Source: Sphyrna mokarran (taxonomy: Eukaryota). From it: DNA of 64,000 bases. The stretch spans positions 30,566,001 through 30,630,000 of the forward strand of contig JAGIQG010000009.1 in the NCBI GenBank assembly GCA_024679065.1. Reading direction: 5' to 3'. This document shows, one piece after another, positions 1 through 64,000 of the stretch. Within the stretch, counting starts at the first letter, position 1; the number at the start of each line of letters is the position of its first letter. Below the pieces are notes generated by a model that saw only the letters and a list, made by a program, of their open reading frames with translations, searched no databases and was not told the DNA's origin. The translations under genes and the position numbers were made by a program.

Positions 1-25
1 TATCAGTGGCTGTATTAAGCTTCGT

Positions 26-760
26 CGTAAGAAGCCTGACAACAGCAGGTTTAAATCCAACCCATTTATTTGATAGTAAACTCGCAAGCTTTCAACCCTA
101 TGGTCTTCGTCAGGTGAATGAGGTGTTCTGGTCTCCAACAGCACACATACCAACACAAACTGTTTACAGATTACTGATTAGAATGCGAATCTTTACACCT
201 AACCTGCTATTCAAGTCTTAAAGTGGCTAACAATGTGAGTGGAAGGAGCACTGAGTTCAAGTTAGAGAGATGTGTATTGTCTCCAGACAACACAGTAAGT
301 GAGGTTTTTTGCTAACCCAAGCAAGTCATGGGGGTTACAGATAGTGTCACATGAAGCCAAGATCCTGTTAAGACCGTCCTCATGTGTGCGGAACTTGGCT
401 ATCAGTCTCTGCTCAGCGGCTCTGCACTGTCGTGTGTCGTGAAGGCCTCCTTGAAGAACATTTACCTGAAGGTCGGAGGCCGAATGCCTGTGATCGCTGA
501 AGTGTTCGCCAACAGGAAGGGAACAGTTTTGCCTGGTGATTGTTGAGCGACGTTCATTCATTCGCTGTCGTAGTGTCTGCGTGGTCTCCCCAATGTACCA
601 TGCTTCGGGACATCCTTTCTTGCAACGTATTAGGTAAACAACGCTGGCCGAGTTGCAAGAGTATGTATTGTGTACCTGGTGAATGGTATTCTCACGTGTG
701 ATAATGTCATCCATGTCGATGATCCGGCATGTCTTGCAGAGATTGCTGTGGCAGAGTTAA
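26..760 (-). mobile_element. Penelope-like retroelement, 3' fragment (GIY-YIG endonuclease plus pseudo-LTR)
   Basis: ORF 262..714(-) has VVYLIRC...WYIGET...LRQRMNE.R...VGEHF...H...EQRLI.KF.T...GLN, the PLE GIY-YIG signature. The downstream UTR carries a hammerhead core and AATAAA. Confidence 0.9.
81..120 (-). ncRNA. Minimal type I hammerhead ribozyme (PLE-associated)
   Basis: Minus strand reads TTCAC-CTGACGA-AGACC-ATAG-GGTT-GAAA-GC-TT-GCGAG: CUGANGA and GAAA boxes, a short stem II and an AGCU palindrome in place of stem III. Confidence 0.75.
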
Positions 761-864
761 GTTTTGTCAACATAGCAATACCACAACTGACATTATGGGA
801 GCTGTTGGACAACAAAATCATGTTTAGTTTCGTTCATGTTTTCTTCTCATGCAAAGTTTACTTT

Positions 865-1215
865 TCATTCTTTCATGGCATGTGGATGTTTCTGGCTCTA
901 CCAGCTTTTGTTATGTACACTTAATTGCCCTTGAGAAGGTGTGATGAGATGCTTTCTTGAACAATTGCTATCATGTGGTGTAGGTATGCCCAGGGTGCTG
1001 ATAGGGAGGAATTTCCAGGACTTTAATTCAGCCACAGTGAAGGAATGGCAATACAGTTCCAAGTCTAGATGGTGTGCGGCTTAGAGGGGAATTTGCAGTC
1101 TGTGGTGTTCTCATCCACATTCAAGATATTTGAGGTCATGGATTGGAAGGATGTCAAAGGAGACTTGATGAGCTACTACATCTTCTAGGTGGCATACACT
1201 GTTACCATTGTGTTA
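865..1215 (-). mobile_element. CR1-group LINE 3' fragment (WQVTFAPHKCQ lineage)
   Basis: Similar to 34503-34880 (ttcattc..tggg....gccagc.tttattg...aattgcccttgagaaggtg; gaaggaatggcaata..ttccaagtc.ggatggtg). Confidence 0.7.
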
Positions 1216-1244
1216 GTTAAACCTTACTTGTGACTAATAAATAA

Positions 1245-1705
1245 ATGTACTGCTGCCTCACAATGCCAGGGACCCAGGTTCAACTCTGGCCTCGGATCAC
1301 AGTCTGTGCGGAGTTTGCACATTCTCTTTGTGTATGCGTCGGTTTCCTCCAGGTGCTCCAGTTTCCTCCTGCAATCCAAAGGTGGGTGAGTTTGGTATGA
1401 CAGGCCATGATAAGTTTGCATGGTGGCACTGCTGCTTTACAGCACCAGGTTCAATTCTAGTTTCCGGTGATTGTCTGTGTGGAATTTGCATGTTGTCCCT
1501 CAGTCTGAGTGGATTTCCTTCCGGTGTTCCAGGTTCATCCCACAATCTAAAGATTGTGTGGATTGGCCATGCTAAATTGCCCCTTAGTATTGGATGGATT
1601 AGCAGGATAAATATGTGAGGTTACGGTGTGGGGCCTGGATGAGATTGTTGTTGACGAAGGCTTGGTAGCTAAATGGCTTCCTTCTGCACTGTGGGGATTC
1701 TATGA
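1245..1705 (+). mobile_element. HE1-like V-SINE, two partial copies in tandem
   Basis: tRNA-like head (ctgctgcctcac..gccagggacccaggttcaa), V-domain (gtctgtgcggagtttgcacattctc...gtttcctcc) present twice, and CR1-type tail ctgtggggattctatg. Confidence 0.85.
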
Positions 1706-2109
1706 TATATTGTTGAAAATATTTAAATTGGTCTTTACCTATGATACAAAATAGGCTCAGGCCAGACTTGTCTGTTTTGCCACATTTAGATGAGGGAATT
1801 TCTGCTCCCATTTTTGACAGACAAGATTGGTGACAGGTGAGAATTCTGCAAGAGGCATGAAATGAGAATCTCAACTTTTCAACATTGGGATTCCAAATAG
1901 AATACATTTACTTTTGATTATCTGGCCTCTACACTCCCTCCCCCTCAACAATTACATAATCCATTCACAGTTGGTCTCCCACAGAATGCACCTGTTGAGC
2001 AGAACCCACTAGAGGAATTTAGGGTGAGTGCATCGCTCAGGAGAATAGAGTCATGCCTGGACACTGTCCCAAGCACTGCCCCTCTAGCACCACTCAGGTA
2101 GTAAGATTT

Positions 2110-2286
2110 GCATTCTAGAAAGATACACATTCTTATCAGTAATCTGTAAACTGTCTGAGCTGTTACATGTGCTGTCTGAGACCAGAACACCTCATTCACC
2201 TGACGAAAAGGGTAACCTCGAAAGATTGTGAGTTTACTGTCAAATAAATCGATTGGACTTAAACCTATGTTGCCAGACTTCTTACC
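2110..2286 (+). mobile_element. Penelope pseudo-LTR fragment with hammerhead core
   Basis: Inverted copy of about 26-200. TTCAC-CTGACGA-AAAGG-GTAA-CCTC-GAAA-GA-TT-GTGAG at 2195-2232, followed by AATAAA. Confidence 0.8.
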
Positions 2287-2459
2287 ATTCAGGCAGTGTC
2301 AGGGGCCAGTTCCCAGCAGTACAGGGCAGTGTTGGGGAGGTGCACTGTGGGAGAATGTTCTGTGGGATTGGGGACAGGTTCTATTCTTATTTTTTTGAAT
2401 TGGGACGCACTTTAAAAACAGCACCCCAATCTTTAAGAGATTAAGTTGTTAGCGGGGCA

Positions 2460-3600
2460 TGTCATGTATGCATATGATATATGGGGTTTGAGATATGGGT
2501 CAGGTGATTCCTGGCGTTTGCTACAAAGAAATCTGTTGGACTTTAACGTGGTGTTGTGAGATCTTTTACTTTTTTTGCTCTCCCCATTGTGGGACCCTGT
2601 TGGGCAGTCTTAGACCTGACTGTGAATGAATGCACACCTTCAATAAACAACTCCGTTATTGAAGTATTCAAGCTGACTTCATGATTTTTTACGTCCCTTA
2701 GACCATGAGAACATATATAATAACAAGGTGATAGAATCATAGAACCCTACCGTTCAGAAAGAGGCCAATTGGCCCATCGAGTCTGCATCTATCACAATCC
2801 CACCCAGGCCTTACCCCCATATCTGTACATATTTATCTGCTAATCCCTCTAACCTACTCATTTCAGAACACTAAACAGCAATTTTAACATGACCAATCAA
2901 CCTAACACGCGCATCTTCGGATTGTGGGAGGAGACCAGAGCACCGAGAGGAAACCCATGCAGATACAAGGAGAATGTGCAAACTCCACATAGACAGTGAC
3001 CCATGCTGAGATAGAACCTTAGGTCCCTGGAGCTGTGAAGCAGCAGTACTAACCACTGTGCTACCATGCTGCCCTGTCTGGTTTATGGTAGTTTACACAT
3101 TCTGCTGGCATTCTATTGTAGTAAAAGGGGAGAAGATCAAGGATTGGCCTGAGACTTTGAAGAATGGCGCTGGAAAAAGAACCCACAGCTTGGTAACCTC
3201 GTAAAAAACTGGTAGGAGTGTTCCAACCGCGATACTTCAGTCTGAACAATCAGTTCACGGAAAGGTAGAATTTGCCTGGAAGCTGGCCAAAAACATCACA
3301 GGAAGAGTGCACCAAGGGGACTATGGTTGCAGGCAAATTATTGGCGATTACAGAAGGATGCCAAGGATGCTCAGGGGGGAGGAGACTTCAGGCCCCACGC
3401 ATTTGGCGTGAAAGCTTCCTGCTGGCAGAAAATGTCAGCCATACTCATTGTCATAGACCCTTTTGATGAAGAGACAAAGAGCTGGATACCTCTCACAGAG
3501 CACTTCAGCACTTATCTGGTGGCAAATAGTACGGCTGAGAACTTGGTTGCACTTATCTTCTTGAGCACCAAAGGGAGCAAAACCTTTGCTGTTCTGAGGC
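2460..3600 (+). mobile_element. Ty3/Gypsy (Mag-like) LTR and gag N-terminal remnant, interrupted by a SINE
   Basis: TGTCA...AATAAA...TAACA at about 2460-2724. From 3432: MSAILIVIDPFDEETKSW...EHFSTYLVAN...IFLSTKGSKTFAVLR, matching the Mag-clade gag start (PFD..E.W..Y.ER...Y..AN). Confidence 0.55.
2731..3075 (-). mobile_element. HE1-like V-SINE
   Basis: Minus strand gggcagcatggtagcacagtggttagtactgctgcttcacagc head, V-domain and (TTCTATG)n tail. Confidence 0.9.
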
Positions 3601-3724
3601 CACTGTGGGGATTGACAACTTTAATGCCATTTTTCCAGCCCACTGCAACATTCTGCCAAAAATTGGAAAAACTCCGCCCAATTTTTTTTAATCATTGGCT
3701 TCCCAGACTCACTGGATTGTTTCA

Positions 3725-4155
3725 ATACAGAAGAGAACCATTCAGCCCATCGGGTCTGCATCAACTCACCAATGAGCAATTAATCAATCCTACAACCCTC
3801 CCACCCCATCTACCCAAAATCTTGCATATTTACAGATAACAGTTTAGTTTCCCTTTGGATGTCCCAGTTGAACCTACTTTTAGTACGCTGTTAATCAGTG
3901 CGTTGCAGACACTTAAGCCCTTGCTGTTTTTCTCACCGTGTTCTTGCTTTTTTTGACAATTACTTCAAACGTGTGCCCTCTCGTTCTTGATCCTTTCACA
4001 CATGGGAACAGTTCCTCCCTATCTACTCTGTCTGAACCCTACTTTAGATTTAGAATACCTCTTCAAATCTCCTCTCGACTTCAAGGAAAATCGTCCAACT
4101 CTCCAATCCATCCTGATAACTGAAATTCCTAATCTCAGGAACTAGTTGCAAGAAT
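3725..4155 (-). mobile_element. CR1 LINE 3' fragment, degenerate
   Basis: Minus strand encodes remnants of TRGH.F.VI and ends in the gggctgaatgg 3' UTR hairpin motif. Confidence 0.6.
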
Positions 4156-4302
4156 GCTTGGTCTGAATAACTTATCAGAGAGGCCTGACATTGCAGATCA
4201 ATGGAGGAAGTAATATTGGATTGCTGGGTTTGTGATGAGAGGTATTCCCACCTAGGATTCAAGTGATCTTTCTGAATATCTTTTCAGGGGATAGGTTAAC
4301 TG

Positions 4303-4603
4303 GCTGCAACTCAATGGTTAGCACTGCTGCCTCACAGCACCCGGGATCTGACTTCAATTCTGGCCTCGGGTCACTATCTGTGTGGAATCATCACATTCTC
4401 CTGTGTTTGTGCGTGTTTCCTCCAGGTGCTCTGGTTTCCTCATGTGCTCCAAAGATGTGCAGGTTAAGTTGATTGACCATGTACAATTATCCTTTAATGT
4501 CAGGGAGATTATGGGAATAGGACTCGAATGGGATTGTGGTCAGTACAGACTTGATGGGCCAAATGGCTTCTTTCTGCATTGTAGGGATTCTATGAATCTA
4601 TGA
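4303..4603 (+). mobile_element. HE1-like V-SINE
   Basis: ggttagcactgctgcctcacagcaccc head, V-domain, tail gtagggattctatgaatctatg. Confidence 0.88.
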
Positions 4604-4879
4604 ACTCAGAAGAGTGTTTGAAGGAAAGATGAACACTAGGTTTGGGGTGGAGAGGGAAGGATGTGATGTGATGGGGAGTGGTAGGGGCTTGAAATTATTC
4701 ATGTCATTTCCCTAGATCAAGTCTTCAAGATACTTGGTCAACTGAAGAAAGTTTTAAAGTATCCACATGATTTTCAAATCAAAGGAAAAGTTTAAAGTTG
4801 AGGGTACTTAATTTGCACTTGATCTGGGAGTAGGCCTTGTATGTATTATACATTGCCATGGGGATTGGTTATTCATACA

Positions 4880-6115
4880 AATTAGGAGCAGGTTAGAATT
4901 TGCTCCCTTGAATCTTCTCCACCATTCAATAGGATCATGGTTGATCTGATTTTCAGCTCAACATTACATTCAGCCCATCCCAATAACCTTTCACTCTCTT
5001 CACTTCTGCCTTAGATGTATTCGTTCACACTGCCTTCATTGCTCTCCAGTGAAGAGACTTTCAAAGGTTCACAATCCTCAGAGAGAAAAAAATTGTCTCA
5101 TCACTGTTTTAAATAAGAGATCTTTTATCTTTAAATTGTGGCCCTTGGTTCAAGTCTCTCCTATAAGGGGAAACATTAATTGGAGCATCTAACCTGTCAA
5201 GTCTCCTCACAATCTTATGTATTTCAAAAAATCATTCTCATTTTTCCAAACTTCAATGGATACAGGCCCCGACTATCCAACCTTTCTTCATAAGATAACC
5301 CAAACCCCAAACCCAGGGATCAGTTGGTTGAACAACTGCTTCTAATACATTCATGTCCTTTCTTAAACAAAGAGAAGTACACACAGCACTCCAAATATGG
5401 TCTCATCAATGTCCTGTACAGCAAAACATCCCTACTTCTAAATCCATTCTCCTTACAATAAGCAACAACGTTCAATTTGGCTTCCTAATTTTGCTGCACC
5501 TGCGTACTAACTTTTCCTGATTCACATACCAGAATGCCGCTGAACCTCAAATTTCTGCAATCTCACTTCATTTAAATAATATGCTGCTTTTCTATTTTGC
5601 CTGCCCAAGTAGTCAGGTTCACATTTTGCCACATAATATTGATATTTTTATATAGCATCTTATAAATTTATGCCCACTCACTTCATCTATCTATACCCAT
5701 TTACCCTAATATCCTCTTCACAACTTACTTTCCTACCTATCTTTGTGTCGTTGGAAAATTTAGCAACCATACCTTCATCTAAGTCATTGATATATATTGC
5801 ACATAGTTGAGGACGCAATACTAATTTCTGTGACACATCACACATCATATCTTGCTAACCTAAAAACAATCCTGTTTCCTGTTTGCTAGTTAACCCTTGA
5901 TCCATACTAATAATTTACTCTTACACTATAAGCTCTTATTTTGTGTAGTATCCTTTGATGTGGCACTATGTCAAGTAAGTGCCTCCTGAAAATCTAAATA
6001 CAGCACAACCTCAGGTTCCTCTTTGTTATTTATTACTTGCTCAAAAATCTCCAATAAATCAGTCAAACATATTTCCCTTTCGCAAAACCACCTTGACTGT
6101 GCCTGATTGCATTGA
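4880..6115 (-). mobile_element. CR1 LINE RT/3' fragment, degenerate
   Basis: Minus strand: CLTDLLEIFEQV...VLYLDFQEA (ORF 5971..6165), remnants of KF.DDTK and RPHLE.C, and the CR1 3' UTR. Confidence 0.85.
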
Positions 6116-6159
6116 TCTTTGGCATGGCCCCACAAAGAAGACAGATCGAGAAGATAAGT

Positions 6160-6308
6160 GCTCATGGGCTCCAGAGCAATTTACAAATCAGATCCAAAAC
6201 TCACCTGACGAAGGGGCAGAGCCCCAAAAGCTTGTGGCATTTGCTACCAAATGAATCTGTTGGACTTTAACAATTTTTTTCTCTCTGAAAGTTGTGAGAC
6301 TTCTTACT
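6160..6308 (+). mobile_element. Penelope pseudo-LTR fragment with inactivated hammerhead
   Basis: TCAC-CTGACGA-AGGGGC-AGA-GCCCC-AAAA-GC-TT-GTG at 6201-6236 (GAAA has become AAAA), then ctgttggactttaa...gttgtgagacttcttact. Confidence 0.7.
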
Positions 6309-6309
6309 T

Positions 6310-7480
6310 TGTGGCAGAAGGCAGAGAGTGATGGTCACAGACTGTTTTTGTGACTGGAAGCTTGTGTCAGGTAGTGTATTGCAGGTGCTGAGTCCCTTGC
6401 TGTTCGTGGTGTACATTAATGATCTGGATGTGAACATGGGAGATATTACCACTATGATGTGTGATAAATAGCATGGGGGCAAGCCCTAAATTACAGGATG
6501 ATATAGAAAGGCTGGTCAGATGGCAGAACAATAGTAAATGAAATTTAACTCTGAAAAATGTGAGCTGATGTATTTTGGAAAAACTAACAACCATGCAAAT
6601 ATACAATGAATGGTAAAATGCTAGGAAGCACAGAGAACGAGAGGGACCTTGGAAATGTATGTCCAGAGATCCCTGAATGCAGCAGGACAGGGTAGATAAG
6701 GTGATAAGAAGACTTGTGAAGTACTTGCCTTTATTAGCATGGTATAGAATATAAGGGCAGAGAGGTTATGATGGACCTGTATAAAATGCTCGTTAAGTCA
6801 CAGTGATGGAATTATGTATAGTTCTGGTCATCACGCTTTAGAAAGGATGTGATTGCTCTAGGGATGGTGCAGAGGAAATTCACCAGGATGTTGCTCGACA
6901 TATTTCAACAATGAAGAGAGGCTGGATAGGCTGGTACTGTTTTCCTTAGAGCAAAGAAGACTGATGAAGGGACATGATTGAGGTGGACAAAATTATGAGA
7001 GACATGGGCCGGAATTCTTCAGCCATTCATGCCGCACCAAGCTGCTAGTGTGGACAGAGAACTTGATGCTCAGGCAAATCCCTATAAACTGTAGCGGAAC
7101 CAGAGAATCCGGCTGGTGTGAATGGCTGAAGAATTCCAGCTATGGATAGGGTAGATAGAAAGGAACATTTCCCCAAAATAAAGGGATCAATAGTGAGGGG
7201 GGCATAGATTTAAGGCAAAGGACAGGAGATTAAAAAAAGGTTTGAGGAAAATCTTTTTCACCCAGAGAGTAGTGGGAATCTAAAAACCACTGCTTGAAAG
7301 GATGGAAGAGGCAGGAACCCTCACAACATCTAAGAAGCATTTATATGAGTACTTGAAATATCATAGCATAAAAGGCTATGGAGCAAGTGCTGGAAAATGG
7401 GATAATAATAAATAAGTGCTTGATGGCTGGTGTAGACACGGGCCAAATGATTTCATTTTGTGTTACAAAACTCTATGAAA
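6310..7480 (+). mobile_element. CR1 LINE RT/3' fragment, degenerate, containing a MITE
   Basis: VL.PLLFVVYINDLD, MKFNSEKCE, QRKFTRML and FFTQRVVGI remnants. Confidence 0.85.
7007..7141. mobile_element. Harbinger-type MITE
   Basis: Terminal inverted repeats gccggaattcttcagccattca / tgaatggctgaagaattccagc. It interrupts the CR1 sequence at gagacat|...|atggataggg. Confidence 0.8.
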
Positions 7481-7487
7481 TGCTCTA

Positions 7488-8340
7488 CGGCCTTTAATGC
7501 ACCCCTCAGCATGTAGTCCTGGACTGTGGAATGTGCCAGTCTGTCACACTTTGCACGAAAAGACTCAGAAGTTTCAGGCAGACCAAAGAGTATCTTTCAT
7601 CGAGTTGATGATTCTCTAGCTAAAGCTGATGTTTGTCTCAGTGGGCGTCCTTCAGAACAGCCCTTAGAGCACACAGTCCTGCATCACAGAATTGCTTAGG
7701 ATGAACCTTAGCATTTCATCACTTTCCAGATCGGCTTTGCAAAAGCACATTCCACAAGGAGGTGTGTCAGTGATCCCTCCCCCGCCTCAAGGGCAATGTG
7801 TGGATACGTGTGACTTGCAGTGTATTGGAAGGATCTTATGAGTAGAGCCTTTCTCACCACCAATCAAACTATGCTTTGCTGCTGGTTTGAAAGTTTTGGA
7901 GATGAGATATTCTGCCAAATGATGATGAAAGTCTGTTCAGGGAATCATGCGACAGGATCCACCATCTCCTTTTCCTGCAGGACCTTGAGGAAATTATGTG
8001 CAGAGCACCACCTGATGGATTTGTGGTCGAAGGTGTTTCTCTACATATCTTTTTCTACAAGGGAAAGGGAAGTGATACAGCAGAGTTAAATTACTTTGGT
8101 GTCATGACAATCTTGCCAGCCAACTCCACTTGGTCTGAAGGTCACAAATGGTCTATGTTTACAGGGATATGATGTACAAACCTCGGGATAAAGGAGGAAA
8201 AGCTATGCTAACATCATTCTTTGCCTGATGGCCATCTTATGTGTCATTAAACTGATATTAGACTCTTGCTAACAAACACTGAGTGTTGAGTTCTACCTGT
8301 CCCTGGTGTTATAAAAGATGGGCATGGCTATATTGCCATG
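7488..8340 (-). mobile_element. L1/Tx1-clade LINE ORF2 C-terminal fragment with inverted 5' segment
   Basis: Minus 8060-7488: NTFDHKSIR...LQEKEMVDPV..FPEQT...IWQNISSP...HLLVECAFAK.IW...IINSMKDTLWSA...LAHSTVQDYMLR. Plus 8090-8340: RDMMYKP.DKGGK...FYLSLVL..MG. Confidence 0.8.
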
Positions 8341-8791
8341 AAATATTTATATGTAAAGATATATTTTTATAGATATAGAATCTGAAAAACACTACATTTC
8401 CAATTATTATAACAGTGAAGAACGATGAAATTTACATTTTCTCCAGAGATCTGATGTATTTGAGGTGCTTCAGTTCAGTAATGTGAATATTCCGTTTATT
8501 TTAATATTTTCAGTACAGCGAGCAAAATTCTTTACAAACTATCTACATTGGTCATGTTGCACTCTACAGGACTTCAGTAAAGTTACACACAGTTAGAATT
8601 AAGTACACAGTCAGAGGGATTTTACCTGATTACTAGCCTCTCGGTGTACATTGGTTGAAAGGGCTTACGTAGTGGCATTTTCCAATGTTGCCTTTGTGAC
8701 GATTGCCCCAATTTTGAATGCATCCCTCAGCACATAATCCTAGACTTTAGAATGTACCAGTCTGCAGTGCTATGCTATGCTGCCACAGAAT

Positions 8792-8992
8792 TAAAACAAT
8801 ACTTCATTCTTAAAGTTATAAAGTCAAAACTCAGAATGGACTGGGCAAACCCAACTCCATCCCCTTACTTGTTCAAAAACCTAAATTCAAATTCCAAGTG
8901 AATCCAAATCATGGTCTCTTCAAGAGATACAAACAAGGTCCAAGTTGATAAGATAAGGCATTGCACCTCATCTTGGGCTTGATCTGATGATA
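8792..8992 (-). mobile_element. U2 snRNA-derived retroposon, 5'-truncated copy 1
   Basis: Direct repeat of 9009-9210. Minus strand ggtttttgaacaag..ggggatggagttgggtttgcccagtccattc aligns to U2 GGATTTTTGGAGCAGGGAGATGGAATAGGAGCTTGCTCCGTCCACTC. Confidence 0.65.
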
Positions 8993-9008
8993 TTAGCTAT
9001 CACGGAAT

Positions 9009-9242
9009 TTTTCTTTTTTTTTTATTGCATCCTTAAAGTTACAAAGCCAATGCTCAGAGTAGACCTGGCAAACCCAAATCCATTCCTTATTTGCTTCAAA
9101 AACAAAATTTAAATTCCAATTGGATCCCATTCATGGGTCCCACAAGGGAGACAAACGAGATCCAAGCTGACAAGATAAGGCATTGCACCTCATCTTTGGC
9201 CTGATCTGGTGCTTGATCTGAGCCAAAAAGCCAATAAGTCTT
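9009..9242 (-). mobile_element. U2 snRNA-derived retroposon (SINEU-like), near full-length copy 2 with poly(A) tail
   Basis: 9212-9238 matches the U2 5' end at 23/27 nt. The body is collinear with U2 to about nt 158, has an A-rich tail, and is flanked by TTAGCTAYCACGGAAT at 8993-9008 and 9243-9258. Confidence 0.75.
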
Positions 9243-9272
9243 TTAGCTACCACGGAATGCTCCAAGTAGTTT

Positions 9273-9797
9273 AGAACATAGAACATAGAACACTACAGCA
9301 CAAACAGGCCCTTCGGCCCGCAAGTTGTGCCAATCATATCAGTACCTACCAGGCCATAGAACTATCTGTAACTCCCAATCCCATTAAATCCCATGTACTC
9401 ATCCAGAAATCTCTTAAAAGACCCCAGCGAGTTCGCCTCTATCACCACTGACGGCAGCCGATTCCATTCACTCACCACCCTCTGAGTGAAAAACTTACCT
9501 CTAACATCTCCTCTGTATTTGCCCCCAGCACCTTAAACCTGTGTCCTCTAGTAGCGACCATTTCAGCCCTGGGAAATAGCCTCCGAGAATCCACTCTATC
9601 TATTCCTCTCAACATCTTATAAACCTCTATCAGGTCGCCTCTCAACTTTCATCTCTCCAGGGAAAAGAGACGAAGCTCTCTCAACCTATCTTCATAAGGC
9701 ATGCCCCCTAATCCAGGCAACATCCTTGTAAATCTCCTCTGCACCGTCTCAATAGCTTCCACATCCTTCCTATAGTGAGGCGACCAGAACTGCACAT
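9273..9797 (-). mobile_element. CR1/HER1 LINE 3' end
   Basis: Minus strand VQFWSPHYRKDVEAIETVQRRFTRML...TRGHRFKV...FFTQRVV; tail (TTCTATG)n after ggccgaagggcctg. Confidence 0.92.
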
Positions 9798-10339
9798 GGT
9801 TCTCCACAGTTTGACCATACTCTCCATCTCACTCTTCCAGATGGTGGTCACCACCTCCAGATCCTCTTTTCACCTGTTTTAGAGTGGGCAGCAGAATGCT
9901 GGAATTTTTCTTGTTTTGGTAAGCTCTACTGTTCTCATAGTCTGTGTGCCAATCAGGTTGGAAGCAACTTCTGAGCCACGCAGGTAGAGATTCTGCCAGC
10001 AGCCAGTATAAGGAAGAAGGGCTGTTAGGAACTGCAGGGGTCTTTCTGATTTGGTGTCACCAGATAATGAGTTAAATGATTCCATTGTCAGGCCGGGTAA
10101 ACCCAAGTTTCCGAGGTGTTGAAGTTGCGTCAGTGGATTCACCTACTAAACGCTAGTGGGAGAATCCCAATGAAGTCATTACACTGGAAGATAACCAGGG
10201 AAAGGAGAAAATCCTTTGGGTCTACTCTGAGAGTTGGTGAAAGAGAGAATTTTAAGGGTCAATATCTATCTAAAGTCTAGTTTTATTTTCTTTAATTTAT
10301 CGTCTAAAATTGATTCCTTAAGTTAAGAGAAGGCAAAGA

Positions 10340-10640
10340 TGTAGTGGTGTTAACACTGTTTTAGTAATCTAGTGGCCCAGTGGCCCAGCATAGTATCCTG
10401 AAGATGTGGGTTCAATTCCCTCCACAGCAAATGGTGAAGTTTTAATTTTAGTTTTGGAATTAAAAGTCTAATGATGATTGTCAAACCGCTGTCAATTGTT
10501 GTAAAAAACCAATCTGCTTCACTAATGTCTTTTAGGGAAGGAAATCTACTGTCCTTACCTGGTCTGGCCTACACATGACTTCAGATCCACAGCAATATGG
10601 GTGATTCTTAAATGCCCTCAGGGATCGGCAATAAATTTGC
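10340..10640 (+). mobile_element. tRNA-derived SINE sharing its 3' tail with the WQVTFAPHK CR1 lineage
   Basis: gtagtggt...gggttcaattcc head; ttagggaaggaaatct...ccttacctggtctggcctac body; second copy at 49365-49700(-). Confidence 0.7.
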
Positions 10641-10762
10641 TCAGTACTTTTTCTCTAGTGACAGTGATTGTTTTAAAATTCTCCTTTTCAATAACCCCTG
10701 CATTAACTGTTTTCATTGGGATGATTCTCCACCAGGAAAACTGAAAGAAAATATGAATTACT

Positions 10763-11795
10763 GGCTGGAATTCTCCCAAAAAATTCTGTTAAATTTGAGT
10801 GAAAACTGAAGTAAATCACATTGTTTTTCAGTGAGTGTTCGGAGAAGAATCTCCCACACGCTGTGCACTGCAGATCCCATTTGTCTGTATATCATTACAA
10901 TTCAGGGGAAGGGTCGACTTCCACTGGAGAGGCCAGCAGCACTGTGCTAAGCAGGCCATTGATCTGTCAGCACTGAGATCAATGCGTGCGCAGTGACCCT
11001 GCACTGATGGTCTCTTGATTATTGGCCAGCTTCATTGCTGGCCAGCCCGCAATCCCCACAACACCGGCACTCCAGACCCCCCACAGCCCAATCACTGGCC
11101 CCTCCCAACTATTCCCTAGCCCAATCTGAACTAAAGCCCCCTTGCCCCCGAGCAGACTGACCCCTCCCAGCCCACCCTGTTAACTGCTCTTCCTCCTTCC
11201 CCACCGATCCTGTCTGCAGAGTGGCAGTGGGACCCCTAAGGCCCTGCCCCCCCATAGATCCCACCACCCCCGGCACTGAACCATGCCTGATGGGCAGTGC
11301 CAAAGTGTCCCTTGTGTATTGGCATTTTGCCCCTTGGGCAGTGCCAGTGAGCACAAGCTGGCATTGCCAAAGTGCCAGTGCCCAGCAGGCACCACCCTTC
11401 CCACTACCGAACCCCCTATGGGGCCCCAGTTGTCTTGCTTTCGCTTCAGTGGGCTGGGGCCTTTAGTATCTCATCAGTGGGGAGCTACTGTAAGCCCTAC
11501 TGGAGTGAACAGCTCCCAGCTGGTTGGGGGAGGGGGGTGTTGGTGGTGGTGGCGGTGGCGGCAGAGATGTTAGCGGACCCAGAGATTTCAGTCCTGGGCC
11601 CATTAATTGTATTTAAAATATATTAAAATCTTTATTTCCATGCCTCCCTGCTGATATCCAGCACTGGAAATCTGGCACTGGGAGACACTATCGAGGTGGG
11701 AACACATGCATGAAATCTGTGCTTCGCCTGCCACAAGATTCTTCTGGCATGCTGCACTAATTTTTTAGCGCAACAGGATGGGAGAATAGCATCCA
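10763..11795. mobile_element. Long Harbinger-type non-autonomous element
   Basis: Ends ggctggaattctccc / gggagaatagcatcc. GC-rich interior with repeated ggcagtgcc/ggcactg motifs. Confidence 0.6.
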
Positions 11796-11799
11796 GTGT

Positions 11800-12420
11800 C
11801 TCTGCCATTTGTGTATTCTCCAATATTAACTCCCAATCTCATCATTTAAGGGACCGATGTTGTCTTTTGTATCTCATAGAATCTTTTGCAATCCATTTTT
11901 GTATTTTGCACTAGATTTCTTTCATAATTTACCTTTGCTCTTTAAAAGATTTCCAATTCTCCAGCCTGCCAGTGATCTATACAGTATAACACCATAAAAC
12001 ATAGGAACAGAATTAGGCCACTCAGCCCATCGAGTTTGCTCCGTCATTCAATCATGGCTGATATTTTTCTAATCCCCATTCTCCTGTCTTTTTCCCATAA
12101 CCCCTGACCCTTTTATTAATCAAGAATCTATCTATCTCTGTCTTAAAGACAGTCAATGGCTTGGTCTCCACAGGCAAAAACTTCCATAGATTCATCACTC
12201 TCTGGCTGAAGAAATTCCTCCTCATTTCTGTTTTAAAGGATTGCCTCTTTAGCCTCAGGTTGTGCCCTCTGGTTCTAATTTTTCCTACTAGTGGAAATGG
12301 TATGCCTTCGTCTTTATGTTATCTTTAACCATCTTGCTTTGACATGGATTCATTTTTCCCCCTCATGCAATCTTTCTTCCTCTCTGGAATATATTTTAGT
12401 TAGGAAAATTACATATTGCT
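11800..12420 (-). mobile_element. CR1 fragments (internal piece with nested 3' end at 11990-12300)
   Basis: 11990-12300 closely resembles 43308-43620 (CR1 3' end: TRGHNLRLK, RRNFFSQRV). Confidence 0.75.
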
Positions 12421-12880
12421 TTAAATGGCTGATTGTACATAGACAATGGATAATCTTTAAAGAATTATAACATTGTTAATGGCAATTATACATTCCTTCA
12501 AGGCAAAAAAAAACTCAAGAATAAAAGTCAACTACGGCTAACAAAGAAAATTGAGGATTGTATAAGATTAAAAGAAAAGGTGTCTGCAGTTGTCAGAAAC
12601 AGTAGTAAAACTGAGGGTTTAGAGCAGTTTAGAATGCAGCAAAGAAGGACCAAAAATGATAAAGGAAGGATGAATAATCTATGAATATAAACTAATAAAA
12701 AAAATGGACTATAAAAGCTTCTATAGGTATATAAAAAAGAAACCCTTGGTTATAGCAGATGTGTGTCCATTACAGGCAGAGTCAGGATAATTTATAATAG
12801 GGAATAAAGAAATGGCAGAAAAGCTAAATGATTACTTTGTCTGTCTTCAAAGATTAATATATGAGAAATCTCCCGGCATT

Positions 12881-13183
12881 GGGCAGCACAGTAGCACAGT
12901 GGTTAGCATTGCTTTTTCACAATCCAGGGACATGGGTTCAATTCCTGGCTTTGTTCACTGTCTATGTGAAGTTTGCACATTCTCCTCGTATCTGTGTGGG
13001 TTTCCTCTTACAATCCAAAAATGTACCGGTTAGGTTGATTTGCCATGCTAAAGTTGCCCCTTAGTGTCCTGAGATGTGTAGGTTAGAGGGATTAGTGGGT
13101 CGATATGGGGATAGGGTCTGTGTGGGATTGTCGTCAGTGCCAATCCTGAATGGCCTCTTTCTGCACTGTAGGGATTCTATGAA
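12881..13183 (+). mobile_element. HE1-like V-SINE
   Basis: gggcagcacagtagcacagtggttagc head, V-domain, gtagggattctatg tail. Confidence 0.88.
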
Positions 13184-13465
13184 TTAGATATCCAAGGGAA
13201 TAGGGAGATAGAGGAATTGAAGGAAATTAGTATTAATAAGAAGGTTGTATTGGAGGAATTAATGATATGGAAGATTGATAAATCTCTGAGACTTGATATT
13301 CTATTTGTTGGAGTGTTCGAAGAGGTAGCTACGAAGATACCTCTTGATGATTATCTTCCAAAATTCCACAGTTTCTGGAATGGTTCCTGCAAGGTAACAA
13401 AAGTCATCCCACTGTTTAAGAAGGAAAGGGAAGACGAAATGGGGAACCTCAGACTTGTTAGACTT

Positions 13466-13760
13466 ACATAGAACGTTACAGCACAGAACAGGCCCTTCGG
13501 CCTTCGATGTTGTGCCGACCAAAATAAAAAGCAATGCCCCTCCAAACTAAACCATTCCCTTCTCTTCCATATACTTATCAATTAACCTCTTAAACGCCAC
13601 CAAACTTGGTGCATCTACAACAGCTGCAGGCAGGGCATTCCACTCACTAATCACTCTTTGAGTAAAGAACCTACCTCTGATATCCGTCCTATAACTCATA
13701 CCCCTTAATTTAAAGCTGTGTCCCCTCGTGCTAGCTTTCTCCATCCTAGGAAAAAGGCTA
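13466..13760 (-). mobile_element. Young CR1/HER1 3' end
   Basis: ORF 13547..13744 (TRGHSFKLRG..RGRFFTQRV..WNALP); near-identical to 41230-41528. Confidence 0.92.
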
Positions 13761-14804
13761 TGTCAGAAGTAGGGAAGATGCTAGAACCTGTGAAAAGAAT
13801 GTGCTAAGTGGACATTTGGATAATAATGGTCTGATTGAACATAGCTAATGAGGATTCATGAATGGGAAATCATGCTTGACTAACCTGTTGGAGGTTTTTT
13901 GAGGATGTTACTAACAAAATTAATAAAGGGGAGTCAGTAGTCATTGTGTACGTTAGACTTTCAATAAAGTAAAGCATGTGTCTTGTTTTTATAATGCAGT
14001 ACAATTGACACCATATATTGTGAATTAGCTTTATTAATAACACATTTTAATAATGTGAATAGACAACTGTAAGCCATTTGCAGCCTTGTTACAACTTTCT
14101 CTAGCATGTGCTTTCTGACCTTCGACCCAATAGGTAAGGTGACCACATGTAATAGTGTACTGTATTGTACATATGGAGTTCACAGCCACAAGCAATTATT
14201 GTCATGACACCCAGGATCGAGGATAAAATACCGGTACGGATTAGAGGCTGATTAACAGGTAGAAAACAGGGTAGGAAGAAAGGAGTCATTTTCACATTGG
14301 CAGACTATAATGAGTGGAGTACTGCAAGGGTGAGGACTCGGAGCCCTGCACAATGTGTGTAAATGATTTGGATGTGGAGACCAAATGTAATATTTCTGAC
14401 TTATTGGATGATACAAAGTTGGGTGGGAATGTACGTTGTGAGGAAGATGCAAAGTGGATTCAGGGGGATTTGGACAAACTCGGTTGTTGTGCTGCTGGAG
14501 CACATCAGAGGTGCACTCCACCTCTATATTTAAACGTTTTAATATTCACCGCTGGAAGTTTATTTCTGTGACAGACTCTAAGGAACTTTCAAAGTCAGGA
14601 TTAAGGAGTTTGAAGCACAGGAATTACATTTCCCAGCTTATCTCAGGAATTTCTTGTACATGCTGCAGAGACCGGGCTGTGATTGCACAGTTACTGTTTC
14701 GTAATTCTTCAGACTGAGACGCGACTCTGCACACAGGCACAAAGCAAAAGGAAGTGAAACAATGTGGAGTTACAGGTCAGGTGACCTGAATATCTTTTTT
14801 TTGT

Positions 14805-15050
14805 CTCAAGATGGTGCCAGAGCGAGGCACCATTCTGTTTTTTACACTTGTTCTATGCTTCTAACTCTTTTAAACTCTCTAACAGTGATCTTGCATTGAG
14901 ATGATCCTTCTCTACACCCTAGCTATAACTGTAACACTACATTCTGCACTGTCTCATTTCCTTCTCTATGAACAGTATGCTTTGTTTGTACCGCATGCAA
15001 GAAACAATACTTTAATACATGTGACAATAATAAATCAAATCAAGTCAAAC
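14805..15050 (+). mobile_element. Rex1/Babar-derived short element (3' UTR)
   Basis: caagatggtgcc start; ctctacaccctagcta..actgtaacactacattctgcac; (AAATC)n tail. Matches the 3' ends at 39035-39170(-) and 53836-54030(-). Confidence 0.7.
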
Positions 15051-15195
15051 AGAAGTACCCTTAGAGAGATGTCCCACAGAACAGAATACAGGAAAAGAAA
15101 AAGGAGAGATCCCACGTAAGGGATAAAGTAGAGATCAAAGTTTGAATCCATTGAGTCAAAATAAATGACAGCAATAAAGAAAGTGGCTCCAAGTG

Positions 15196-15492
15196 TCGTG
15201 GTAGCATAGCGGTTAGCCTCAAAGCACCAGTTTGACCCCGTTTTAATTCCCGGTTTGGTCACTATCTGTGTGGAGTTTGCACATTCTCCCTGTGTCTGTG
15301 TGGGTTTCCTCCGGGTGCTCCAGTTTCCTCCCACAGTACAAAAATGTGCAGGTTAGGTTGATTGGCCATGCTTAGTGTCAGGGGGGTTAGTAAGGTAGAT
15401 ATGTGGGAATACAGAGATAGGGCCTGGGTGGGATTATGTTCATTGCATAACTGATGGGCCAAATGGCCTCCTCCTGTACTGTAGGGATTCTA
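15196..15492 (+). mobile_element. HE1-like V-SINE
   Basis: V-domain ctgtgtggagtttgcacattctccctgtgtctgtgtgggtttcctccgggtgctcc, tail gtagggattcta. Confidence 0.9.
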
Positions 15493-16207
15493 AGTTAAAG
15501 GAAGAGCTGCATGAAGCAGACTTGAAGCAAAGGGGGCTTGAAAGAAGCAGTGGGAATCTGGTGGCAACATATTGATCACCTTCGGAAGCAGCGGTGTCTG
15601 CTCGATAAGGACAAGGATCTGACAGTGTGGTTGGAAGGCAAAGTTTGAGTGTACATGGAGGTCCACAGAAAAGGAATTGCAGAAGGTGAGATCGAAACCC
15701 TGGAGGTGAACAACAGTGCAAAGCCTACTTTCTGTTTCCTTTGCAGCTGCATTGTACATTAGTCATTGCTGATTTATTATTTACGTAATTTGTCCCTTTT
15801 TTTGCCCCGATGCCCAGCTCTCAAACTTGTGAAGCAGCAGGTTAACAACTTATAAAATAAAATGGTCTAAAATCCACCAGCCAATTCAGTATTCACCACC
15901 AGTGTGAAGGGAGAAAGGCCTCAGTCATAACTCAGACATAACAAAGCCCTTAGCAAGTCAAGAGAGAAATATACAGCCGAGAGAGAAAAGCTGCGGAGGT
16001 TGGTTTCAATTTATTCATTGGAGAGACTGAAACTTCTCGAGTGTCTTCCTGAACAAGCAACTGCTTCTGAAATTTATTTCACTTAGTTTGACCTAAATTC
16101 ATTATGGCAGCCTTAATCGCAATAATCAGTGGGTAAATTATATTTTCCTGCATTTTGTTGGGAATCTTAAAAAGACTAAGAACTCCATGATTTGATTTCA
16201 AGACTTA

Positions 16208-16331
16208 CGGTGGGATTTTACAACTTCACTCAGGCAAGATCATATAATCCCGTCTGGGGCCAACAGAGATTTTCGTTCTGTGAGTCTCACCCGTCCCAAT
16301 TCTGGTGCAGGCGAAGGGTAGAATTCCGGCC
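16208..16331. mobile_element. Harbinger-type MITE
   Basis: Ends cggtgggattttac / gtagaattccggcc. Confidence 0.6.
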
Positions 16332-16434
16332 TTAGTCTGTCATATAAAGTCAGGAGGCAATTTAACTACTTGGGAACAGTGTAAAAACTACTGTTTTGAT
16401 GTGTATCATCATTAACCAGTATCTTGCTGACAAT

Positions 16435-17034
16435 AGCTTTTATTGGTAGAGGGATTGAATTTAGGAGCCGTGAGGTTATGTTACAACTGTACAAAACTCT
16501 GGTGCGGCCGCACTTGGAGTATTGCGTACAGTTCTGGTCTCCGCATTATAAGAAAGATGTGGAAGCATTGGAAAGGTTGCAGAGGAGGTTTACCAGGATG
16601 TTGCCTGGTATGGTGGGAAGGCCTTATGAGGAAAGGCTGAGGGACCTGAGGTTATTTTCATTAGAGAGAAGAAAGTTACGCGGTGACCTAATTGAGGCGT
16701 ATAAGATGATCAAGGGATTGGATAGGGTGGAGAGTGAGAGCCTTTTTCCTCGGATGGTGATGACCAACACGAGGGGACATAACTTTAAATTAAGAGGTGG
16801 TAGTTATAGGACGGATGTCAGAGGCAGGTTCTTTACACAGAGGGTGGTGACAGCGTGGAATGCCCTGCCTGCAGCAGTTGTGGACTCGCCTACTTTGGGG
16901 GCATTCAAATGTTCGGTGGATAGGCATATGGATGATATTGGAATAGTTTAGGTTAGAGGGTCCACTGGCTGGCGTAACATCGAGGGCCGAAGGGCCTGTA
17001 CTGCGCTGTAATGTTCTATGTTCTATGTTCTATG
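16435..17034 (+). mobile_element. Young CR1/HER1 3' end
   Basis: Uninterrupted ORF 16424..16951 (LYKTLVRPHLEYCVQFWSPHY...FFTQRVV.AWNALP); tail (GTTCTAT)n. Confidence 0.95.
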
Positions 17035-17331
17035 TAATAGTAAATTCATGTTTCACTTGCTTGACCACAGGAAGTAACACCCAGCCTTGGCTATGGTTAT
17101 TTAAATAGTGAAATATTTCCCAGTTGAATGAGAGTATTTCTGTGGTCTTCGCACATTGGAGCAGCGGTAAATCATTTACCCCAAACCGTATCCTGCTTCA
17201 TGTTTGGTCTGCATTTTGATTTCACCTCTACTTCATAGCAGTTAATACCCTCACTGAGTGAAAATCGATCTTGCTCTGCATCCTCCTGCGCAGCCCAACT
17301 CATACTGCAGTGACAAGCTCCACAACATTTA

Positions 17332-18935
17332 TGTTACCCTGTCAGATACTTGCCCAGTTATCTAAATGAGATCTGACCAAGTATAAGCTCAGGATATTAA
17401 TGCTTGTGTATTGTTAATAGCTGTACCCATGCACGATGGGGAGGGAAGAGAGGGGGCTAGAATCAAACTTTCAAAACTACCTGATAACGATACAACAACC
17501 TCTATGGTCTTTAAGCAGTGATCCTTCACGAACAAGGTAACTGGACCAGAATTTAAAGGTGAGAACTTTGGCTAACCGGGAGAGAGGACATACATCCCTG
17601 GGGCTGGAAGTTGGCAGGGTGAGCTGGGGAGTCGTTAGGAGCAGACTTGTGGTGTCGCATTGCAAATCCTTTAATTGTAAATAGTTCCTCCTTGCTGAAT
17701 AAAACTTATTGTTTTATATTTGCCATACTGAGTTGTCTGAGTTACCACACTGGTAACAAGGGCAAACCAGATTATTTGTTGAAAGCCCCCACTGCAGAGT
17801 TAGAGAGGGGAAAGAGAAGGATCACTCAAAGTTTGAAGAAAAAAGGGTACCTTCTCCATTGCTGTTATTTGGGAAAATAGTTTCATTTGATCCTGTAGTT
17901 GAGAGTTCAGGGCAGTACATTGAGAGAGTATAATGTTTCTGTAACAAAATAAATAACTGAGGTGAAACATAAAATGATACTGATCACAATCTGCAGCCCA
18001 CAGATTTATAATCTGGTGAGGAATTTGACATCACCCAAAGCACCAGACACAAAAACCTTCAACCAGTTGGTCAATTTAATTAAGGATCACTATAACCCTT
18101 GACCATCCATTATCATGCAGAGGTACAAATTCCACTCTGCTGTTTGGGGTTTAGGAAAGATGGTCTCTGGATTCACAACCAGGCTTTGAATGGCTGGCTG
18201 GTGCACTGCAAGTTCAGGCCTTCATTAGGAATCATGTTCAGTTTGTGGCATCAGCAATCTCAACATCCAAAAGAAACTGCCGAAACTAACAGTTCACCGG
18301 AAAAAGTACGAGAGCATGTGCAAGCTGCAAGGTCTACAGAGTGAGGGCATGTGCCAGTTGCAAAGTGTGCAGAGTGACGGCAAGTGCAAGCTGCAAGGTG
18401 TGCAGAGTGAGGATGTGTGCAAGCTGCAAGGTGTGCAGAGTGAGGACGTGTGCAAGCTGCAAAGTGTGCAGGGTGAGGGTGTGTGCAAGCTGCAAAGTGT
18501 GCAGAGTGAGGGCGTGTGCAAGCTGCAAGGTGTGCAGAGTGAGGGCGTGTGCAAGCTGCAAGGTGTGCAGAGTGAGGGCGTGTGCAAGCTGCAAGGTGTG
18601 CAGAGTGAGGGTGTGTGCAAGCTGCAAAGTGTGCAGAGTGAGGGTGTGTGCAAGCTGCAAAGTGTGCAGAGTGAGGGCGTGTGCAGGCTGCAAGGTGTGC
18701 AGAGTGAAGGCGTGTGCAAGCTGCAAGGTGTGCAGAGTGAGGGTGTGTGCAAGCTGCAAGGTGTGCAGGATGAGCTGAACGAGTCAGACTGGGAAATGAC
18801 TGCTCTTGGAGGCAGCACTGAATGAAGGTGCAGTGGAGCCCAAGAACAGAGAATAATCATTCAACACCAGGGTCCGAAGCATGTTTTCTGATGTGGGGCA
18901 GATCACAACCCTTGTGAATAAGCTGCGGTGGAACC
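17332..18935 (+). mobile_element. Ty3/Gypsy Mag-clade LTR retrotransposon 5' part (LTR, PBS, decayed gag)
   Basis: LTR TGTTA(17332)...AATAAA(17698)...CCACA(17749). PBS-like TGGTAACAAG at 17751 (consistent with CpG-decayed TGGCGACGAG). gag: FGKIVSFDP...QYIERV...IYNLVRNLTSPKAPDTKTFNQLVNLIKDHYNP..SIIMQRYKFH, with a knuckle remnant CF*CGADH near 18885. Confidence 0.8.
18316..18770 (+). repeat. 33-bp minisatellite, about 14 units
   Basis: Unit GTGTGCAAGCTGCAA(G/A)GTGTGCAGAGTGAGGG(C/T); it accounts for the four overlapping repetitive ORFs. Confidence 0.97.
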
Positions 18936-18982
18936 AAAGAAGGAATCCAAGGCTTACACACTCAAGGTCCAGCTCAGTAAGA

Positions 18983-19260
18983 CGTGGTAGAATAATGGTT
19001 AGCACTGCTACCTCGGAGTGCCAGGGGTCCAGGTTCGATTCCTGGCTTGGGTCATTGTTTGTGCAAAGTCCATATGTTGTCTGTGTGGGTATCCTCTGGG
19101 AAGCTTCTGTTTTCTCCCATAGTCTAAAAGACATGCAGGTTAGCATTGGCCATGCTAAATTGTCCAGGTGCCGGAGTGTGGTGACTCGAGGATTTTCACA
19201 GTACCTTCATTGCAATGTTAATGTAAACCTATTTGTGACACTCATAAATAAAACTAAAAC
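18983..19260 (+). mobile_element. V-SINE variant with alternative tail
   Basis: HE1-like head and V-domain followed by cttcattgca.tgttaatgtaa.ccta.ttgtgac..aataaa; same type at 23810-24092(-). Confidence 0.75.
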
Positions 19261-19261
19261 C

Positions 19262-20010
19262 TGGATTACAGTATGGAGTTCTGGCTCCTTAACAATTAGA
19301 AAGGACATTATTGCTACAGTCAGACTGCAACTAAGGTCCACCAGACTTGGTCTGGGATGGTGAGTCTTTTCAATCAAGGGAAATTGTTCAAAATGGGCCT
19401 GTATTCTAAAGAGTTTTGAAGAATGAAAGGTGATTTAATTGAAACCTACAAAATACTTAAAAGGGGTAGACAGGGGAGATGCAGGTGAGACATTTCCCTT
19501 GGCTGGGGAGTCTGGATCCAGCAGACACAATTTCAGTATCAGGGGAAAGCCACTAAGGACTGAGATGAGGGGATTTTTTTTTACTCAAGGTTGCGAATCT
19601 TTGGAATTCTCTGCCCCAGAAGAATCTCAGTCATTTTCCATCTCCTGTCCTGTGGTGGGTTTTTCCAGTCCCGCTGCCGTCAACAGGGCTTTCCATTACT
19701 TGCACCATCCACCATTTAGAACTGGAAGATCCCACTGGTGAGAACAACAGGAAGATCCCACCCATTAAATATGTTTGAAGCAAAGATTGATATTTAGAAA
19801 ACTGTCAAAGATATGAAAAGGAGATGGGGATAATGTGTGTGTAGGTGGCGGGGGGGGGGGGGGGGGGGGGGGTGGGGGGGGTGGAGGAAGGGATGCAGCT
19901 GGGGGGAGGGGGGGCGGCAGGACGTGAACTGAAGTGGATGACCAGCCATCATTGTATTGAATGGCAGAGCTGATCTGATGGGCTGAATGGCTTACTCCTG
20001 TTCTTACATT
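19262..20010 (+). mobile_element. CR1 3' fragment, degenerate, with MITE (about 19630-19765) and poly-G tract
   Basis: GDLIETYKILKGVDR...HNFSIRGKPLRTEMR..FFTQ; 3' UTR gggctgaatggcttactcctgttctta. Confidence 0.8.
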
Positions 20011-20142
20011 TCGAACTGTGAGACGCAAAGATGTCTGAATGGAGGGGCATTTAAAACTGCAGTGTAAAATGGCAAACTTAGTCCAAATTAAAAATGGAAT
20101 GGTAAGTGCTCTATTCAACCTTTGGACTGAAAACATAAGTGT

Positions 20143-20483
20143 TTAGAATCAGTATGGTGCAAAAGGAGGCCATTTGGCCCATCGAGTCTGTACTGACCAC
20201 AGTCCCACCCAGCACCTATCCCCATAATCCCAAGTATTTAACCTAGCTACTTCCCCTACAGTGAGTGGCAATTTCATATGGCCAATCCACCTAAGTCAAA
20301 CATCTTTGGACGGTGGAAGGAAATTGGAGCACCCAGAGCGTACCTACGCAGACACAAGGAGAATATGCAAACTCTGCACAGAGAATGAACCAAGCCGGAA
20401 TTGAACCCGGGTCCCTGGCACTGTGAGGCAGCAGTGCTAACCACTATGCAGCCTTAAGGAGATTAGGGCAGCAGGGTGGCACA
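20143..20483 (-). mobile_element. HE1-like V-SINE
   Basis: Minus strand gtggttagcactgctgcctcacagtgccagggacccgggttcaattcc. Confidence 0.9.
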
Positions 20484-21589
20484 GAAGATTAGGAGATGAA
20501 ATGAATGGCACTTTTGTCAGTAAAGGGTTTTCCTTCAAAACAAGAAATATTGTTACTTTTCTATTCATTAATTAATTGACTATTCAGATTAATTTCTTAA
20601 GCGTACAGGTCTCTCCCATAAAATTTTAGAAAAACACAATACTGAAAAAGAGAGTCCAGTAACCAGCCACAAATATCTCACGACCTCCTCACTGCAATGA
20701 CAGAACTCTGCTCTGATAAAGAACCCCTTTCTGGAGTGTCAATCCACCTGTCAACCATTACCAACAGAGCCTATAACAGTGCTTACTGCCTCCACATTGC
20801 TCCGCAGAGTGCAGTAATTTAATGCTAAATTATTATGCAGAAGCTTTTGGCCATGTCTTTCTACCTTAACAGCAGTGACTACTTCTCAAAATTAATCAGC
20901 TGATTGGGCCATCCTGAGGTTATGAAAAATACTGCAAGCTTGTTCTTTCTTTATATTCTTATTACATTTGAATGAATGTGCTTTATAACTGCAAATAAAG
21001 GAATTGGAGATGTCTGCATTGTGTTTGTACAATATTACCATGAATAATTATTTCAAACCTTTTCGAGTTTTGTGTCTACTTTTGTTTTGACAAGGCTTAT
21101 CTTATGCAGTCTTAGCTTTAAGTGCTTTCTCAAGGCTTTTGCAATGCCCTTGCACTTAGCAACTACTCCTTTAAGTGGAAATGTGCATGAAAAGCATTGA
21201 GTGTCAGTGAGTAAGAGGGAAAGAATGCTGTTTCCCTGTGCAGGCTAGAGAAATGATCATCATTGTTGAGAATACTGGGGACTCAATTTATCAGTGATTC
21301 TGCTGACAAATGAACAATGACTTGGAAACGTTGGAGAATTTTATGTGCAATGTGCACGCATGGCAGGTGGGACGGGAAGCAGCCATAGTTCCCAGTTCCA
21401 CCAGGTATCCTGGAAAGACCATGATATTGTGTTGGCTGACCAGTAAGAACCGGCCAGTATGAAATACCTGGATAAGGTTAATAGGGATACAGTGTAATGT
21501 GGTGAATTGGATGCAAAGCTTTTAAATCCAAAGTTGGCTTTGCAACAGGAAACAAAGGGTAATGGTCAATGGGCAGAACAACGGAAGCC

Positions 21590-22035
21590 CTGGGTACATC
21601 TTATATTGCTGCCTAAGGAACCTTTGTGAGTTCCTGCAGTGCATCTTGAAGATGGTACACATGGCTGCAAGTGTTCTTCAGGGGTGGAGGGATCAAATGT
21701 TTGAAAAGTGTTAGCAATTAAGTAGGCTGATTTGTCCTGGATGGTATCAAATTCCTTTAGTGTTGTTAGAGCTGCATGCATTCAGGAGGGTATTCCATCA
21801 TACTCTGGATGTTTGCGTGTCAATTGTGGTCGGGTTTTGGGGAGTCAGGAGGTGAGTTACTCATCACAGGATTTCTAGCATCTGACCTGCTCTGGTAGCC
21901 ACAATATTTATATGGTTGGTCCATTTCAATTTCTGGTCAATGGTAACCTCCAGGTTGTTGATAGTAAGGATTCAATAATGGTAATGCCATTGAATGTCAA
22001 GGAATAATGGTAAGATTCTCTTTTGTTGGAGAAGA
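21590..22035 (-). mobile_element. CR1-group LINE fragment (WQVTFAPHK lineage)
   Basis: LTFNGITIIES and TTLKEFDTIQDKSAYLI remnants; homologous to 34850-35035 and 37760-37920. Confidence 0.75.
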
Positions 22036-22111
22036 TTATTGATCTTAGCTGAAGGAATGCTGAATCAAAGCCTTCCTGATGTCCTGCCTCCCTGTGCCTG
22101 TCTGGACTCAC

Positions 22112-22184
22112 CCTCTGTTTCATCATTGGATTCCTTCTCTGAAATAAACACCTGCCTCAATGTCCTCTTGGTCCAGTGGTTTCC
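22112..22184 (-). other. Candidate internal exon (73 nt)
   Basis: Acceptor tcttgctttttcaaag, donor GG|gtgagt; open in phase 0 as GNHWTKRTLRQVFISEKESNDETE. Confidence 0.25.
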
Positions 22185-22624
22185 CTTTGAAAAAGCAAGA
22201 TAATGCAGAACACAACACAATGAGAAGCTAATGGGATTGACCCATATGCTGTAGATACCAAAGGGTTGGAAATCTCGGATGTTGTAAGATTGAAACGTCT
22301 TGAGAAGTCTCAACACTTCACAAATCTCAAAAGAAAGCAGTGAAAACATCCACCAAGTTCTAGTATAAGCGCGTACCAAACTCTTAATATGGCCTATCAA
22401 CTCAGCCTACTTCATTTTGTCCTACTCTTGGATGACATATTGGCAAAAATGGATTGGCTGCCTGCTCATGTTGCCTATCGACCAACCATAAAAACATATT
22501 GGTAACAAATTCAGGTTAACTGTATTTAAATCAATTAAATTGCCTTCCTCATTGTCAGATGGTACTTGTGCAAGTGCACAATGATGTTCTGGGTGCTGTT
22601 TTCTTGTGTCACCTCACACACTTC

Positions 22625-22815
22625 TCCTCTGTGCCTGTTGAGCACCACAGGGGCTGGGGTGCATTATCGGCCCCTTCAATCACATTTTGATTTAATGTTT
22701 TGAGTTTTCTTTTTATCTTGTTCTTTCTTTCAGGCAGTTCCCCTTCATTTGGGAGCTATCCTTTTTAATTTGTCCTTTCGTTAATTTGATTTAGTATATT
22801 TGGATGGTCAAAAAG
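22625..22815 (+). mobile_element. Tx1-clade LINE 3' end, same family as the 46.5-47.0 kb units
   Basis: APQGLGCIIGPFNHILI* followed by a UTR ending ttaatttg...tttggatggtcaaaaaga. Confidence 0.7.
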
Positions 22816-23569
22816 ATTGATTTCGCATACTTTACCTTGAAGGTAAATTCTGGCCAGAGATTGTTTGAAACAATGATTGAGACGATGTTTGAGAGTGAGA
22901 GGAGATACCAACCAATATATTTGTGGAGGTTTCCCATGATCTGCAGATCACCCTGGAGACAATGGCACCTGGGGATTTCTGTGATTCCAAGACATCAAGA
23001 AAAGCTTCCAAAAACATTGCAGGTTCAGGTGAAAGTCTTTCTTGTTTCCAAAACCCAGTCAGGTCTATTTAGTTTGTGAAGGCATCAATCAATCGCACAT
23101 TTGATCTTGGTATTAGTGTGCTTCAAGGTTCAGATGCAGATGTCATCATTTTCTGTAAGGCCTTCTCCAATAATGATGTAGTAGGGGTTCAGATATAGAC
23201 TTGATACAGTATTTCTTGCCAAAGCAACAGGCAGATTGTTGGAAAATAGTCACTGTGCCAAAACAGCTTCCCTGAGATGATAGTCACCTCAGGGAATGCT
23301 CCAGAAACACACCGCCACTACCTGATGCTCAACTGAATCTCACCGAGGCTTAACCTCATTTGCCAGGCAAATGATAGAAATAATAGAACAAGCAAGTAAG
23401 TAGGAAACTAAGGGAAATACGGAAAGAACAATACATAGGATGATTATAATTTTTCAGATTTCTTGGTGAGTCTTGGTCAAGCAAGTGAATGCAAATTATG
23501 TACAATTGCATTAGGAATTAATTTCTATCTGTGCTTTCTACCTTAAGGCTGTGGATAATGACAAGCACA

Positions 23570-25720
23570 TATGAAATAGTAGTAGGGATATGCAATTTGG
23601 TTCCTTGAGCCTATGCCACCATTCAAAATGACCATGGCTGACCTGATTATTATCTCAACTCCACTTTCCTGTATAACCTCTAAAACCCTCAATTCCTTTG
23701 TGGATTAAATATCTCCCTAGCTCGGCCTTGACTATATTCAATGATCCAGCCTCCACTGCGATCAGGAATAAAAGAATTCTAAGATTAACAAACCCTCAGG
23801 CAAGAAAAAAAGTTTATTTATTAGTTACATATAGGCTTACATTAACACTGCAATGAAGTTACTGTGAAAATTCCCTAATTGCCACGCTTGTTTGGATACA
23901 CAGAGTGAGAATTTAGCATGGCCAATCAACCTAATCTACACATTTTGGACTCTGGGAGGAAACTGGTGCACCTGGAGGAAACCCACGCAGATGCAGCAAG
24001 ATCATGCAAACTCTATACAGACAGTGACCCAAGCCAGGAATCGAACCTGAATCCCTGGTGCTGTGAGACAGCAGTGCTAACTGTTGTGCCATTAAGCTTT
24101 TCTCTATCTTGATTTGGAAGACAACTTTATTCTGACTCAGTGCTCCTTAGTTCTTGATTTTCTCCCTCGAGTGGAAACATCCACATATGCATCTTCCCCA
24201 TCAAGCACCTCTCTAAACCTAATCTGTTTTAGTAATGTCACTTCTAATTCCTCTTAATTCCAATGCCTGTAAGCCCAACCTTCTCAACATTTCCCTATAA
24301 GATAACCTTTCCATCTCAGGAATCACCTAGCAAGCAAACCTTCCTTACTTAACTGTATATATTGGTTCTATTATTTATTGTGTGGTTTCACCAACACCCA
24401 GTGAACTTTTATAAAATTTACTGTTTCAACCAGAAATCACCTAGCAAGCAAACCTTCCTTTCTTAAATAACAAAATGAAAAACATATACAATTAAATGTG
24501 GTTTCATGAACAGCCTGCAGAGTTGTTTTAAGGCTACTATTTTTATATTTCATCCTCCTTACAATAATGTTCAACATTCCGTTTGCCTTTGTAAATAATT
24601 GGACTTGCCTGCCAACCTCTCTTGTGTCTTTCCTTTGCATTCTGCAGTCTTTCTTAGTTGAAATAATCTTCTGCTTTTCTATTTTTCCAGCCAAAGGAGA
24701 TAATCTCATATTTTCCCACCTTATATCCCAACAGACAATTTTTTGGCCATTCATTTAATCTAGCCAAATCCTTTTGCAAGCACTTTGAGTGGAATTTTCC
24801 CATCCCCTGTCCCAGGAATCATAATCGTTGGGGGGCAATGGAATTGTAAAGGTCTTTTGGCCTTAGATGGGAGTTTCTGGCCTTGGGGTGAGCATGGTTG
24901 GACAATCCCACTCTTTGTGTTCTCTTCACAACTTGCTTTCCTTTGCACTGTTGGCAAATTTGGCTACAGTACTCTCCTTTCATCCATGACATTGATAAAG
25001 ATCGTAAATATTGAGGCCCCATCATTGATCTCTGTGGCATCCCAGCAGTTGAAATTTGCCAAACTAAAAATGACCCATTTATCATGGCTCCTTGATTCCT
25101 GTTAATGAGCTAACGCTCTGTCTATGCCAATATATTTCCCCCAAGACTACGAGCTCTTATCCAGTGCCATAAATAGTAATATGACATACTACCGAATACC
25201 TTTTGTAAATCTGAATACACAACATCTACTGGTTCCTTTTTTATTTACCCTGCTGGTTACTTCCTCAAAAGATTCATAAAACACACTTTCTTTTTCCTGA
25301 AATTATGTTGATTCTTTTTGATTTCATGGATTTTTCTAAATGTACTGCTACTGCTTCCTTGAAAATGGATTCTAGCATTTTTCCTTGATAGATGTTAGGC
25401 TAAATGCCTATAGTTTCCTCTTTTCTTGAATTGGGGTATTTCTTTTGTGGTTTTCTAATACCTGGGGCCTTCTAGAACCATGGAACTTCGGATGATAACA
25501 ACAAATGTAACTATTATCTCTGCAGCCATCTCTTTTGGATGTAGGCTATTTGGTCTAGGGGACTTTTAGGGATGCTTTTAGCGTCCTGTAATGCAATACA
25601 TTTTCAAATTCTTCACCATTCTCTTGTTTCCCATTATGAATTCCCTGGTCTCATCCTCACAGGAACCAGTGTTCATTTGAGCAAAACTCCTTTTTACATA
25701 GCTGAATAAGCTCTTATTGT
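23570..25720 (-). mobile_element. CR1 LINE, degenerate, with nested V-SINE (23810-24092) and MITE (24789-24912)
   Basis: Remnants of VVYSDLQKVF, GMPQRS..GP, KANGML..I.R and the CR1 3' UTR. Confidence 0.75.
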
Positions 25721-26934
25721 TTGCTTGTAATTATTTTGTTTGTTAACTCTCAATCTAATTTTTATTATTTTTCTTTTATCTGTTTCCCAAATTATCTCAA
25801 TCTTCTTTCAACTGCTCCTCTTCACAGCATTGTACACATTTTCTTTCAATTTGTCCATTGTTGGCATTATTATCCACAGTGGCAATGGCTTTCTTACATC
25901 CATTGTCCCTCATTCTTCTGCACAAACATTACTGAATTGTAAGCCATGAATGTGGGAGATTTTCCACAATACAAATCAATCATCTCGGTAAAATGTTCCA
26001 AGTCACAAAAGCTGTTGTGGTGGATTGTTGCATTTTTTCCATTTTCTGGGCATCTATCTTGTAAGTATGGGATAAGTTGATTATCATTATGCACGCCAGC
26101 TGGACATCAAAACAACAAAAGAGCTCATAAAATTGAACAGTTTGATGACACATGCATCTTCTGCTTGCACCTAGCTGTCAAAGTGATAGCTATCTCTTTT
26201 TGATTCCACTGGGGGAAATATGAAATACATTATCTTTACGAATAGAACACACAACAGTGCACAACTGCCTGACTGATAAAGGAAACAGAGAAAGATGTGC
26301 ATTTCTATAGTACTTAATTTCACGACATAGTGTAGTCACTGTTGTATGATTAAAAAAAATGGTTGCCAATTGTTGCATAGTTAGCTCCTGCAAAGAACAA
26401 CGTGATACAGACAAGATAATCTCATGCTGTTGCTGTGCCTTGCTAGTTGTGGCATTTCCAGTGTATAATCAGGAATAGTAATTTTCTCTGCAGCAAAATG
26501 GGTGAATTCTGCTCACATGTCTTCCTGCCCCAAGAATAATCGTCTTAAATTTGGTACTTCCCAGGATTCACCCATTGATTCTTTGAGTTTTGTTGTGGGA
26601 ACATACACAGATTATTTATTGGAAATGAAACTAACTATTTGTGCTTCTTTACAATAATCTCCAACTTTGCCAATTCGGGTGGAGGCAATATCTCACATAG
26701 CAGCAGTATTGCCAGGATTCCCTGGATTTGGAATAGACAATGTTATTAAAAAACATTATAAGCTTAATGAAAAAGCAAACGCAGCATTATTTAAGTCAAA
26801 TTTTTCATCACTGTAGCATGTAACTTTTAGAAGTTATTACAGTATATTTAACACCAGCCTGGGAACTATAGTTTCTTTTTGTATAACATAGCGCTGTGCT
26901 GGACTGTTTTTCATGTTGGTTGAGAGACTTACAC

Positions 26935-27280
26935 AATCATAGAATCTTGCAGAAAGACACATTTGGCCCATGGAGTTTACACTAACCCTCCAACAGAGTA
27001 TTTTACCCAGGACCATCCTCCACTCTATTTCTGTAACCCCACATATTTACCCCACTAATCCCCTGACCTGCACATCAAAGGGACAATTTGGCATGGCCAA
27101 TCCAACTAACCTGCACATCTTTGGACTGTCGGAGGGAACCGGGACACCTGGAGCAAAACCCACCCAGACGCAAGGAGAATGTACAACACTACACCGTTAC
27201 CATAGGCTGGGATTGAATCTGGATCTGTGGTGCTGTGATGCAGCAATGCTGACCACTGTGTCACTGTGCCATCGTGCCAC
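26935..27280 (-). mobile_element. HE1-like V-SINE
   Basis: Minus strand ggtggcacgatggcacagt...ggtcagcattgctgcatcacagc head, V-domain and ttctatgat tail. Confidence 0.85.
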
Positions 27281-28590
27281 CCAGTCAATGTGGCAAAGAC
27301 CATGCAATATCCAGAAGAGTCTAGCTGCAAAGAAATTCAAGGTGGTAATGAGTTAGCCATTCTACTTTGACTTCTTCCCAAGTGGTAGATAAAATTCATG
27401 GTTCTGGAGTTGGACTTAAAGCCCTGACCTTTTAACATAAAAATAAGAGTGCTACTACTAAGCTAAGCTTATAGTTAAGCTTTAAGACAATGTCTCCCTC
27501 TTGCAAACATCATGTATTACTATTATCTGTTATGTGTTGGATTATTGGATATCTGTGAGACAACTAAGCACCACAATATATATATAGTAGATCCTTGTGA
27601 TTGTGCGCTGAGTAACAGAGATGATCATTTGAATCTGACAGCTAGGGTTCACCATCAGGAATAAAAACACTATTTTCTTTAACTGCTCTTGCATATTCTC
27701 AGCATTGTGTAAGATATTTGCACAAATAGGCTTGGTAATGTTGCTGCTGTATTATCTAGCTCCCCAACGTGGTGAATACAGAGTGGCTGACTGCTGAAGA
27801 TTAGATCCCAGAGGTCTATAATACTGGAGACAAAGCATTTGATAAGAAAATGAAGTTTGATTTCAGAAGCTGGAAAGGCTCATGATGTGATAACTCTCTC
27901 CATTGTAGTCTAAAGCTGAGTCAAGGTAAAAGCAGAATAGTGTAGAAGTTCTGTGTTAATAATCTACCAAATTGCTGCTGAACTGCTGAATTCAAGCTAC
28001 CCACCATGATGTAGATGTGCTTTGTTGGTTGTGACATATGGTCAGGAAGTTACAACTGCCCCAACAATGATCGTCCCCAAACGTGCTTTTCAGACATTCA
28101 GAATTTTGTTGTAGGAACATATGCAGGTTGTTTATTAATAATCGGAACTAGTTATTTGTGTCTCTTTCAGGAGTTTTGCAATAACCTCAGTCTTGCTAAA
28201 TCAGCTGATGACAATGTCTCATAAATCAGCTTGGATTTCCTGGATTCTGAACATTCAACCGCTCATGAGAAAAAATTGTTTGCATAATAAATCAACTCAC
28301 AATATTATTTCAATTTTTCTTTACCATAGCCTGTGACCACCAAAACACATAACACTGTGTTTAACTATATTTGACATAGGCACAGGAACTGCATTTTCTA
28401 CTTGTATAATAAATACAGTCATGAACAGCCAATAAGTCAAAACCCAAGCAAAGATTTTTGGTTTGAAGTTTTGAGAATGTAGAGTATTCTGCCAACTGCT
28501 CATTACTGCCTAATGTACAAAGAATCTTATGCCTATTTAATGAGTAGATTTATACACGCAAACATTCACTTCACATGTTCGATATAGTTA

Positions 28591-28943
28591 TGAAGAGGGA
28601 GATTTCTAATCAGTTAATAAGATTTTCAAACATTAGACATTAAGACACTGACATGACTACCAGTAAAGACTTAAATGATTTTTGAAACAAGGTAATAAGT
28701 TGACAAGAGAATAGTTTACATATATGTGAATGCAGTAAGAGAATTAAACAAATAATTATGACTTTAAAGCATATATGCTGATATTTAATGTATTTTAAGT
28801 ATTGTATAAATCATTATTCACTTCAGCTGAAAGCAGGTCACCACAAGGAATAATGGTGAAGGTGAATACTACAAGGTATAATGGTAAAGGCTGTGAACCC
28901 TATAGTTAGCAAAATTCAAATCAAAAATTTCTTATGTGGGAAT
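28591..28943 (+). repeat. ERV 5' LTR (part shared with the 3' LTR)
   Basis: Starts TGAAGAGGGAGATTTCTAATCA (compare TGTAGTGAAAGATTTCTAACCA at 34479); 28623-28943 is a diverged direct repeat of 38178-38471. Confidence 0.8.
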
Positions 28944-29339
28944 CCTGGTACTGTTCATCAGCAGAATGATTGAAAAGCCGTGTACCTAGAACATAAGACT
29001 AAGGTTACTTGGAGGGGTGAGTGATAGTCAACTGAGGTGTTCCAAATTGCGCAGTGATAAGATATTAGAAGTTAAGTTTTATATTTGAAGAGAAGTCTCC
29101 AATAGGGAAGAGCGGGGGGAAAGAGATATTTGTTATTGTTGTTCTCAGCAAGGGCTGAGGGCTCCGACTTAGAGGAAAATTCCCAGAGCGGAGTCTGTGT
29201 AATTGAAAAAAGTGGGCAAGAAATAGAGAGAAAACCAACAGATAGAAATCTCAAAAGCTTGTATTCTGAGAGCGAGAGAGTGATTGTACAAGTTTAGAGC
29301 ACTTTCTTATGGATTTTGAAGTGTAGATTTGGCTTGGGG

Positions 29340-30650
29340 AAAGGATGATTCTCTGAAACAGACTCTTGTCACAGAAAACAGCATATTAATTAGGGAAATG
29401 ATTAAGAAAGAATATGATCCAAATTCTTCCAAATCTAAGCAAATGTCTTGGTGGTAAAGTCAGAATAAATACAAATCAGAAATGGCAGCAGTAATTTTTG
29501 TGGACATGACAAGGAACAACTTTCAAAAGAAGGCAGCTAACATATAGAGTCAGTCCCGGTAAAAACTGTTCCAGAAAATTCTAAAATGAGCCTGTAGGGA
29601 AGACGGTAACAAATTCATTGCATCCCCCAATCCTAGAGGGATCAAGTGAGGAGGAAGCATATAGGGAAGATCTATTAGGAAAGACAAATCAGGGAGATGG
29701 AGATTCTCTTAGTAGTATAAAGATGGAACCACCCATTCCAGAAGCACCACTCTACTAAAATAGTATCATTTGCTAAAGAGAGGGGAATCACTTCTGTATT
29801 AACCGAAGAAGTACCATTAATGTGACTGAGAAACAGATTTATGATTAAATTAGGCCTGCTAAAATGTAATTACCAAAATTTAGCCTTTTGGGAAAGTATG
29901 GATGAGTTAAGAGAGAGCCACCATCTGATTTTGGATAACGTAAGAGTTTTAATAAAGGGAAAATTGGCTGGACCAACATGGCAAATGTTACCCAACGTTT
30001 TGAAGAAGCGAGACTGGATAATAATGGCAAAAAAAAGTGAGGACAAGAGATATGAGTAATTTAAATAGGCAATAGGGTGAGCCATAGGAAAGGGACACAT
30101 TAATTGGGTTAAGGTAACTTTAGTAAAGCAAAACACCAATGAATCTGTGGAAGAAAATGCAGAAAGGAAAATTCAGAGTTTATGTAGATAACGGAGGGAT
30201 CGAAGATCCCACAAGAGATGATGATATGTTTTTAGGTATGCTTAAAGAAGGTTTAGTCCAACTCTTACTCAAATTGTAGTCGTGGGCATTCTGATAGGAA
30301 ATAATTTTGAGACTTTATGAACTTGGCTATGAAAATTGAATGTAATCAACAGAAAAATTCCAAAATGATTTCAGTACAAGTTGATCAGTCATCACCCAAA
30401 ATTTCTAGAACATGCTATGTGTGTGAAAAGAAAAGACATATTGCTAGAGATTGCCGAGGCAGATCCTCGGGAAACAATCAAAATCCTAAAAGGCAATGTG
30501 ATAAATTAGATCCTGATATAAAACATTGTTGGGCGAAGGCAAGAGTTAGAGAAGGACAGGATCCCAGCAGGGCAAATTCATCTCCCAAAGTTCAACTCCA
30601 AAATCACATAGGAGGACAGCAATCACCACAGACAGTAATTCCCCATTGAG
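29340..30650 (+). pseudogene. gag: ERV gag, decayed
   Basis: MHR-like INWVKVTLVKQNTNESVEENAER (about 30100-30170); zinc knuckle CYVCEKKRHIARDC (30413-30454); multiple stops. Confidence 0.8.
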
Positions 30651-30714
30651 AGCAGGTGAATCACAGAAGTTGTTGGGTCAGAAATGATAATTATCAGCTC
30701 TTGACACTAAAAAT

Positions 30715-33700
30715 AAAGACCCATGAATGTCTGTAGCATTGTAAGAAGGACAAAATTTATCACATTGATAGTCACCAGAGCATCTATATCTATAACAGAT
30801 CTAAATTTACCTCTACGATAAGACCATATGATTGTGTTATTAAGTGAACCCATTACACTGGAAATTGAGGATAAAGAGGAACAGGTCCAGATTTGGATGT
30901 GTTCAACGGAAGAAGGAAGTATTCTAGAAATAGACCTTTTAGAGCAATTGGGATGTATAATCGACATCAAGACAGGTGACATTTGGTGGCGTAAGTTGTG
31001 GAAGCGAAATTGATGGGGGCAGAAGAAAGATTGCAGTGTTTCTAAAATAACAACACTCCGACGAAATTAGGAAAGTGGAACAAAATATGGGGTAATTTGG
31101 CTACACAATGTCCTTAGGTTTGGGCCAAACAAAAACAAGATTGTGGATATTTAGATGTCCCTCCAATAACAATTCCCAGAGAAATTCATTCTCCATGTAA
31201 GCAATATAATTTCAGACCAGAAGCAATGGAGGCAGTTAAAAACATCATTGTAGATTAAAAAAAAACAGATAGTAACGAAAACTTCTTCAGAGACCAATTC
31301 ACCTGTTTGGCCAGTAAGAAAACCCGATGGCAGTTATTGATTAACATTGATTATGCTGCTCTGAATTGCTATGTGACTCAAGAACATCCTATAGTGGTGA
31401 ACCCTACTAGTATTTTGAACACAATTGGAACATAGCAGACAACATTCACAGTACTAGACATAACTAATGGACTTTGGTCAATTCCTGTAGCTGAGGAATA
31501 TCAGAATAAGTTTGTATTTACAGTTGGGAATCAGCATTAGACTTGGACCCTCTTGCCACAGGGATTCCATAAGACTTCAGCAATTTTTCACAAATACATG
31601 GCATAGAACCTATAGGATGCATAGCAACCATCATTTTGCAATATATGGACATTTTGATTGCATCAAATAGTTCAATGACACACTGTTTAACTGTACACAG
31701 AGTGATTCAAGCAATCCAGGAAGCAGATCTTAAGCTAAATCCTTAAAGTAAAGCTTAGTTGGGGCAGGAACATAATGGAAAATCCTGCAGGAGGAATGAC
31801 AGTATTAGAAACAGAATATGAATGCCTTGCAGATGTCAATGAAGAAATGAGTAAAGGTTTAGCAGAAGAATTACTCACAGGTGCAGATAGGGCTGGAAAG
31901 TATGTAAATGGTGAACGCTGTATAGCATGGGTAGTGGTAAAAGATAAAGGAACAGTGACTGCAGGAGAACATTTACCAGGAAGTAAATCAGCACAGGTAG
32001 CAGAGTTAGTAGCATTAATGAAAGCTTTAGAATAGGGCACAGGAAAACAAGTTAACATTTACACAGACAGTCATTGTGCTTTTGGAGTAATTTATGACTA
32101 CATAACAGCTCGCAATAGGCAAGGTTTTATTACCTCAAGCAGAGGACATGTACATTCTGAAAGCCTGATTAAAGGTCTAATCCAAGCATCCTGCAGTCCT
32201 TTAGAAACAGCAGCAATCAAAGTACACGCACACAAGAAAATTAAGAGTCAGGTCCAATAAGGAAACAGTCATGCAGACACGGCAGCTAAAAATATGTCAG
32301 AACAAAATTTGAAAGGAACACAAACAGCAGGTGTGGCAGCATTACAAGTAAGCAATAATCCAGACATTGATGTGGGCAAGCTTCAGAAGAGGAAAAGCAG
32401 AACTGGGAAAACAAGGAGGGCAAAAAGGTCAAGACAGCGTATGGAGGAGAGAAGAGAAAATAATAGTACCAGAAGCAGCACAACAAATCTTGTTAAAGTT
32501 GTATCATGGAGTAGCTCACACAAGCAGAGACAAAATGGTCAATTTAATTGTAAGCAGTTGGTGATAAGAACATAAGAACATAAGAAATAGGAGCAGGAGT
32601 AGGCCATCCAGCCCTTCGAGCCTGCCCCGCCATTCAATAAGATCATGACTGATCTGTAGTGGTTCAGTACCACTTTCCCGCTTTCTCCCTGCAACCCTTA
32701 ATTCACTTGTCAATCAAAAATCTATCCATTCTTGACTTGAACATATTCAGTGAGGAAGCCTCCACCACCTCATCAGGCAGAGAATTCCAAAGATTCAACC
32801 ACCCTTTGCGTGAAGAAAGCCCTCCGCAACTCTGATCTGAACCTCCCACCCCTAATCTTGAGGCTGTGCCCTCTAGTCCTGCTATCTTTGTTAATCGGGA
32901 AGAGTCTCTCAACCTCTACCCTATCCATCCCCTTCATGATCTTATACGTCTCTATAAGATCCCCTCTCAGCCTTCTAAACTCCAAAGAGTACAAACCTAG
33001 CCTATTCAGTCTCTCCTCATAATCCAATGCCCTCATCTCCGGTATCAGCCTAGTAAACCTTCTCTGCACCGCCTCCAAGACCAATATATCCTTCCTCAAA
33101 TGTGGCGACCAAAACTGCTGCGGCCTCACCAGCACCCTACACAGCTGCAACAGAACCTCCCTACTTCTATATTCTATCCCCCTACCTATAAAGGGAAGGG
33201 AATGGGAGAAATTCCGTCAATGCTGTATACAGTGCACCCCAGTGGAACCAGGTTATCACTGAAAGGTTAAAATGGGAACCAGCTGAGACCCAAAGGACCA
33301 GGGGAATATTTGCAAATGGATTTCACAGGACCATTATCTAGAATAAAGAGAACTATTGTTTAGTTATCATTGATCAGTTCACTCGATGGGTTGAAGCATT
33401 CCCATGCAAAAATGCCACAGCTAAAACTGTAGCTTTGAAATTAGCAAATGAAATAATATCTAAATACCTAAATGGAGAATGTCTCTTCAGCTAGATTCAA
33501 AGGGAGAGTTTTAAGAGAAGTTTGCCGAATGTTGGAGATTAAACAAAGATTTCACATACCATACCACATAGAGATCAGGAATATAAGAATGAGTGAATTG
33601 AACCCTGAAGGATAGTTTAGCCAAAGCCATTTTAGAAAAAGGAAACAATTGGGTGCAAGCCTTGCCTGGAATATTATTATGACAGAGAGCCGCTCACCCA

Positions 33701-33790
33701 AGAAACAGGATTAACTCCTTTTGAACTGATGGCTGACAAGGCAACACGCCTCTCAGAGGTTGTGATGATAGTATGTGGAGAACTTGAAAT
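30715..33790 (+). pseudogene. pol: ERV pro-pol (protease, RT, RNase H, integrase), decayed, SnRV-like
   Basis: PR: ILEIDLLEQLG. RT: VWAKQKQDCG, NSPVWPVRKPDGSY, LDITNGLWSIPV, TWTLLPQGFH, QYMD(-)ILI. RH: SAQVAELVAL, VNIYTDS, IKVHAH, GNSHAD. IN: YHGVAH, LQMDFTGP, LVIIDQFTRWVEAFP, TGLTPFELM. Confidence 0.92.
32566..33194 (-). mobile_element. CR1 3' end inserted into the ERV integrase
   Basis: ORFs 32773..33150 and 32703..32912 are a CR1 C-terminus with (TTCTTATG)n tail. It splits the IN sequence SSWW|WKGM. Confidence 0.92.
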
Positions 33791-34039
33791 TGGCTGAGAA
33801 GCAGTGTTTTTAATAAATCATTTACGTTCTCTCAAAAGACAGGTGATCACTCAACAGCAGCAGAGTGATTGAATGAAACCGGCAGAAGAAAACACTCCTA
33901 ATTTACCTATTCACGGGGATAAGGTAATGGTACAACTTACGACAGACAACAAAGGGTTAGGAACTCGATTGCAAGAGCCTCTTAGTATAATTGTGGCAGG
34001 ACAAACATGTATCCTAAACAACCAACATTCTTTTCTCTG

Positions 34040-34290
34040 TGGTACTGGGCAACTGGCTGGATGGCTTCACTGGGGACAAAAATATAGTACAAGGGATAGT
34101 ATTTTTCTTCATTTCTATTCTAATGATCATTGTAGTTGTAAAGTGTTCAAATGTTGCTGTTCTTTGGCAACAAAGCCTATGGCGAGTGCAGTGGCAGCGA
34201 CGTCAATCCAGGGGAACAAAGAGATATCCGTGTTACCAAGTGCTGTTCCACTGTATGAGAATATGTACTGCCAGACATCTGTCTGATATC
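34040..34290 (+). pseudogene. env: ERV env remnant (membrane anchor and cytoplasmic tail only)
   Basis: GNWLDGFTGDKNIVQGIVFFFISILMIIVVVKC: a W-containing stretch plus hydrophobic helix lying between IN and the PPT. Confidence 0.5.
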
Positions 34291-34468
34291 ACTATTCCTT
34301 ATGATTTTTAATATTAGTGAGACTTACGATTTAAACACAATTATATACAATCAATATAGTATTAGTAATGACAATCAAGGTGAAGAAGGAAGCAATCAAG
34401 AAACCAATTATTCCTTAGGATCTAAGCTATTTTTGTTAACTGGCCTAGTACTGGGCTAACCAATGGTC

Positions 34469-34500
34469 AGGAGGGGATTGTAGTGAAAGATTTCTAACCA
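34469..34500 (+). other. ERV polypurine tract and start of the 3' LTR
   Basis: AGGAGGGGA-T-TGTAGTGAAAGATTTCTAACCA. Confidence 0.8.
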
Positions 34501-35039
34501 TCTCTGTTTTATTCATTTGTGGGACATGGGTAGCGCTGACTAGCCAACATTTATTGTCCATCCGTAGTTGCCGTTGAAAAGGTGGTGGTAGAACTCCTTC
34601 CTGAATCGCTGCAGTCCATGTTCTGTGAGTTGACCCACAATGCTGTTAGGGAGGGAATTCAAGGACTTTGACCCAGTGATTTGAAGGAATGGCAATATAT
34701 TTCCATGTCAGGATGGTGAATGGCTTGGAGAGGAACTTGCAGTGGGTGGTGTTCCCATCTGTTGCCTTTGTCTTTTTAGATGAAAGTGGTTGTGGGTTTA
34801 GAAGGTGCTATGAAAGATTTTTGGTGAATTACTGCAGTGCATCCTGAACTGCTGCTACTGAGAATCAGTGGTGGAGGGATGTTTGTAGATGTGGTGTCAA
34901 TCAAGCGGCTGCTTTGTACTGGATGGTGTCAAGCTTCTTGATTGTTGTTGGAGTTGCACCCATGCAGGCAAGAGGGGAGTATTCCATCACACTCCTGACT
35001 CATGCCTTGTAGATAGTGGATTGTTTTGGGAAGTCATTA

Positions 35040-35575
35040 ACAAAGAACAAAGAACAAAGAACAAAACAGCATGGGAAACAGGCCCTTCGGCCCAACGAGC
35101 CCGTGTCGCCACCTCGATGTTCCCACTTCTACATGCGACCCCTGTCCATGTTTATAGATCTATGGATTAAAAACCAAATTTGAGACAATTTTGGGAGAAT
35201 TTGTTTTGCCAATTAGCCTAAGAGCACATCTTTGGGATGTGGGAGGAAACCGGAGCTCCCGGAGAAAACCCACGCAAGCACAGGGAGAATGCGCAAACTC
35301 CCACAGCCACAGGCCCAGATCTGTACAGCACAGCTATAGTCACTGCGCTGTCGTGTTGCCCATCAGATGGTCCAGGTCAAGCATACACTAACGATGTGAA
35401 GCAGTAGGATATTCTCGAAAAAGGTCCAAGAGCAGTCCTCTCGTGACCCATCGCGTGTATGCCCCTCGTTAGACAACAAGGTGGACCAAAGCACCTGTAG
35501 GATAAAAACAAGTACATCAATATCATCATCTATTTACATACTTCCCAGGAACTCCCAAGGCTCATGATCCATATT
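35040..35575 (-). mobile_element. Composite 3' UTR of the CR1: unique segment, degenerate V-SINE, (TTCTTTG)n tail
   Basis: Same order and sequence as 62755-63276. Confidence 0.85.
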
Positions 35576-37732
35576 TTAAATCAGTTTTCTATACCCCTCC
35601 ATTCCCATTCTGTTCATGTGCCCGTCTAAGTATTTCTTAAATAACTCCAGAGTACCTGCCTCCACCACTTTACTTGGCAGTGCATTCCATACCCCCACCA
35701 CCCTCTGTGTGAAAAAACTCCCTCTAGCATCCAAATTATACCTTACCCCACTCACCCTAAGCCCGTGACCCCTCGTGCTATTTGAGTCCATCCTAGGAAA
35801 AAGCTTAACCCTGTTTACTCTATCTATCCCCTTCAAAATCTTGTACACCTCTATCAGATCTCCTCTAAGTCTACGTCTTCCTAAGGAAAACAGTCCCAAT
35901 TTGCCTAATCTCTCCTCGTAACTCAGACCTTCCATACCAGGCAGCATCCCGGTAAACCTCCTCTGCACTCTCTCCAGAGTCTCCACGTCCTTCCGGTAGT
36001 AAGGCGACCAGAACTGGACACAGTATTCCAAATGAGGTCTAACCAGCGATTTATACAACTGCAACATTAAAGGCCAGCTCTTGTACTCTATACCCCTTCC
36101 TATAAAGGCTAGCATACCATATGCTTTCTTCAGAACCTTCTCCACCTGCTCTGCCACCTTCAGAGACTTGTTCACCTGTACCCCCAGGTCCCTCTGCGTT
36201 TCTATACTCTTAATAGGTCTACTCTTTATCATATACCTCCCCTCTACATTCTTTCTCCCGAAATGCATCACCTCACATTTATCAGGATTGAATTCCATCT
36301 GCCATCTGTCTGCCCAAGCTACCGGCCTATCTATGTCCTGCTGCATCGCCTGACAATGCTCCTCACTATCCGCAAGTCCAGCCATCTTTGTATCGTCTGC
36401 AAACTTGCTGATCACGCCACTTACTCCCTCTTCCAAGTCATTTATATATATTACAAATAGAAGAGGTCCCAGTACCGAGCCCTGCGGCACACCACTAGTG
36501 ACCAACCTCCAGCTAAAGAAACACCCTTCCACTATTACTCTCTTTCTCCTATTACCAAGCCAGTTAGTTATCCATCTAGCTACCTGTCCTTGTATCCCAT
36601 TTGCCTTGACCTTCTCGACTAACCTCCCATGAGGGACTTTGTCAAACGCCTTACTAAAATTCATATAGACGACATCAACGGCTCGCCCTTCGTCCACCGT
36701 TTTTGTCACCTCCTCAAAAAATTCTACCAGATTTGTAAGGCACGACGTCCCCTTAACAAATCCATGCTGCGTATCCCTAATCAGATTGCAACGCTCTAAG
36801 TGCCTATACATCCTATCTCTAAGAATCACCTCCAACAGCTTCCCCACCACTGACGTCAAACTCACCGGCCTATAATTTCTGGGGTTATCCCTACCACCCT
36901 TTTTAAACAACAGTACAAGATTAGCTATTCTCCAGTCCTCTGGGACCTCACCTGTGTCCAAGGAAGAGTCAAAGATTTGCGTCACAGGCCCAGCAATTTC
37001 ACCTTGCACCTCTCTAAGCAGTCTGGGATAAATGCCATCAGGTCCTGGAGATTTATCAGTTTTAATGCTACCTAGAAGCTCTAACACTTCCTCCTTCGGT
37101 ATGGATATTTCCCTCAACTGGTCCACAGCTCCCTCAGAGACAGGAGCTGTCAACAAGCCCCTCTCCTTCGTGAATACCGACGCAAAGTATTCATTCAGGA
37201 TCTCCGCCATTTCCTCGGGCTCTAAGCACAGTTTCCCTCCTCTGTCCCTAAGAGGTCCGATTTTTCCTCTAACCACCCTTTTATTCCTAATATAGGAGTA
37301 AAAAGCCTTTGGGCTTTCCTTAATCCTATCCACCAAAATCATTTCATGCTCCCTTTTTGCCCTTCTAACTCCCTGTTTGAGCTTCCTCCTACTCTCTCTA
37401 TATTCCTTCAATGCTGTCTCGGTTCCCAGCTGCTTCGACCTATCATACGCTTCTCTTTTCTTCCTAACCAAGTCCTCAATATCCCTAGTAATCCACAGCT
37501 CTCTAATCCTACCTTTCCCATCTTTCCTCTTGGCTGGCACGTACTTATCTTGCAACATTTTCAGCATTCCCTTGAAAGAATCCCACATGCCTAGCGTGGA
37601 CTTACCCTCAAACAACCGTTCCCAATCAGTTTCCCTAAGTTCCTGCCTAATTCGACCATAGTTAGCCTTCCCCCAATTCAGCACCCTGCCCCTAGGGCAA
37701 CAAGCATCCTTTTCCACCTGTAGCTGTATCAT
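35576..37732 (-). CDS. CR1 LINE ORF2 (5'-truncated; RT domain and C-terminus, 718 aa open)
   Basis: KSPGPDGIYP, NYRPVSLTS, QHGF, YMNFSKAFDKVPH, GVPQGSVLGP, KFADD, VRPHLEYCVQFW. The endonuclease domain is missing. Confidence 0.95.
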   Translation of the reverse strand: MIQLQVEKDACCPRGRVLNWGKANYGRIRQELRETDWERLFEGKSTLGMWDSFKGMLKMLQDKYVPAKRKDGKGRIRELWITRDIEDLVRKKREAYDRSKQLGTETALKEYRESRRKLKQGVRRAKREHEMILVDRIKESPKAFYSYIRNKRVVRGKIGPLRDRGGKLCLEPEEMAEILNEYFASVFTKERGLLTAPVSEGAVDQLREISIPKEEVLELLGSIKTDKSPGPDGIYPRLLREVQGEIAGPVTQIFDSSLDTGEVPEDWRIANLVLLFKKGGRDNPRNYRPVSLTSVVGKLLEVILRDRMYRHLERCNLIRDTQHGFVKGTSCLTNLVEFFEEVTKTVDEGRAVDVVYMNFSKAFDKVPHGRLVEKVKANGIQGQVARWITNWLGNRRKRVIVEGCFFSWRLVTSGVPQGSVLGPLLFVIYINDLEEGVSGVISKFADDTKMAGLADSEEHCQAMQQDIDRPVAWADRWQMEFNPDKCEVMHFGRKNVEGRYMIKSRPIKSIETQRDLGVQVNKSLKVAEQVEKVLKKAYGMLAFIGRGIEYKSWPLMLQLYKSLVRPHLEYCVQFWSPYYRKDVETLERVQRRFTGMLPGMEGLSYEERLGKLGLFSLGRRRLRGDLIEVYKILKGIDRVNRVKLFPRMDSNSTRGHGLRVSGVRYNLDARGSFFTQRVVGVWNALPSKVVEAGTLELFKKYLDGHMNRMGMEGYRKLI

Positions 37733-38174
37733 CTGTAGCTATTTTCCATCATTAGCTGTAGTATTCCTAGCCTCTGAGCTGCTCTTGTAGCCACTGTGTT
37801 TATGTGGTGAGTCTAGTTGGGTTTCTAGTCAATGGTAATCCCAGGGTGTTGATAATGGGGGATTCAGTGATGGTAACATTATTGAATGTCAAGGAGCAGT
37901 CGTTAGAGTGTCTCTTATTGGCGATGGTGATTGCTTGGCATTTGTGTGGCACAAATGTTACTTTACTACTTGTCAGCCCAAGCCTGGACATTGTACAGAT
38001 CTTGTTACATTTGAACATGGACTGCTTCAATGTCTGAGGTGTCGCGAGTGAATACTGAGCAATCGTCGGCGAACTTCCCCACTTCTGACCTTATGATGGA
38101 GGAAAGGTCATTGATGAAGCAGCTGAAGATTGTTGGACCTAGGGCACAACTCTGAGGGACTCAGGCTAGTGTTC

Positions 38175-38690
38175 TGGGTTTTCAAACATTAGACATTAAG
38201 GCTACCAATGAAGAGTTAAATAATTCTTGAAACAATAAACTAACAAGAGAATAATAGTTTACACAAATGTGAATGCGGTAAGAGAATTAAACAGGCAATT
38301 ATGATTTTAAAATATATATGCTAATATTTAATGTATTTTAAGCATTATACGAATCATTGTTCGCTTGAGTTGAAAGCAGGTTAATGCGAGGTATGATGGT
38401 AAAGGTGACTAGTTCAGGACCAAAGCCTCGGAACCCTGTAGTCAGCAAAATTCATATTTCTTATGTGGGAACATTTTGCAACATCGGAATGTTTATTTTC
38501 TAGACTTAGGATGGAAATGCACCTGGACGCAGGGTCATGTATCTATCCAGTTGGGCCATGATCCGGTGGGAACGTCCACTTTGACCATATATTAAGCATC
38601 TAAGTTAACTAGGCAATAGGGAAGTGACTTTAGCCAAGGAGGGAATTAGCGTCTGGATTTAATGGATGAATAGGATTGATTTGATTTATT
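38175..38690 (+). repeat. ERV 3' LTR, continued
   Basis: 38178-38471 repeats 28623-28943. Extension beyond 38473 is inferred. Confidence 0.7.
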
Positions 38691-38698
38691 ATTTCACA

Positions 38699-39032
38699 TG
38701 GGTGGCATGGTGGCACAGTGGTTAACACTGCTGCCTTGTAGCTCTGGAGAACTTGGTTTCGATTAGCATCTGGATCACAGTGTGGAGTTTGCACATTCCC
38801 TTTTTGTTTGCATGGATTTGCTCTTTGTGCTCTGTTTTCCTTCCGCAGTCTGAAGATGCGCGGGTTAGGTTGACTGGCCATGATAAATTTCCCTCTGGTG
38901 TCCTGGGATGCGTAGGTTAGAGGGGTTACGGGGTGGATATGTGGAATTAGGGGAATGGGGCCTGGTAGGGTTGTTGTTGGTGTAGACTCGATGTGCTGAA
39001 TAGCCTCCTTCTGCGCTATAGGTTTCTATGAA
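38699..39032 (+). mobile_element. HE1-like V-SINE
   Basis: gggtggcatggtggcacagtggttaacactgctgcc head, V-domain, tttctatg tail. Confidence 0.88.
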
Positions 39033-39034
39033 TT

Positions 39035-41580
39035 AGTATAAAGTGAAAAGTATTGTTTCTTGCATGCTGTACAGACAAAGCATAACATTTATAGAAAAGG
39101 AAATGTGAGAGTGCAGAAAGTAGTGTTACAATCATAGTTAAAGTGTAGAGAAAGATCAACTTAATGCAAGGTAGGTCCGTTCAGAGGTTTGACAGCAGCA
39201 GGGAAGAAGCTGTTCTTGAGTCAGTTGATGCTTGACCTCAAGCTTTTGTATCTTTTTCCTGATGGAAGAAGGTGGAAGAGAGAATGGGGTTGATGGTGTC
39301 CTTAATTATTCTGGTTGCTTTGCCGAGGCAGTAGAACGTGTAGACAGAGTCAATAGGTGGGAGGCTGGTTTGCATGATGAATTGGGCTACATTCACAACC
39401 TTTTATAGTTCCTTGCAGTCTTGGGCACAGCAGGAGCCATACCAAGCTGTGATACAACCTGAAAGAATTATTTCTATGGTGCAGTTGTAAAAGTTGGTGA
39501 GAGTCGTAACTGACATGCCAAATTTCCTTAGTCTTCTGAGAAAGTAGAGGCATTGGTAGGCTTTCTTAACTATAGTGTTGACATGGGGGGCCAGGATAGG
39601 TTGTTGGTGATCTGGATACCTGAAAGCTTAAAGCTCTCGACTCTTTCTACTTCATCCCCATTGATGTAGACAGGGTTATGTTCTCCTCTACGCTTTCTGA
39701 AGTCGATGACAATCTCCTTCATTTTGTTGACATTAAGGCAGAGATTATTGTCGCCGCATCAGTCCATCAGATTCTCTATCTCATTCCTATGCTCTGTCTT
39801 GTCATTGTTTGAGATCTGTCCCATTATGGTGGTATTTTCAACAAACTTGAAAATCGAATTAGAGGGGAATTTGGCCACACAGTCATAGGTGGATAAGGAG
39901 TACAAAAGAGGGCTGAGATCAGATCCTTGTGGGGTACTTTTGTTGAGGATGATTGTGGAGGAGGTGTTGTTGCCTATCCTTACTGATTGTGGTCCATGAG
40001 TTAGGAAGTTCTGGATCCAGTCGCAGAGGGAGATGCTGAGGCCCAGACCATAGAATTTGGAGATGAGTTTCATGGAAATAATGGTGTTGAAGGCTGAGCT
40101 GTAGTCAATAAATAGGAATCTGACATCGGTGTTTTTGTTATTTAGGTGTTCCAGGATTGAGATGGTGTATGCTGTGAACCTGATGCAGCGGTAGGCAAAC
40201 TGTAATGGGTCCAAGTAGTCAGGGAGGCTGTAATTGATTGGTGCTATGACTAGGCTTTCAAAGCACTTCATAATGATGGATGTCAGAGCCACCAGCTAAT
40301 AGTCATTAAAGCATGCTGCTTGGTTTTTCTTAGATACCAGGATGATGGACATCTTTTTAAACTCTGATTGTTGTAAAGAGAGGTTGAAAATATGTGCAAC
40401 TACTCCAGCCAGCTGATCTGTGCAGGATGTGAGTGCTTGTCTGGATACCCAATCAGGGCCAGTCATTTTCTGTGGTTGACCTTCCAGAAAAGTGCTCTGC
40501 AATGGTAACCCCAGATACAGGTTCATCCAGTGCTCCCTGGATGGAAGACATGCTCTTGTTGGCTTCTTGTTCAAAATGGGCGTAGAATGCATTGAGCTCA
40601 TCAGGGAGAGATGCATTGAATTCGGCGATTTTACATGCCTTCACCTTGTAACCTGTTATGTCTTGCAGACCTTACCGTAGTTGACAGGGGTCTGTATAAC
40701 TAACCTGGGACTCTAACTTAGTCCGGTACTGTCTTTCAGCATCTTTGATGGATCTCCTTAGATCATATCTGGCTTTCTTATACAGTTCAGAGTCACCTGA
40801 CTTGAAAGCCTCAGACCTGGACTTCAGCAAGCAGTGGATATCTGCTTGCTGAATCTCAATCCATCTCAATCCACTAGGCAGTCAAGTGGATAAAGTTGTT
40901 AAGAAGGCTTATGGAGTCTTAGCTTTTATTGGTAGGGGGATTGAATTTAGGAGCCGCAGCATCATGTTGCAGCTGTACAAAACTCTAGTGCGGCCGCACT
41001 TGGAGTATTGTGTGCAGTTCTGGTCGCCACATTATAAGAAAGATGTGGAGGCATTGGAGAGGGTACAGAGGAGGTTTACTAGGATGTTGCCTGGTATGGA
41101 GGGCAGGTCCTATGAAGAGAGGTTGAAGGATTTGAGGTTGTTTTCGTTAGAAAGGAGGCGGCTAAGGGGGATCTTATTGAAACATATAAGATAATTAGAG
41201 GTTTGGATAGGGTGGACAGTGATAGCCTTTTTCCTAGGATGGAGAAAGCTAGCACGAGGGGACACAGCTTTAAATTAAGGGGTATGAGTTATAGGACGGA
41301 TATCAGAGGTAGGTTCTTTACTCAAAGAGTGATTAGGGAGTGGAATGCCCTGCCTGCAGCTGTTGTAGATGCGCCAAGTTTGGTGGCGTTTAAGAGGTTA
41401 GTTGATAAGTATATGGATGAGAAGGGAATGGTTTAGTTAGGAGGGGCATTGCTTTTTATTTTGGTCGGCACAACATCGAAGGCCGAAGGGCCTGTTCTGT
41501 GCTGTATTGTTCTATGTTCTATGTTCTATCTCTGTTCATCCATAGTTTCCAGTTGGGGAACACATGGATTTGCTTCTTTG
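39035..41580 (-). mobile_element. Rex1/Babar LINE, 5'-truncated and decayed, split by CR1 at 40875-41528
   Basis: [91 protein letters not shown] lies beyond the CR1. Confidence 0.9.
40875..41528 (+). mobile_element. Young CR1/HER1 3' end
   Basis: ORFs 40886..41194 and 41203..41436 (one frameshift); tail (GTTCTAT)n. Confidence 0.95.
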
Positions 41581-41919
41581 ACACACATATCATTGTGCTG
41601 GATGGTAGAATGCAATTAGCTGAGGTGAATGTCAGGGACTATTACTGATGTATGTATACTAAAGGTAATTGATTTTAAGCTAATGTAAGATGGGAATGTT
41701 AAGAGAAACTATAATTGATCTGTTTTTGGGTGCATATGGCAGATTGTATATGCCAGATAGGAGAAGTTCTGTCACTCTACCTCTTCTGCTACTTATCCCT
41801 CTGGTCATCTCCTTGCAGCTGCTTGTTTTCTTTAAATAAATGTTAGGTCTTTATACAGGAATATCTGCCTCGTGAGTTTTATATTGCTTAAAGTACCGGT
41901 CATCTTGATTTACCCCACA
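41581..41919 (+). repeat. Probable R/U5 end of the ERV 3' LTR
   Basis: Resumes where Rex1 ends; AATAAA at 41835; ends TTTACCCCACA. No matching TSD seen. Confidence 0.4.
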
Positions 41920-42114
41920 ATAAGGTCGGAACAGCACTTATGCTCTGATTGCATGTAATTTTGCAATGCTGAACAAATAAAATAAATCCTATCTTGTGAA
42001 AGAGCAACTGGAAAAACAAAATACAAACAATTTTGTGAGTTTACTGTGGATTGTTTATTAATGTGCTCAGGAAAGTACATTTTGCCAGGTTGCTCTATTC
42101 CCAAAAACTAATGG

Positions 42115-42560
42115 AAACATAAAACATGGAAACTCAGAACAGTTGTAGGTGTTTTGTCCCTTTGAGCCTACATTCAGTATGATCATTGTTAATCCTCTTT
42201 CCCAATACCACACTCCAGCATTCTCCCCAAACCCTTGACACCTTCAAAATCCAGAAGTTTATTAATTTCCTTCTTAAATGTATTTAGTGATTTTGGCCTC
42301 CACAGCCTCCTGTGGTAGCAGTTTCACTGGTCAAATTCACTATCTTCAGAGTGAAAACATTTCCCCACATCTCAATCCTAGCTTAACCCGAGTCCTGTGA
42401 CTGTGGACACTTATTCTAGATTCTATAGTTAGAGAAAACAGCATCTCTACATCCAGTCCGTCTCTCCATGTCAAGAGTTTTATGTTTCAATTATATCCCA
42501 TCATATTCTTCTAAATTCCAGTGAATTCCAGGCCCAGGCTATCCAACCTCTTCACATATG
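42115..42560 (-). mobile_element. CR1 3' fragment, degenerate
   Basis: EFRRM..DIIET and AVEAK remnants plus CR1 3' UTR. Confidence 0.7.
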
Positions 42561-43307
42561 ATATCAGTGAAGAAAGCCTCAGATTCCTTGGTTTTATATG
42601 TACAAAAATAAACTTTACTGTACAAGGTCAGAAAATTTACTTATTTCCAATGGACTATCCGAATGCAGCATTTACCTGGTCAAATGGAAGTTAATTTTTG
42701 GACGACCACTCAAAATGTGGCCTTTCAATTCGCAGCAGTTTGAACCACCTCAATGATTTATTTATTATCTATTTTATGGTCTAACATTCAAGGTAAGTAT
42801 GAGAATGTGACTTAACAAGCCAATAGTAGTGGAATATATTACACTGTACAGTAAATGGCAGACGTAACCAAAACAGAGGTCATTGATTTCTGAATAACCC
42901 ACCACGTGTCAGTAACTCTATGAGCCAACAAATCTCACTGAAACTCTGTCTTATAAGGTATTCCGGTCTTCATTTTTGAAGATCTAATCTTGAAATTCTC
43001 CCAAAAAATTACTCCAACTCAATGGCATCAGTAACAGCCCACTTCACAGGGTTTCGATCTCAACTCCTGAGATTCTATTCAGCTATATTTCTGAGTATGC
43101 ATCCAAACACAAGCCCAATTTCAGCCTTTCAGCCATGCTGAGCAGATTATCACTGCTCCAAAGTGGTACCTTTATCCCAACAGCCATAGCATGAACATTT
43201 GACTCCCCACTTCATTTAAATCTGTTCCTGCCAGTTCCTTTCCTATTTTGAGCCAGTTTCTCTGCTCCTTTCTTTTTAATTGAAATTCTATCTAGAAGTC
43301 TTTTGGA

Positions 43308-44670
43308 CCATAAGACATTGGAGCAGAATTAGCCCATTGAGTCTACTCCACCATTCAATCATGGCTGATATTTTTCTCATTCTATTCTCCTGCCTTTTCC
43401 CCATAACCCTTGATCCCCTTATGAATCAAGAACATATCTATGTCTGTCTTAATGACACTCAATGACCTGGCCCCCCACAGCCTTCTGCGGCAAAGAGTAC
43501 CACAGATTCACCACTCTCTGGCTGAAGAAATTCCTCCTCATCTCTGTTTTAAAGGATCGTCCCTTTAGCCTGAGGTTCTAGTTTTAGCCATCTGGTTCTA
43601 GTTTTTCCTATCAGTGGAAGCATCCTCTCCATGTCCACACTATCCAGGTCTTGCAGTATCCTGTAAATTTCAATGAGATTCCCCCCTCGTCCTTCTAAAC
43701 TCCAATGAGTACAGACTCAGAGTCCTCAACATTCCTTATACGACAAGTTCTTCATTCCTGTGAACCTTCTCTGGACTCTTTCCAAGATCAGCACATCCTT
43801 CCTTAGATAAGGAGCCCAAAATTGCTCACAATACTCCAAATGGAGTCTGTCCAGAGCCTTATACAATCTCAGAAGTACACCCGTGCTCTTGTATTCTAGC
43901 TTTCTCGACATGAGTGTTAACATTATATTTGCCTTCCTAATTGTCAACTGAACCCGTATGTTAACTTTAAGAACAAGGACTCCCAAGTCCCTTTGTTTTT
44001 CTGATTTCCTAAGCATTTCCCTATTTAGAAAATAGTCTATGCCTCCATTCCTCCTTCCAAAGTGGATAACTTCACATTTTTCCACATTGTATTCCATTGG
44101 CCTCATCTTTGCCCATTCTTCTAATCTATCGAAGTTCTGCTGTAGCCTCTCTGCTTCCTTAATATTGTCCCTCTACGTATCTTTGTATCATCTGCAAACT
44201 TAGCAACAATGCCTTCAGTTCCTTCTTCCAAATTGTTAATGTATTTTGTGAAAAGTTGTGGACCCAGCACTGATTCCTGAGGCACACCACTAGTCACTGA
44301 CTGCTATCCAGAAAAAGACCCCTTTATATCCACTCTTTGCCTCCTGCCAGTCAGTCAATCCTCTATCCATGTGAGGATCTTATCCTTAATATTGTGGGCA
44401 TTTAACTTATTTAACAGTCTCCTGGTGGCACTTCATCAAAGCCTTCTGGAAATTTAAATAAATCACATCCACTGGTTCTCTTTAAGTAACTTCCTCATTA
44501 TTTTCTCAAAGAACTCTAACACCTTTGTCAGACATAACCTCCCCTTGACAAAGTCTGCTGACTCAATCGTATCTTATGCACTTCCAAGTACTTTGCAATC
44601 TCATCTTTAATAATGGAATCTAAAATCTTGCCAATGACCAAAGTCAGGCTAATTGGTCTATAATTTCCTG
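43308..44670 (-). mobile_element. CR1 RT/3' fragment
   Basis: [54 protein letters not shown]. Confidence 0.9.
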
Positions 44671-44967
44671 AATTATCAGGGAGCTCTCCCTTTTGGGACA
44701 ACTCATTGTCCCCTCTCCCTGTCCACTGCCAGGAATACTTACCTTCTATGAAGCTCTGCTCCTGCAAATGTGACCTTCCGCACCTTCTTTCCCATGCACA
44801 AACAACAGGTCCCCAACAAATGTAAAGATGCAGAATTGTGAATGTGCATTTTGCTCCTGATATGTGCATGCACTAAAACTCAGAGATCCATTGGGAGTGA
44901 AAGTTTCCTATTTCTACTCTCATCATTAAGATAAATTTGGTTTTCACAACAACATGTAGAAAACAGA

Positions 44968-45093
44968 GGGTGGGATTCTCCAGCTGTGTTGTCCCAAAAC
45001 TGGAGAATTCCATCTAAGATCAATGGACCTTTGCATGGTCTGTCCCCCACCCACTACAATTCCAATGGTGAGTGGGATGGGAGAATCCATCCC
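44968..45093. mobile_element. Harbinger-type MITE
   Basis: gggtgggattctcc / ggagaatccatccc; a related copy in opposite orientation lies at 45471-45613. Confidence 0.7.
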
Positions 45094-45100
45094 AAATGTC

Positions 45101-45441
45101 TGGAGTAAGTCTTCGGAGGCAAAATTCCTACACCAAAATCCATTTGTTAACAAGTCTAACAACAGCATACAGTGTGCTTTCAGTTAGTAGTCTACAATAG
45201 GAGTCCCAGAGGGACTGGCACTCCTGATTAAATGATGTGGAGAGGCCGGTGTTGGACTGGGGTAAGCACAGTAAGAAGTCTGACAACACCTTGTTTAAGT
45301 CCAACTGATTTATTTGATAGTAAATTGACTCCTGATTAAATACAAAGCATGAGCTCCCTGATGAGACCATCAATTTGGCTCTTAATCAGGGAGTTCATAT
45401 TCTAACAGGCCAACCTCAATTTCTTGATTATAGTCATTACA
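45101..45441 (-). mobile_element. Gypsy-type solo LTR carrying a 94-bp Penelope-end insertion
   Basis: TG...ATTACA, flanks ATGTC/ATGCC; homologous to 46337-47020. Confidence 0.6.
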
Positions 45442-45470
45442 ATGCCTCAAAAATGTGAAAAAAAGAGATT

Positions 45471-45613
45471 TGGGCCAGAATTCTCCTGTGTTGCCAACCA
45501 TGGAAATCGTAACTGGGGGGGAGCGGGGGGGGTTGGAGGGAATATACAAAAGTCCATTGACCATGGGTAGGACTTTCCGGCTTTGTGGCGAGTGCGGCCA
45601 AAGAATCCCACCC
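45471..45613. mobile_element. Harbinger-type MITE
   Basis: gggccagaattctcc / aagaatcccaccc. Confidence 0.7.
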
Positions 45614-45797
45614 TGGTTTTTAGCTGCTGCAGAATGGAGAAGTTCGATTCAAAATGTTAAAATTAATTATTTTAAATAAATGATTATTTTTTATGCTTCT
45701 TTGGTACTCTTTTTTTTCTAACTGGATCCTGAAGGGCTGTTTTAACTTATATCATGTTTTGCGTTGTCCCTGTCAGAAGCTCTGGGTTCAAGTCCCA

Positions 45798-45875
45798 TAG
45801 TAAGAAGTCTCACAACACCAGATTACAGTCCTTTGGTTGCACAAGCCACGAGCTTTCGGAGCACTGCCCCTTCCA
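45798..45875 (-). mobile_element. Penelope pseudo-LTR tip with 3' half of a hammerhead
   Basis: Minus strand GAAGGGGCAGTGCTCC-GAAA-GC-TC-GTG...ggtgttgtgagacttcttact; the CUGA box is lost. Confidence 0.65.
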
Positions 45876-46336
45876 ATGCCGGCATTTCCACTTCAAGTCC
45901 CACCCCAGGAAGATTCATTCTTGTGCAGTCAATGTCATTATGAATTGAATTGAATTGTATTGATTTATCAATGTCACATGTATTGGGATACAATGAAAAC
46001 TATTGATTCTTGCAAACTATACAGACAAAAGAGTACATGGAGGAGAAACAAAGGAGAGCATGTAGAATGTAATAATGCATATCAATGGTTGGTGTTAAAC
46101 GCCATGGTTGTTAAGAGCTGGTTAGTCATGGAATGAAAGTTGGAGTCTCTATCATCATTATCCATAGTCATTTAGAACATTGTTTAGGTTTGACCTATCT
46201 TGGAATATCAGATGGGCCAGTCAGACAATCATTCTAAACTGTTTGTTTTAGCATTAAATTTGTGACAATGTAGGTAACTAAGGATTAGCTCTGAGCATTT
46301 TGTACTATTGTGAACAACTAGATTTATCTGAATGCC

Positions 46337-47020
46337 TGTAATAACCCCATGGAGGCAAAAGCCCCATCACCAAGTTACTTTATTTACACCACATATCTGT
46401 ACAGAGCCAGCTCTTCAGTTGCTCTCAGTTGAATGCAAGCTGAAAGGCTGACACACCTGCTTTAAGTAGGGAGCATGAGACTCCCTGAGTTACCCATCAA
46501 TTAGGACTCATTGTTTTCATACCAACCAAATAAACAAACTCAAATTAACTTAGGGAGGACTCATCGGGTATCTGTTTTGACATCAATTAAACAAACTCAA
46601 ATTAACTTAGGGACAAATTAAAAGGGCAGCTCCCCAAAAGGAAAAGGGGAACAGCTCGAACAAAAAACAAAGTTGAAAGGAAACTTATAACATTAAATCA
46701 AGAGTAATTCTTAGGGCTGATAACGCAACCCTAGGACTCATCAGGTATCTCTTTTGACACAAACCAAATAAACAAACACCAATTAACTTAGGAACAAATT
46801 AAAGGGGGCAGCTCCCCAAAAGGAAGGGGGAACAGCTCAAACAAAAAAACAAAGTCAAAAGAAGGTTTAAAGCATTAAGTCAAAAGGTGATTATCAGGTT
46901 TGGTAATGCACCCCAGCTCCTGTGGTGTCCAGCGGGCGTGTGAAGGTGGACAGCACAGAACTCATCAGGTAGTTCATACCCTAGAAAGTCAACCTTATTA
47001 GTCTGGATGAAGTCATCACA
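46337..47020 (-). mobile_element. Gypsy-type solo LTR hosting the Tx1 tandem array
   Basis: TGTAAT...ATCACA, flanks ATGCC/GTGCC, minus-strand AATAAA near 46380. The uninterrupted homologue of the target is at 45370-45400. Confidence 0.7.
46512..46956 (-). mobile_element. Three tandem 5'-truncated Tx1-clade 3' ends (about 44, 162 and 209 bp)
   Basis: Longest unit encodes HARWTPQELGCITKPDNHLLT*. Units are separated by variants of AGGACTCATCAGGTA (46556-70, 46733-47, 46957-71; partial at 46503-11). Confidence 0.8.
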
Positions 47021-48584
47021 GTGCCATAGAAGAGACCATAACTGAAGGGACAATACTGTTATGATAAAATTCCCATCAAGGTCAAAACAGCAACTTGTCA
47101 ATTAAGGTGATTACTCTTATTTGGCAACTCAATGATTCAACTTTATCATTCAGAATTGGATAAGATGTCAAAGAACAACTCTTTTTCCCCAGCTGAGGAT
47201 GGCATACTAAAACAGAGAGCTCTTGTGCTCCAGCCTGCCAGGGAGGCTGAGAGATTTCAAGTTAATATATGAAGACACACACAGCCTGTAGAGAGGTGAG
47301 TGCCCAGTTTCCATTGAGCTTTTCTATCAGACAGACAGAGTGAATTGTAAATTTGTTTATGGTTTAAAGAGAAATAGGAAATGGATGTAGCTTTGTGGAA
47401 AGAAAATATGAGTTGTACATTCACATATTCTGTGTAAAACAAACCAGTTGGTTGATTTTTAATAGATCTTGTCCTTCTAGGGTGTTATTGAGTCTGACTT
47501 CAGATAAAAACAGAACATTGCAATACATAAGAAATCGCAATATCTCAGAATAAGCATGAGATCCATTGTTACAAACCCTGGGTAATGTTATAATTTAACT
47601 AGATACTGGGTAACAAATGTACACCAGATCATGGGGAACGTGTGGCCTGCTTATGGGAGTGGCTGATGTTGCTGAAGCTGAGAGAACACCTATTGCAGAC
47701 TTCTGGAATTTAGAACAGCTGCCTCTGCAGGCAATCTGTGTACATGCGTTTGACGCAGCTAGTGTGATTTGTCAATGTGTTATGTAGTGCACACAGGGGA
47801 TGGGAAGCCTGTGCGAAGCAGATGCCTGGCTAATTCAACTTCAAAAGCAAATCCTGCGGTTTCCCACAAGAGGAGGACTAGCTTCCACCTTTACCCGATA
47901 ATTTAAGAAAATGTACACATCAACATGAATAATGCAGCAAAATGCACCAACTCTCAGGAGAAGAGACACGGACTCAGACCGTGGGAGTCACTAAATGTAG
48001 GGAACACCAACTACCGGCTGACACAGCAGCATAATGATTTCTATTCACAGAATGTTCTCTCTCCATGCTTCTGCAGCTGTCTTTTGCTATTCCTTGCAGC
48101 CAATGAATTCCAAGCATTCTGCTTTAAAATTTGAAGCCTTGCTTTATTAATTCTCAATCTGCAGAGAATTAATTGTGAGAAAACTCTAAATGCCAAAAAA
48201 AACTGTCTATCAGTAAACTATATTTAAAAATCAAGTTTTGCCACTCAGATTTCCTTCCTAATTAATTTTCTTTTCAGCATTGCCTCTCCAGGATCACATT
48301 TTTTAATGTAAAACACAAGATAATTCTGATGTCAAAAGTGATGGGTATTTGAGAGCATTACAAACACTAATCCAATCTCATGTCTGAATGATATACACCA
48401 CATGAGCTTTCTCTTGCTGCTGACACCTTTGCTGGATAGCCATCTTGAGACTCACTCGCACTCAATCAACCTACAGTACATACATAACTACTATCTACAT
48501 TTCCTTGTATTCCACCATCACAGAAAGTTGGCATTTCAAATGCAGATTGATTACTTTCTTTGCATTCACTTCGTGCATTATTAA

Positions 48585-48935
48585 ATAATTCCAGCAGGGT
48601 TAAATAGGGCAGATTCAGAAAGAATGTTTCCAGGGGTGGAGGAGTCCAGAACTAGGGGACATAGTTTGAGAATAAGGGGTAAACCTTTTAGAACTAAGGT
48701 GAGGAGAAATTTCTTCTTCCAGAGAGTGGTGAATATATGGAATTCACTACCACAGATCTTAGTTGAGGCCAAAACGTTGTTGGATTTCAAGACAAAATTA
48801 GATATAGTTCTTGAGGTTAAGGGGATCAAGGGATATGGAGGGAAAGGAGTTCAGGATATTAAATTCAATGATCAGCCATAATCAAGATGAATGGCAGAGC
48901 AGGCTTGAAGGACTTACCCCTGCTCCTAGTTTCTA
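48585..48935 (+). mobile_element. CR1 3' end
   Basis: ORF 48624..48881 SRTRGHSLRIRGKPFRT.VRRNFFFQRVVNIWNSLP. Confidence 0.9.
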
Positions 48936-49199
48936 TTATCATTTTACAAATATATTAATTACCTGAATTCCTCAGATTATAGCTATCTGGATATTCATTA
49001 CATTGATACATTTATACCTGTAACATTCATCTCCCACTTAGGGCAAAAAAGCTAAACCTTTGTTCTCAGATCTCCCATGTACACACATGCAAGTTGTGTG
49101 GAATGTCAGTCATGCTTCAATTTCATGGAGTTAAGCTATAATGCCTATGAAGGTTTCTTAAGTGCAGGGAGTTTTAGATCACCTGTGAAGCATGAAGAA

Positions 49200-49345
49200 C
49201 CTGGCAATACAGTAGTTAGCACTGCTGCCATACAGCACTGGGACCCGGGTTCAATTCCAGCTTCATGAGACTGTCTGTATGGAATTTGGATGTTCTCTCT
49301 CTGTCTGCATGGTTTTCCTCAGGGTGCTTCAGTTTACTCCCACAC
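49200..49345 (+). mobile_element. V-SINE 5' part
   Basis: gttagcactgctgccatacagcactgggacccgggttcaattcc plus V-domain. Confidence 0.8.
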
Positions 49346-49364
49346 TCCAAGGAGGCACGGTTTA

Positions 49365-49700
49365 CTTTTATTCATTCATGAAACTAGCTACCCGGCATTT
49401 ATTGCCCATCCCTAGTTTCCTGAGGGCAGTTGAGAGTCAACCACAACTCTGTGTCTCTGGAGTCACATGTAAGCTAGACCAGGTAAGTATGGCAAATTTC
49501 CTTCCCTAAAAGACATTAGTGAACCAAATAGATTTTTTCTGACAATTGACAAAGATTTCATGGTCATCATTTGATTCTTAATTCTATTTTTTTTTATATT
49601 GAATTCAATTTGCACCATCTCCAGGGCGGGATTCGAACCCGGGTCCACAGAACATTAGTTGAGTTTCTGGATTAATAGTCTAGCAATAATACCACTTGCA
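49365..49700 (-). mobile_element. tRNA-derived SINE, same family as 10340-10640
   Basis: Minus strand gtggtattattgctagactattaatccag...cccgggttcgaatcccgcc (A and B boxes), body ttagggaaggaaatttgcc. Confidence 0.8.
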
Positions 49701-50199
49701 TGGCCAATCAACCTAAATTTATTTTACACAGAGTACGTGGATGTACAACTCTTTTTTTGCCACTGAGCTACATCAATTTCCTACTTCTCTTTAAAGCATA
49801 AACAAATATATATAACAATAAAGCAGTTCATAGATTTTTAATTGATCTTGTCTCTCTAATAAATGCAAGTTTCTTAATGCTTTCCTGTACTTTTCACAGT
49901 TCTTTGATTTGGACTTGGAAATCAGAAGTACAGCCTGAAAATTTGCATATCACACTAAATTGGACGATATCATTAATTCAGAGGACTATGAAAAATATAG
50001 GAAAGCATTAAAAAAACTTGCGCTTGTGCACAACACTATGTCTGCCCCCATAAAGCTTCCTGTTAACTATAAGGGCCATCCAGCAGTTGGCAAAAAGAGA
50101 AATGGCTCATGTCAACCTCTCAGGGTGATTCCATATTTCTCCCTCCCACTAGGGCCAAATGGACTTCCAAAGAGGTAGGTAGGGGAAAGAAACACTCAC

Positions 50200-51225
50200 C
50201 CAACATTCAGCCGAAAAGCTGAGATGATGCCAATGATGGTAAAACAATATACTGGAGAAACAAAACAATCATACATGCACAGTGCTACCAACATGCTCTT
50301 TCCTTTGACGTTCCACTTAGAAAAATTAAAGGAGATTAAAATATGGACAACACAGACCGTTCACTCACAATAAAATACTCGGAAAGCAAATATACAGATA
50401 GGGACAAAGGTGGGATCAGTATTAAACTGGAATACGTGAAGATTAGTACTTACAGTGGTGTTGGGGATTTAGAACAGCAATGTTTATAACATTTCACTAA
50501 GTTTGGTTCAGTTAAATCAACAGCCAGTAGAACAGATATTATCTTTACTGATGTCTCAGGATCTTGGGTTGTAGCCCATGCTAAGCAATGAAGGAGATTT
50601 ATGGTGATATTTGAGGCATAAGACAAAATACGTAATGTTGCGAAAGATACTTAATTTTGGAATGAAGATTTGGAAACTGCCAGAGAGAATACATAAAACC
50701 AATTTTTATGCAGTAAATGAAAGTCAGTCTGAAATAGTTAATAACTGCTGTAAGACAAAGGTCAAACACATATTTCAGTCGATCGTAATTATTCACAGTT
50801 CAGGGCACAGAATTGACAATAAAAATGTGACACTGAAATTGGAAAATTGTGTGAAAGGTGACATTTAAGGAAATTCAGATAATTAATGGGAAGTGGTAAA
50901 ATAAAGGGACAAAAATACTGCCAGAATTTCTAAAAGTTCCATGCTTTGTTGAAAATGAACATAATTGACAAGAAGATTGATCTTTCAGTATGATGTTTGA
51001 CTTCCCTCCCTATCTGATGGCTTATTGCCAACTTGAAAAGTTTGCTTTTCATATCAAAGCTATAAATATTATTTTCCTATTGATTTGCCCACTTTGAACA
51101 ATAGCAGATTTTGAGGTTTCCTACCTGAGTGACATGGAGTGACAATGTCCCCAAAATGGTTGGTAATGACTAACTGTTCTGTTCCCATTACTGCTGTGGC
51201 TGTAGCAACTTCCCCCTGACCCTAT
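50200..51225 (-). CDS. Candidate spliced ORF: exons 51225-51125, 50580-50454, 50251-50200; product unknown
   Basis: Three pyrimidine-tract/AG...GT-bounded exons with compatible phases from ATG at 51188 (gtaATGG); 81 open codons. Confidence 0.35.
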
Positions 51226-51399
51226 CTGTGGAGGCAGGGAGAGAGGGAAGAGGGTCCCCAGGAGTCATGCAACATGGCCATTTTAAAAGCCAATTATTAT
51301 TTATAGTATACATCCAATTATGATTGTTATTTTTAGGCAGTACTTACTGACATGAGATGCCAGTCAAGCCTCACTAAATATCAGTTGGCTGTCCAGTTA

Positions 51400-52880
51400 A
51401 AGAGGAGACAACTCCTTTTTATGATGGAATTCTCCCATCGTGCTCACAGCAGGCAAGAGCAGAGAATCCTGCTGGAGCCAGAATGTCAGAAACCCATCAG
51501 TGTAAAAAGAGTTTAAAATGGCAAGCCTGTTCTCCTGCTGTCTGGTGATGTGGATGCCATTTGCATTCATTTGCATTTCATAAAAGCTCACTAAGATAGC
51601 TGACCACTAAAATCTTATCAGGCCTTTGAATTTTGTGTCTTGCCAGCAGGAAACCGCATTGACCTCAAACTGTTTGAAAAAGCATGGCGTGCACAACGCA
51701 GAGGCTCGAGACTTTGAGCCGAGTGCATCATACATAGCCTACCTGCCATAGCCTTGTGTTAATCCAGTTACACTGAACAGCAACCACTCTGCTAGGGAGA
51801 CCAGTTCATGCATCTGCTCCATGAACTGGTGTGCGAGGTGAGAGAGTTGGGGGTAGGTGGTGAGATATGGAGGGCTGATAAAAACAAGGAAGGCAAAGTG
51901 GAAGGAGAACTGCAAAAGGGCAGCAGATTGGTTGGAAATGCAAAGAGGGTGACTTCAAATTTTTTAAATTTCCCTAACTCTGCCACTGCTTCTGCAGCTT
52001 GCTGACTGCTACATCCTGATGCCTGTGATGAACTTGGCGGATGTTCCCTTGTGCCTGAACCCTGGAAAGCCCTGGATGTGTAAGTATCTGCTGCTTGGGG
52101 GAAGAAACATACTCAGTGGGGTTTGGCTGCTGAAGTCGATGCGGGTACCAGCTGAGGAACTCTGAGCTGCTGCACATCTTTTGGATCTTCTGGCTGGAGG
52201 CTCCCAGGGCACACGGCTGATAATCATTCAGAGGGCCCTGGCATGACTCCTAGGGAAATTTCACAGTGACTTAGTTGCAGTGTTAATGTAAGCCTTACTT
52301 GTGACTAATAAATACACTTCACTTCCTGCAGGAGATGGGGCATCTGGAAGGAGATCAAGCTGCCTCAATCCCATATCACCTCCATCTTTTTGGTGCCCAC
52401 CAGAATGTTTAGTCACAGAGTACTAGGCTGAGTCAAAATCTGGCAAGACCTGCTGGACCAAGATCTCCATGATGGTTGCCAACCTTTCCATGGTGACCTT
52501 AAAGTGGTCATATTTTGGATCCACAATATCAAACAGAAGATGGACGATCTCTTCCATTATTTGTTCTAGTCTGCTGAGTGACTGTTGACTGCCTGATGTT
52601 CTGCCTATCTGTCACTGCATCACCAACATTCAGTTGGAGGCTGTTTTCAGAAACTCTTCATCAGACTGGGACTGAGGCTAATCTTCAGCAGCCTTCTGAG
52701 TACCGGATACCTGGGCTGTTCCTGCCTCTAACTCCTGCTGGGACGTGCCTGTGAAGTGTTCTGCATAAAGTGACCTGCAATCTAATCAAGAATGATTCCC
52801 ACTGATGGAGGGTGGGTGAGAACTGTTCTCCATGAGCTCTCTCATCTTCCGACATGCTGAATAAACTCAATGTGCTGGTG
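51400..52880. mobile_element. Harbinger-derived remnant
   Basis: Starts ggaattctccc. 52330-52880 resembles the minus-strand second-ORF region at 61400-61960. Confidence 0.45.
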
Positions 52881-52924
52881 CTTATTAGAAATAAATGGCA
52901 GTTTTAGTAGATGAACTGAAGTTA

Positions 52925-54700
52925 CTTCAGAGGAGATTTGTGATTGTCAGGATTTGATGAAATGATTGAGCTGTGATCCGTGATAGGTTGCTGGGGAAGG
53001 CCAATCTCCACAGGAGCGATTCTGGGAGTGTGAGCAACATGGATGTGTAGGTGATGATGTGAAAACTTCCATATGTGTCCCCCAATAACGGATGTATGAG
53101 ATCTGTGAATATTTGAGTACTTGAAGCCATGAAAAGTGCTTGACACTGGAAGGAGTTGAGAGAAGGCTTGCTCTGGGGGAGTGAATTAAGTCATTCATCT
53201 GCTTCCTGCATGGAATGGTGCTTCTGGACTTCATAGAAACATAGAAGATAGGGGCAGGAGGAAATCACTTTTGGCCCTTCAAGCTTGCTCCGCCATTCAT
53301 TACAATCATGGTTGATCATCCAATTCAATAGCCTAATTCTGCCTTTTCCCCATAACCTTTGATCCCATTCGCTCTGAGTGCCATATCCAGCCACTTCTTG
53401 AATGCATTCAATGTTTTGGCATCAACTACTTCCTGTGGTAATGAATTCCACAGGCTCACCACCCTTTGGGTAAAGAAATGTTTCCTCACTTCACTTCCTG
53501 GACAACGGCTTCTCTAGTTGAACAGGTGAAGTTACTGTGCTTCCTCGAGCCATCGTTGGGTAGAGGATATCTCTATGTCTGGGCTCCTTGAATTAAGGCC
53601 TTGAGCACATGGTGGATGAAAGGAGGTGCATAGTTCTTCTTCCTTTTGTCTCTGGGTTGACAACATCCCACACAGTCTCATAAAGACAAGTGGACTGGAG
53701 AGAGTGACATGAAGGTGAAGCACTGGTGTTTAAATATGGTGGCTGGAACTTTAAACCCACCAGCTGATGGCAGATGGACAGACCCACAAGGTACATCAGG
53801 AGAGTACTTGTGCATGATTAATGAGGCTGCAAGCGATTTGATTTGATTTGATTTATTATTGTCGCATGTATTGAGATATAGTGAAAAGTATTGCTTCTGT
53901 ATGCTAAACAGACAAAACATATCATTCATAGAGAAGGAAATGAGAGAGTTATGAATGCAGATGTAGTGTTATGAATGCAGAATGTAGTGTTATGGTCATA
54001 GCTAGGGTGTAAAGAAAGATCAATTTAATGCAAGGTATGTCCATTCAAAAGTCTGACAGCAGCAGGAAAAAAGCTGTTCTTGAGTCGGTTGATACGTGAC
54101 CTTAAACTTTATAACTTTTACCTGACGGAAGAAGGTAGAAGAAAGAATGTCTGAGGTGCATGGGGTCCTTAATTATGCTGGCTGCTTTGCCGAGGCAGCA
54201 GGAAATGCAGACAGAGTCAGTGGAAGGAAGGCTTGTTTGCATGATGGATTGGGCTATATTCATGACTTTTTATAGCTTCTTGCAGTCTTGGACAGAGCAG
54301 GAGCCATACCAAGCTGTGATACAACCAGAAAGAAGACTTTCTATGATGCATCTGTAAAAGTTGGTGAGAGTAACACTGTATCCAGCATGACTTCACACCA
54401 TTCAGGCCAGCAGGAACAATTGTTTGGCTCCATCCTCCATTGCACTAAGAAAAAAGGTGAAGAATTCCAGCCTATGGCTTTGTGTTTGTGGATCCAGAAG
54501 AAATGGGAGGATCCTTGTGACTCCCAAAACCAGATGAGGCCCATGTTCCACGTAAGCACCCTTCATTCTGAGGTTGGACCATCTCTCCATCCCATTCTTC
54601 ACCAATTCTGCTTGATGTATTTCTGGAGATTTCACCATCGGTCATCCAGCTTTAGCTCTCTTGCCCATTCAAACAGCCTTCTTTACCCATCTTCAAAGAT
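52925..54700 (-). mobile_element. Highly decayed gypsy integrase-region fragments, interrupted by CR1 (53233-53490) and Rex1 (53836-54375) 3' ends
   Basis: RSHTSVIGGHIWK..HHL (similar to RSY.V...G...RRH..L), LLMY..GLS...L.G, LVLGVTRILP. The nested CR1 and Rex1 ends are clearer than the host element. Confidence 0.4.
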
Positions 54701-54828
54701 TTAGTTGATAAAATCTGGACACAGAAAGTGAAAAATGAAAGTATCTCTCTTAATGACCTTGTGATTTTTGATTTCATTTGATTTGCTTAGCATTATCCAA
54801 CAGGTTAATGTTCAATTCCTGGACATTG

Positions 54829-55678
54829 TGGGCCTGATTTTACCAGTTTCATTCTAAGTGCTGAATCTGGCTGCAATTCAAACTCGACTTAGAAACCTGT
54901 TCTTAGGCACCCTCATTAGCACTTAGCCTGAAAAAAAAATCCTGAGTCTGAGTCATGCTGTGGGCATGGTGTAGCATGCCCGTAATGATCAGAGCTCTAA
55001 ACTATGCATACATAGAAACAAGTTTGAAAAATTGCACCCGAATCAGATTGTTCTCGGGCCGCAGAAAGCGGAGAAAGCCCGGGAGCGAATAGTGGAAGTG
55101 ATGGGTCGCCACGAGAGATCCATTTTACCCGCCTCCCCTCCCCCAGAGAACGATCTGGCCTCACTGCTCCCCACACCCTCCCCCCACACCCCACAGAATG
55201 ACCTGGCCTCACAACCAAACACCCCCAAAAAAATGATCTGGCATCCATCCCCCTCCCCGGAGGTATATCTGACCTGCCTCCTCACCGTCCCCCCCACCCC
55301 ACCAACCAGACAACAATTAGCTCCCCTCCCTCCCAACCAGACAATGTTTGGCCCTCCCTTTTACCCCCACTCTCCCCACACCAGAGAATGATTTGACCCA
55401 CCTCCCTCTTCCCGCTTCATGATCTGAGTCAGAGAGCCATTGGAAGCTCTGAACTCGCCTCTTCAGCAGCTGGAGCACCGGATTCAAATTTTTATTCAGC
55501 ATGTCCATTTTGGTGCGATTCCAGATCGGGAATGCGTGGTAAAGGGGGAAATGCTGATAAAGTTGGGTGGGCAGTTCATTAATTCAATTTAAATGCATGC
55601 AGATGTAATTAAATCGCTGTTGCGCCCATTTCAGGCACGAATTGGATCCAGCCGTTCCTAGGTCTTGGTAAAGTGACC
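54829..55678. mobile_element. Harbinger-type non-autonomous element with internal C-rich subrepeats of about 40 bp
   Basis: Ends gggcctgattttacc / ggtaaagtgacc; repeated ccccagagaaYgatctggcc at 55140-55400. Confidence 0.55.
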
Positions 55679-55797
55679 TGAAAAAAGTCAATGCTGGTTG
55701 AGATCTATGTGAGAAAGCTCCACCAATAATATCATGTGAAGTTTGTGCCATGATTTGTTATTATATGTTTAACATGTAGAGTATTCAAAATGGTGGA

Positions 55798-56005
55798 GTA
55801 AAAACAGAAAGTGCTGGAAAAAGTCAGCAGTAAAGAGGGAAACAGAGTTTACATTTGGAGACCAATGCAAGACTATGCCAAAGAAGTGTCATGTTGGAGT
55901 TGAAACATTAACTCTCTGCAGATGCTGCCAAACCTGTTGAGATTTCCAGTTTTTTTCAGTTTCTATTTCAAATCTTGGGAGTCTGCAGGATCTTGCTTTC
56001 ATTTC
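55798..56005. mobile_element. Penelope-derived foldback element with degenerate hammerhead
   Basis: Inverted arms aaacagaaagtgctggaaaa..cagcag / ctgttgag.tttccagt.ttttcagttt; central ccaaagaagtgtca...ttgaaacatt. Confidence 0.55.
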
Positions 56006-57805
56006 AGTCTTAAAAATGCTGGATTGCTTTCAAATCGTAAAGGCTTTCTTTGATTATAACGTTGATGAATGATAGCCATTTTACATGAGACAGGAATTTT
56101 GTTTGTTTCAAATATTCTTGGCAGGTTTATGGCAGAGCATTTCTGTAACAAACTAGTAAGTTAGACTATTAAGCCCAATTTTTGACGCATTTTAGTTTAC
56201 ACAAACGAAACACACAAGGACAGTTAGAGAAATCAGCAAATTATGGCTCTTAATGGTTAATTTCATTATTTTGAACAAATTTACAATTCAATGCAATGTG
56301 TAATTAGTGTGGAAATTGAAGCTAACAATTATATCCAAAAATCAGCAAAACAACAAAACAATCAATGTGATATAAGTGAAAAGAAACAGTCATGTTAACA
56401 CAGAGACAAAAGAATTCTAGTCTGTAGCTTTTATTAAAGGTCTAGCATTTTGGACTACAATATCAAGCAGAATTCCATGACCTTACTCAGGACCAAATAA
56501 AAGTAACAGGAAATTGTTATATTCTTTTATGAAGTCACTAATTTAGAATCTATTGCTCTCATCCTGTCAAGTCTTACAAGGTCAGACTATTACAAAGGTT
56601 GACATTGTTTTGAAGTAGGTAGTGACAGATTGTTAACCCATAAAAAAAGATGGATCTGGCTATTATTTTACATTGAAACTCGTAGAAAAAAACGTTGCAA
56701 AGTCCACCAAAAACAATTCAGATAATAAATGAGTAAGACTTGACAAATCCCAGTTCCTCCTCCCCCTTGGCTATGGCTAAGAAACACCATTCAAATTTCA
56801 TAATTGCTCTTCTGCCTTGTTCTTTATTCCCTACCGCATTTCTTAGACAATCCTAAACCGAAGAGTAGGCAAAAATAAATATTGACCGCAATTTACAGAA
56901 ACTAATGTGAATCATTTCTCCATTTGTTCTGTGATGGAGAATGTACAAGAAGACACTTTAGCTTAAGGCAGTAAAACATCCTCTGTCATTTTTACAACAG
57001 AGACATTAATTGCTCATTGCGCTGAACTGCACTTAATGCATTTTTTTAACCTAGAGAGACTCAAATACAGTTTCTCACTGCTCTCCGAAAATGTGTTTTA
57101 TCAGCTAACAAAAGTTCAATGTATATGAAATATATGCCACAACATAGTAATGAGTAATGTTTTAACATGTGTGTCAAACATATGACAGCTTTTCCAAAAT
57201 TGGCACTGATAGCTGTCAGCAGTATGTGGAATTCTGAAGGAAGTAAATCTGTAGCCAATGTGAAGACCACAGCTTGATTTCTCTTTTATACTCCTCTTGT
57301 TTGACCAGTTTTAGGTTTCTCCTGCTGTTGCACCTCTTGAAACTGGCAATAATCGCTATATTGTTGGGACTTGCGGGTGGTCCAGGCTTAAACTGCTTGC
57401 TTGCACAATTGCTTTTGTACTGGAATCTGCAATAGACTATAATTTTTATAAGACAGACAATTAGGATTCATTAAACGGGATAATTTTGAATAAATGTTGG
57501 ATCTCACTTCATTCCCAATTCCCAAGTCAATTTGAACATGTCCTTACCACAGAACAGGCAGACAAAGGATGCAGCAGCACAAACATCCAATTATTTTGGT
57601 TTCCTTGCCATTGGATCAGTGCTTTGTCCTGGCAAGACACAGGTGGAATCTTGTGTGCAATGTTTTCTCCACATTACAGGAAGTCACACACAGGTGCCTT
57701 TCTTTCTGAGCCAACTGAAGAAATGTAGCATTGACATTAATATCTGAAAGATCATCTCCTTGGACGGAACCTGACACGGGCAGAATCTGTGGGAAGGATC
57801 TCAGC

Positions 57806-57965
57806 ATAGAATCCCTACAGAAAGAGGCCATTCAATGAATTGAGCCTGCACTTTCAACAATCCAACCAGGCCCTATCTCCATAATCCCGCAAATATACTC
57901 TGCTGATCGCCCTGACACTAAGGGGCAATTTAGTCAACCTAATCTGTACATCATTGGAGTGTGGA
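57806..57965 (-). mobile_element. HE1-like SINE 3' part
   Basis: catagaatccctacag tail and aggggcaatttag body. Confidence 0.8.
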
Positions 57966-58789
57966 AGAAGAAAAGAGGCAAAAAGGGTACATGATCACGT
58001 AACATATGACCAGACATTCCACGTGACAACAAATGTTCTACATGCCATGAAGATTCCGAATCGGCTTCATCAACTATTTCAGATTCATGGAAGACAATCA
58101 TCCTCATTTGCTTGGGACAGCCAATAATTTAATAATGGTTGAATGAAAGAGAGGTGCACGTTACTAATCAGTATTTGTAGCCATGGTTTGAGTGAGTGAT
58201 GTAACAGCTACCTTTCATGTAGTTTGCAATGTGCCATCAATGTAGAGTGAGCAATGATTTGTCATGCTGCTGATATTTAATGAACTGACTGTTTTTACTG
58301 CGCTATTATTCATTGAAACCTTGATCTACTAAAGCCTGTTCCATGAATTATATTGCTGAGTGGTATTAGAATAAAAAGAGATCTTAATGGGTCACAACTT
58401 ATTTCAATTCCTCACATTTTTTAACCTATTTACTTTCCCATACTTGTGTACTGTTAAATTGCACAACGAAAGCACTAAACTGGATAGTCACAAAAATGGG
58501 TGCAGGGATTGCATTGCACGATTAACTCATGTCAGTTCAATGTAATGCAGTCATCATGCCAAGTTCTTTCTGGCTACACAAGATTAATTCATGTGGCTAG
58601 TGTTAACTACATTGTTCAGTGGCTCAGCGCATCAGCAAGAAGGCAAAAAATTTAACTTGCTTAAATAGCTCAAAACTAGCCTGCATATCTTAAAAGGGTG
58701 ATGCATTGTGGCTGGAGAAATTGTTTACACATCTTCAGGAAATAAATCTTCCTCAGGAAAAATGAAGAATGCGCAATATTAGAGAGAAT

Positions 58790-58995
58790 GATCTCCAAGA
58801 TTTTCTGAGGCTGCAGTGGGGGCTTTGGTGGAGGAAATTGACATTAAGAAAGATGTGTCCACAGGAAGCCCTCCAAACACATTCCCAAAAGGCAGTGAGG
58901 AAAAATAGCTGTGGGTTTAGTGGCGGACATTAAAACCCAAGGATACAGATACAGTGTCTTAAGAAATTCAATAACTTCATGAACGGCCAAGTTCA
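58790..58995 (+). pseudogene. Harbinger Myb/SANT-like DNA-binding ORF remnant
   Basis: PRFSEAAVGALVEEI...KRQ*GKIA...IQCLKKFNN. Confidence 0.7.
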
Positions 58996-60229
58996 GAGAA
59001 GGCATCTTTAAATACCACATGCCATCAACACACTAAGTTGGGGGTGGATTCCAAATATCAGGATGGGATGGGAAGGTAATATGGTGGAAAAGCCCGCTAA
59101 TAATGTTTAAATTTATTGAAATGAGGTTCCCGCCCTTCCTCAGGCATCCCCAACATTTACAGCAGAAATGGATGCAGCCCTGACTTCTGACTTCTATGTC
59201 CTGTAGTCTGCAATGATTGTGACATGTGTCCTCTGGAGGACTGTGATTTAGAGGGCCCTGATCAGTTTTGGGTCTCTTTCTGTGGGGCAAGTTGATGCTC
59301 CTTGGCCTATGGAGCTCAAGGTGGTGGGATCAGAGACACAGGGGAATGGGATTGGCAGTATATTCCTGGTTATTCCTGGGTGTGCAGGTCCTGGCCTTGG
59401 TCCCTTCAAGAGAAAATAAAAATTGGGTAGTGTACTTCGTGCTCCCACCATTGCCAATTGGGCAGCTGGGAATGCTATTGTGCATGCTAAAATGGTCCAG
59501 CACATAGACAAACATTGAGATTCACACTCTTTCAGATTGTTCTGCATTGTCAACTGCTGTCTTCCCCTATGAAATTCTGCAACTTTCCATCAGCAATGCT
59601 ACAGCTAATGGGGTAGATCTGCATAGCAGCACGAAGGCAGGCAAAGGTACACAAAGACAGGCACTAAGTAAGGGAGTGTACAAACATGGTATTTGCATGC
59701 AATATTGCATGATTTGATTCATAAATTCTCTTTGGATTTTCTGGTTGCCTTTATTTTTACATGGCGGACAAACAAACACAGTGATGGTCAGTGAGAAAAG
59801 AAATGGAAGATGTGGGACTATTAGTACAAGGGGAACTACGGTTTTAGTTACTGATGGCATACTCAGATAAGTTTTTCACAGACAGAAAGGGCTTTCTATG
59901 TTGCCTCCTCTCTTCCTGAGCTTCCTGTTTCTTCTCCTCTTCATACTCCTGATGGTAGGGTCTGCTTCATTATGATGATGAGCAGTTCCAGCATGCAGCA
60001 GACTGCCCCCCTCCCCAAATCTTAACACCTGCTCTGTTTAGTGCTACAGAGCTCCTCCAGATGAGTTCAAATGCTAGAAGTGTTGTTTGAAACTTACAGA
60101 ATACTGAGAGGCCTAAATAGAGTGGATTGGAGAGAATGGTTCTACTAGTAGGAGAGACTAGGACTTGAGGGCACAACCTCAAAGTGAAGGGATAATCCTT
60201 TAAACGTTCTTTAAGGAGAGAATAAAAAA

Positions 60230-60410
60230 CAATTAGTTCCTGTTGAATAGAAAGTCTCAGCGCCCTTGCTTACAAAACAATGGATGGCAAATGGCCAGAT
60301 GTTGCGAATATCTCCAACTTTGGCCTGGATAGACCCACACAATTAAAAGTTTATTGCTGCTATTACAATCACAGTAACTGAGTGCCTGGGCAGCACAGTT
60401 CATTAAGTTC
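60230..60410 (-). pseudogene. Harbinger (HARBI1-like) transposase N-terminal remnant
   Basis: ALSYCD/VTVIVIAAINF..CGSIQAKVGDIRNI..FAIHCFV resembles AL.V.VKVT.ALNF.ASGSFQ...GD...ISQ...H.C. Confidence 0.6.
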
Positions 60411-60414
60411 CATG

Positions 60415-60840
60415 CGGTCACAGCAGGAGGCCCGGGCTCTCGGCTTTGCTTCCATCACCGGAATTCCGAATGTCCAGAGAGCGGTGAATGGGACAGACGT
60501 CATCTTGTTGGCCCCACGTGAAAGACCACAGCAATTTGTGAACAGGAAAGAGTTCCAGAACGCCCTGAACATCCAAATTGTCTGCAACCATCTAATGAGG
60601 ATCATGCAGGTCGATTCACACGACCGAGGGAGTGTCCATGACAGCTTTGTGCTCAGATAGTCAGATATCCCTTGCATCAAGGGCCAGGTGGATGTTGGGG
60701 AAGGTAGGGGCAGGCCCTCTGGAACAAGTGGTTGAGTCTTGCAAGGCACAACCGACAGCACTTTCAGGTTTAGGAATGGGACCATTCAGCCCTGTGATGA
60801 AGGGGAGAATCAGAGACACGTTAATCACAGCAGTGAGGTA
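60415..60840 (+). pseudogene. Harbinger (HARBI1-like) transposase catalytic core remnant
   Basis: GFASITGIPNVQRAVNGTDV.L.AP...FVNRK...LNIQIVCNH...GSVHDSFVLR, then GWMLG; the first catalytic Asp is replaced by Asn. Confidence 0.9.
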
Positions 60841-60899
60841 CAAGTTGTGTTCTTAACACTGTTGATTAATAAACCCTGACTACTGGTGACCTTCACCTG

Positions 60900-62750
60900 T
60901 ACCCACTTAGTAAACTGCAACTTTCTTACTTTGTGCCGTCTACTGCTTCTTCTAGTGCTACCCCAGGGTGCACATCAGCTGTGATGCATGCCCTGTTGCC
61001 TGTGATGCCCTTGGCAGACATCCCTGGGTGACCAGGACTTGGAGGGCCCTGGCTGATTTGTGGATGGCACAGTGCCACCTGAGATGCCCAGATGTGAGGT
61101 AGGGGGAAATCAGAAGGTCTCAGGACATCTAGGATCTCTTGGGTGGAAGGTCCTGGCATGGACTCAAGCCCTTCCTCCTCCCTGGGGCTGCCCAGAGGCC
61201 CTGGCATGTGATGCCAGGATAGCTCGACTGAACTCCAGAAGCCCCAGCGTCACCAGGCTCTGCCAGTCCTGGAGGCCTAGATGTGTCTGCCCCATGATGT
61301 ATGATCTCTTGCCCTCTGAGACTGGACTAAGCTCTGGAGCCCTCCTGCTACAGCATTTTGTGAGGGAGCCAGACTCTGGAGCCCCTCAGCAGTAGCCCTT
61401 AGCTTGGGCTAGGTTATTGAGGTTCACTGTCACAGTCTGCTGTGTCTCCAGAATGTCAGCGAGAGTCCCAGCTATGGCCAGCAACGTCTCCAACATGCCA
61501 CCAATACCCATAACCATCGAGCTCTGCGCCTCCAGAACGCCGGAAACACACTCACCTATGGCTCATTGTGTCTCCAGGATGGTCTGGATCCTATTACCCA
61601 TGAGGACAGACCCCTGAGCCAGACTTTCTACTGCAGTCGCCACCCTTGCCATGTTGGCGTGGATCTCGTGCTTTGTCAGCACTACCTTCTACAACTCTAT
61701 TTGACTCCCCTAAACAGCCTTGCAGTCGAAGCATGGTTGCTGATAGCCCTTCCAGAACTCCCTAGGTTTTCCGATGCATCTCCTTCAGCCTTGGAAGGAA
61801 CACATCCAGAGATCCAGCAGCTGGCTTGGGACAGCTGAGCCCTGGCCTCTGGCAGATCTCCGGGTGCCCGAGTCCTCGGATGTGCCTGCCTCCACCCGAT
61901 GTGTATCAGTGTCTGTGATGTGCTCACCAGTTCGTAATCCAGAAGCCACAACACTAAAGGTACCACCATGATGATAATCTTTGTTTTGGTGCGTTATGTG
62001 ATACATGCCAGTGCTGCTTCAATGGTGCTGCCCTCGGAGGATTCCTCAGTGCCTCCCTCTGCGGTGTCATCCAGGGAGTGGTGGGTAGTTTTCTCCAGAG
62101 CAGCAGGGGGCGGCAGCAACATTCAAAGGGTTGGGTTCTTCTGGGTGCAGAGCTGAAAGAAAGAACATGTATTAGGAGAAGAGAGGCAAAACATTCTATG
62201 CAGCATTGCACTTACTTTGAGGGGGATCTAGGTTGAGGGTACGCTTCTGCTCACTTGCTTGCTAGATGCCAACCTGACTATTGATGAACAATTGAGAAGG
62301 CCCATCACCCCCTGCCAGCTCCATGGCATGCTCCTCGATGCTAGTCAGCTGCTACAGATCAGGCACACCCTAACCAGTCTGTGTTGCCTCCCATACATTG
62401 TGGTTATTCTTTTCCTGTGGGAACATAAGGTGGATAGCAAACATTAATATGTTGCAGTGTGTGGAGCGTAATGCATACCTGTGCTTCGGGCATTGCGCTG
62501 GCAGTTTCGGGGGAAGGCAGTCACCATTGATGGGTGAGGAGGAGGGGTTAGATTCTATTTCTGGGGGAGGGGTAACTTGTTGCATGCCCTTCAGGTGTTT
62601 AAACAGGATTTGAGATCTGTGCCAAGCAGATGTGGGGTTCCAAGCGGGATGCTTACTCACCCTTGCTGCTTGAAGAAGGTTGGACTTTTTTTTCCAAAAC
62701 TGCTGGCCAGAGCATGCTGTCAGGCTCCTGGCATTCACTACTTCTGCCAC
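60900..62750 (-). pseudogene. Harbinger second ORF (Myb/SANT, spliced) remnant
   Basis: EVAEVVNARSLT.CSGQQ.WKK.SNLLQAAR|gtgagt; next exon EKNNHN.WE..QTG*GVPDL; further exons delimited by tttcag and gtgag. Confidence 0.75.
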
Positions 62751-62754
62751 CTCA

Positions 62755-64000
62755 AAGAACAAAGAACAAAACAGTAAGGGAAACAGGCCCTTCGGCCAAT
62801 GAACCCGCGCTGCCACCTCGATATTCCCACTTCTACCCATGATCCCTGTCTATGTTTGTAGAGCTATGCATTGGAACCAAATTTGCAGGACAATTTAGGG
62901 AAAATTTATTCTGCCAATCAGCCTAAGAGCACATCTTTGGGGTGTGGGAGGAAACCGGAGCCCCTGGAGAAAACCCACGCAAACACGGGGAGAACATGCA
63001 AACTCCCACAGACACAGGCCCAAATCCATGTATCTGCACAGCACAGCAATAGTCACTGAGCTGTCGTGTTGCCCATCAAATGGTCCAAGTCGAGTTTGCA
63101 CTAACGATGTGAACTCTCAAAAAATCCAAGAAAGCCATCACACAACCCATCGCGTGTATGCCCCTTGTTACACAACAAGGTGGACCGAAGTATCTGTAGT
63201 ATAAAACAGAAATACATTAATATCATCAACAATTTACACACTTCCCAGGGAACTCCCAAGGCTCATGATCCCTATTTTAAATCAGTTTTCTATATCCCTC
63301 CATTCCCATTCTGTTCATGTGCCCATCTAAGTATCTCTTAAATAACTCCAGAATGCCTGCCCCCACCACTTTACTTGGCAGCGCGTTCCATACTCTCACC
63401 ACCCTCTGTGTGAAAAAACTCCCTCTAGCATCCAAATTATACCTTACCCCCCTCACCCTAAGCCCGTGACCCCTCATGATATTTGAGTCCATCCTAGGAA
63501 AAAGCTATCTATACCCCTCATTATCTTGTACACCTCTATCAGATCTCCTCTAAATCTATGTCTTTCTAAGGAAAACAGCCCAATTTGCCTAACCTCTCCT
63601 CGTAACTCAGACCTTCCATACCAGGCAACATCTTGGTAAACCTCCTCTGCACTCTGTCCAGAGTCTTCACGTCCTTCCATTAGTAAGGCGACCAGCACTG
63701 GATGTAGTATTCCAAATGAGGTCTAACCAGCATTCTATACAACTGCAACATTCAAGGCCAGCTCTTGTACTCTCTGCTCCTTCCTATAAAGGCTGGCATA
63801 CCATATGCTTTCTTCACAACCTTCTCCACCTACTCTGCCACTTTCAGAGACTTGTGCACCTGCACTCCCATGTCCCTTTGTGTTTCTATACTCTTAATAG
63901 GTCTACCCTTTATCATATACCTCCCCCCTAAATTCTTTCTCCTGAAATGCATCACCTCGCATTTATCAGGATTGAATTCCATCTGCCATCTGTCTGCCCA
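62755..64000 (-). mobile_element. CR1 LINE with V-SINE-containing 3' UTR (runs off window end)
   Basis: Paralogous to 35040-36317; C-terminus ...YLDGHMNRMGMEGYRKLI*; several frameshifts. Confidence 0.93.

Follow-up and report, generated by a model that had tools for sequence, protein, structure and literature searches.

At positions 8792 to 9242 of the window analysed here (the whole stretch of 64,000 nucleotides from Sphyrna mokarran), two related short units lie head to tail on the minus strand, surrounded by copies of one short sequence. The locus raises the questions of which RNA the units descend from, and of which enzyme inserted both of them at a single target.

Copy 2 (9009-9242, minus strand, 234 nt) is full length and is supported by a U2 profile, a shuffle test and family depth. 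It comprises a U2 head, a 24-nt insertion, a U2 body that extends to nt ~158 and includes an insertion of ~18 nt, a short non-U2 end and an A-rich tail. Copy 1 (8792-8992, minus strand, 201 nt), supported by BLAST, the U2 profile and the shuffle test, is 5′-truncated: it is without U2 stem-loop I, has a few extra letters at its 5′ junction and finishes in an AT-rich end. The copies share 81% identity over 186 nt (BLAST E 1.7e-43) and differ from each other in the 5′ end and in the tail. The earlier note on this DNA had described two related units of ~200-230 bp, the second with an A-rich tail, and both statements hold. Its account of the locus as two units among three target copies also stands, but it overlooked a fourth target copy, the accompanying LINE fragments and the nature of the target. 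The units are non-coding, with no ORF of at least 120 aa within them, and copy 2, with its 3′ A tail, is shorter than 500 bp. No additional unit copy was detected by the U2 profile in the 64-kb window, where the next-best match had an E value of 0.2.

Relationship of the units to U2 snRNA

The U2 profile was built from five real U2 genes from public contigs, each of which scores 180-193 bits with the Rfam U2 model. Its search of the window (nhmmer) returned two matches, one to copy 2 (model positions 5-158, E 1.3e-4) and a weak one to copy 1 (model positions 99-143, E 0.076). The head of copy 2 is identical to U2 nt 5-31 at 23 of 27 positions, which upholds the U2 5′ end previously read from its minus strand, and 96 of the 139 columns aligned with U2 nt 21-162 are identical (about 69%). 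The alignment is continuous from nt 5 to 158, with insertions but no deletion, and the likeness stops near nt 158. The insertion behind the head, first put at ~23 nt, measures 24 nt and is made up of three degenerate motifs that repeat U2 nt ~21-32; a second insertion of ~18 nt, absent from the earlier description, precedes the Sm site.

With U2 nt 1-34 removed, copy 2 scored 39 and copy 1 scored 38, shuffle means being near 20 (sd 3), and the shuffles that equalled the score in four such tests numbered 0, 0, 0 and 1 per 2000. When 1020 tiles of the window were scanned with the same headless U2, the top three all came from the units, and the next tile scored 32. The likeness to U2 past nt 30, which the earlier note had supposed, is therefore significant without the head, as judged by the shuffle tests, and by profile it reaches nt 158. 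Its appeal to the Rfam U2 model succeeded as to rank but not as to score: among 4227 families U2 (RF00004) came first for copy 2, at 19.3 bits, far under the gathering score of 46. The E values of this match were 0.42 in 2 kb and 0.098 in 471 nt, the two units scored 19.3 and 11.7 bits, and an Rfam scan of the whole 64-kb window gave no match at gathering level. In the head the branch-point pairing sequence is truncated, in the body it is altered, and stem-loop IV has been replaced; with the pairing sequence incomplete, normal U2 function is unlikely. Judged from these sequence comparisons, both units are derivatives of U2 snRNA.

Copies of the family in four organisms

Contigs from four of 14 listed sequencing runs (X1-X4, representing four organisms) were aligned on positions 8400-9270 at 80% likeness, and 4983-6744 contigs per run aligned over the whole of this stretch. 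Summed contig depth, which is not a copy number and conveys an order of magnitude only (hundreds to thousands), was 8,335-60,030 in the copy 2 body bins of X1, or 485-3490x the depth of 17 for a contig identical to the locus, and ~780-17,000x the median depth of the listed pieces for the copy 2 body in X2-X4. Genuine U2 genes are too distant to contribute to the depth of the body bins. The high copy number anticipated in the earlier note is thus seen in all four organisms, with depths some hundreds to thousands of times that of single-copy sequence.

Where contigs (64-107 in each row) run beyond copy 1 on its 5′ side, they enter a U2 head; in the X4 row at 8987, 29 of 30 positions are those of U2 nt 4-33 (compared by eye), the agreement in such rows being only 0.48-0.59. 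Contigs that run beyond the 3′ end pass through an A-rich tail into mixed sequence (agreement 0.43-0.52). High depth, mixed flanks, the A-rich tail and the 29/30 U2 head together indicate a dispersed family. Its head is much nearer to U2 than its body, which suggests that the head was added later.

At 18 of the 21 unit sites among the 40 difference rows listed (of 373), one copy departs from the contig majority and the other has the majority letter. Departures that are not shared point to copies 1 and 2 as separate insertions from one master and not to a local duplication. Descent from a common master, and not from independent U2 retropseudogenes, had been proposed before and is sustained by the two insertions and the non-U2 end present in both copies. 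MAFFT gave 54 of 65 columns as shared departures from U2, a count made unreliable by the poorly aligned middle. Low depth in the bin 9240-9269 was considered as a sign that the target is not common elsewhere and was rejected as uninformative, because the head of copy 2 is diverged, alignments end near 9196 and only ~28 nt of target flank were covered. Scans for family motifs found none in metagenome contigs and none in viral contigs; one bacterial 20-mer was taken as a chance match.

The target and the neighbouring LINEs

Along the minus strand, a target copy comes first, followed by copy 2, a second target copy, copy 1, a third, LINE A and a fourth. The outermost (5′) target copy (9243-9258, minus strand) and the copy between both units (8993-9008, minus strand) agree at 15 of 16 positions. 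The third (8774-8791, minus strand) is at once the 3′ flank of copy 1 (13-nt core) and the 5′ flank of LINE A (18 nt); it matches 9246-9258 at 11/13, both mismatches being transitions, and 8327-8344 at 13/18, and the 16-mer at 8776 matches that at 9243 at 12/16. The 16-mers reported earlier around the units were thus recovered at 8993, 9243 and 8776. The fourth copy (8327-8344, minus strand; 13/18, transitions only) is the 3′ duplication of LINE A. It is the sole 18-mer on either strand of the window that matches 8774-8791 at at least 13/18 with transitions only, a criterion chosen after the match had been seen, and nine other 18-mers reach 13/18 when transversions are allowed. All four target copies are in frame with LINE ORF2, and the reading frame at 8327-8344 lends independent support to the fourth.

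The targets begin at one common base and have lengths of 16, about 13 and 18 nt; a single first nick followed by a second cut at varying positions would give this pattern. Their identity increases toward the 5′ insert, from 13/18 (LINE A) through 10-11/13 (copy 1) to 15/16 (copy 2), which, with numbers this small, fits an order that begins with LINE A and ends with copy 2. At 8999-9000, a single contig from X2 and another from X3 carry G and C, as the 8774-8791 copy does, which fits an ancestral state and is not proof of orthology. At this one locus, LINE A appears to have been inserted at the same nick as both U2 units, and three insertions at one nick point to a site-specific endonuclease. 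The Tx1/L1 enzyme that the earlier note had suggested as the mover gains local evidence from such a LINE sharing the nick.

LINE A (8345-8773, minus strand) is a 5′-truncated fragment of L1/Tx1 type, on the same strand as the U2 units, which retains ~32 codons from the end of ORF2 together with a 3′ UTR and ends in an AT-rich tail (tblastn with the relative P0001, aa 270-301 at 8766-8671, 66%, E 1.3e-7). It is moderately repeated in all four runs, and the depth of the units is far above its own. Among the 15 joints listed of 376, one X1 contig from another locus has a LINE 3′ UTR joined to a like-oriented unit (joint 9196 to 8407). In the same listing, ~180 nt of the LINE A 3′ UTR (8542-8723) are skipped in two contigs of X1 and one of X4, suggestive of a sister subfamily of the LINE whose UTR is shorter.

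The insertion target is itself ORF2 coding sequence, hit in antisense, of an older 5′-inverted LINE copy (LINE B). The main part of LINE B (7492-8067, minus strand) is a broken C-terminal zinc-binding region of ORF2 (P0001, 44%, E 6e-36), cut on its left side by another LINE. Its inverted 5′ part (8142-8344, plus strand), which contains the target, corresponds to ORF2 aa ~837-911 of the full-length relative P0197, with tblastn E values of 0.001-0.004 window-wide and 2e-6 to 6e-5 locally. It is resumed past the insertions at 9259-9271 (plus strand; A-P-S-S), where 7 of 8 residues equal P0001 aa 69-76 (local E 0.005). Across the target, the left piece ends A-I-L-P-stop-N, and the right piece, which takes in the plus strand of 9243-9258 in frame (L-P-R-N), reads L-P-R-N-A-P-S-S, the relative P0001 having L-S-R-N-A-P-S-S. 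Because in-frame ORF2 codons of a LINE make up the target, the weak likeness to U5 raised in the earlier note is not needed. In P0197 numbering, ORF2 aa ~837-915 of LINE B lie on the plus strand and aa 921 onward on the minus strand. Inversions of the 5′ end of the twin-priming kind are known for L1, and that of LINE B is of this type, in a Tx1-group element.

Six-frame translation revealed pieces of LINE ORF2 on the left; the one at 7690-8076 gave 61 protein matches (phmmer best E 4.3e-31), and a word-based search with the broken fragment gave none. Ten relatives were checked, the top five being from Heterodontus, Rhincodon (two), Rhinoraja and Leucoraja, which supports the shark-like host proposed in the earlier note. 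The relatives carry an endonuclease (PF03372), an RT (PF00078) and a zf-RVT domain (PF13966); the window fragment alone yields zf-RVT at E 0.082. The best solved-structure match is L1 ORF2p at E 7e-31, versus 4e-5 for R2, and the match to the Takifugu RT BAD04856.1, which we take to be possibly Keno, is 37%. Pfam searches of 12 whole frames gave only two weak, unrelated matches. From the domain layout and from unnamed or generically named relatives, the LINE would belong to the Tx1 group and may belong to Keno. In the whale shark, Tx1 L1-like repeats are present and a full LINE1 is not, according to the accessible part of one account (PMC8455134).

Beginning 13 nt past the target is an unrelated LINE 3′ fragment (9272-9797, minus strand; ~530 nt, 67-69% to other copies in the window). 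We take it to be of CR1 type; its strand is that of the unit array, and nothing significant was found for a continuation of LINE B past this insert at 9797. A weak plus-strand match at 61614-61712 (E 0.33), to ORF2 just upstream of the target codons, may be due to chance or to another decayed LINE piece. Elsewhere in the window, a 720-aa open frame with RT similarity (35576-37738, minus strand) is part of a CR1-type LINE, the stretches 35048-36316 and 62753-64000 are 87% identical, and a tandem repeat of ~33-nt units (18310-18774) is open in several frames. A repeat of 170-340 nt, which presumably resembles the shark tRNA SINE HE1, is present in many copies (1249-1419, 2737-3074, 4315-4592, 12881-13182, 15216-15493, 20143-20449, 23813-24081 and others). 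Two LINE 3′ fragments in opposite orientation, at 13466-13761 and 41222-41517, are 97.6% identical and form the youngest-looking repeat pair in the window.

Origin of the family and comparison with known elements

The reading that we favour, and regard as quite probable, is that of a non-autonomous retroposon descended from U2 and similar to SINEU, which a site-specific enzyme of the Tx1 group mobilises in trans. It is improbable that the units are instead processed pseudogenes, copied by the same LINE enzyme from a divergent U2-like snRNA gene, or a few such genes, still alive and equipped with an upstream promoter, and never themselves sources. The family does retain a near-perfect stem-loop I and an Sm-site-like run, beside which the majority letter at 9096 restores the U2 letter, and without Pol III boxes an outside promoter would be needed anyway; against such genes speak a body only about 69% identical to U2 over the aligned columns, the cut-off or altered branch-point pairing, the replaced stem-loop IV and an Rfam score of 19.3 against 46. 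Ordinary, independent U2 retropseudogenes that decayed in place have next to no probability. A-tailed U2 retrocopies with target duplications are known, in the accessible text of PMC4494074, but the two copies here have the same two insertions and the same non-U2 end, they are 81% alike when copy 2 is only about 69% like U2, and thousands of contigs, from four organisms, are at least 80% like the derived form. The shared insertions refute this explanation, unless the real U2 of the host has them.

The units adjoin, on its 5′ side, a LINE fragment of the same strand, which would also agree with a repeat from the 5′ UTR or 5′ head of an autonomous element of Keno/Tx1 kind, the array being one LINE with two subrepeats, and some Tx1-Mar families carry U1 or U2 heads (PMC4494074, accessible text). 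We consider this very unlikely, as LINE A begins ~32 codons before the ORF2 stop and so is without a 5′ UTR, every unit has its own tail and target duplication, the 3′ ends of the family lead into A-rich tails and mixed sequence with no one common continuation, and the depth of the units far exceeds that of the LINE piece. The A-rich tails, the mixed flanks and the truncation of the adjoining LINE inside ORF2 also dispose of the earlier note's reservation that the unit might be a LINE 5′ UTR subrepeat. Two head-to-tail units with a common 16-mer, and some contig joints that step back by one unit length, might suggest a single insertion duplicated locally or a short tandem satellite; this is scarcely credible, since departures from the majority are not common to the copies (18/21 listed sites), their 5′ ends and tails differ, and the flanks of other copies are mixed.

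Under the favoured reading of a SINEU-like retroposon, the body would be decayed U2: behind a near-intact head of nt 1-34 would come a short repeat of nt ~22-32 and then a return to U2 at nt ~21, continued to ~158 and interrupted by a further small duplication ahead of the Sm site. The unit would close with ~20 nt of non-U2 sequence and an A tail. The ORF2 protein of a Tx1-group LINE would bind the A-tailed RNA in trans, with recognition likely through the A tail, nick its preferred site and, by target-primed reverse transcription, make a DNA copy. Most likely LINE A owes its insertion to its own ORF2 protein, and hence that protein or a close relative probably served the U2 units. The site in ORF2 of the older LINE would have been struck three times on the antisense strand, by LINE A, then copy 1, then copy 2, with every later insert placed 5′ of the previous one, where the upstream nick context survives. 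Homology between the SINE tails and the LINE A tail seemed plausible on inspection but was not significant, with 191, 325, 1244 and 1055 of 2000 shuffles reaching the score in comparisons with this one decayed LINE tail.

No strict match to the Pol III A- and B-box consensus was found in the units, and both copies have internal T4-5 runs. Without Pol III boxes, source copies probably depend on a promoter outside the unit, the most plausible candidate being a Pol II promoter of U2 type that came with a fresh head; transcription is the least certain step. The head may have been added later through a template switch or through capture behind a U2 promoter. Keno and Utopia cut U2 at 38/39 (PMC4640811, accessible part); an origin of the head by insertion at the Keno site in a U2 gene was considered but is not borne out in detail, since the head stops at nt 34, with the body picking U2 up again from nt ~21.

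The accessible account of SINEU (Kojima 2015; PMC4494074) describes SINEU-3 of crocodilians as having 16-bp duplications, tandem copies sandwiching them and a target in common with Tx1-Mar, and states that no SINEU was found outside crocodilians. Compared with that description, the shark unit is like SINEU-3 in being nearly all U2 with a short non-U2 3′ end and poly(A), in having a 16-bp target duplication with tandem copies around it and no Pol III promoter, and in using a target inside another transposon, which at this one locus would also have served a Tx1-group LINE. SINEU-3, however, lost ~50 bp of U2 and consists of 32-bp and 83-bp pieces, whereas the shark unit keeps nt ~21-158 and has gained two duplications; the target of the shark unit is LINE ORF2, not Mariner-N4_AMi, and differs from the duplication quoted for SINEU-3 (PMC4494074). 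The published description, as far as accessible, thus sets the unit apart, and it is not a SINEU-3 member. With SINEU-1 and SINEU-2 it shares snRNA pieces repeatedly added or partly duplicated at the 5′ end, as well as the lack of a LINE-homologous 3′ tail (for SINEU-1, Kojima likewise found no LINE tail match), but it has neither the U1 parts nor the non-snRNA 3′ half seen there, and, unlike SINEU-1, SINEU-2 or SINEU-3, its host is a shark or ray, not a crocodilian (PMC4494074). The class features of SINEU that were tested are all present in the unit, namely a U1/U2 head, a length under 500 bp, poly(A), a shared derived structure, a target duplication and no Pol III promoter.

The layout of endonuclease, RT and zinc-binding domains in the relatives of the LINE and the repeated insertion at one nick recall Keno and Tx1-Mar (accessible parts of PMC4494074 and PMC4640811). 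Unlike Keno, which inserts in U2 genes before nt 39 (PMC4640811), the nick here lies in LINE ORF2, and the target resembles the Keno U2 site weakly, at 11/23 (rank 4 of 336) for one nick placement and 3/23 for the other. SacSINE1 and the CmiSINEs, which are elasmobranch and chimaera tRNA SINEs, resemble the unit in host group, shortness and abundance but are built with a tRNA head, a Deu or CORE domain and an L2 tail (PMC5499810); the accessible text of that paper has 0 mentions of snRNA, SINEU or Tx1. From a classical SINE with a tRNA, 5S or 7SL head, the unit differs in being without an internal Pol III promoter and in a tail not significantly like that of LINE A.

The literature searched, which includes the accessible parts of PMC4640811, PMC5499810, PMC5381603, PMC5786205 and PMC8455134, yielded no snRNA-derived SINE in cartilaginous fishes, and within it such U2-built elements had previously been described only from crocodilians. 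There is a modest chance, well below even, that Repbase or Dfam already holds an entry for the unit. Its origin is probably independent of that of crocodilian SINEU. A wider scenario is offered tentatively, being possible but doubtful: elasmobranchs may harbour an old, abundant and independent U2 retroposon whose partner, a Tx1-group LINE, mainly targets its own or a sister ORF2 in antisense, with trains of LINE and SINE knocking out other LINEs, and whose sources, on a captured U2 promoter, may still make a small RNA with an Sm site.

SINEU has so far counted as a peculiarity of crocodilians. Another vertebrate family, from a far older lineage and of a different build, would suggest that U2 together with a Tx1-group enzyme yields SINEs repeatedly. 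With a high copy number in several sequenced species, the transcription of a SINE that lacks an internal promoter, a question raised in the accessible text of Kojima (2015), becomes directly testable. A LINE that targets the ORF2 of its own kin would, if true, represent an unusual choice of target, and the family could inflate U2 gene counts in shark annotations.

What the first reader, a model, noticed from the sequence alone, without database searches (positions are those of the whole stretch)
46503..46971. Three Tx1 insertions stacked at one 15-bp site that mimics U1 snRNA, inside another transposon's LTR
Seen: three 3' ends of one Tx1-type LINE, truncated at three different 5' points (about 44, 162 and 209 bp), each bounded by variants of AGGACTCATCAGGTA (three full copies, one partial). 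The related LTR at 45370-45400 has this position uninterrupted. On the minus strand the 3' junction reads AAAAGAGA|TACC-TGATGAG. Known: U1 snRNA has GGGGAGA-TACCATGATCAC, and Tx1-clade elements include families specific for multicopy small-RNA genes (e.g. Keno for U2). Inference: a sequence-specific, probably U1-targeting Tx1 family regenerates its target with each TSD and has repeatedly hit a near-cognate decoy in a gypsy LTR.
Basis: partly seen in the sequence, partly recalled or inferred. Interest (0 to 1): 0.8.

Follow-up and report, generated by a model that had tools for sequence, protein, structure and literature searches.

The report
Three stacked Tx1 retrotransposon insertions
Three short pieces of a site-seeking jumping gene (a Tx1 retrotransposon) landed one after another at the same 15-letter spot inside another mobile element, a habit already known from frogs, crocodilians and flies, and the proposed link to U1 small RNA does not hold up.

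Summary
The stack is real: three minus-strand, 5'-truncated 3' ends (44, 162, 209 bp) separated by copies of one 15-bp site (three full, one of 9 bp), inside a 230-bp TG…CA, LTR-like repeat. Tx1 identity is now tested: the longest unit carries an ORF2 C-terminus and stop that link through database proteins to Xenopus Tx1 ORF2 (41% identity, E 1e-138). Junction geometry and clustered divergence favour sequential target-primed insertions over local duplication; duplication is not excluded for the 44-bp unit. The U1 reading is not supported: it needs a gap, borrows the element's own tail, and 13–21% of random U1-sized pieces match as well. The site fits the published crocodilian Tx1-Mar/SINEU-3 duplication (10/15, one gap, 1.4% by chance) and U2 nt 58–72 (12/15 ungapped, 0.3%; post hoc, 20 nt from the Keno junction) better. 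Tx1 families that target other transposons, LTR elements included, and tandem copies sandwiching a target duplication are published (crocodilian Tx1-Mar; fly R1). Verdict: new member of a known kind. Genome-wide flanks could not be collected.

The parts
46337..47020 (-). Host: LTR-like repeat, 230 bp without the inserts, TG...CA ends, flanked by 5-bp repeats ATGCC (46332-46336) and GTGCC (47021-47025); looks like a solo LTR
   Evidence: AATAAA 48 nt before its 3' end (46379-46384); Gypsy class is recalled, not tested
46957..46971 (-). Site copy a (14/15); the only copy that keeps the host's upstream context
46748..46956 (-). Unit 3, 209 bp: last ~26 codons of Tx1 ORF2, stop at 46877-46875, 127-nt 3' UTR ending AAAAGAGA
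   Evidence: 14/19 identity to the C-terminus of P0006, E 4e-6 within the window; UTR folds at z -3.35
46733..46747 (-). Site copy b (15/15)
46571..46732 (-). Unit 2, 162 bp: last ~40 nt of ORF2 (1-nt gap), stop at 46695-46693, 3' UTR with a 4-nt gap
46556..46570 (-). Site copy c (14/15)
46512..46555 (-). Unit 1, 44 bp: end of the 3' UTR only
46503..46511 (-). Site copy d, 9 bp (the 6 bp next to unit 1 are missing: shifted nick or later deletion)
45101..45441 (-). Related LTR-like repeat, 59% identical, uninterrupted at the homologous site; 5-bp flanks ATGTC/ATGCC; holds an unrelated 94-bp insert
22615..22816 (+). Dispersed, more distant Tx1 3' end (ORF2 tail, stop 22693-22695, UTR ending AAAAAGA); flank unlike the site except TGAT; no duplication found

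Best explanation
A Tx1-clade non-LTR retrotransposon with a sequence-selective APE-type endonuclease nicked one site in an LTR-like repeat, primed reverse transcription there, and cut the second strand 14-15 bp downstream, so each 5'-truncated insertion duplicated the site. The copy on the element's 5' side keeps the host's upstream bases and was hit again, twice, so the stack grew from unit 1 (oldest) to unit 3 (youngest), with units 2 and 3 coming from different source copies. The site is most simply the family's own preferred sequence (core CCTGAT/CTGATG) in a repetitive host, as for Tx1L in Tx1D and Tx1-Mar in Mariner-N4 and LTR elements, not a U1 decoy. Shown: structure, Tx1 identity, fixed junctions. 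Inferred: independence of the events, their order, the enzyme's specificity, and that this LTR family is the usual target.
For: Tx1: a profile of the two window peptides finds P0006 at its very C-terminus (E 9e-7 in 1.84 billion proteins); P0006 to P0009 66%; P0009 carries RVT_1 and zf-RVT matches below the Pfam cut-offs and matches Xenopus Tx1 149-kDa ORF2 at 41% over 99% (E 1.5e-138), human L1 ORF2 only at E 1e-6. Geometry: all three 5' junctions fall at the last base of the site with 1-2 nt of microhomology, at three different truncation points; two random duplication ends would both land within 2 nt of that base with chance about 9e-4 if uniform over the 166 host bases (a simple model). 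Units 2 and 3 differ at 28/161 columns, 19 in the first 59-60 and 9 in the last 101-102 (permutation p 0.007-0.02 over 5 alignment settings), as diverged source lineages with a conserved 3' hairpin region would. Precedent: tandem SINEU-3 copies sandwiching a 16-bp duplication, and Tx1-8_Crp and Tx1-4_AMi preferring LTR retrotransposons (PMC4494074); R1 tandems separated by the 14-bp duplication and formed by insertion into the 5' copy (PMC2718515). The crocodilian duplication aligns with this site at 10/15 with one gap; 277 of 20000 random window 15-mers score as well. If the first T is counted as the element's, the cut strand reads AGTT after the nick, as reported for Tx1L endonuclease (PMC1950540).
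Against: One locus only. The dispersed copy has no such flank and no duplication. The relative LTR holds a 12/15 look-alike at 45355 and its own homologous arm, neither hit. Site copies are not significantly better conserved than the units (p 0.05-0.24). With the MAFFT alignment the clustering of differences was not significant (p 0.22; that alignment shifts two homopolymer runs), and a fixed split at the stop codon gives p 0.058. Unit 1 shares the tail change AAAAC with unit 2 only. The strand on which the crocodilian duplication is printed is not stated, so the shared register is conditional. The AGTT match is 4 nt and needs a 1-nt choice.
Confidence: 0.7

Rival explanations
1. Keno-like U2 specificity that has drifted: the enzyme's ancestral or main target is a U2 snRNA gene and the LTR site is a near-cognate.
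For: U2 nt 58-72 as printed in S1 Fig of PMC4640811 matches the site at 12/15 without a gap on the insert strand (counted by eye); 0.3% of about 4000 random 187-nt pieces do as well. Tx1-Mar clusters with Keno. Keno's junction lies in a similar TAYCTG hexamer. Crocodilian Utopia shows that U2 specificity can relax to U2-like sites.
Against: The match lies 20 nt downstream of Keno's junction (nt 38/39); the 10 nt upstream agree at 2 positions (by eye). Post hoc: expected 0.025 for 1 kb and 0.07 for 3 kb of small RNAs on both strands. No U2 gene in the window.
Confidence: 0.1
2. One reading: a U1-targeting Tx1 hitting a decoy.
Against: The tail is not target DNA (host reads GAAC there); the target-only match is at chance level (13-21%); units 1 and 2 end AAAAC(A/AGA), not GAGA; no U1 match in Rfam scans.
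Confidence: 0.06
3. One insertion followed by local tandem duplication of pieces ending at the site (most plausible for unit 1 from unit 2), or later gene conversion between units.
For: A duplication running from inside a unit to the end of the site gives the same picture. Unit 1 equals unit 2 over its first 25 nt and differs at 4/40; they share AAAAC against unit 3 and the dispersed copy. Site conservation does not reject it.
Against: Both breakpoints must fall on the last base of the site with 1-2 nt of homology (about 9e-4 under a uniform model); units 2 and 3 differ by 17% in a clustered way; unit 1 keeps 4 nt that unit 2 lacks; the other states shared by units 1 and 2 are also in the dispersed copy, so probably ancestral.
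Confidence: 0.09
4. The stack was built elsewhere and copied here in one step, as a read-through (3'-transduced) cDNA or inside a mobilised LTR copy.
For: Cannot be excluded from one window; read-through transcription is usual for site-specific LINEs (discussed).
Against: Inner site copies b and c match this host's own site, which the relative LTR does not share.
Confidence: 0.05

Closest known systems
Tx1-Mar / SINEU-3, Tx1-8_Crp and Tx1-4_AMi (crocodilians; PMC4494074)
   Same: Tx1 clade; target inside another transposon, LTR elements included; 16-bp duplication similar to this 15-bp site; tandem copies sandwiching a duplication read as sequential insertions
   Different: Here autonomous-type 3' ends with ORF2 tail, not SINEs; host is a short LTR-like repeat; phylogenetic membership untested; their LTR target sites are in supplements that could not be read
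Tx1L of Xenopus laevis in Tx1D
   Same: Closest named protein in the chain (41% to P0009); targets another transposon; AGTT after the nick possible here too
   Different: Different host (piggyBac-type DNA transposon); ORF2 C-terminus longer and diverged
Keno (U2 snRNA-specific Tx1)
   Same: Clade; TAYCTG near the junction; site resembles another part of U2
   Different: Keno's 3' flank starts at U2 nt 39 and continues as U2; the flank here is LTR sequence
R1 tandem arrays of Drosophila (PMC2718515; 10.1101/158386)
   Same: APE-type site-specific LINE, 14-bp duplication between head-to-tail copies, 5'-truncated members, growth by insertion into the 5' duplication
   Different: R1 clade, 28S rDNA target

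Membership tests
Tx1 clade non-LTR retrotransposon | ORF2 homologous to Xenopus Tx1 ORF2, closer than to L1 | tested here: met
   Chained: window peptide to P0006/P0008 C-terminus, to P0009, to Tx1 149-kDa protein E 1.5e-138 against L1 E 1e-6; P0008 to Tx1 42%, E 1e-26. Only about 20-26 codons are in the window.
Tx1 clade non-LTR retrotransposon | Placement by RT-domain phylogeny; APE endonuclease present | not testable with these tools
   No RT or endonuclease of this element in the window (one search finds only the CR1/L2-like ORFs)
Tx1 clade non-LTR retrotransposon | TPRT marks: fixed 3' end, variable 5' truncation, target duplication | tested here: met
   one of four site copies is short
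Tx1-Mar group | Clusters with Keno in the RT tree | not testable with these tools
   No RT sequence of the element, no Repbase sequences
Tx1-Mar group | More than 20% of flanks in one transposon family | not testable with these tools
   No genome; in the window 3 of 4 copies are in one host copy, which is not an independent sample
Tx1-Mar group | Target duplication like the published 16-mer | tested here: inconclusive
   10/15 with one gap, 1.4% by chance, strand of the printed motif unknown
Keno | 3' flank is U2 from nt 39 | tested here: not met
   Flank differs from the printed Keno flank; no U2 in the window
U1-targeting element (proposed) | Target matches U1 beyond chance or copies lie in U1 genes | tested here: not met
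   Chance-level match; no U1 in the window; genome-wide part untested
Solo LTR (host) | TG...CA ends, 4-6-bp flanking duplication, poly(A) signal | tested here: met
   flanks agree at 4 of 5 in both relatives; AATAAA in the host
Gypsy superfamily (host) | Linked internal region with PBS, PPT and Gypsy-order pol | not testable with these tools
   No internal region next to either copy; the label is recalled by both readers and comes from no call

The most novel reading that the evidence does not exclude
Keno, crocodilian Tx1-Mar and this family share one old endonuclease preference (nick 2-3 nt before CTGAT, 14-16-bp stagger) that derives from U2 recognition and now reads U2-like boxes inside unrelated transposons; this family would be a dedicated LTR parasite whose target is one arm of the LTR's inverted CCTGAT repeat, or, less likely, a Tx1 that uses a second site in U2 (nt 58) or a site in U1, for which no non-LTR element turned up in the papers searched.
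Probability: 0.15. Interest if true: 0.6.

Novelty: new member of a known kind. Interest (0 to 1): 0.3.

Why it matters
It adds a cleanly readable case of a Tx1 family hitting one LTR site three times and gives an exact 14-15-bp candidate target for an APE-type endonuclease, useful for mapping how Tx1 specificity moves between small-RNA genes and transposons and for anyone looking for site-specific retrotransposon enzymes. The behaviour itself (transposon-targeting Tx1, LTR targets, tandem copies around a duplication) is published, so it does not open a new class. A U1- or second-site U2-targeting LINE would be new, but the evidence here does not favour it.

Tried and rejected
Rfam: nothing at gathering score in the window; three chance hits at E up to 10 around the site, none snRNA or hammerhead. 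Hammerhead idea (the site holds CTGATGAG, recalled as a hammerhead core): no GAAA within 63 nt downstream on that strand; dropped. The 720-aa ORF at 35576-37738 is not the source element: RVT_1 protein only 22% to Tx1. Word-index protein search with the 41-aa read-through found no candidate; Pfam found nothing in the two short peptides. Of the 3 hits of the profile search, P0007 is a repetitive protein matched in four stretches and P0005 (16 stretches) was not examined; only P0006 was used. Of the 3 hits, P0010 is a repetitive mis-prediction and P0012 covers 9% of the query. Two scans of bacterial and archaeal genomes for stray copies with flanks: 0 of 177 and 1 of 62 candidates confirmed; that one (L001) is a 37-aa match in an unrelated bacterial locus with no RT frame and was dropped. 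The two LTR-like copies are not a segmental duplication: flanks score as shuffles. Consensus folding of three UTRs gave no real covariation (term 0.01). Divergence of site copies against units was not significant. The cluster look-up for P0006 and a language-model look-alike search could not be made; the Tx1L endonuclease paper (PMC85248) is not held.

Full report
Observation. The stack is as described. On the minus strand the order is host 5' part, site a (46971-46957), unit 3 (209 bp), site b, unit 2 (162 bp), site c, unit 1 (44 bp), site d (9 bp, 46511-46503), host 3' part. Sites a and c each differ from b at one base. The motif count at three mismatches is not unusual (4 against 2.19 expected), but three copies within one mismatch sit exactly at unit boundaries. 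A profile of the units finds 4 copies in the window, these three and one at 22615-22815. The 3' junctions are not identical: unit 3 ends AAAAGAGA, unit 2 AAAACAGA, unit 1 AAAACA followed by the short site.

Host. Without the inserts the host is 230 bp (46337-47020), begins TG and ends CA, has AATAAA 48 nt before its 3' end on the minus strand, and is flanked by ATGCC and GTGCC. A relative at 45101-45441 is 59% identical (133/224; score 122.5 against at most 39 in shuffles) with flanks ATGTC and ATGCC, and is uninterrupted at the site. Their outer flanks are unrelated. This fits two solo LTRs. 'Gypsy' is recalled from the look of such repeats, as is my impression that the window is from a cartilaginous fish; neither comes from a call. 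In the relative the site is one arm of a 14-bp inverted repeat (45349-45362 and 45385-45398); only one arm in one copy was hit.

Identity of the inserts. Unit 3 and the dispersed copy begin with the last codons and the stop of an ORF. A profile of these two peptides, run against 1.84 billion proteins, gave 3 hits; the one non-repetitive hit, P0006, matches with its last 20 residues (E 9e-7), and tblastn back to the window recovers unit 3 (14/19) and the dispersed copy (15/21) at E 4e-6. P0006 finds P0008 (87%) and P0009 (66%). P0009 has weak RVT_1 and zf-RVT matches and matches the Xenopus 'Transposon TX1 149 kDa protein' at 41% over 99% of its length (E 1.5e-138), human L1 ORF2 only at about 1e-6. 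So the units are 3' ends of a Tx1-clade LINE with a 3' UTR of about 125 nt. The UTR of unit 3 folds better than all 200 shuffles (z -3.35), unit 2 at z -1.83, the dispersed copy at z -0.33; a GTTCCCC/GGGAGC hairpin is in all three, without real covariation.

Independent insertions or duplication. A duplication from inside a unit to the end of the site would give the same layout, so I tested it. All three 5' junctions fall on the last base of the site, with 2 nt (unit 2) and 1 nt (unit 1) of microhomology; under uniform breakpoints the chance for two is about 9e-4, while a fixed second-strand cut gives this directly. Units 2 and 3 differ at 28 of 161 columns, 19 in the first 59-60 and 9 in the rest (p 0.0075; 0.007-0.02 over five settings). 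Against: the MAFFT alignment, which shifts two homopolymer runs, gave p 0.22, a fixed split at the stop p 0.058, and the site copies are not significantly better kept than the units (p 0.05-0.24). Unit 1 differs from unit 2 at 4/40 and from unit 3 at 7/44; it shares one possibly derived state with unit 2 and keeps 4 nt that unit 2 lost. Independence is likely for units 2 and 3 and less sure for unit 1.

Order (inferred). Only site a keeps the host's upstream bases (TATGAAC); the others have the element's tail there. In fly R1, tandems grow by insertion into the duplication at the 5' end of the resident copy (PMC2718515, passages). The same rule gives unit 1 first and unit 3 last, which agrees with unit 3 having the best-kept frame and fold and site d being the most damaged. 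This is weak support.

What the site resembles. Target-only agreement is 9 of 11 with a gap, and 12.9% (same strand) or 21.4% (either) of about 1500 random 164-nt pieces of the window hold such a match. U2: nt 58-72 of the human gene printed in S1 Fig of PMC4640811 agree at 12/15 without gap, on the insert strand; 0.3% of random 187-nt pieces do as well, and 0.025-0.07 hits are expected over 1-3 kb of small RNAs. It is post hoc, 20 nt from the Keno junction at nt 38/39, and the upstream 10 nt agree at 2. Tx1-Mar: the 16-bp duplication printed for SINEU-3 in Mariner-N4_AMi aligns with the plus-strand site at 10/15 with one gap; 277 of 20000 random 15-mers reach that score. If it is printed on the Mariner strand, where these insertions are reversed, the nick falls 3 nt before CTGATG in both; the paper does not state the strand. 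Tx1L: its endonuclease nick is followed by AGTT (PMC1950540, passages); the cut strand here reads the same if the junction T is the element's, which the dispersed copy's end allows. Each of these is a lead, none a proof.

Known precedent. PMC4494074 (main text read in full, parts 1-4 of 5; supplements not available, and Figs S3, S4, S6 bear directly on target sites) reports Tx1-Mar, clustering with Keno, inserted in Mariner-N4_AMi, Tx1-8_Crp and Tx1-4_AMi inserted in specific LTR retrotransposons, and tandem SINEU-3 copies sandwiching a duplication read as sequential insertions. PMC4640811 (passages, section 6, parts of S1 and S4 Figs) lists, as of 2015, Keno and Utopia for U2 and the DNA transposons Dada-U1 and Dada-U6, and notes tandem Utopia copies. 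10.1101/158386 (passages) uses distinct 5' truncations around a duplication as the mark of double insertion. PMC6136364 (passages) gives the Keno flank. PMC8869645, PMC3747384 and PMC4176376 (passages) added nothing on this family. Kojima and Fujiwara 2004 and Christensen 2000 were not seen. Searches for a U1-targeting Tx1 or for this family in sharks (listings, with the papers above opened) showed no such report, but Repbase Reports and subscription journals are not in the library, so the family may already be catalogued.

Verdict. A genuine triple, site-specific Tx1 insertion in an LTR-like repeat; the mechanism and the kind of target are known from other animals. The U1 decoy story is not supported. 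The family's real genome-wide preference is open because only this window was available: the one dispersed copy has a different flank, and two scans of prokaryotic genomes for stray copies gave nothing usable. Interest 0.3; new member of a known kind.

Noticed in passing
window 46332-46336 / 47021-47025 and 45096-45100 / 45442-45446: Both LTR-like copies have nearly the same 5-bp flanking repeat (ATGCC/GTGCC and ATGTC/ATGCC) although their wider flanks are unrelated; possibly a target preference of the host family.
   Followed up: partly
window 45220-45341: The relative LTR holds a 94-bp insert of another dispersed repeat (further copies near 27, 2228-2285, 2517-2570, 6239-6311, 45796) between perfect 14-bp repeats that also contain CCTGAT; recalled as Penelope-like, not tested.
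   Followed up: partly
window 45349-45398 and 46476-46490: The target is one arm of an imperfect inverted repeat of the LTR family; the mirror arm at 45355 matches the site at 12/15 and was not hit.
   Followed up: partly
window 35576-37738 (minus) and 62753-64000: Open 720-codon LINE reverse transcriptase frame (RVT_1, E 3e-30), CR1/L2-like by recall, with an 87% identical second copy at the window's end and many older fragments.
   Followed up: partly
window 18310-18768: 33-bp tandem repeat, 13.9 copies, 92% matches, open in several frames on both strands.
   Followed up: no
window 44968-45093: 126-bp element with 14-bp terminal inverted repeats (MITE-like) directly left of the relative LTR; similar ends at 45602-45621.
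   Followed up: no
window 13466-13761 and 41222-41517: Two LINE fragments 97.6% identical over 296 bp in opposite orientation, the youngest repeat pair in the window.
   Followed up: no
window 8805-9208: Local tandem duplication of 222 bp, 82% matches.
   Followed up: no
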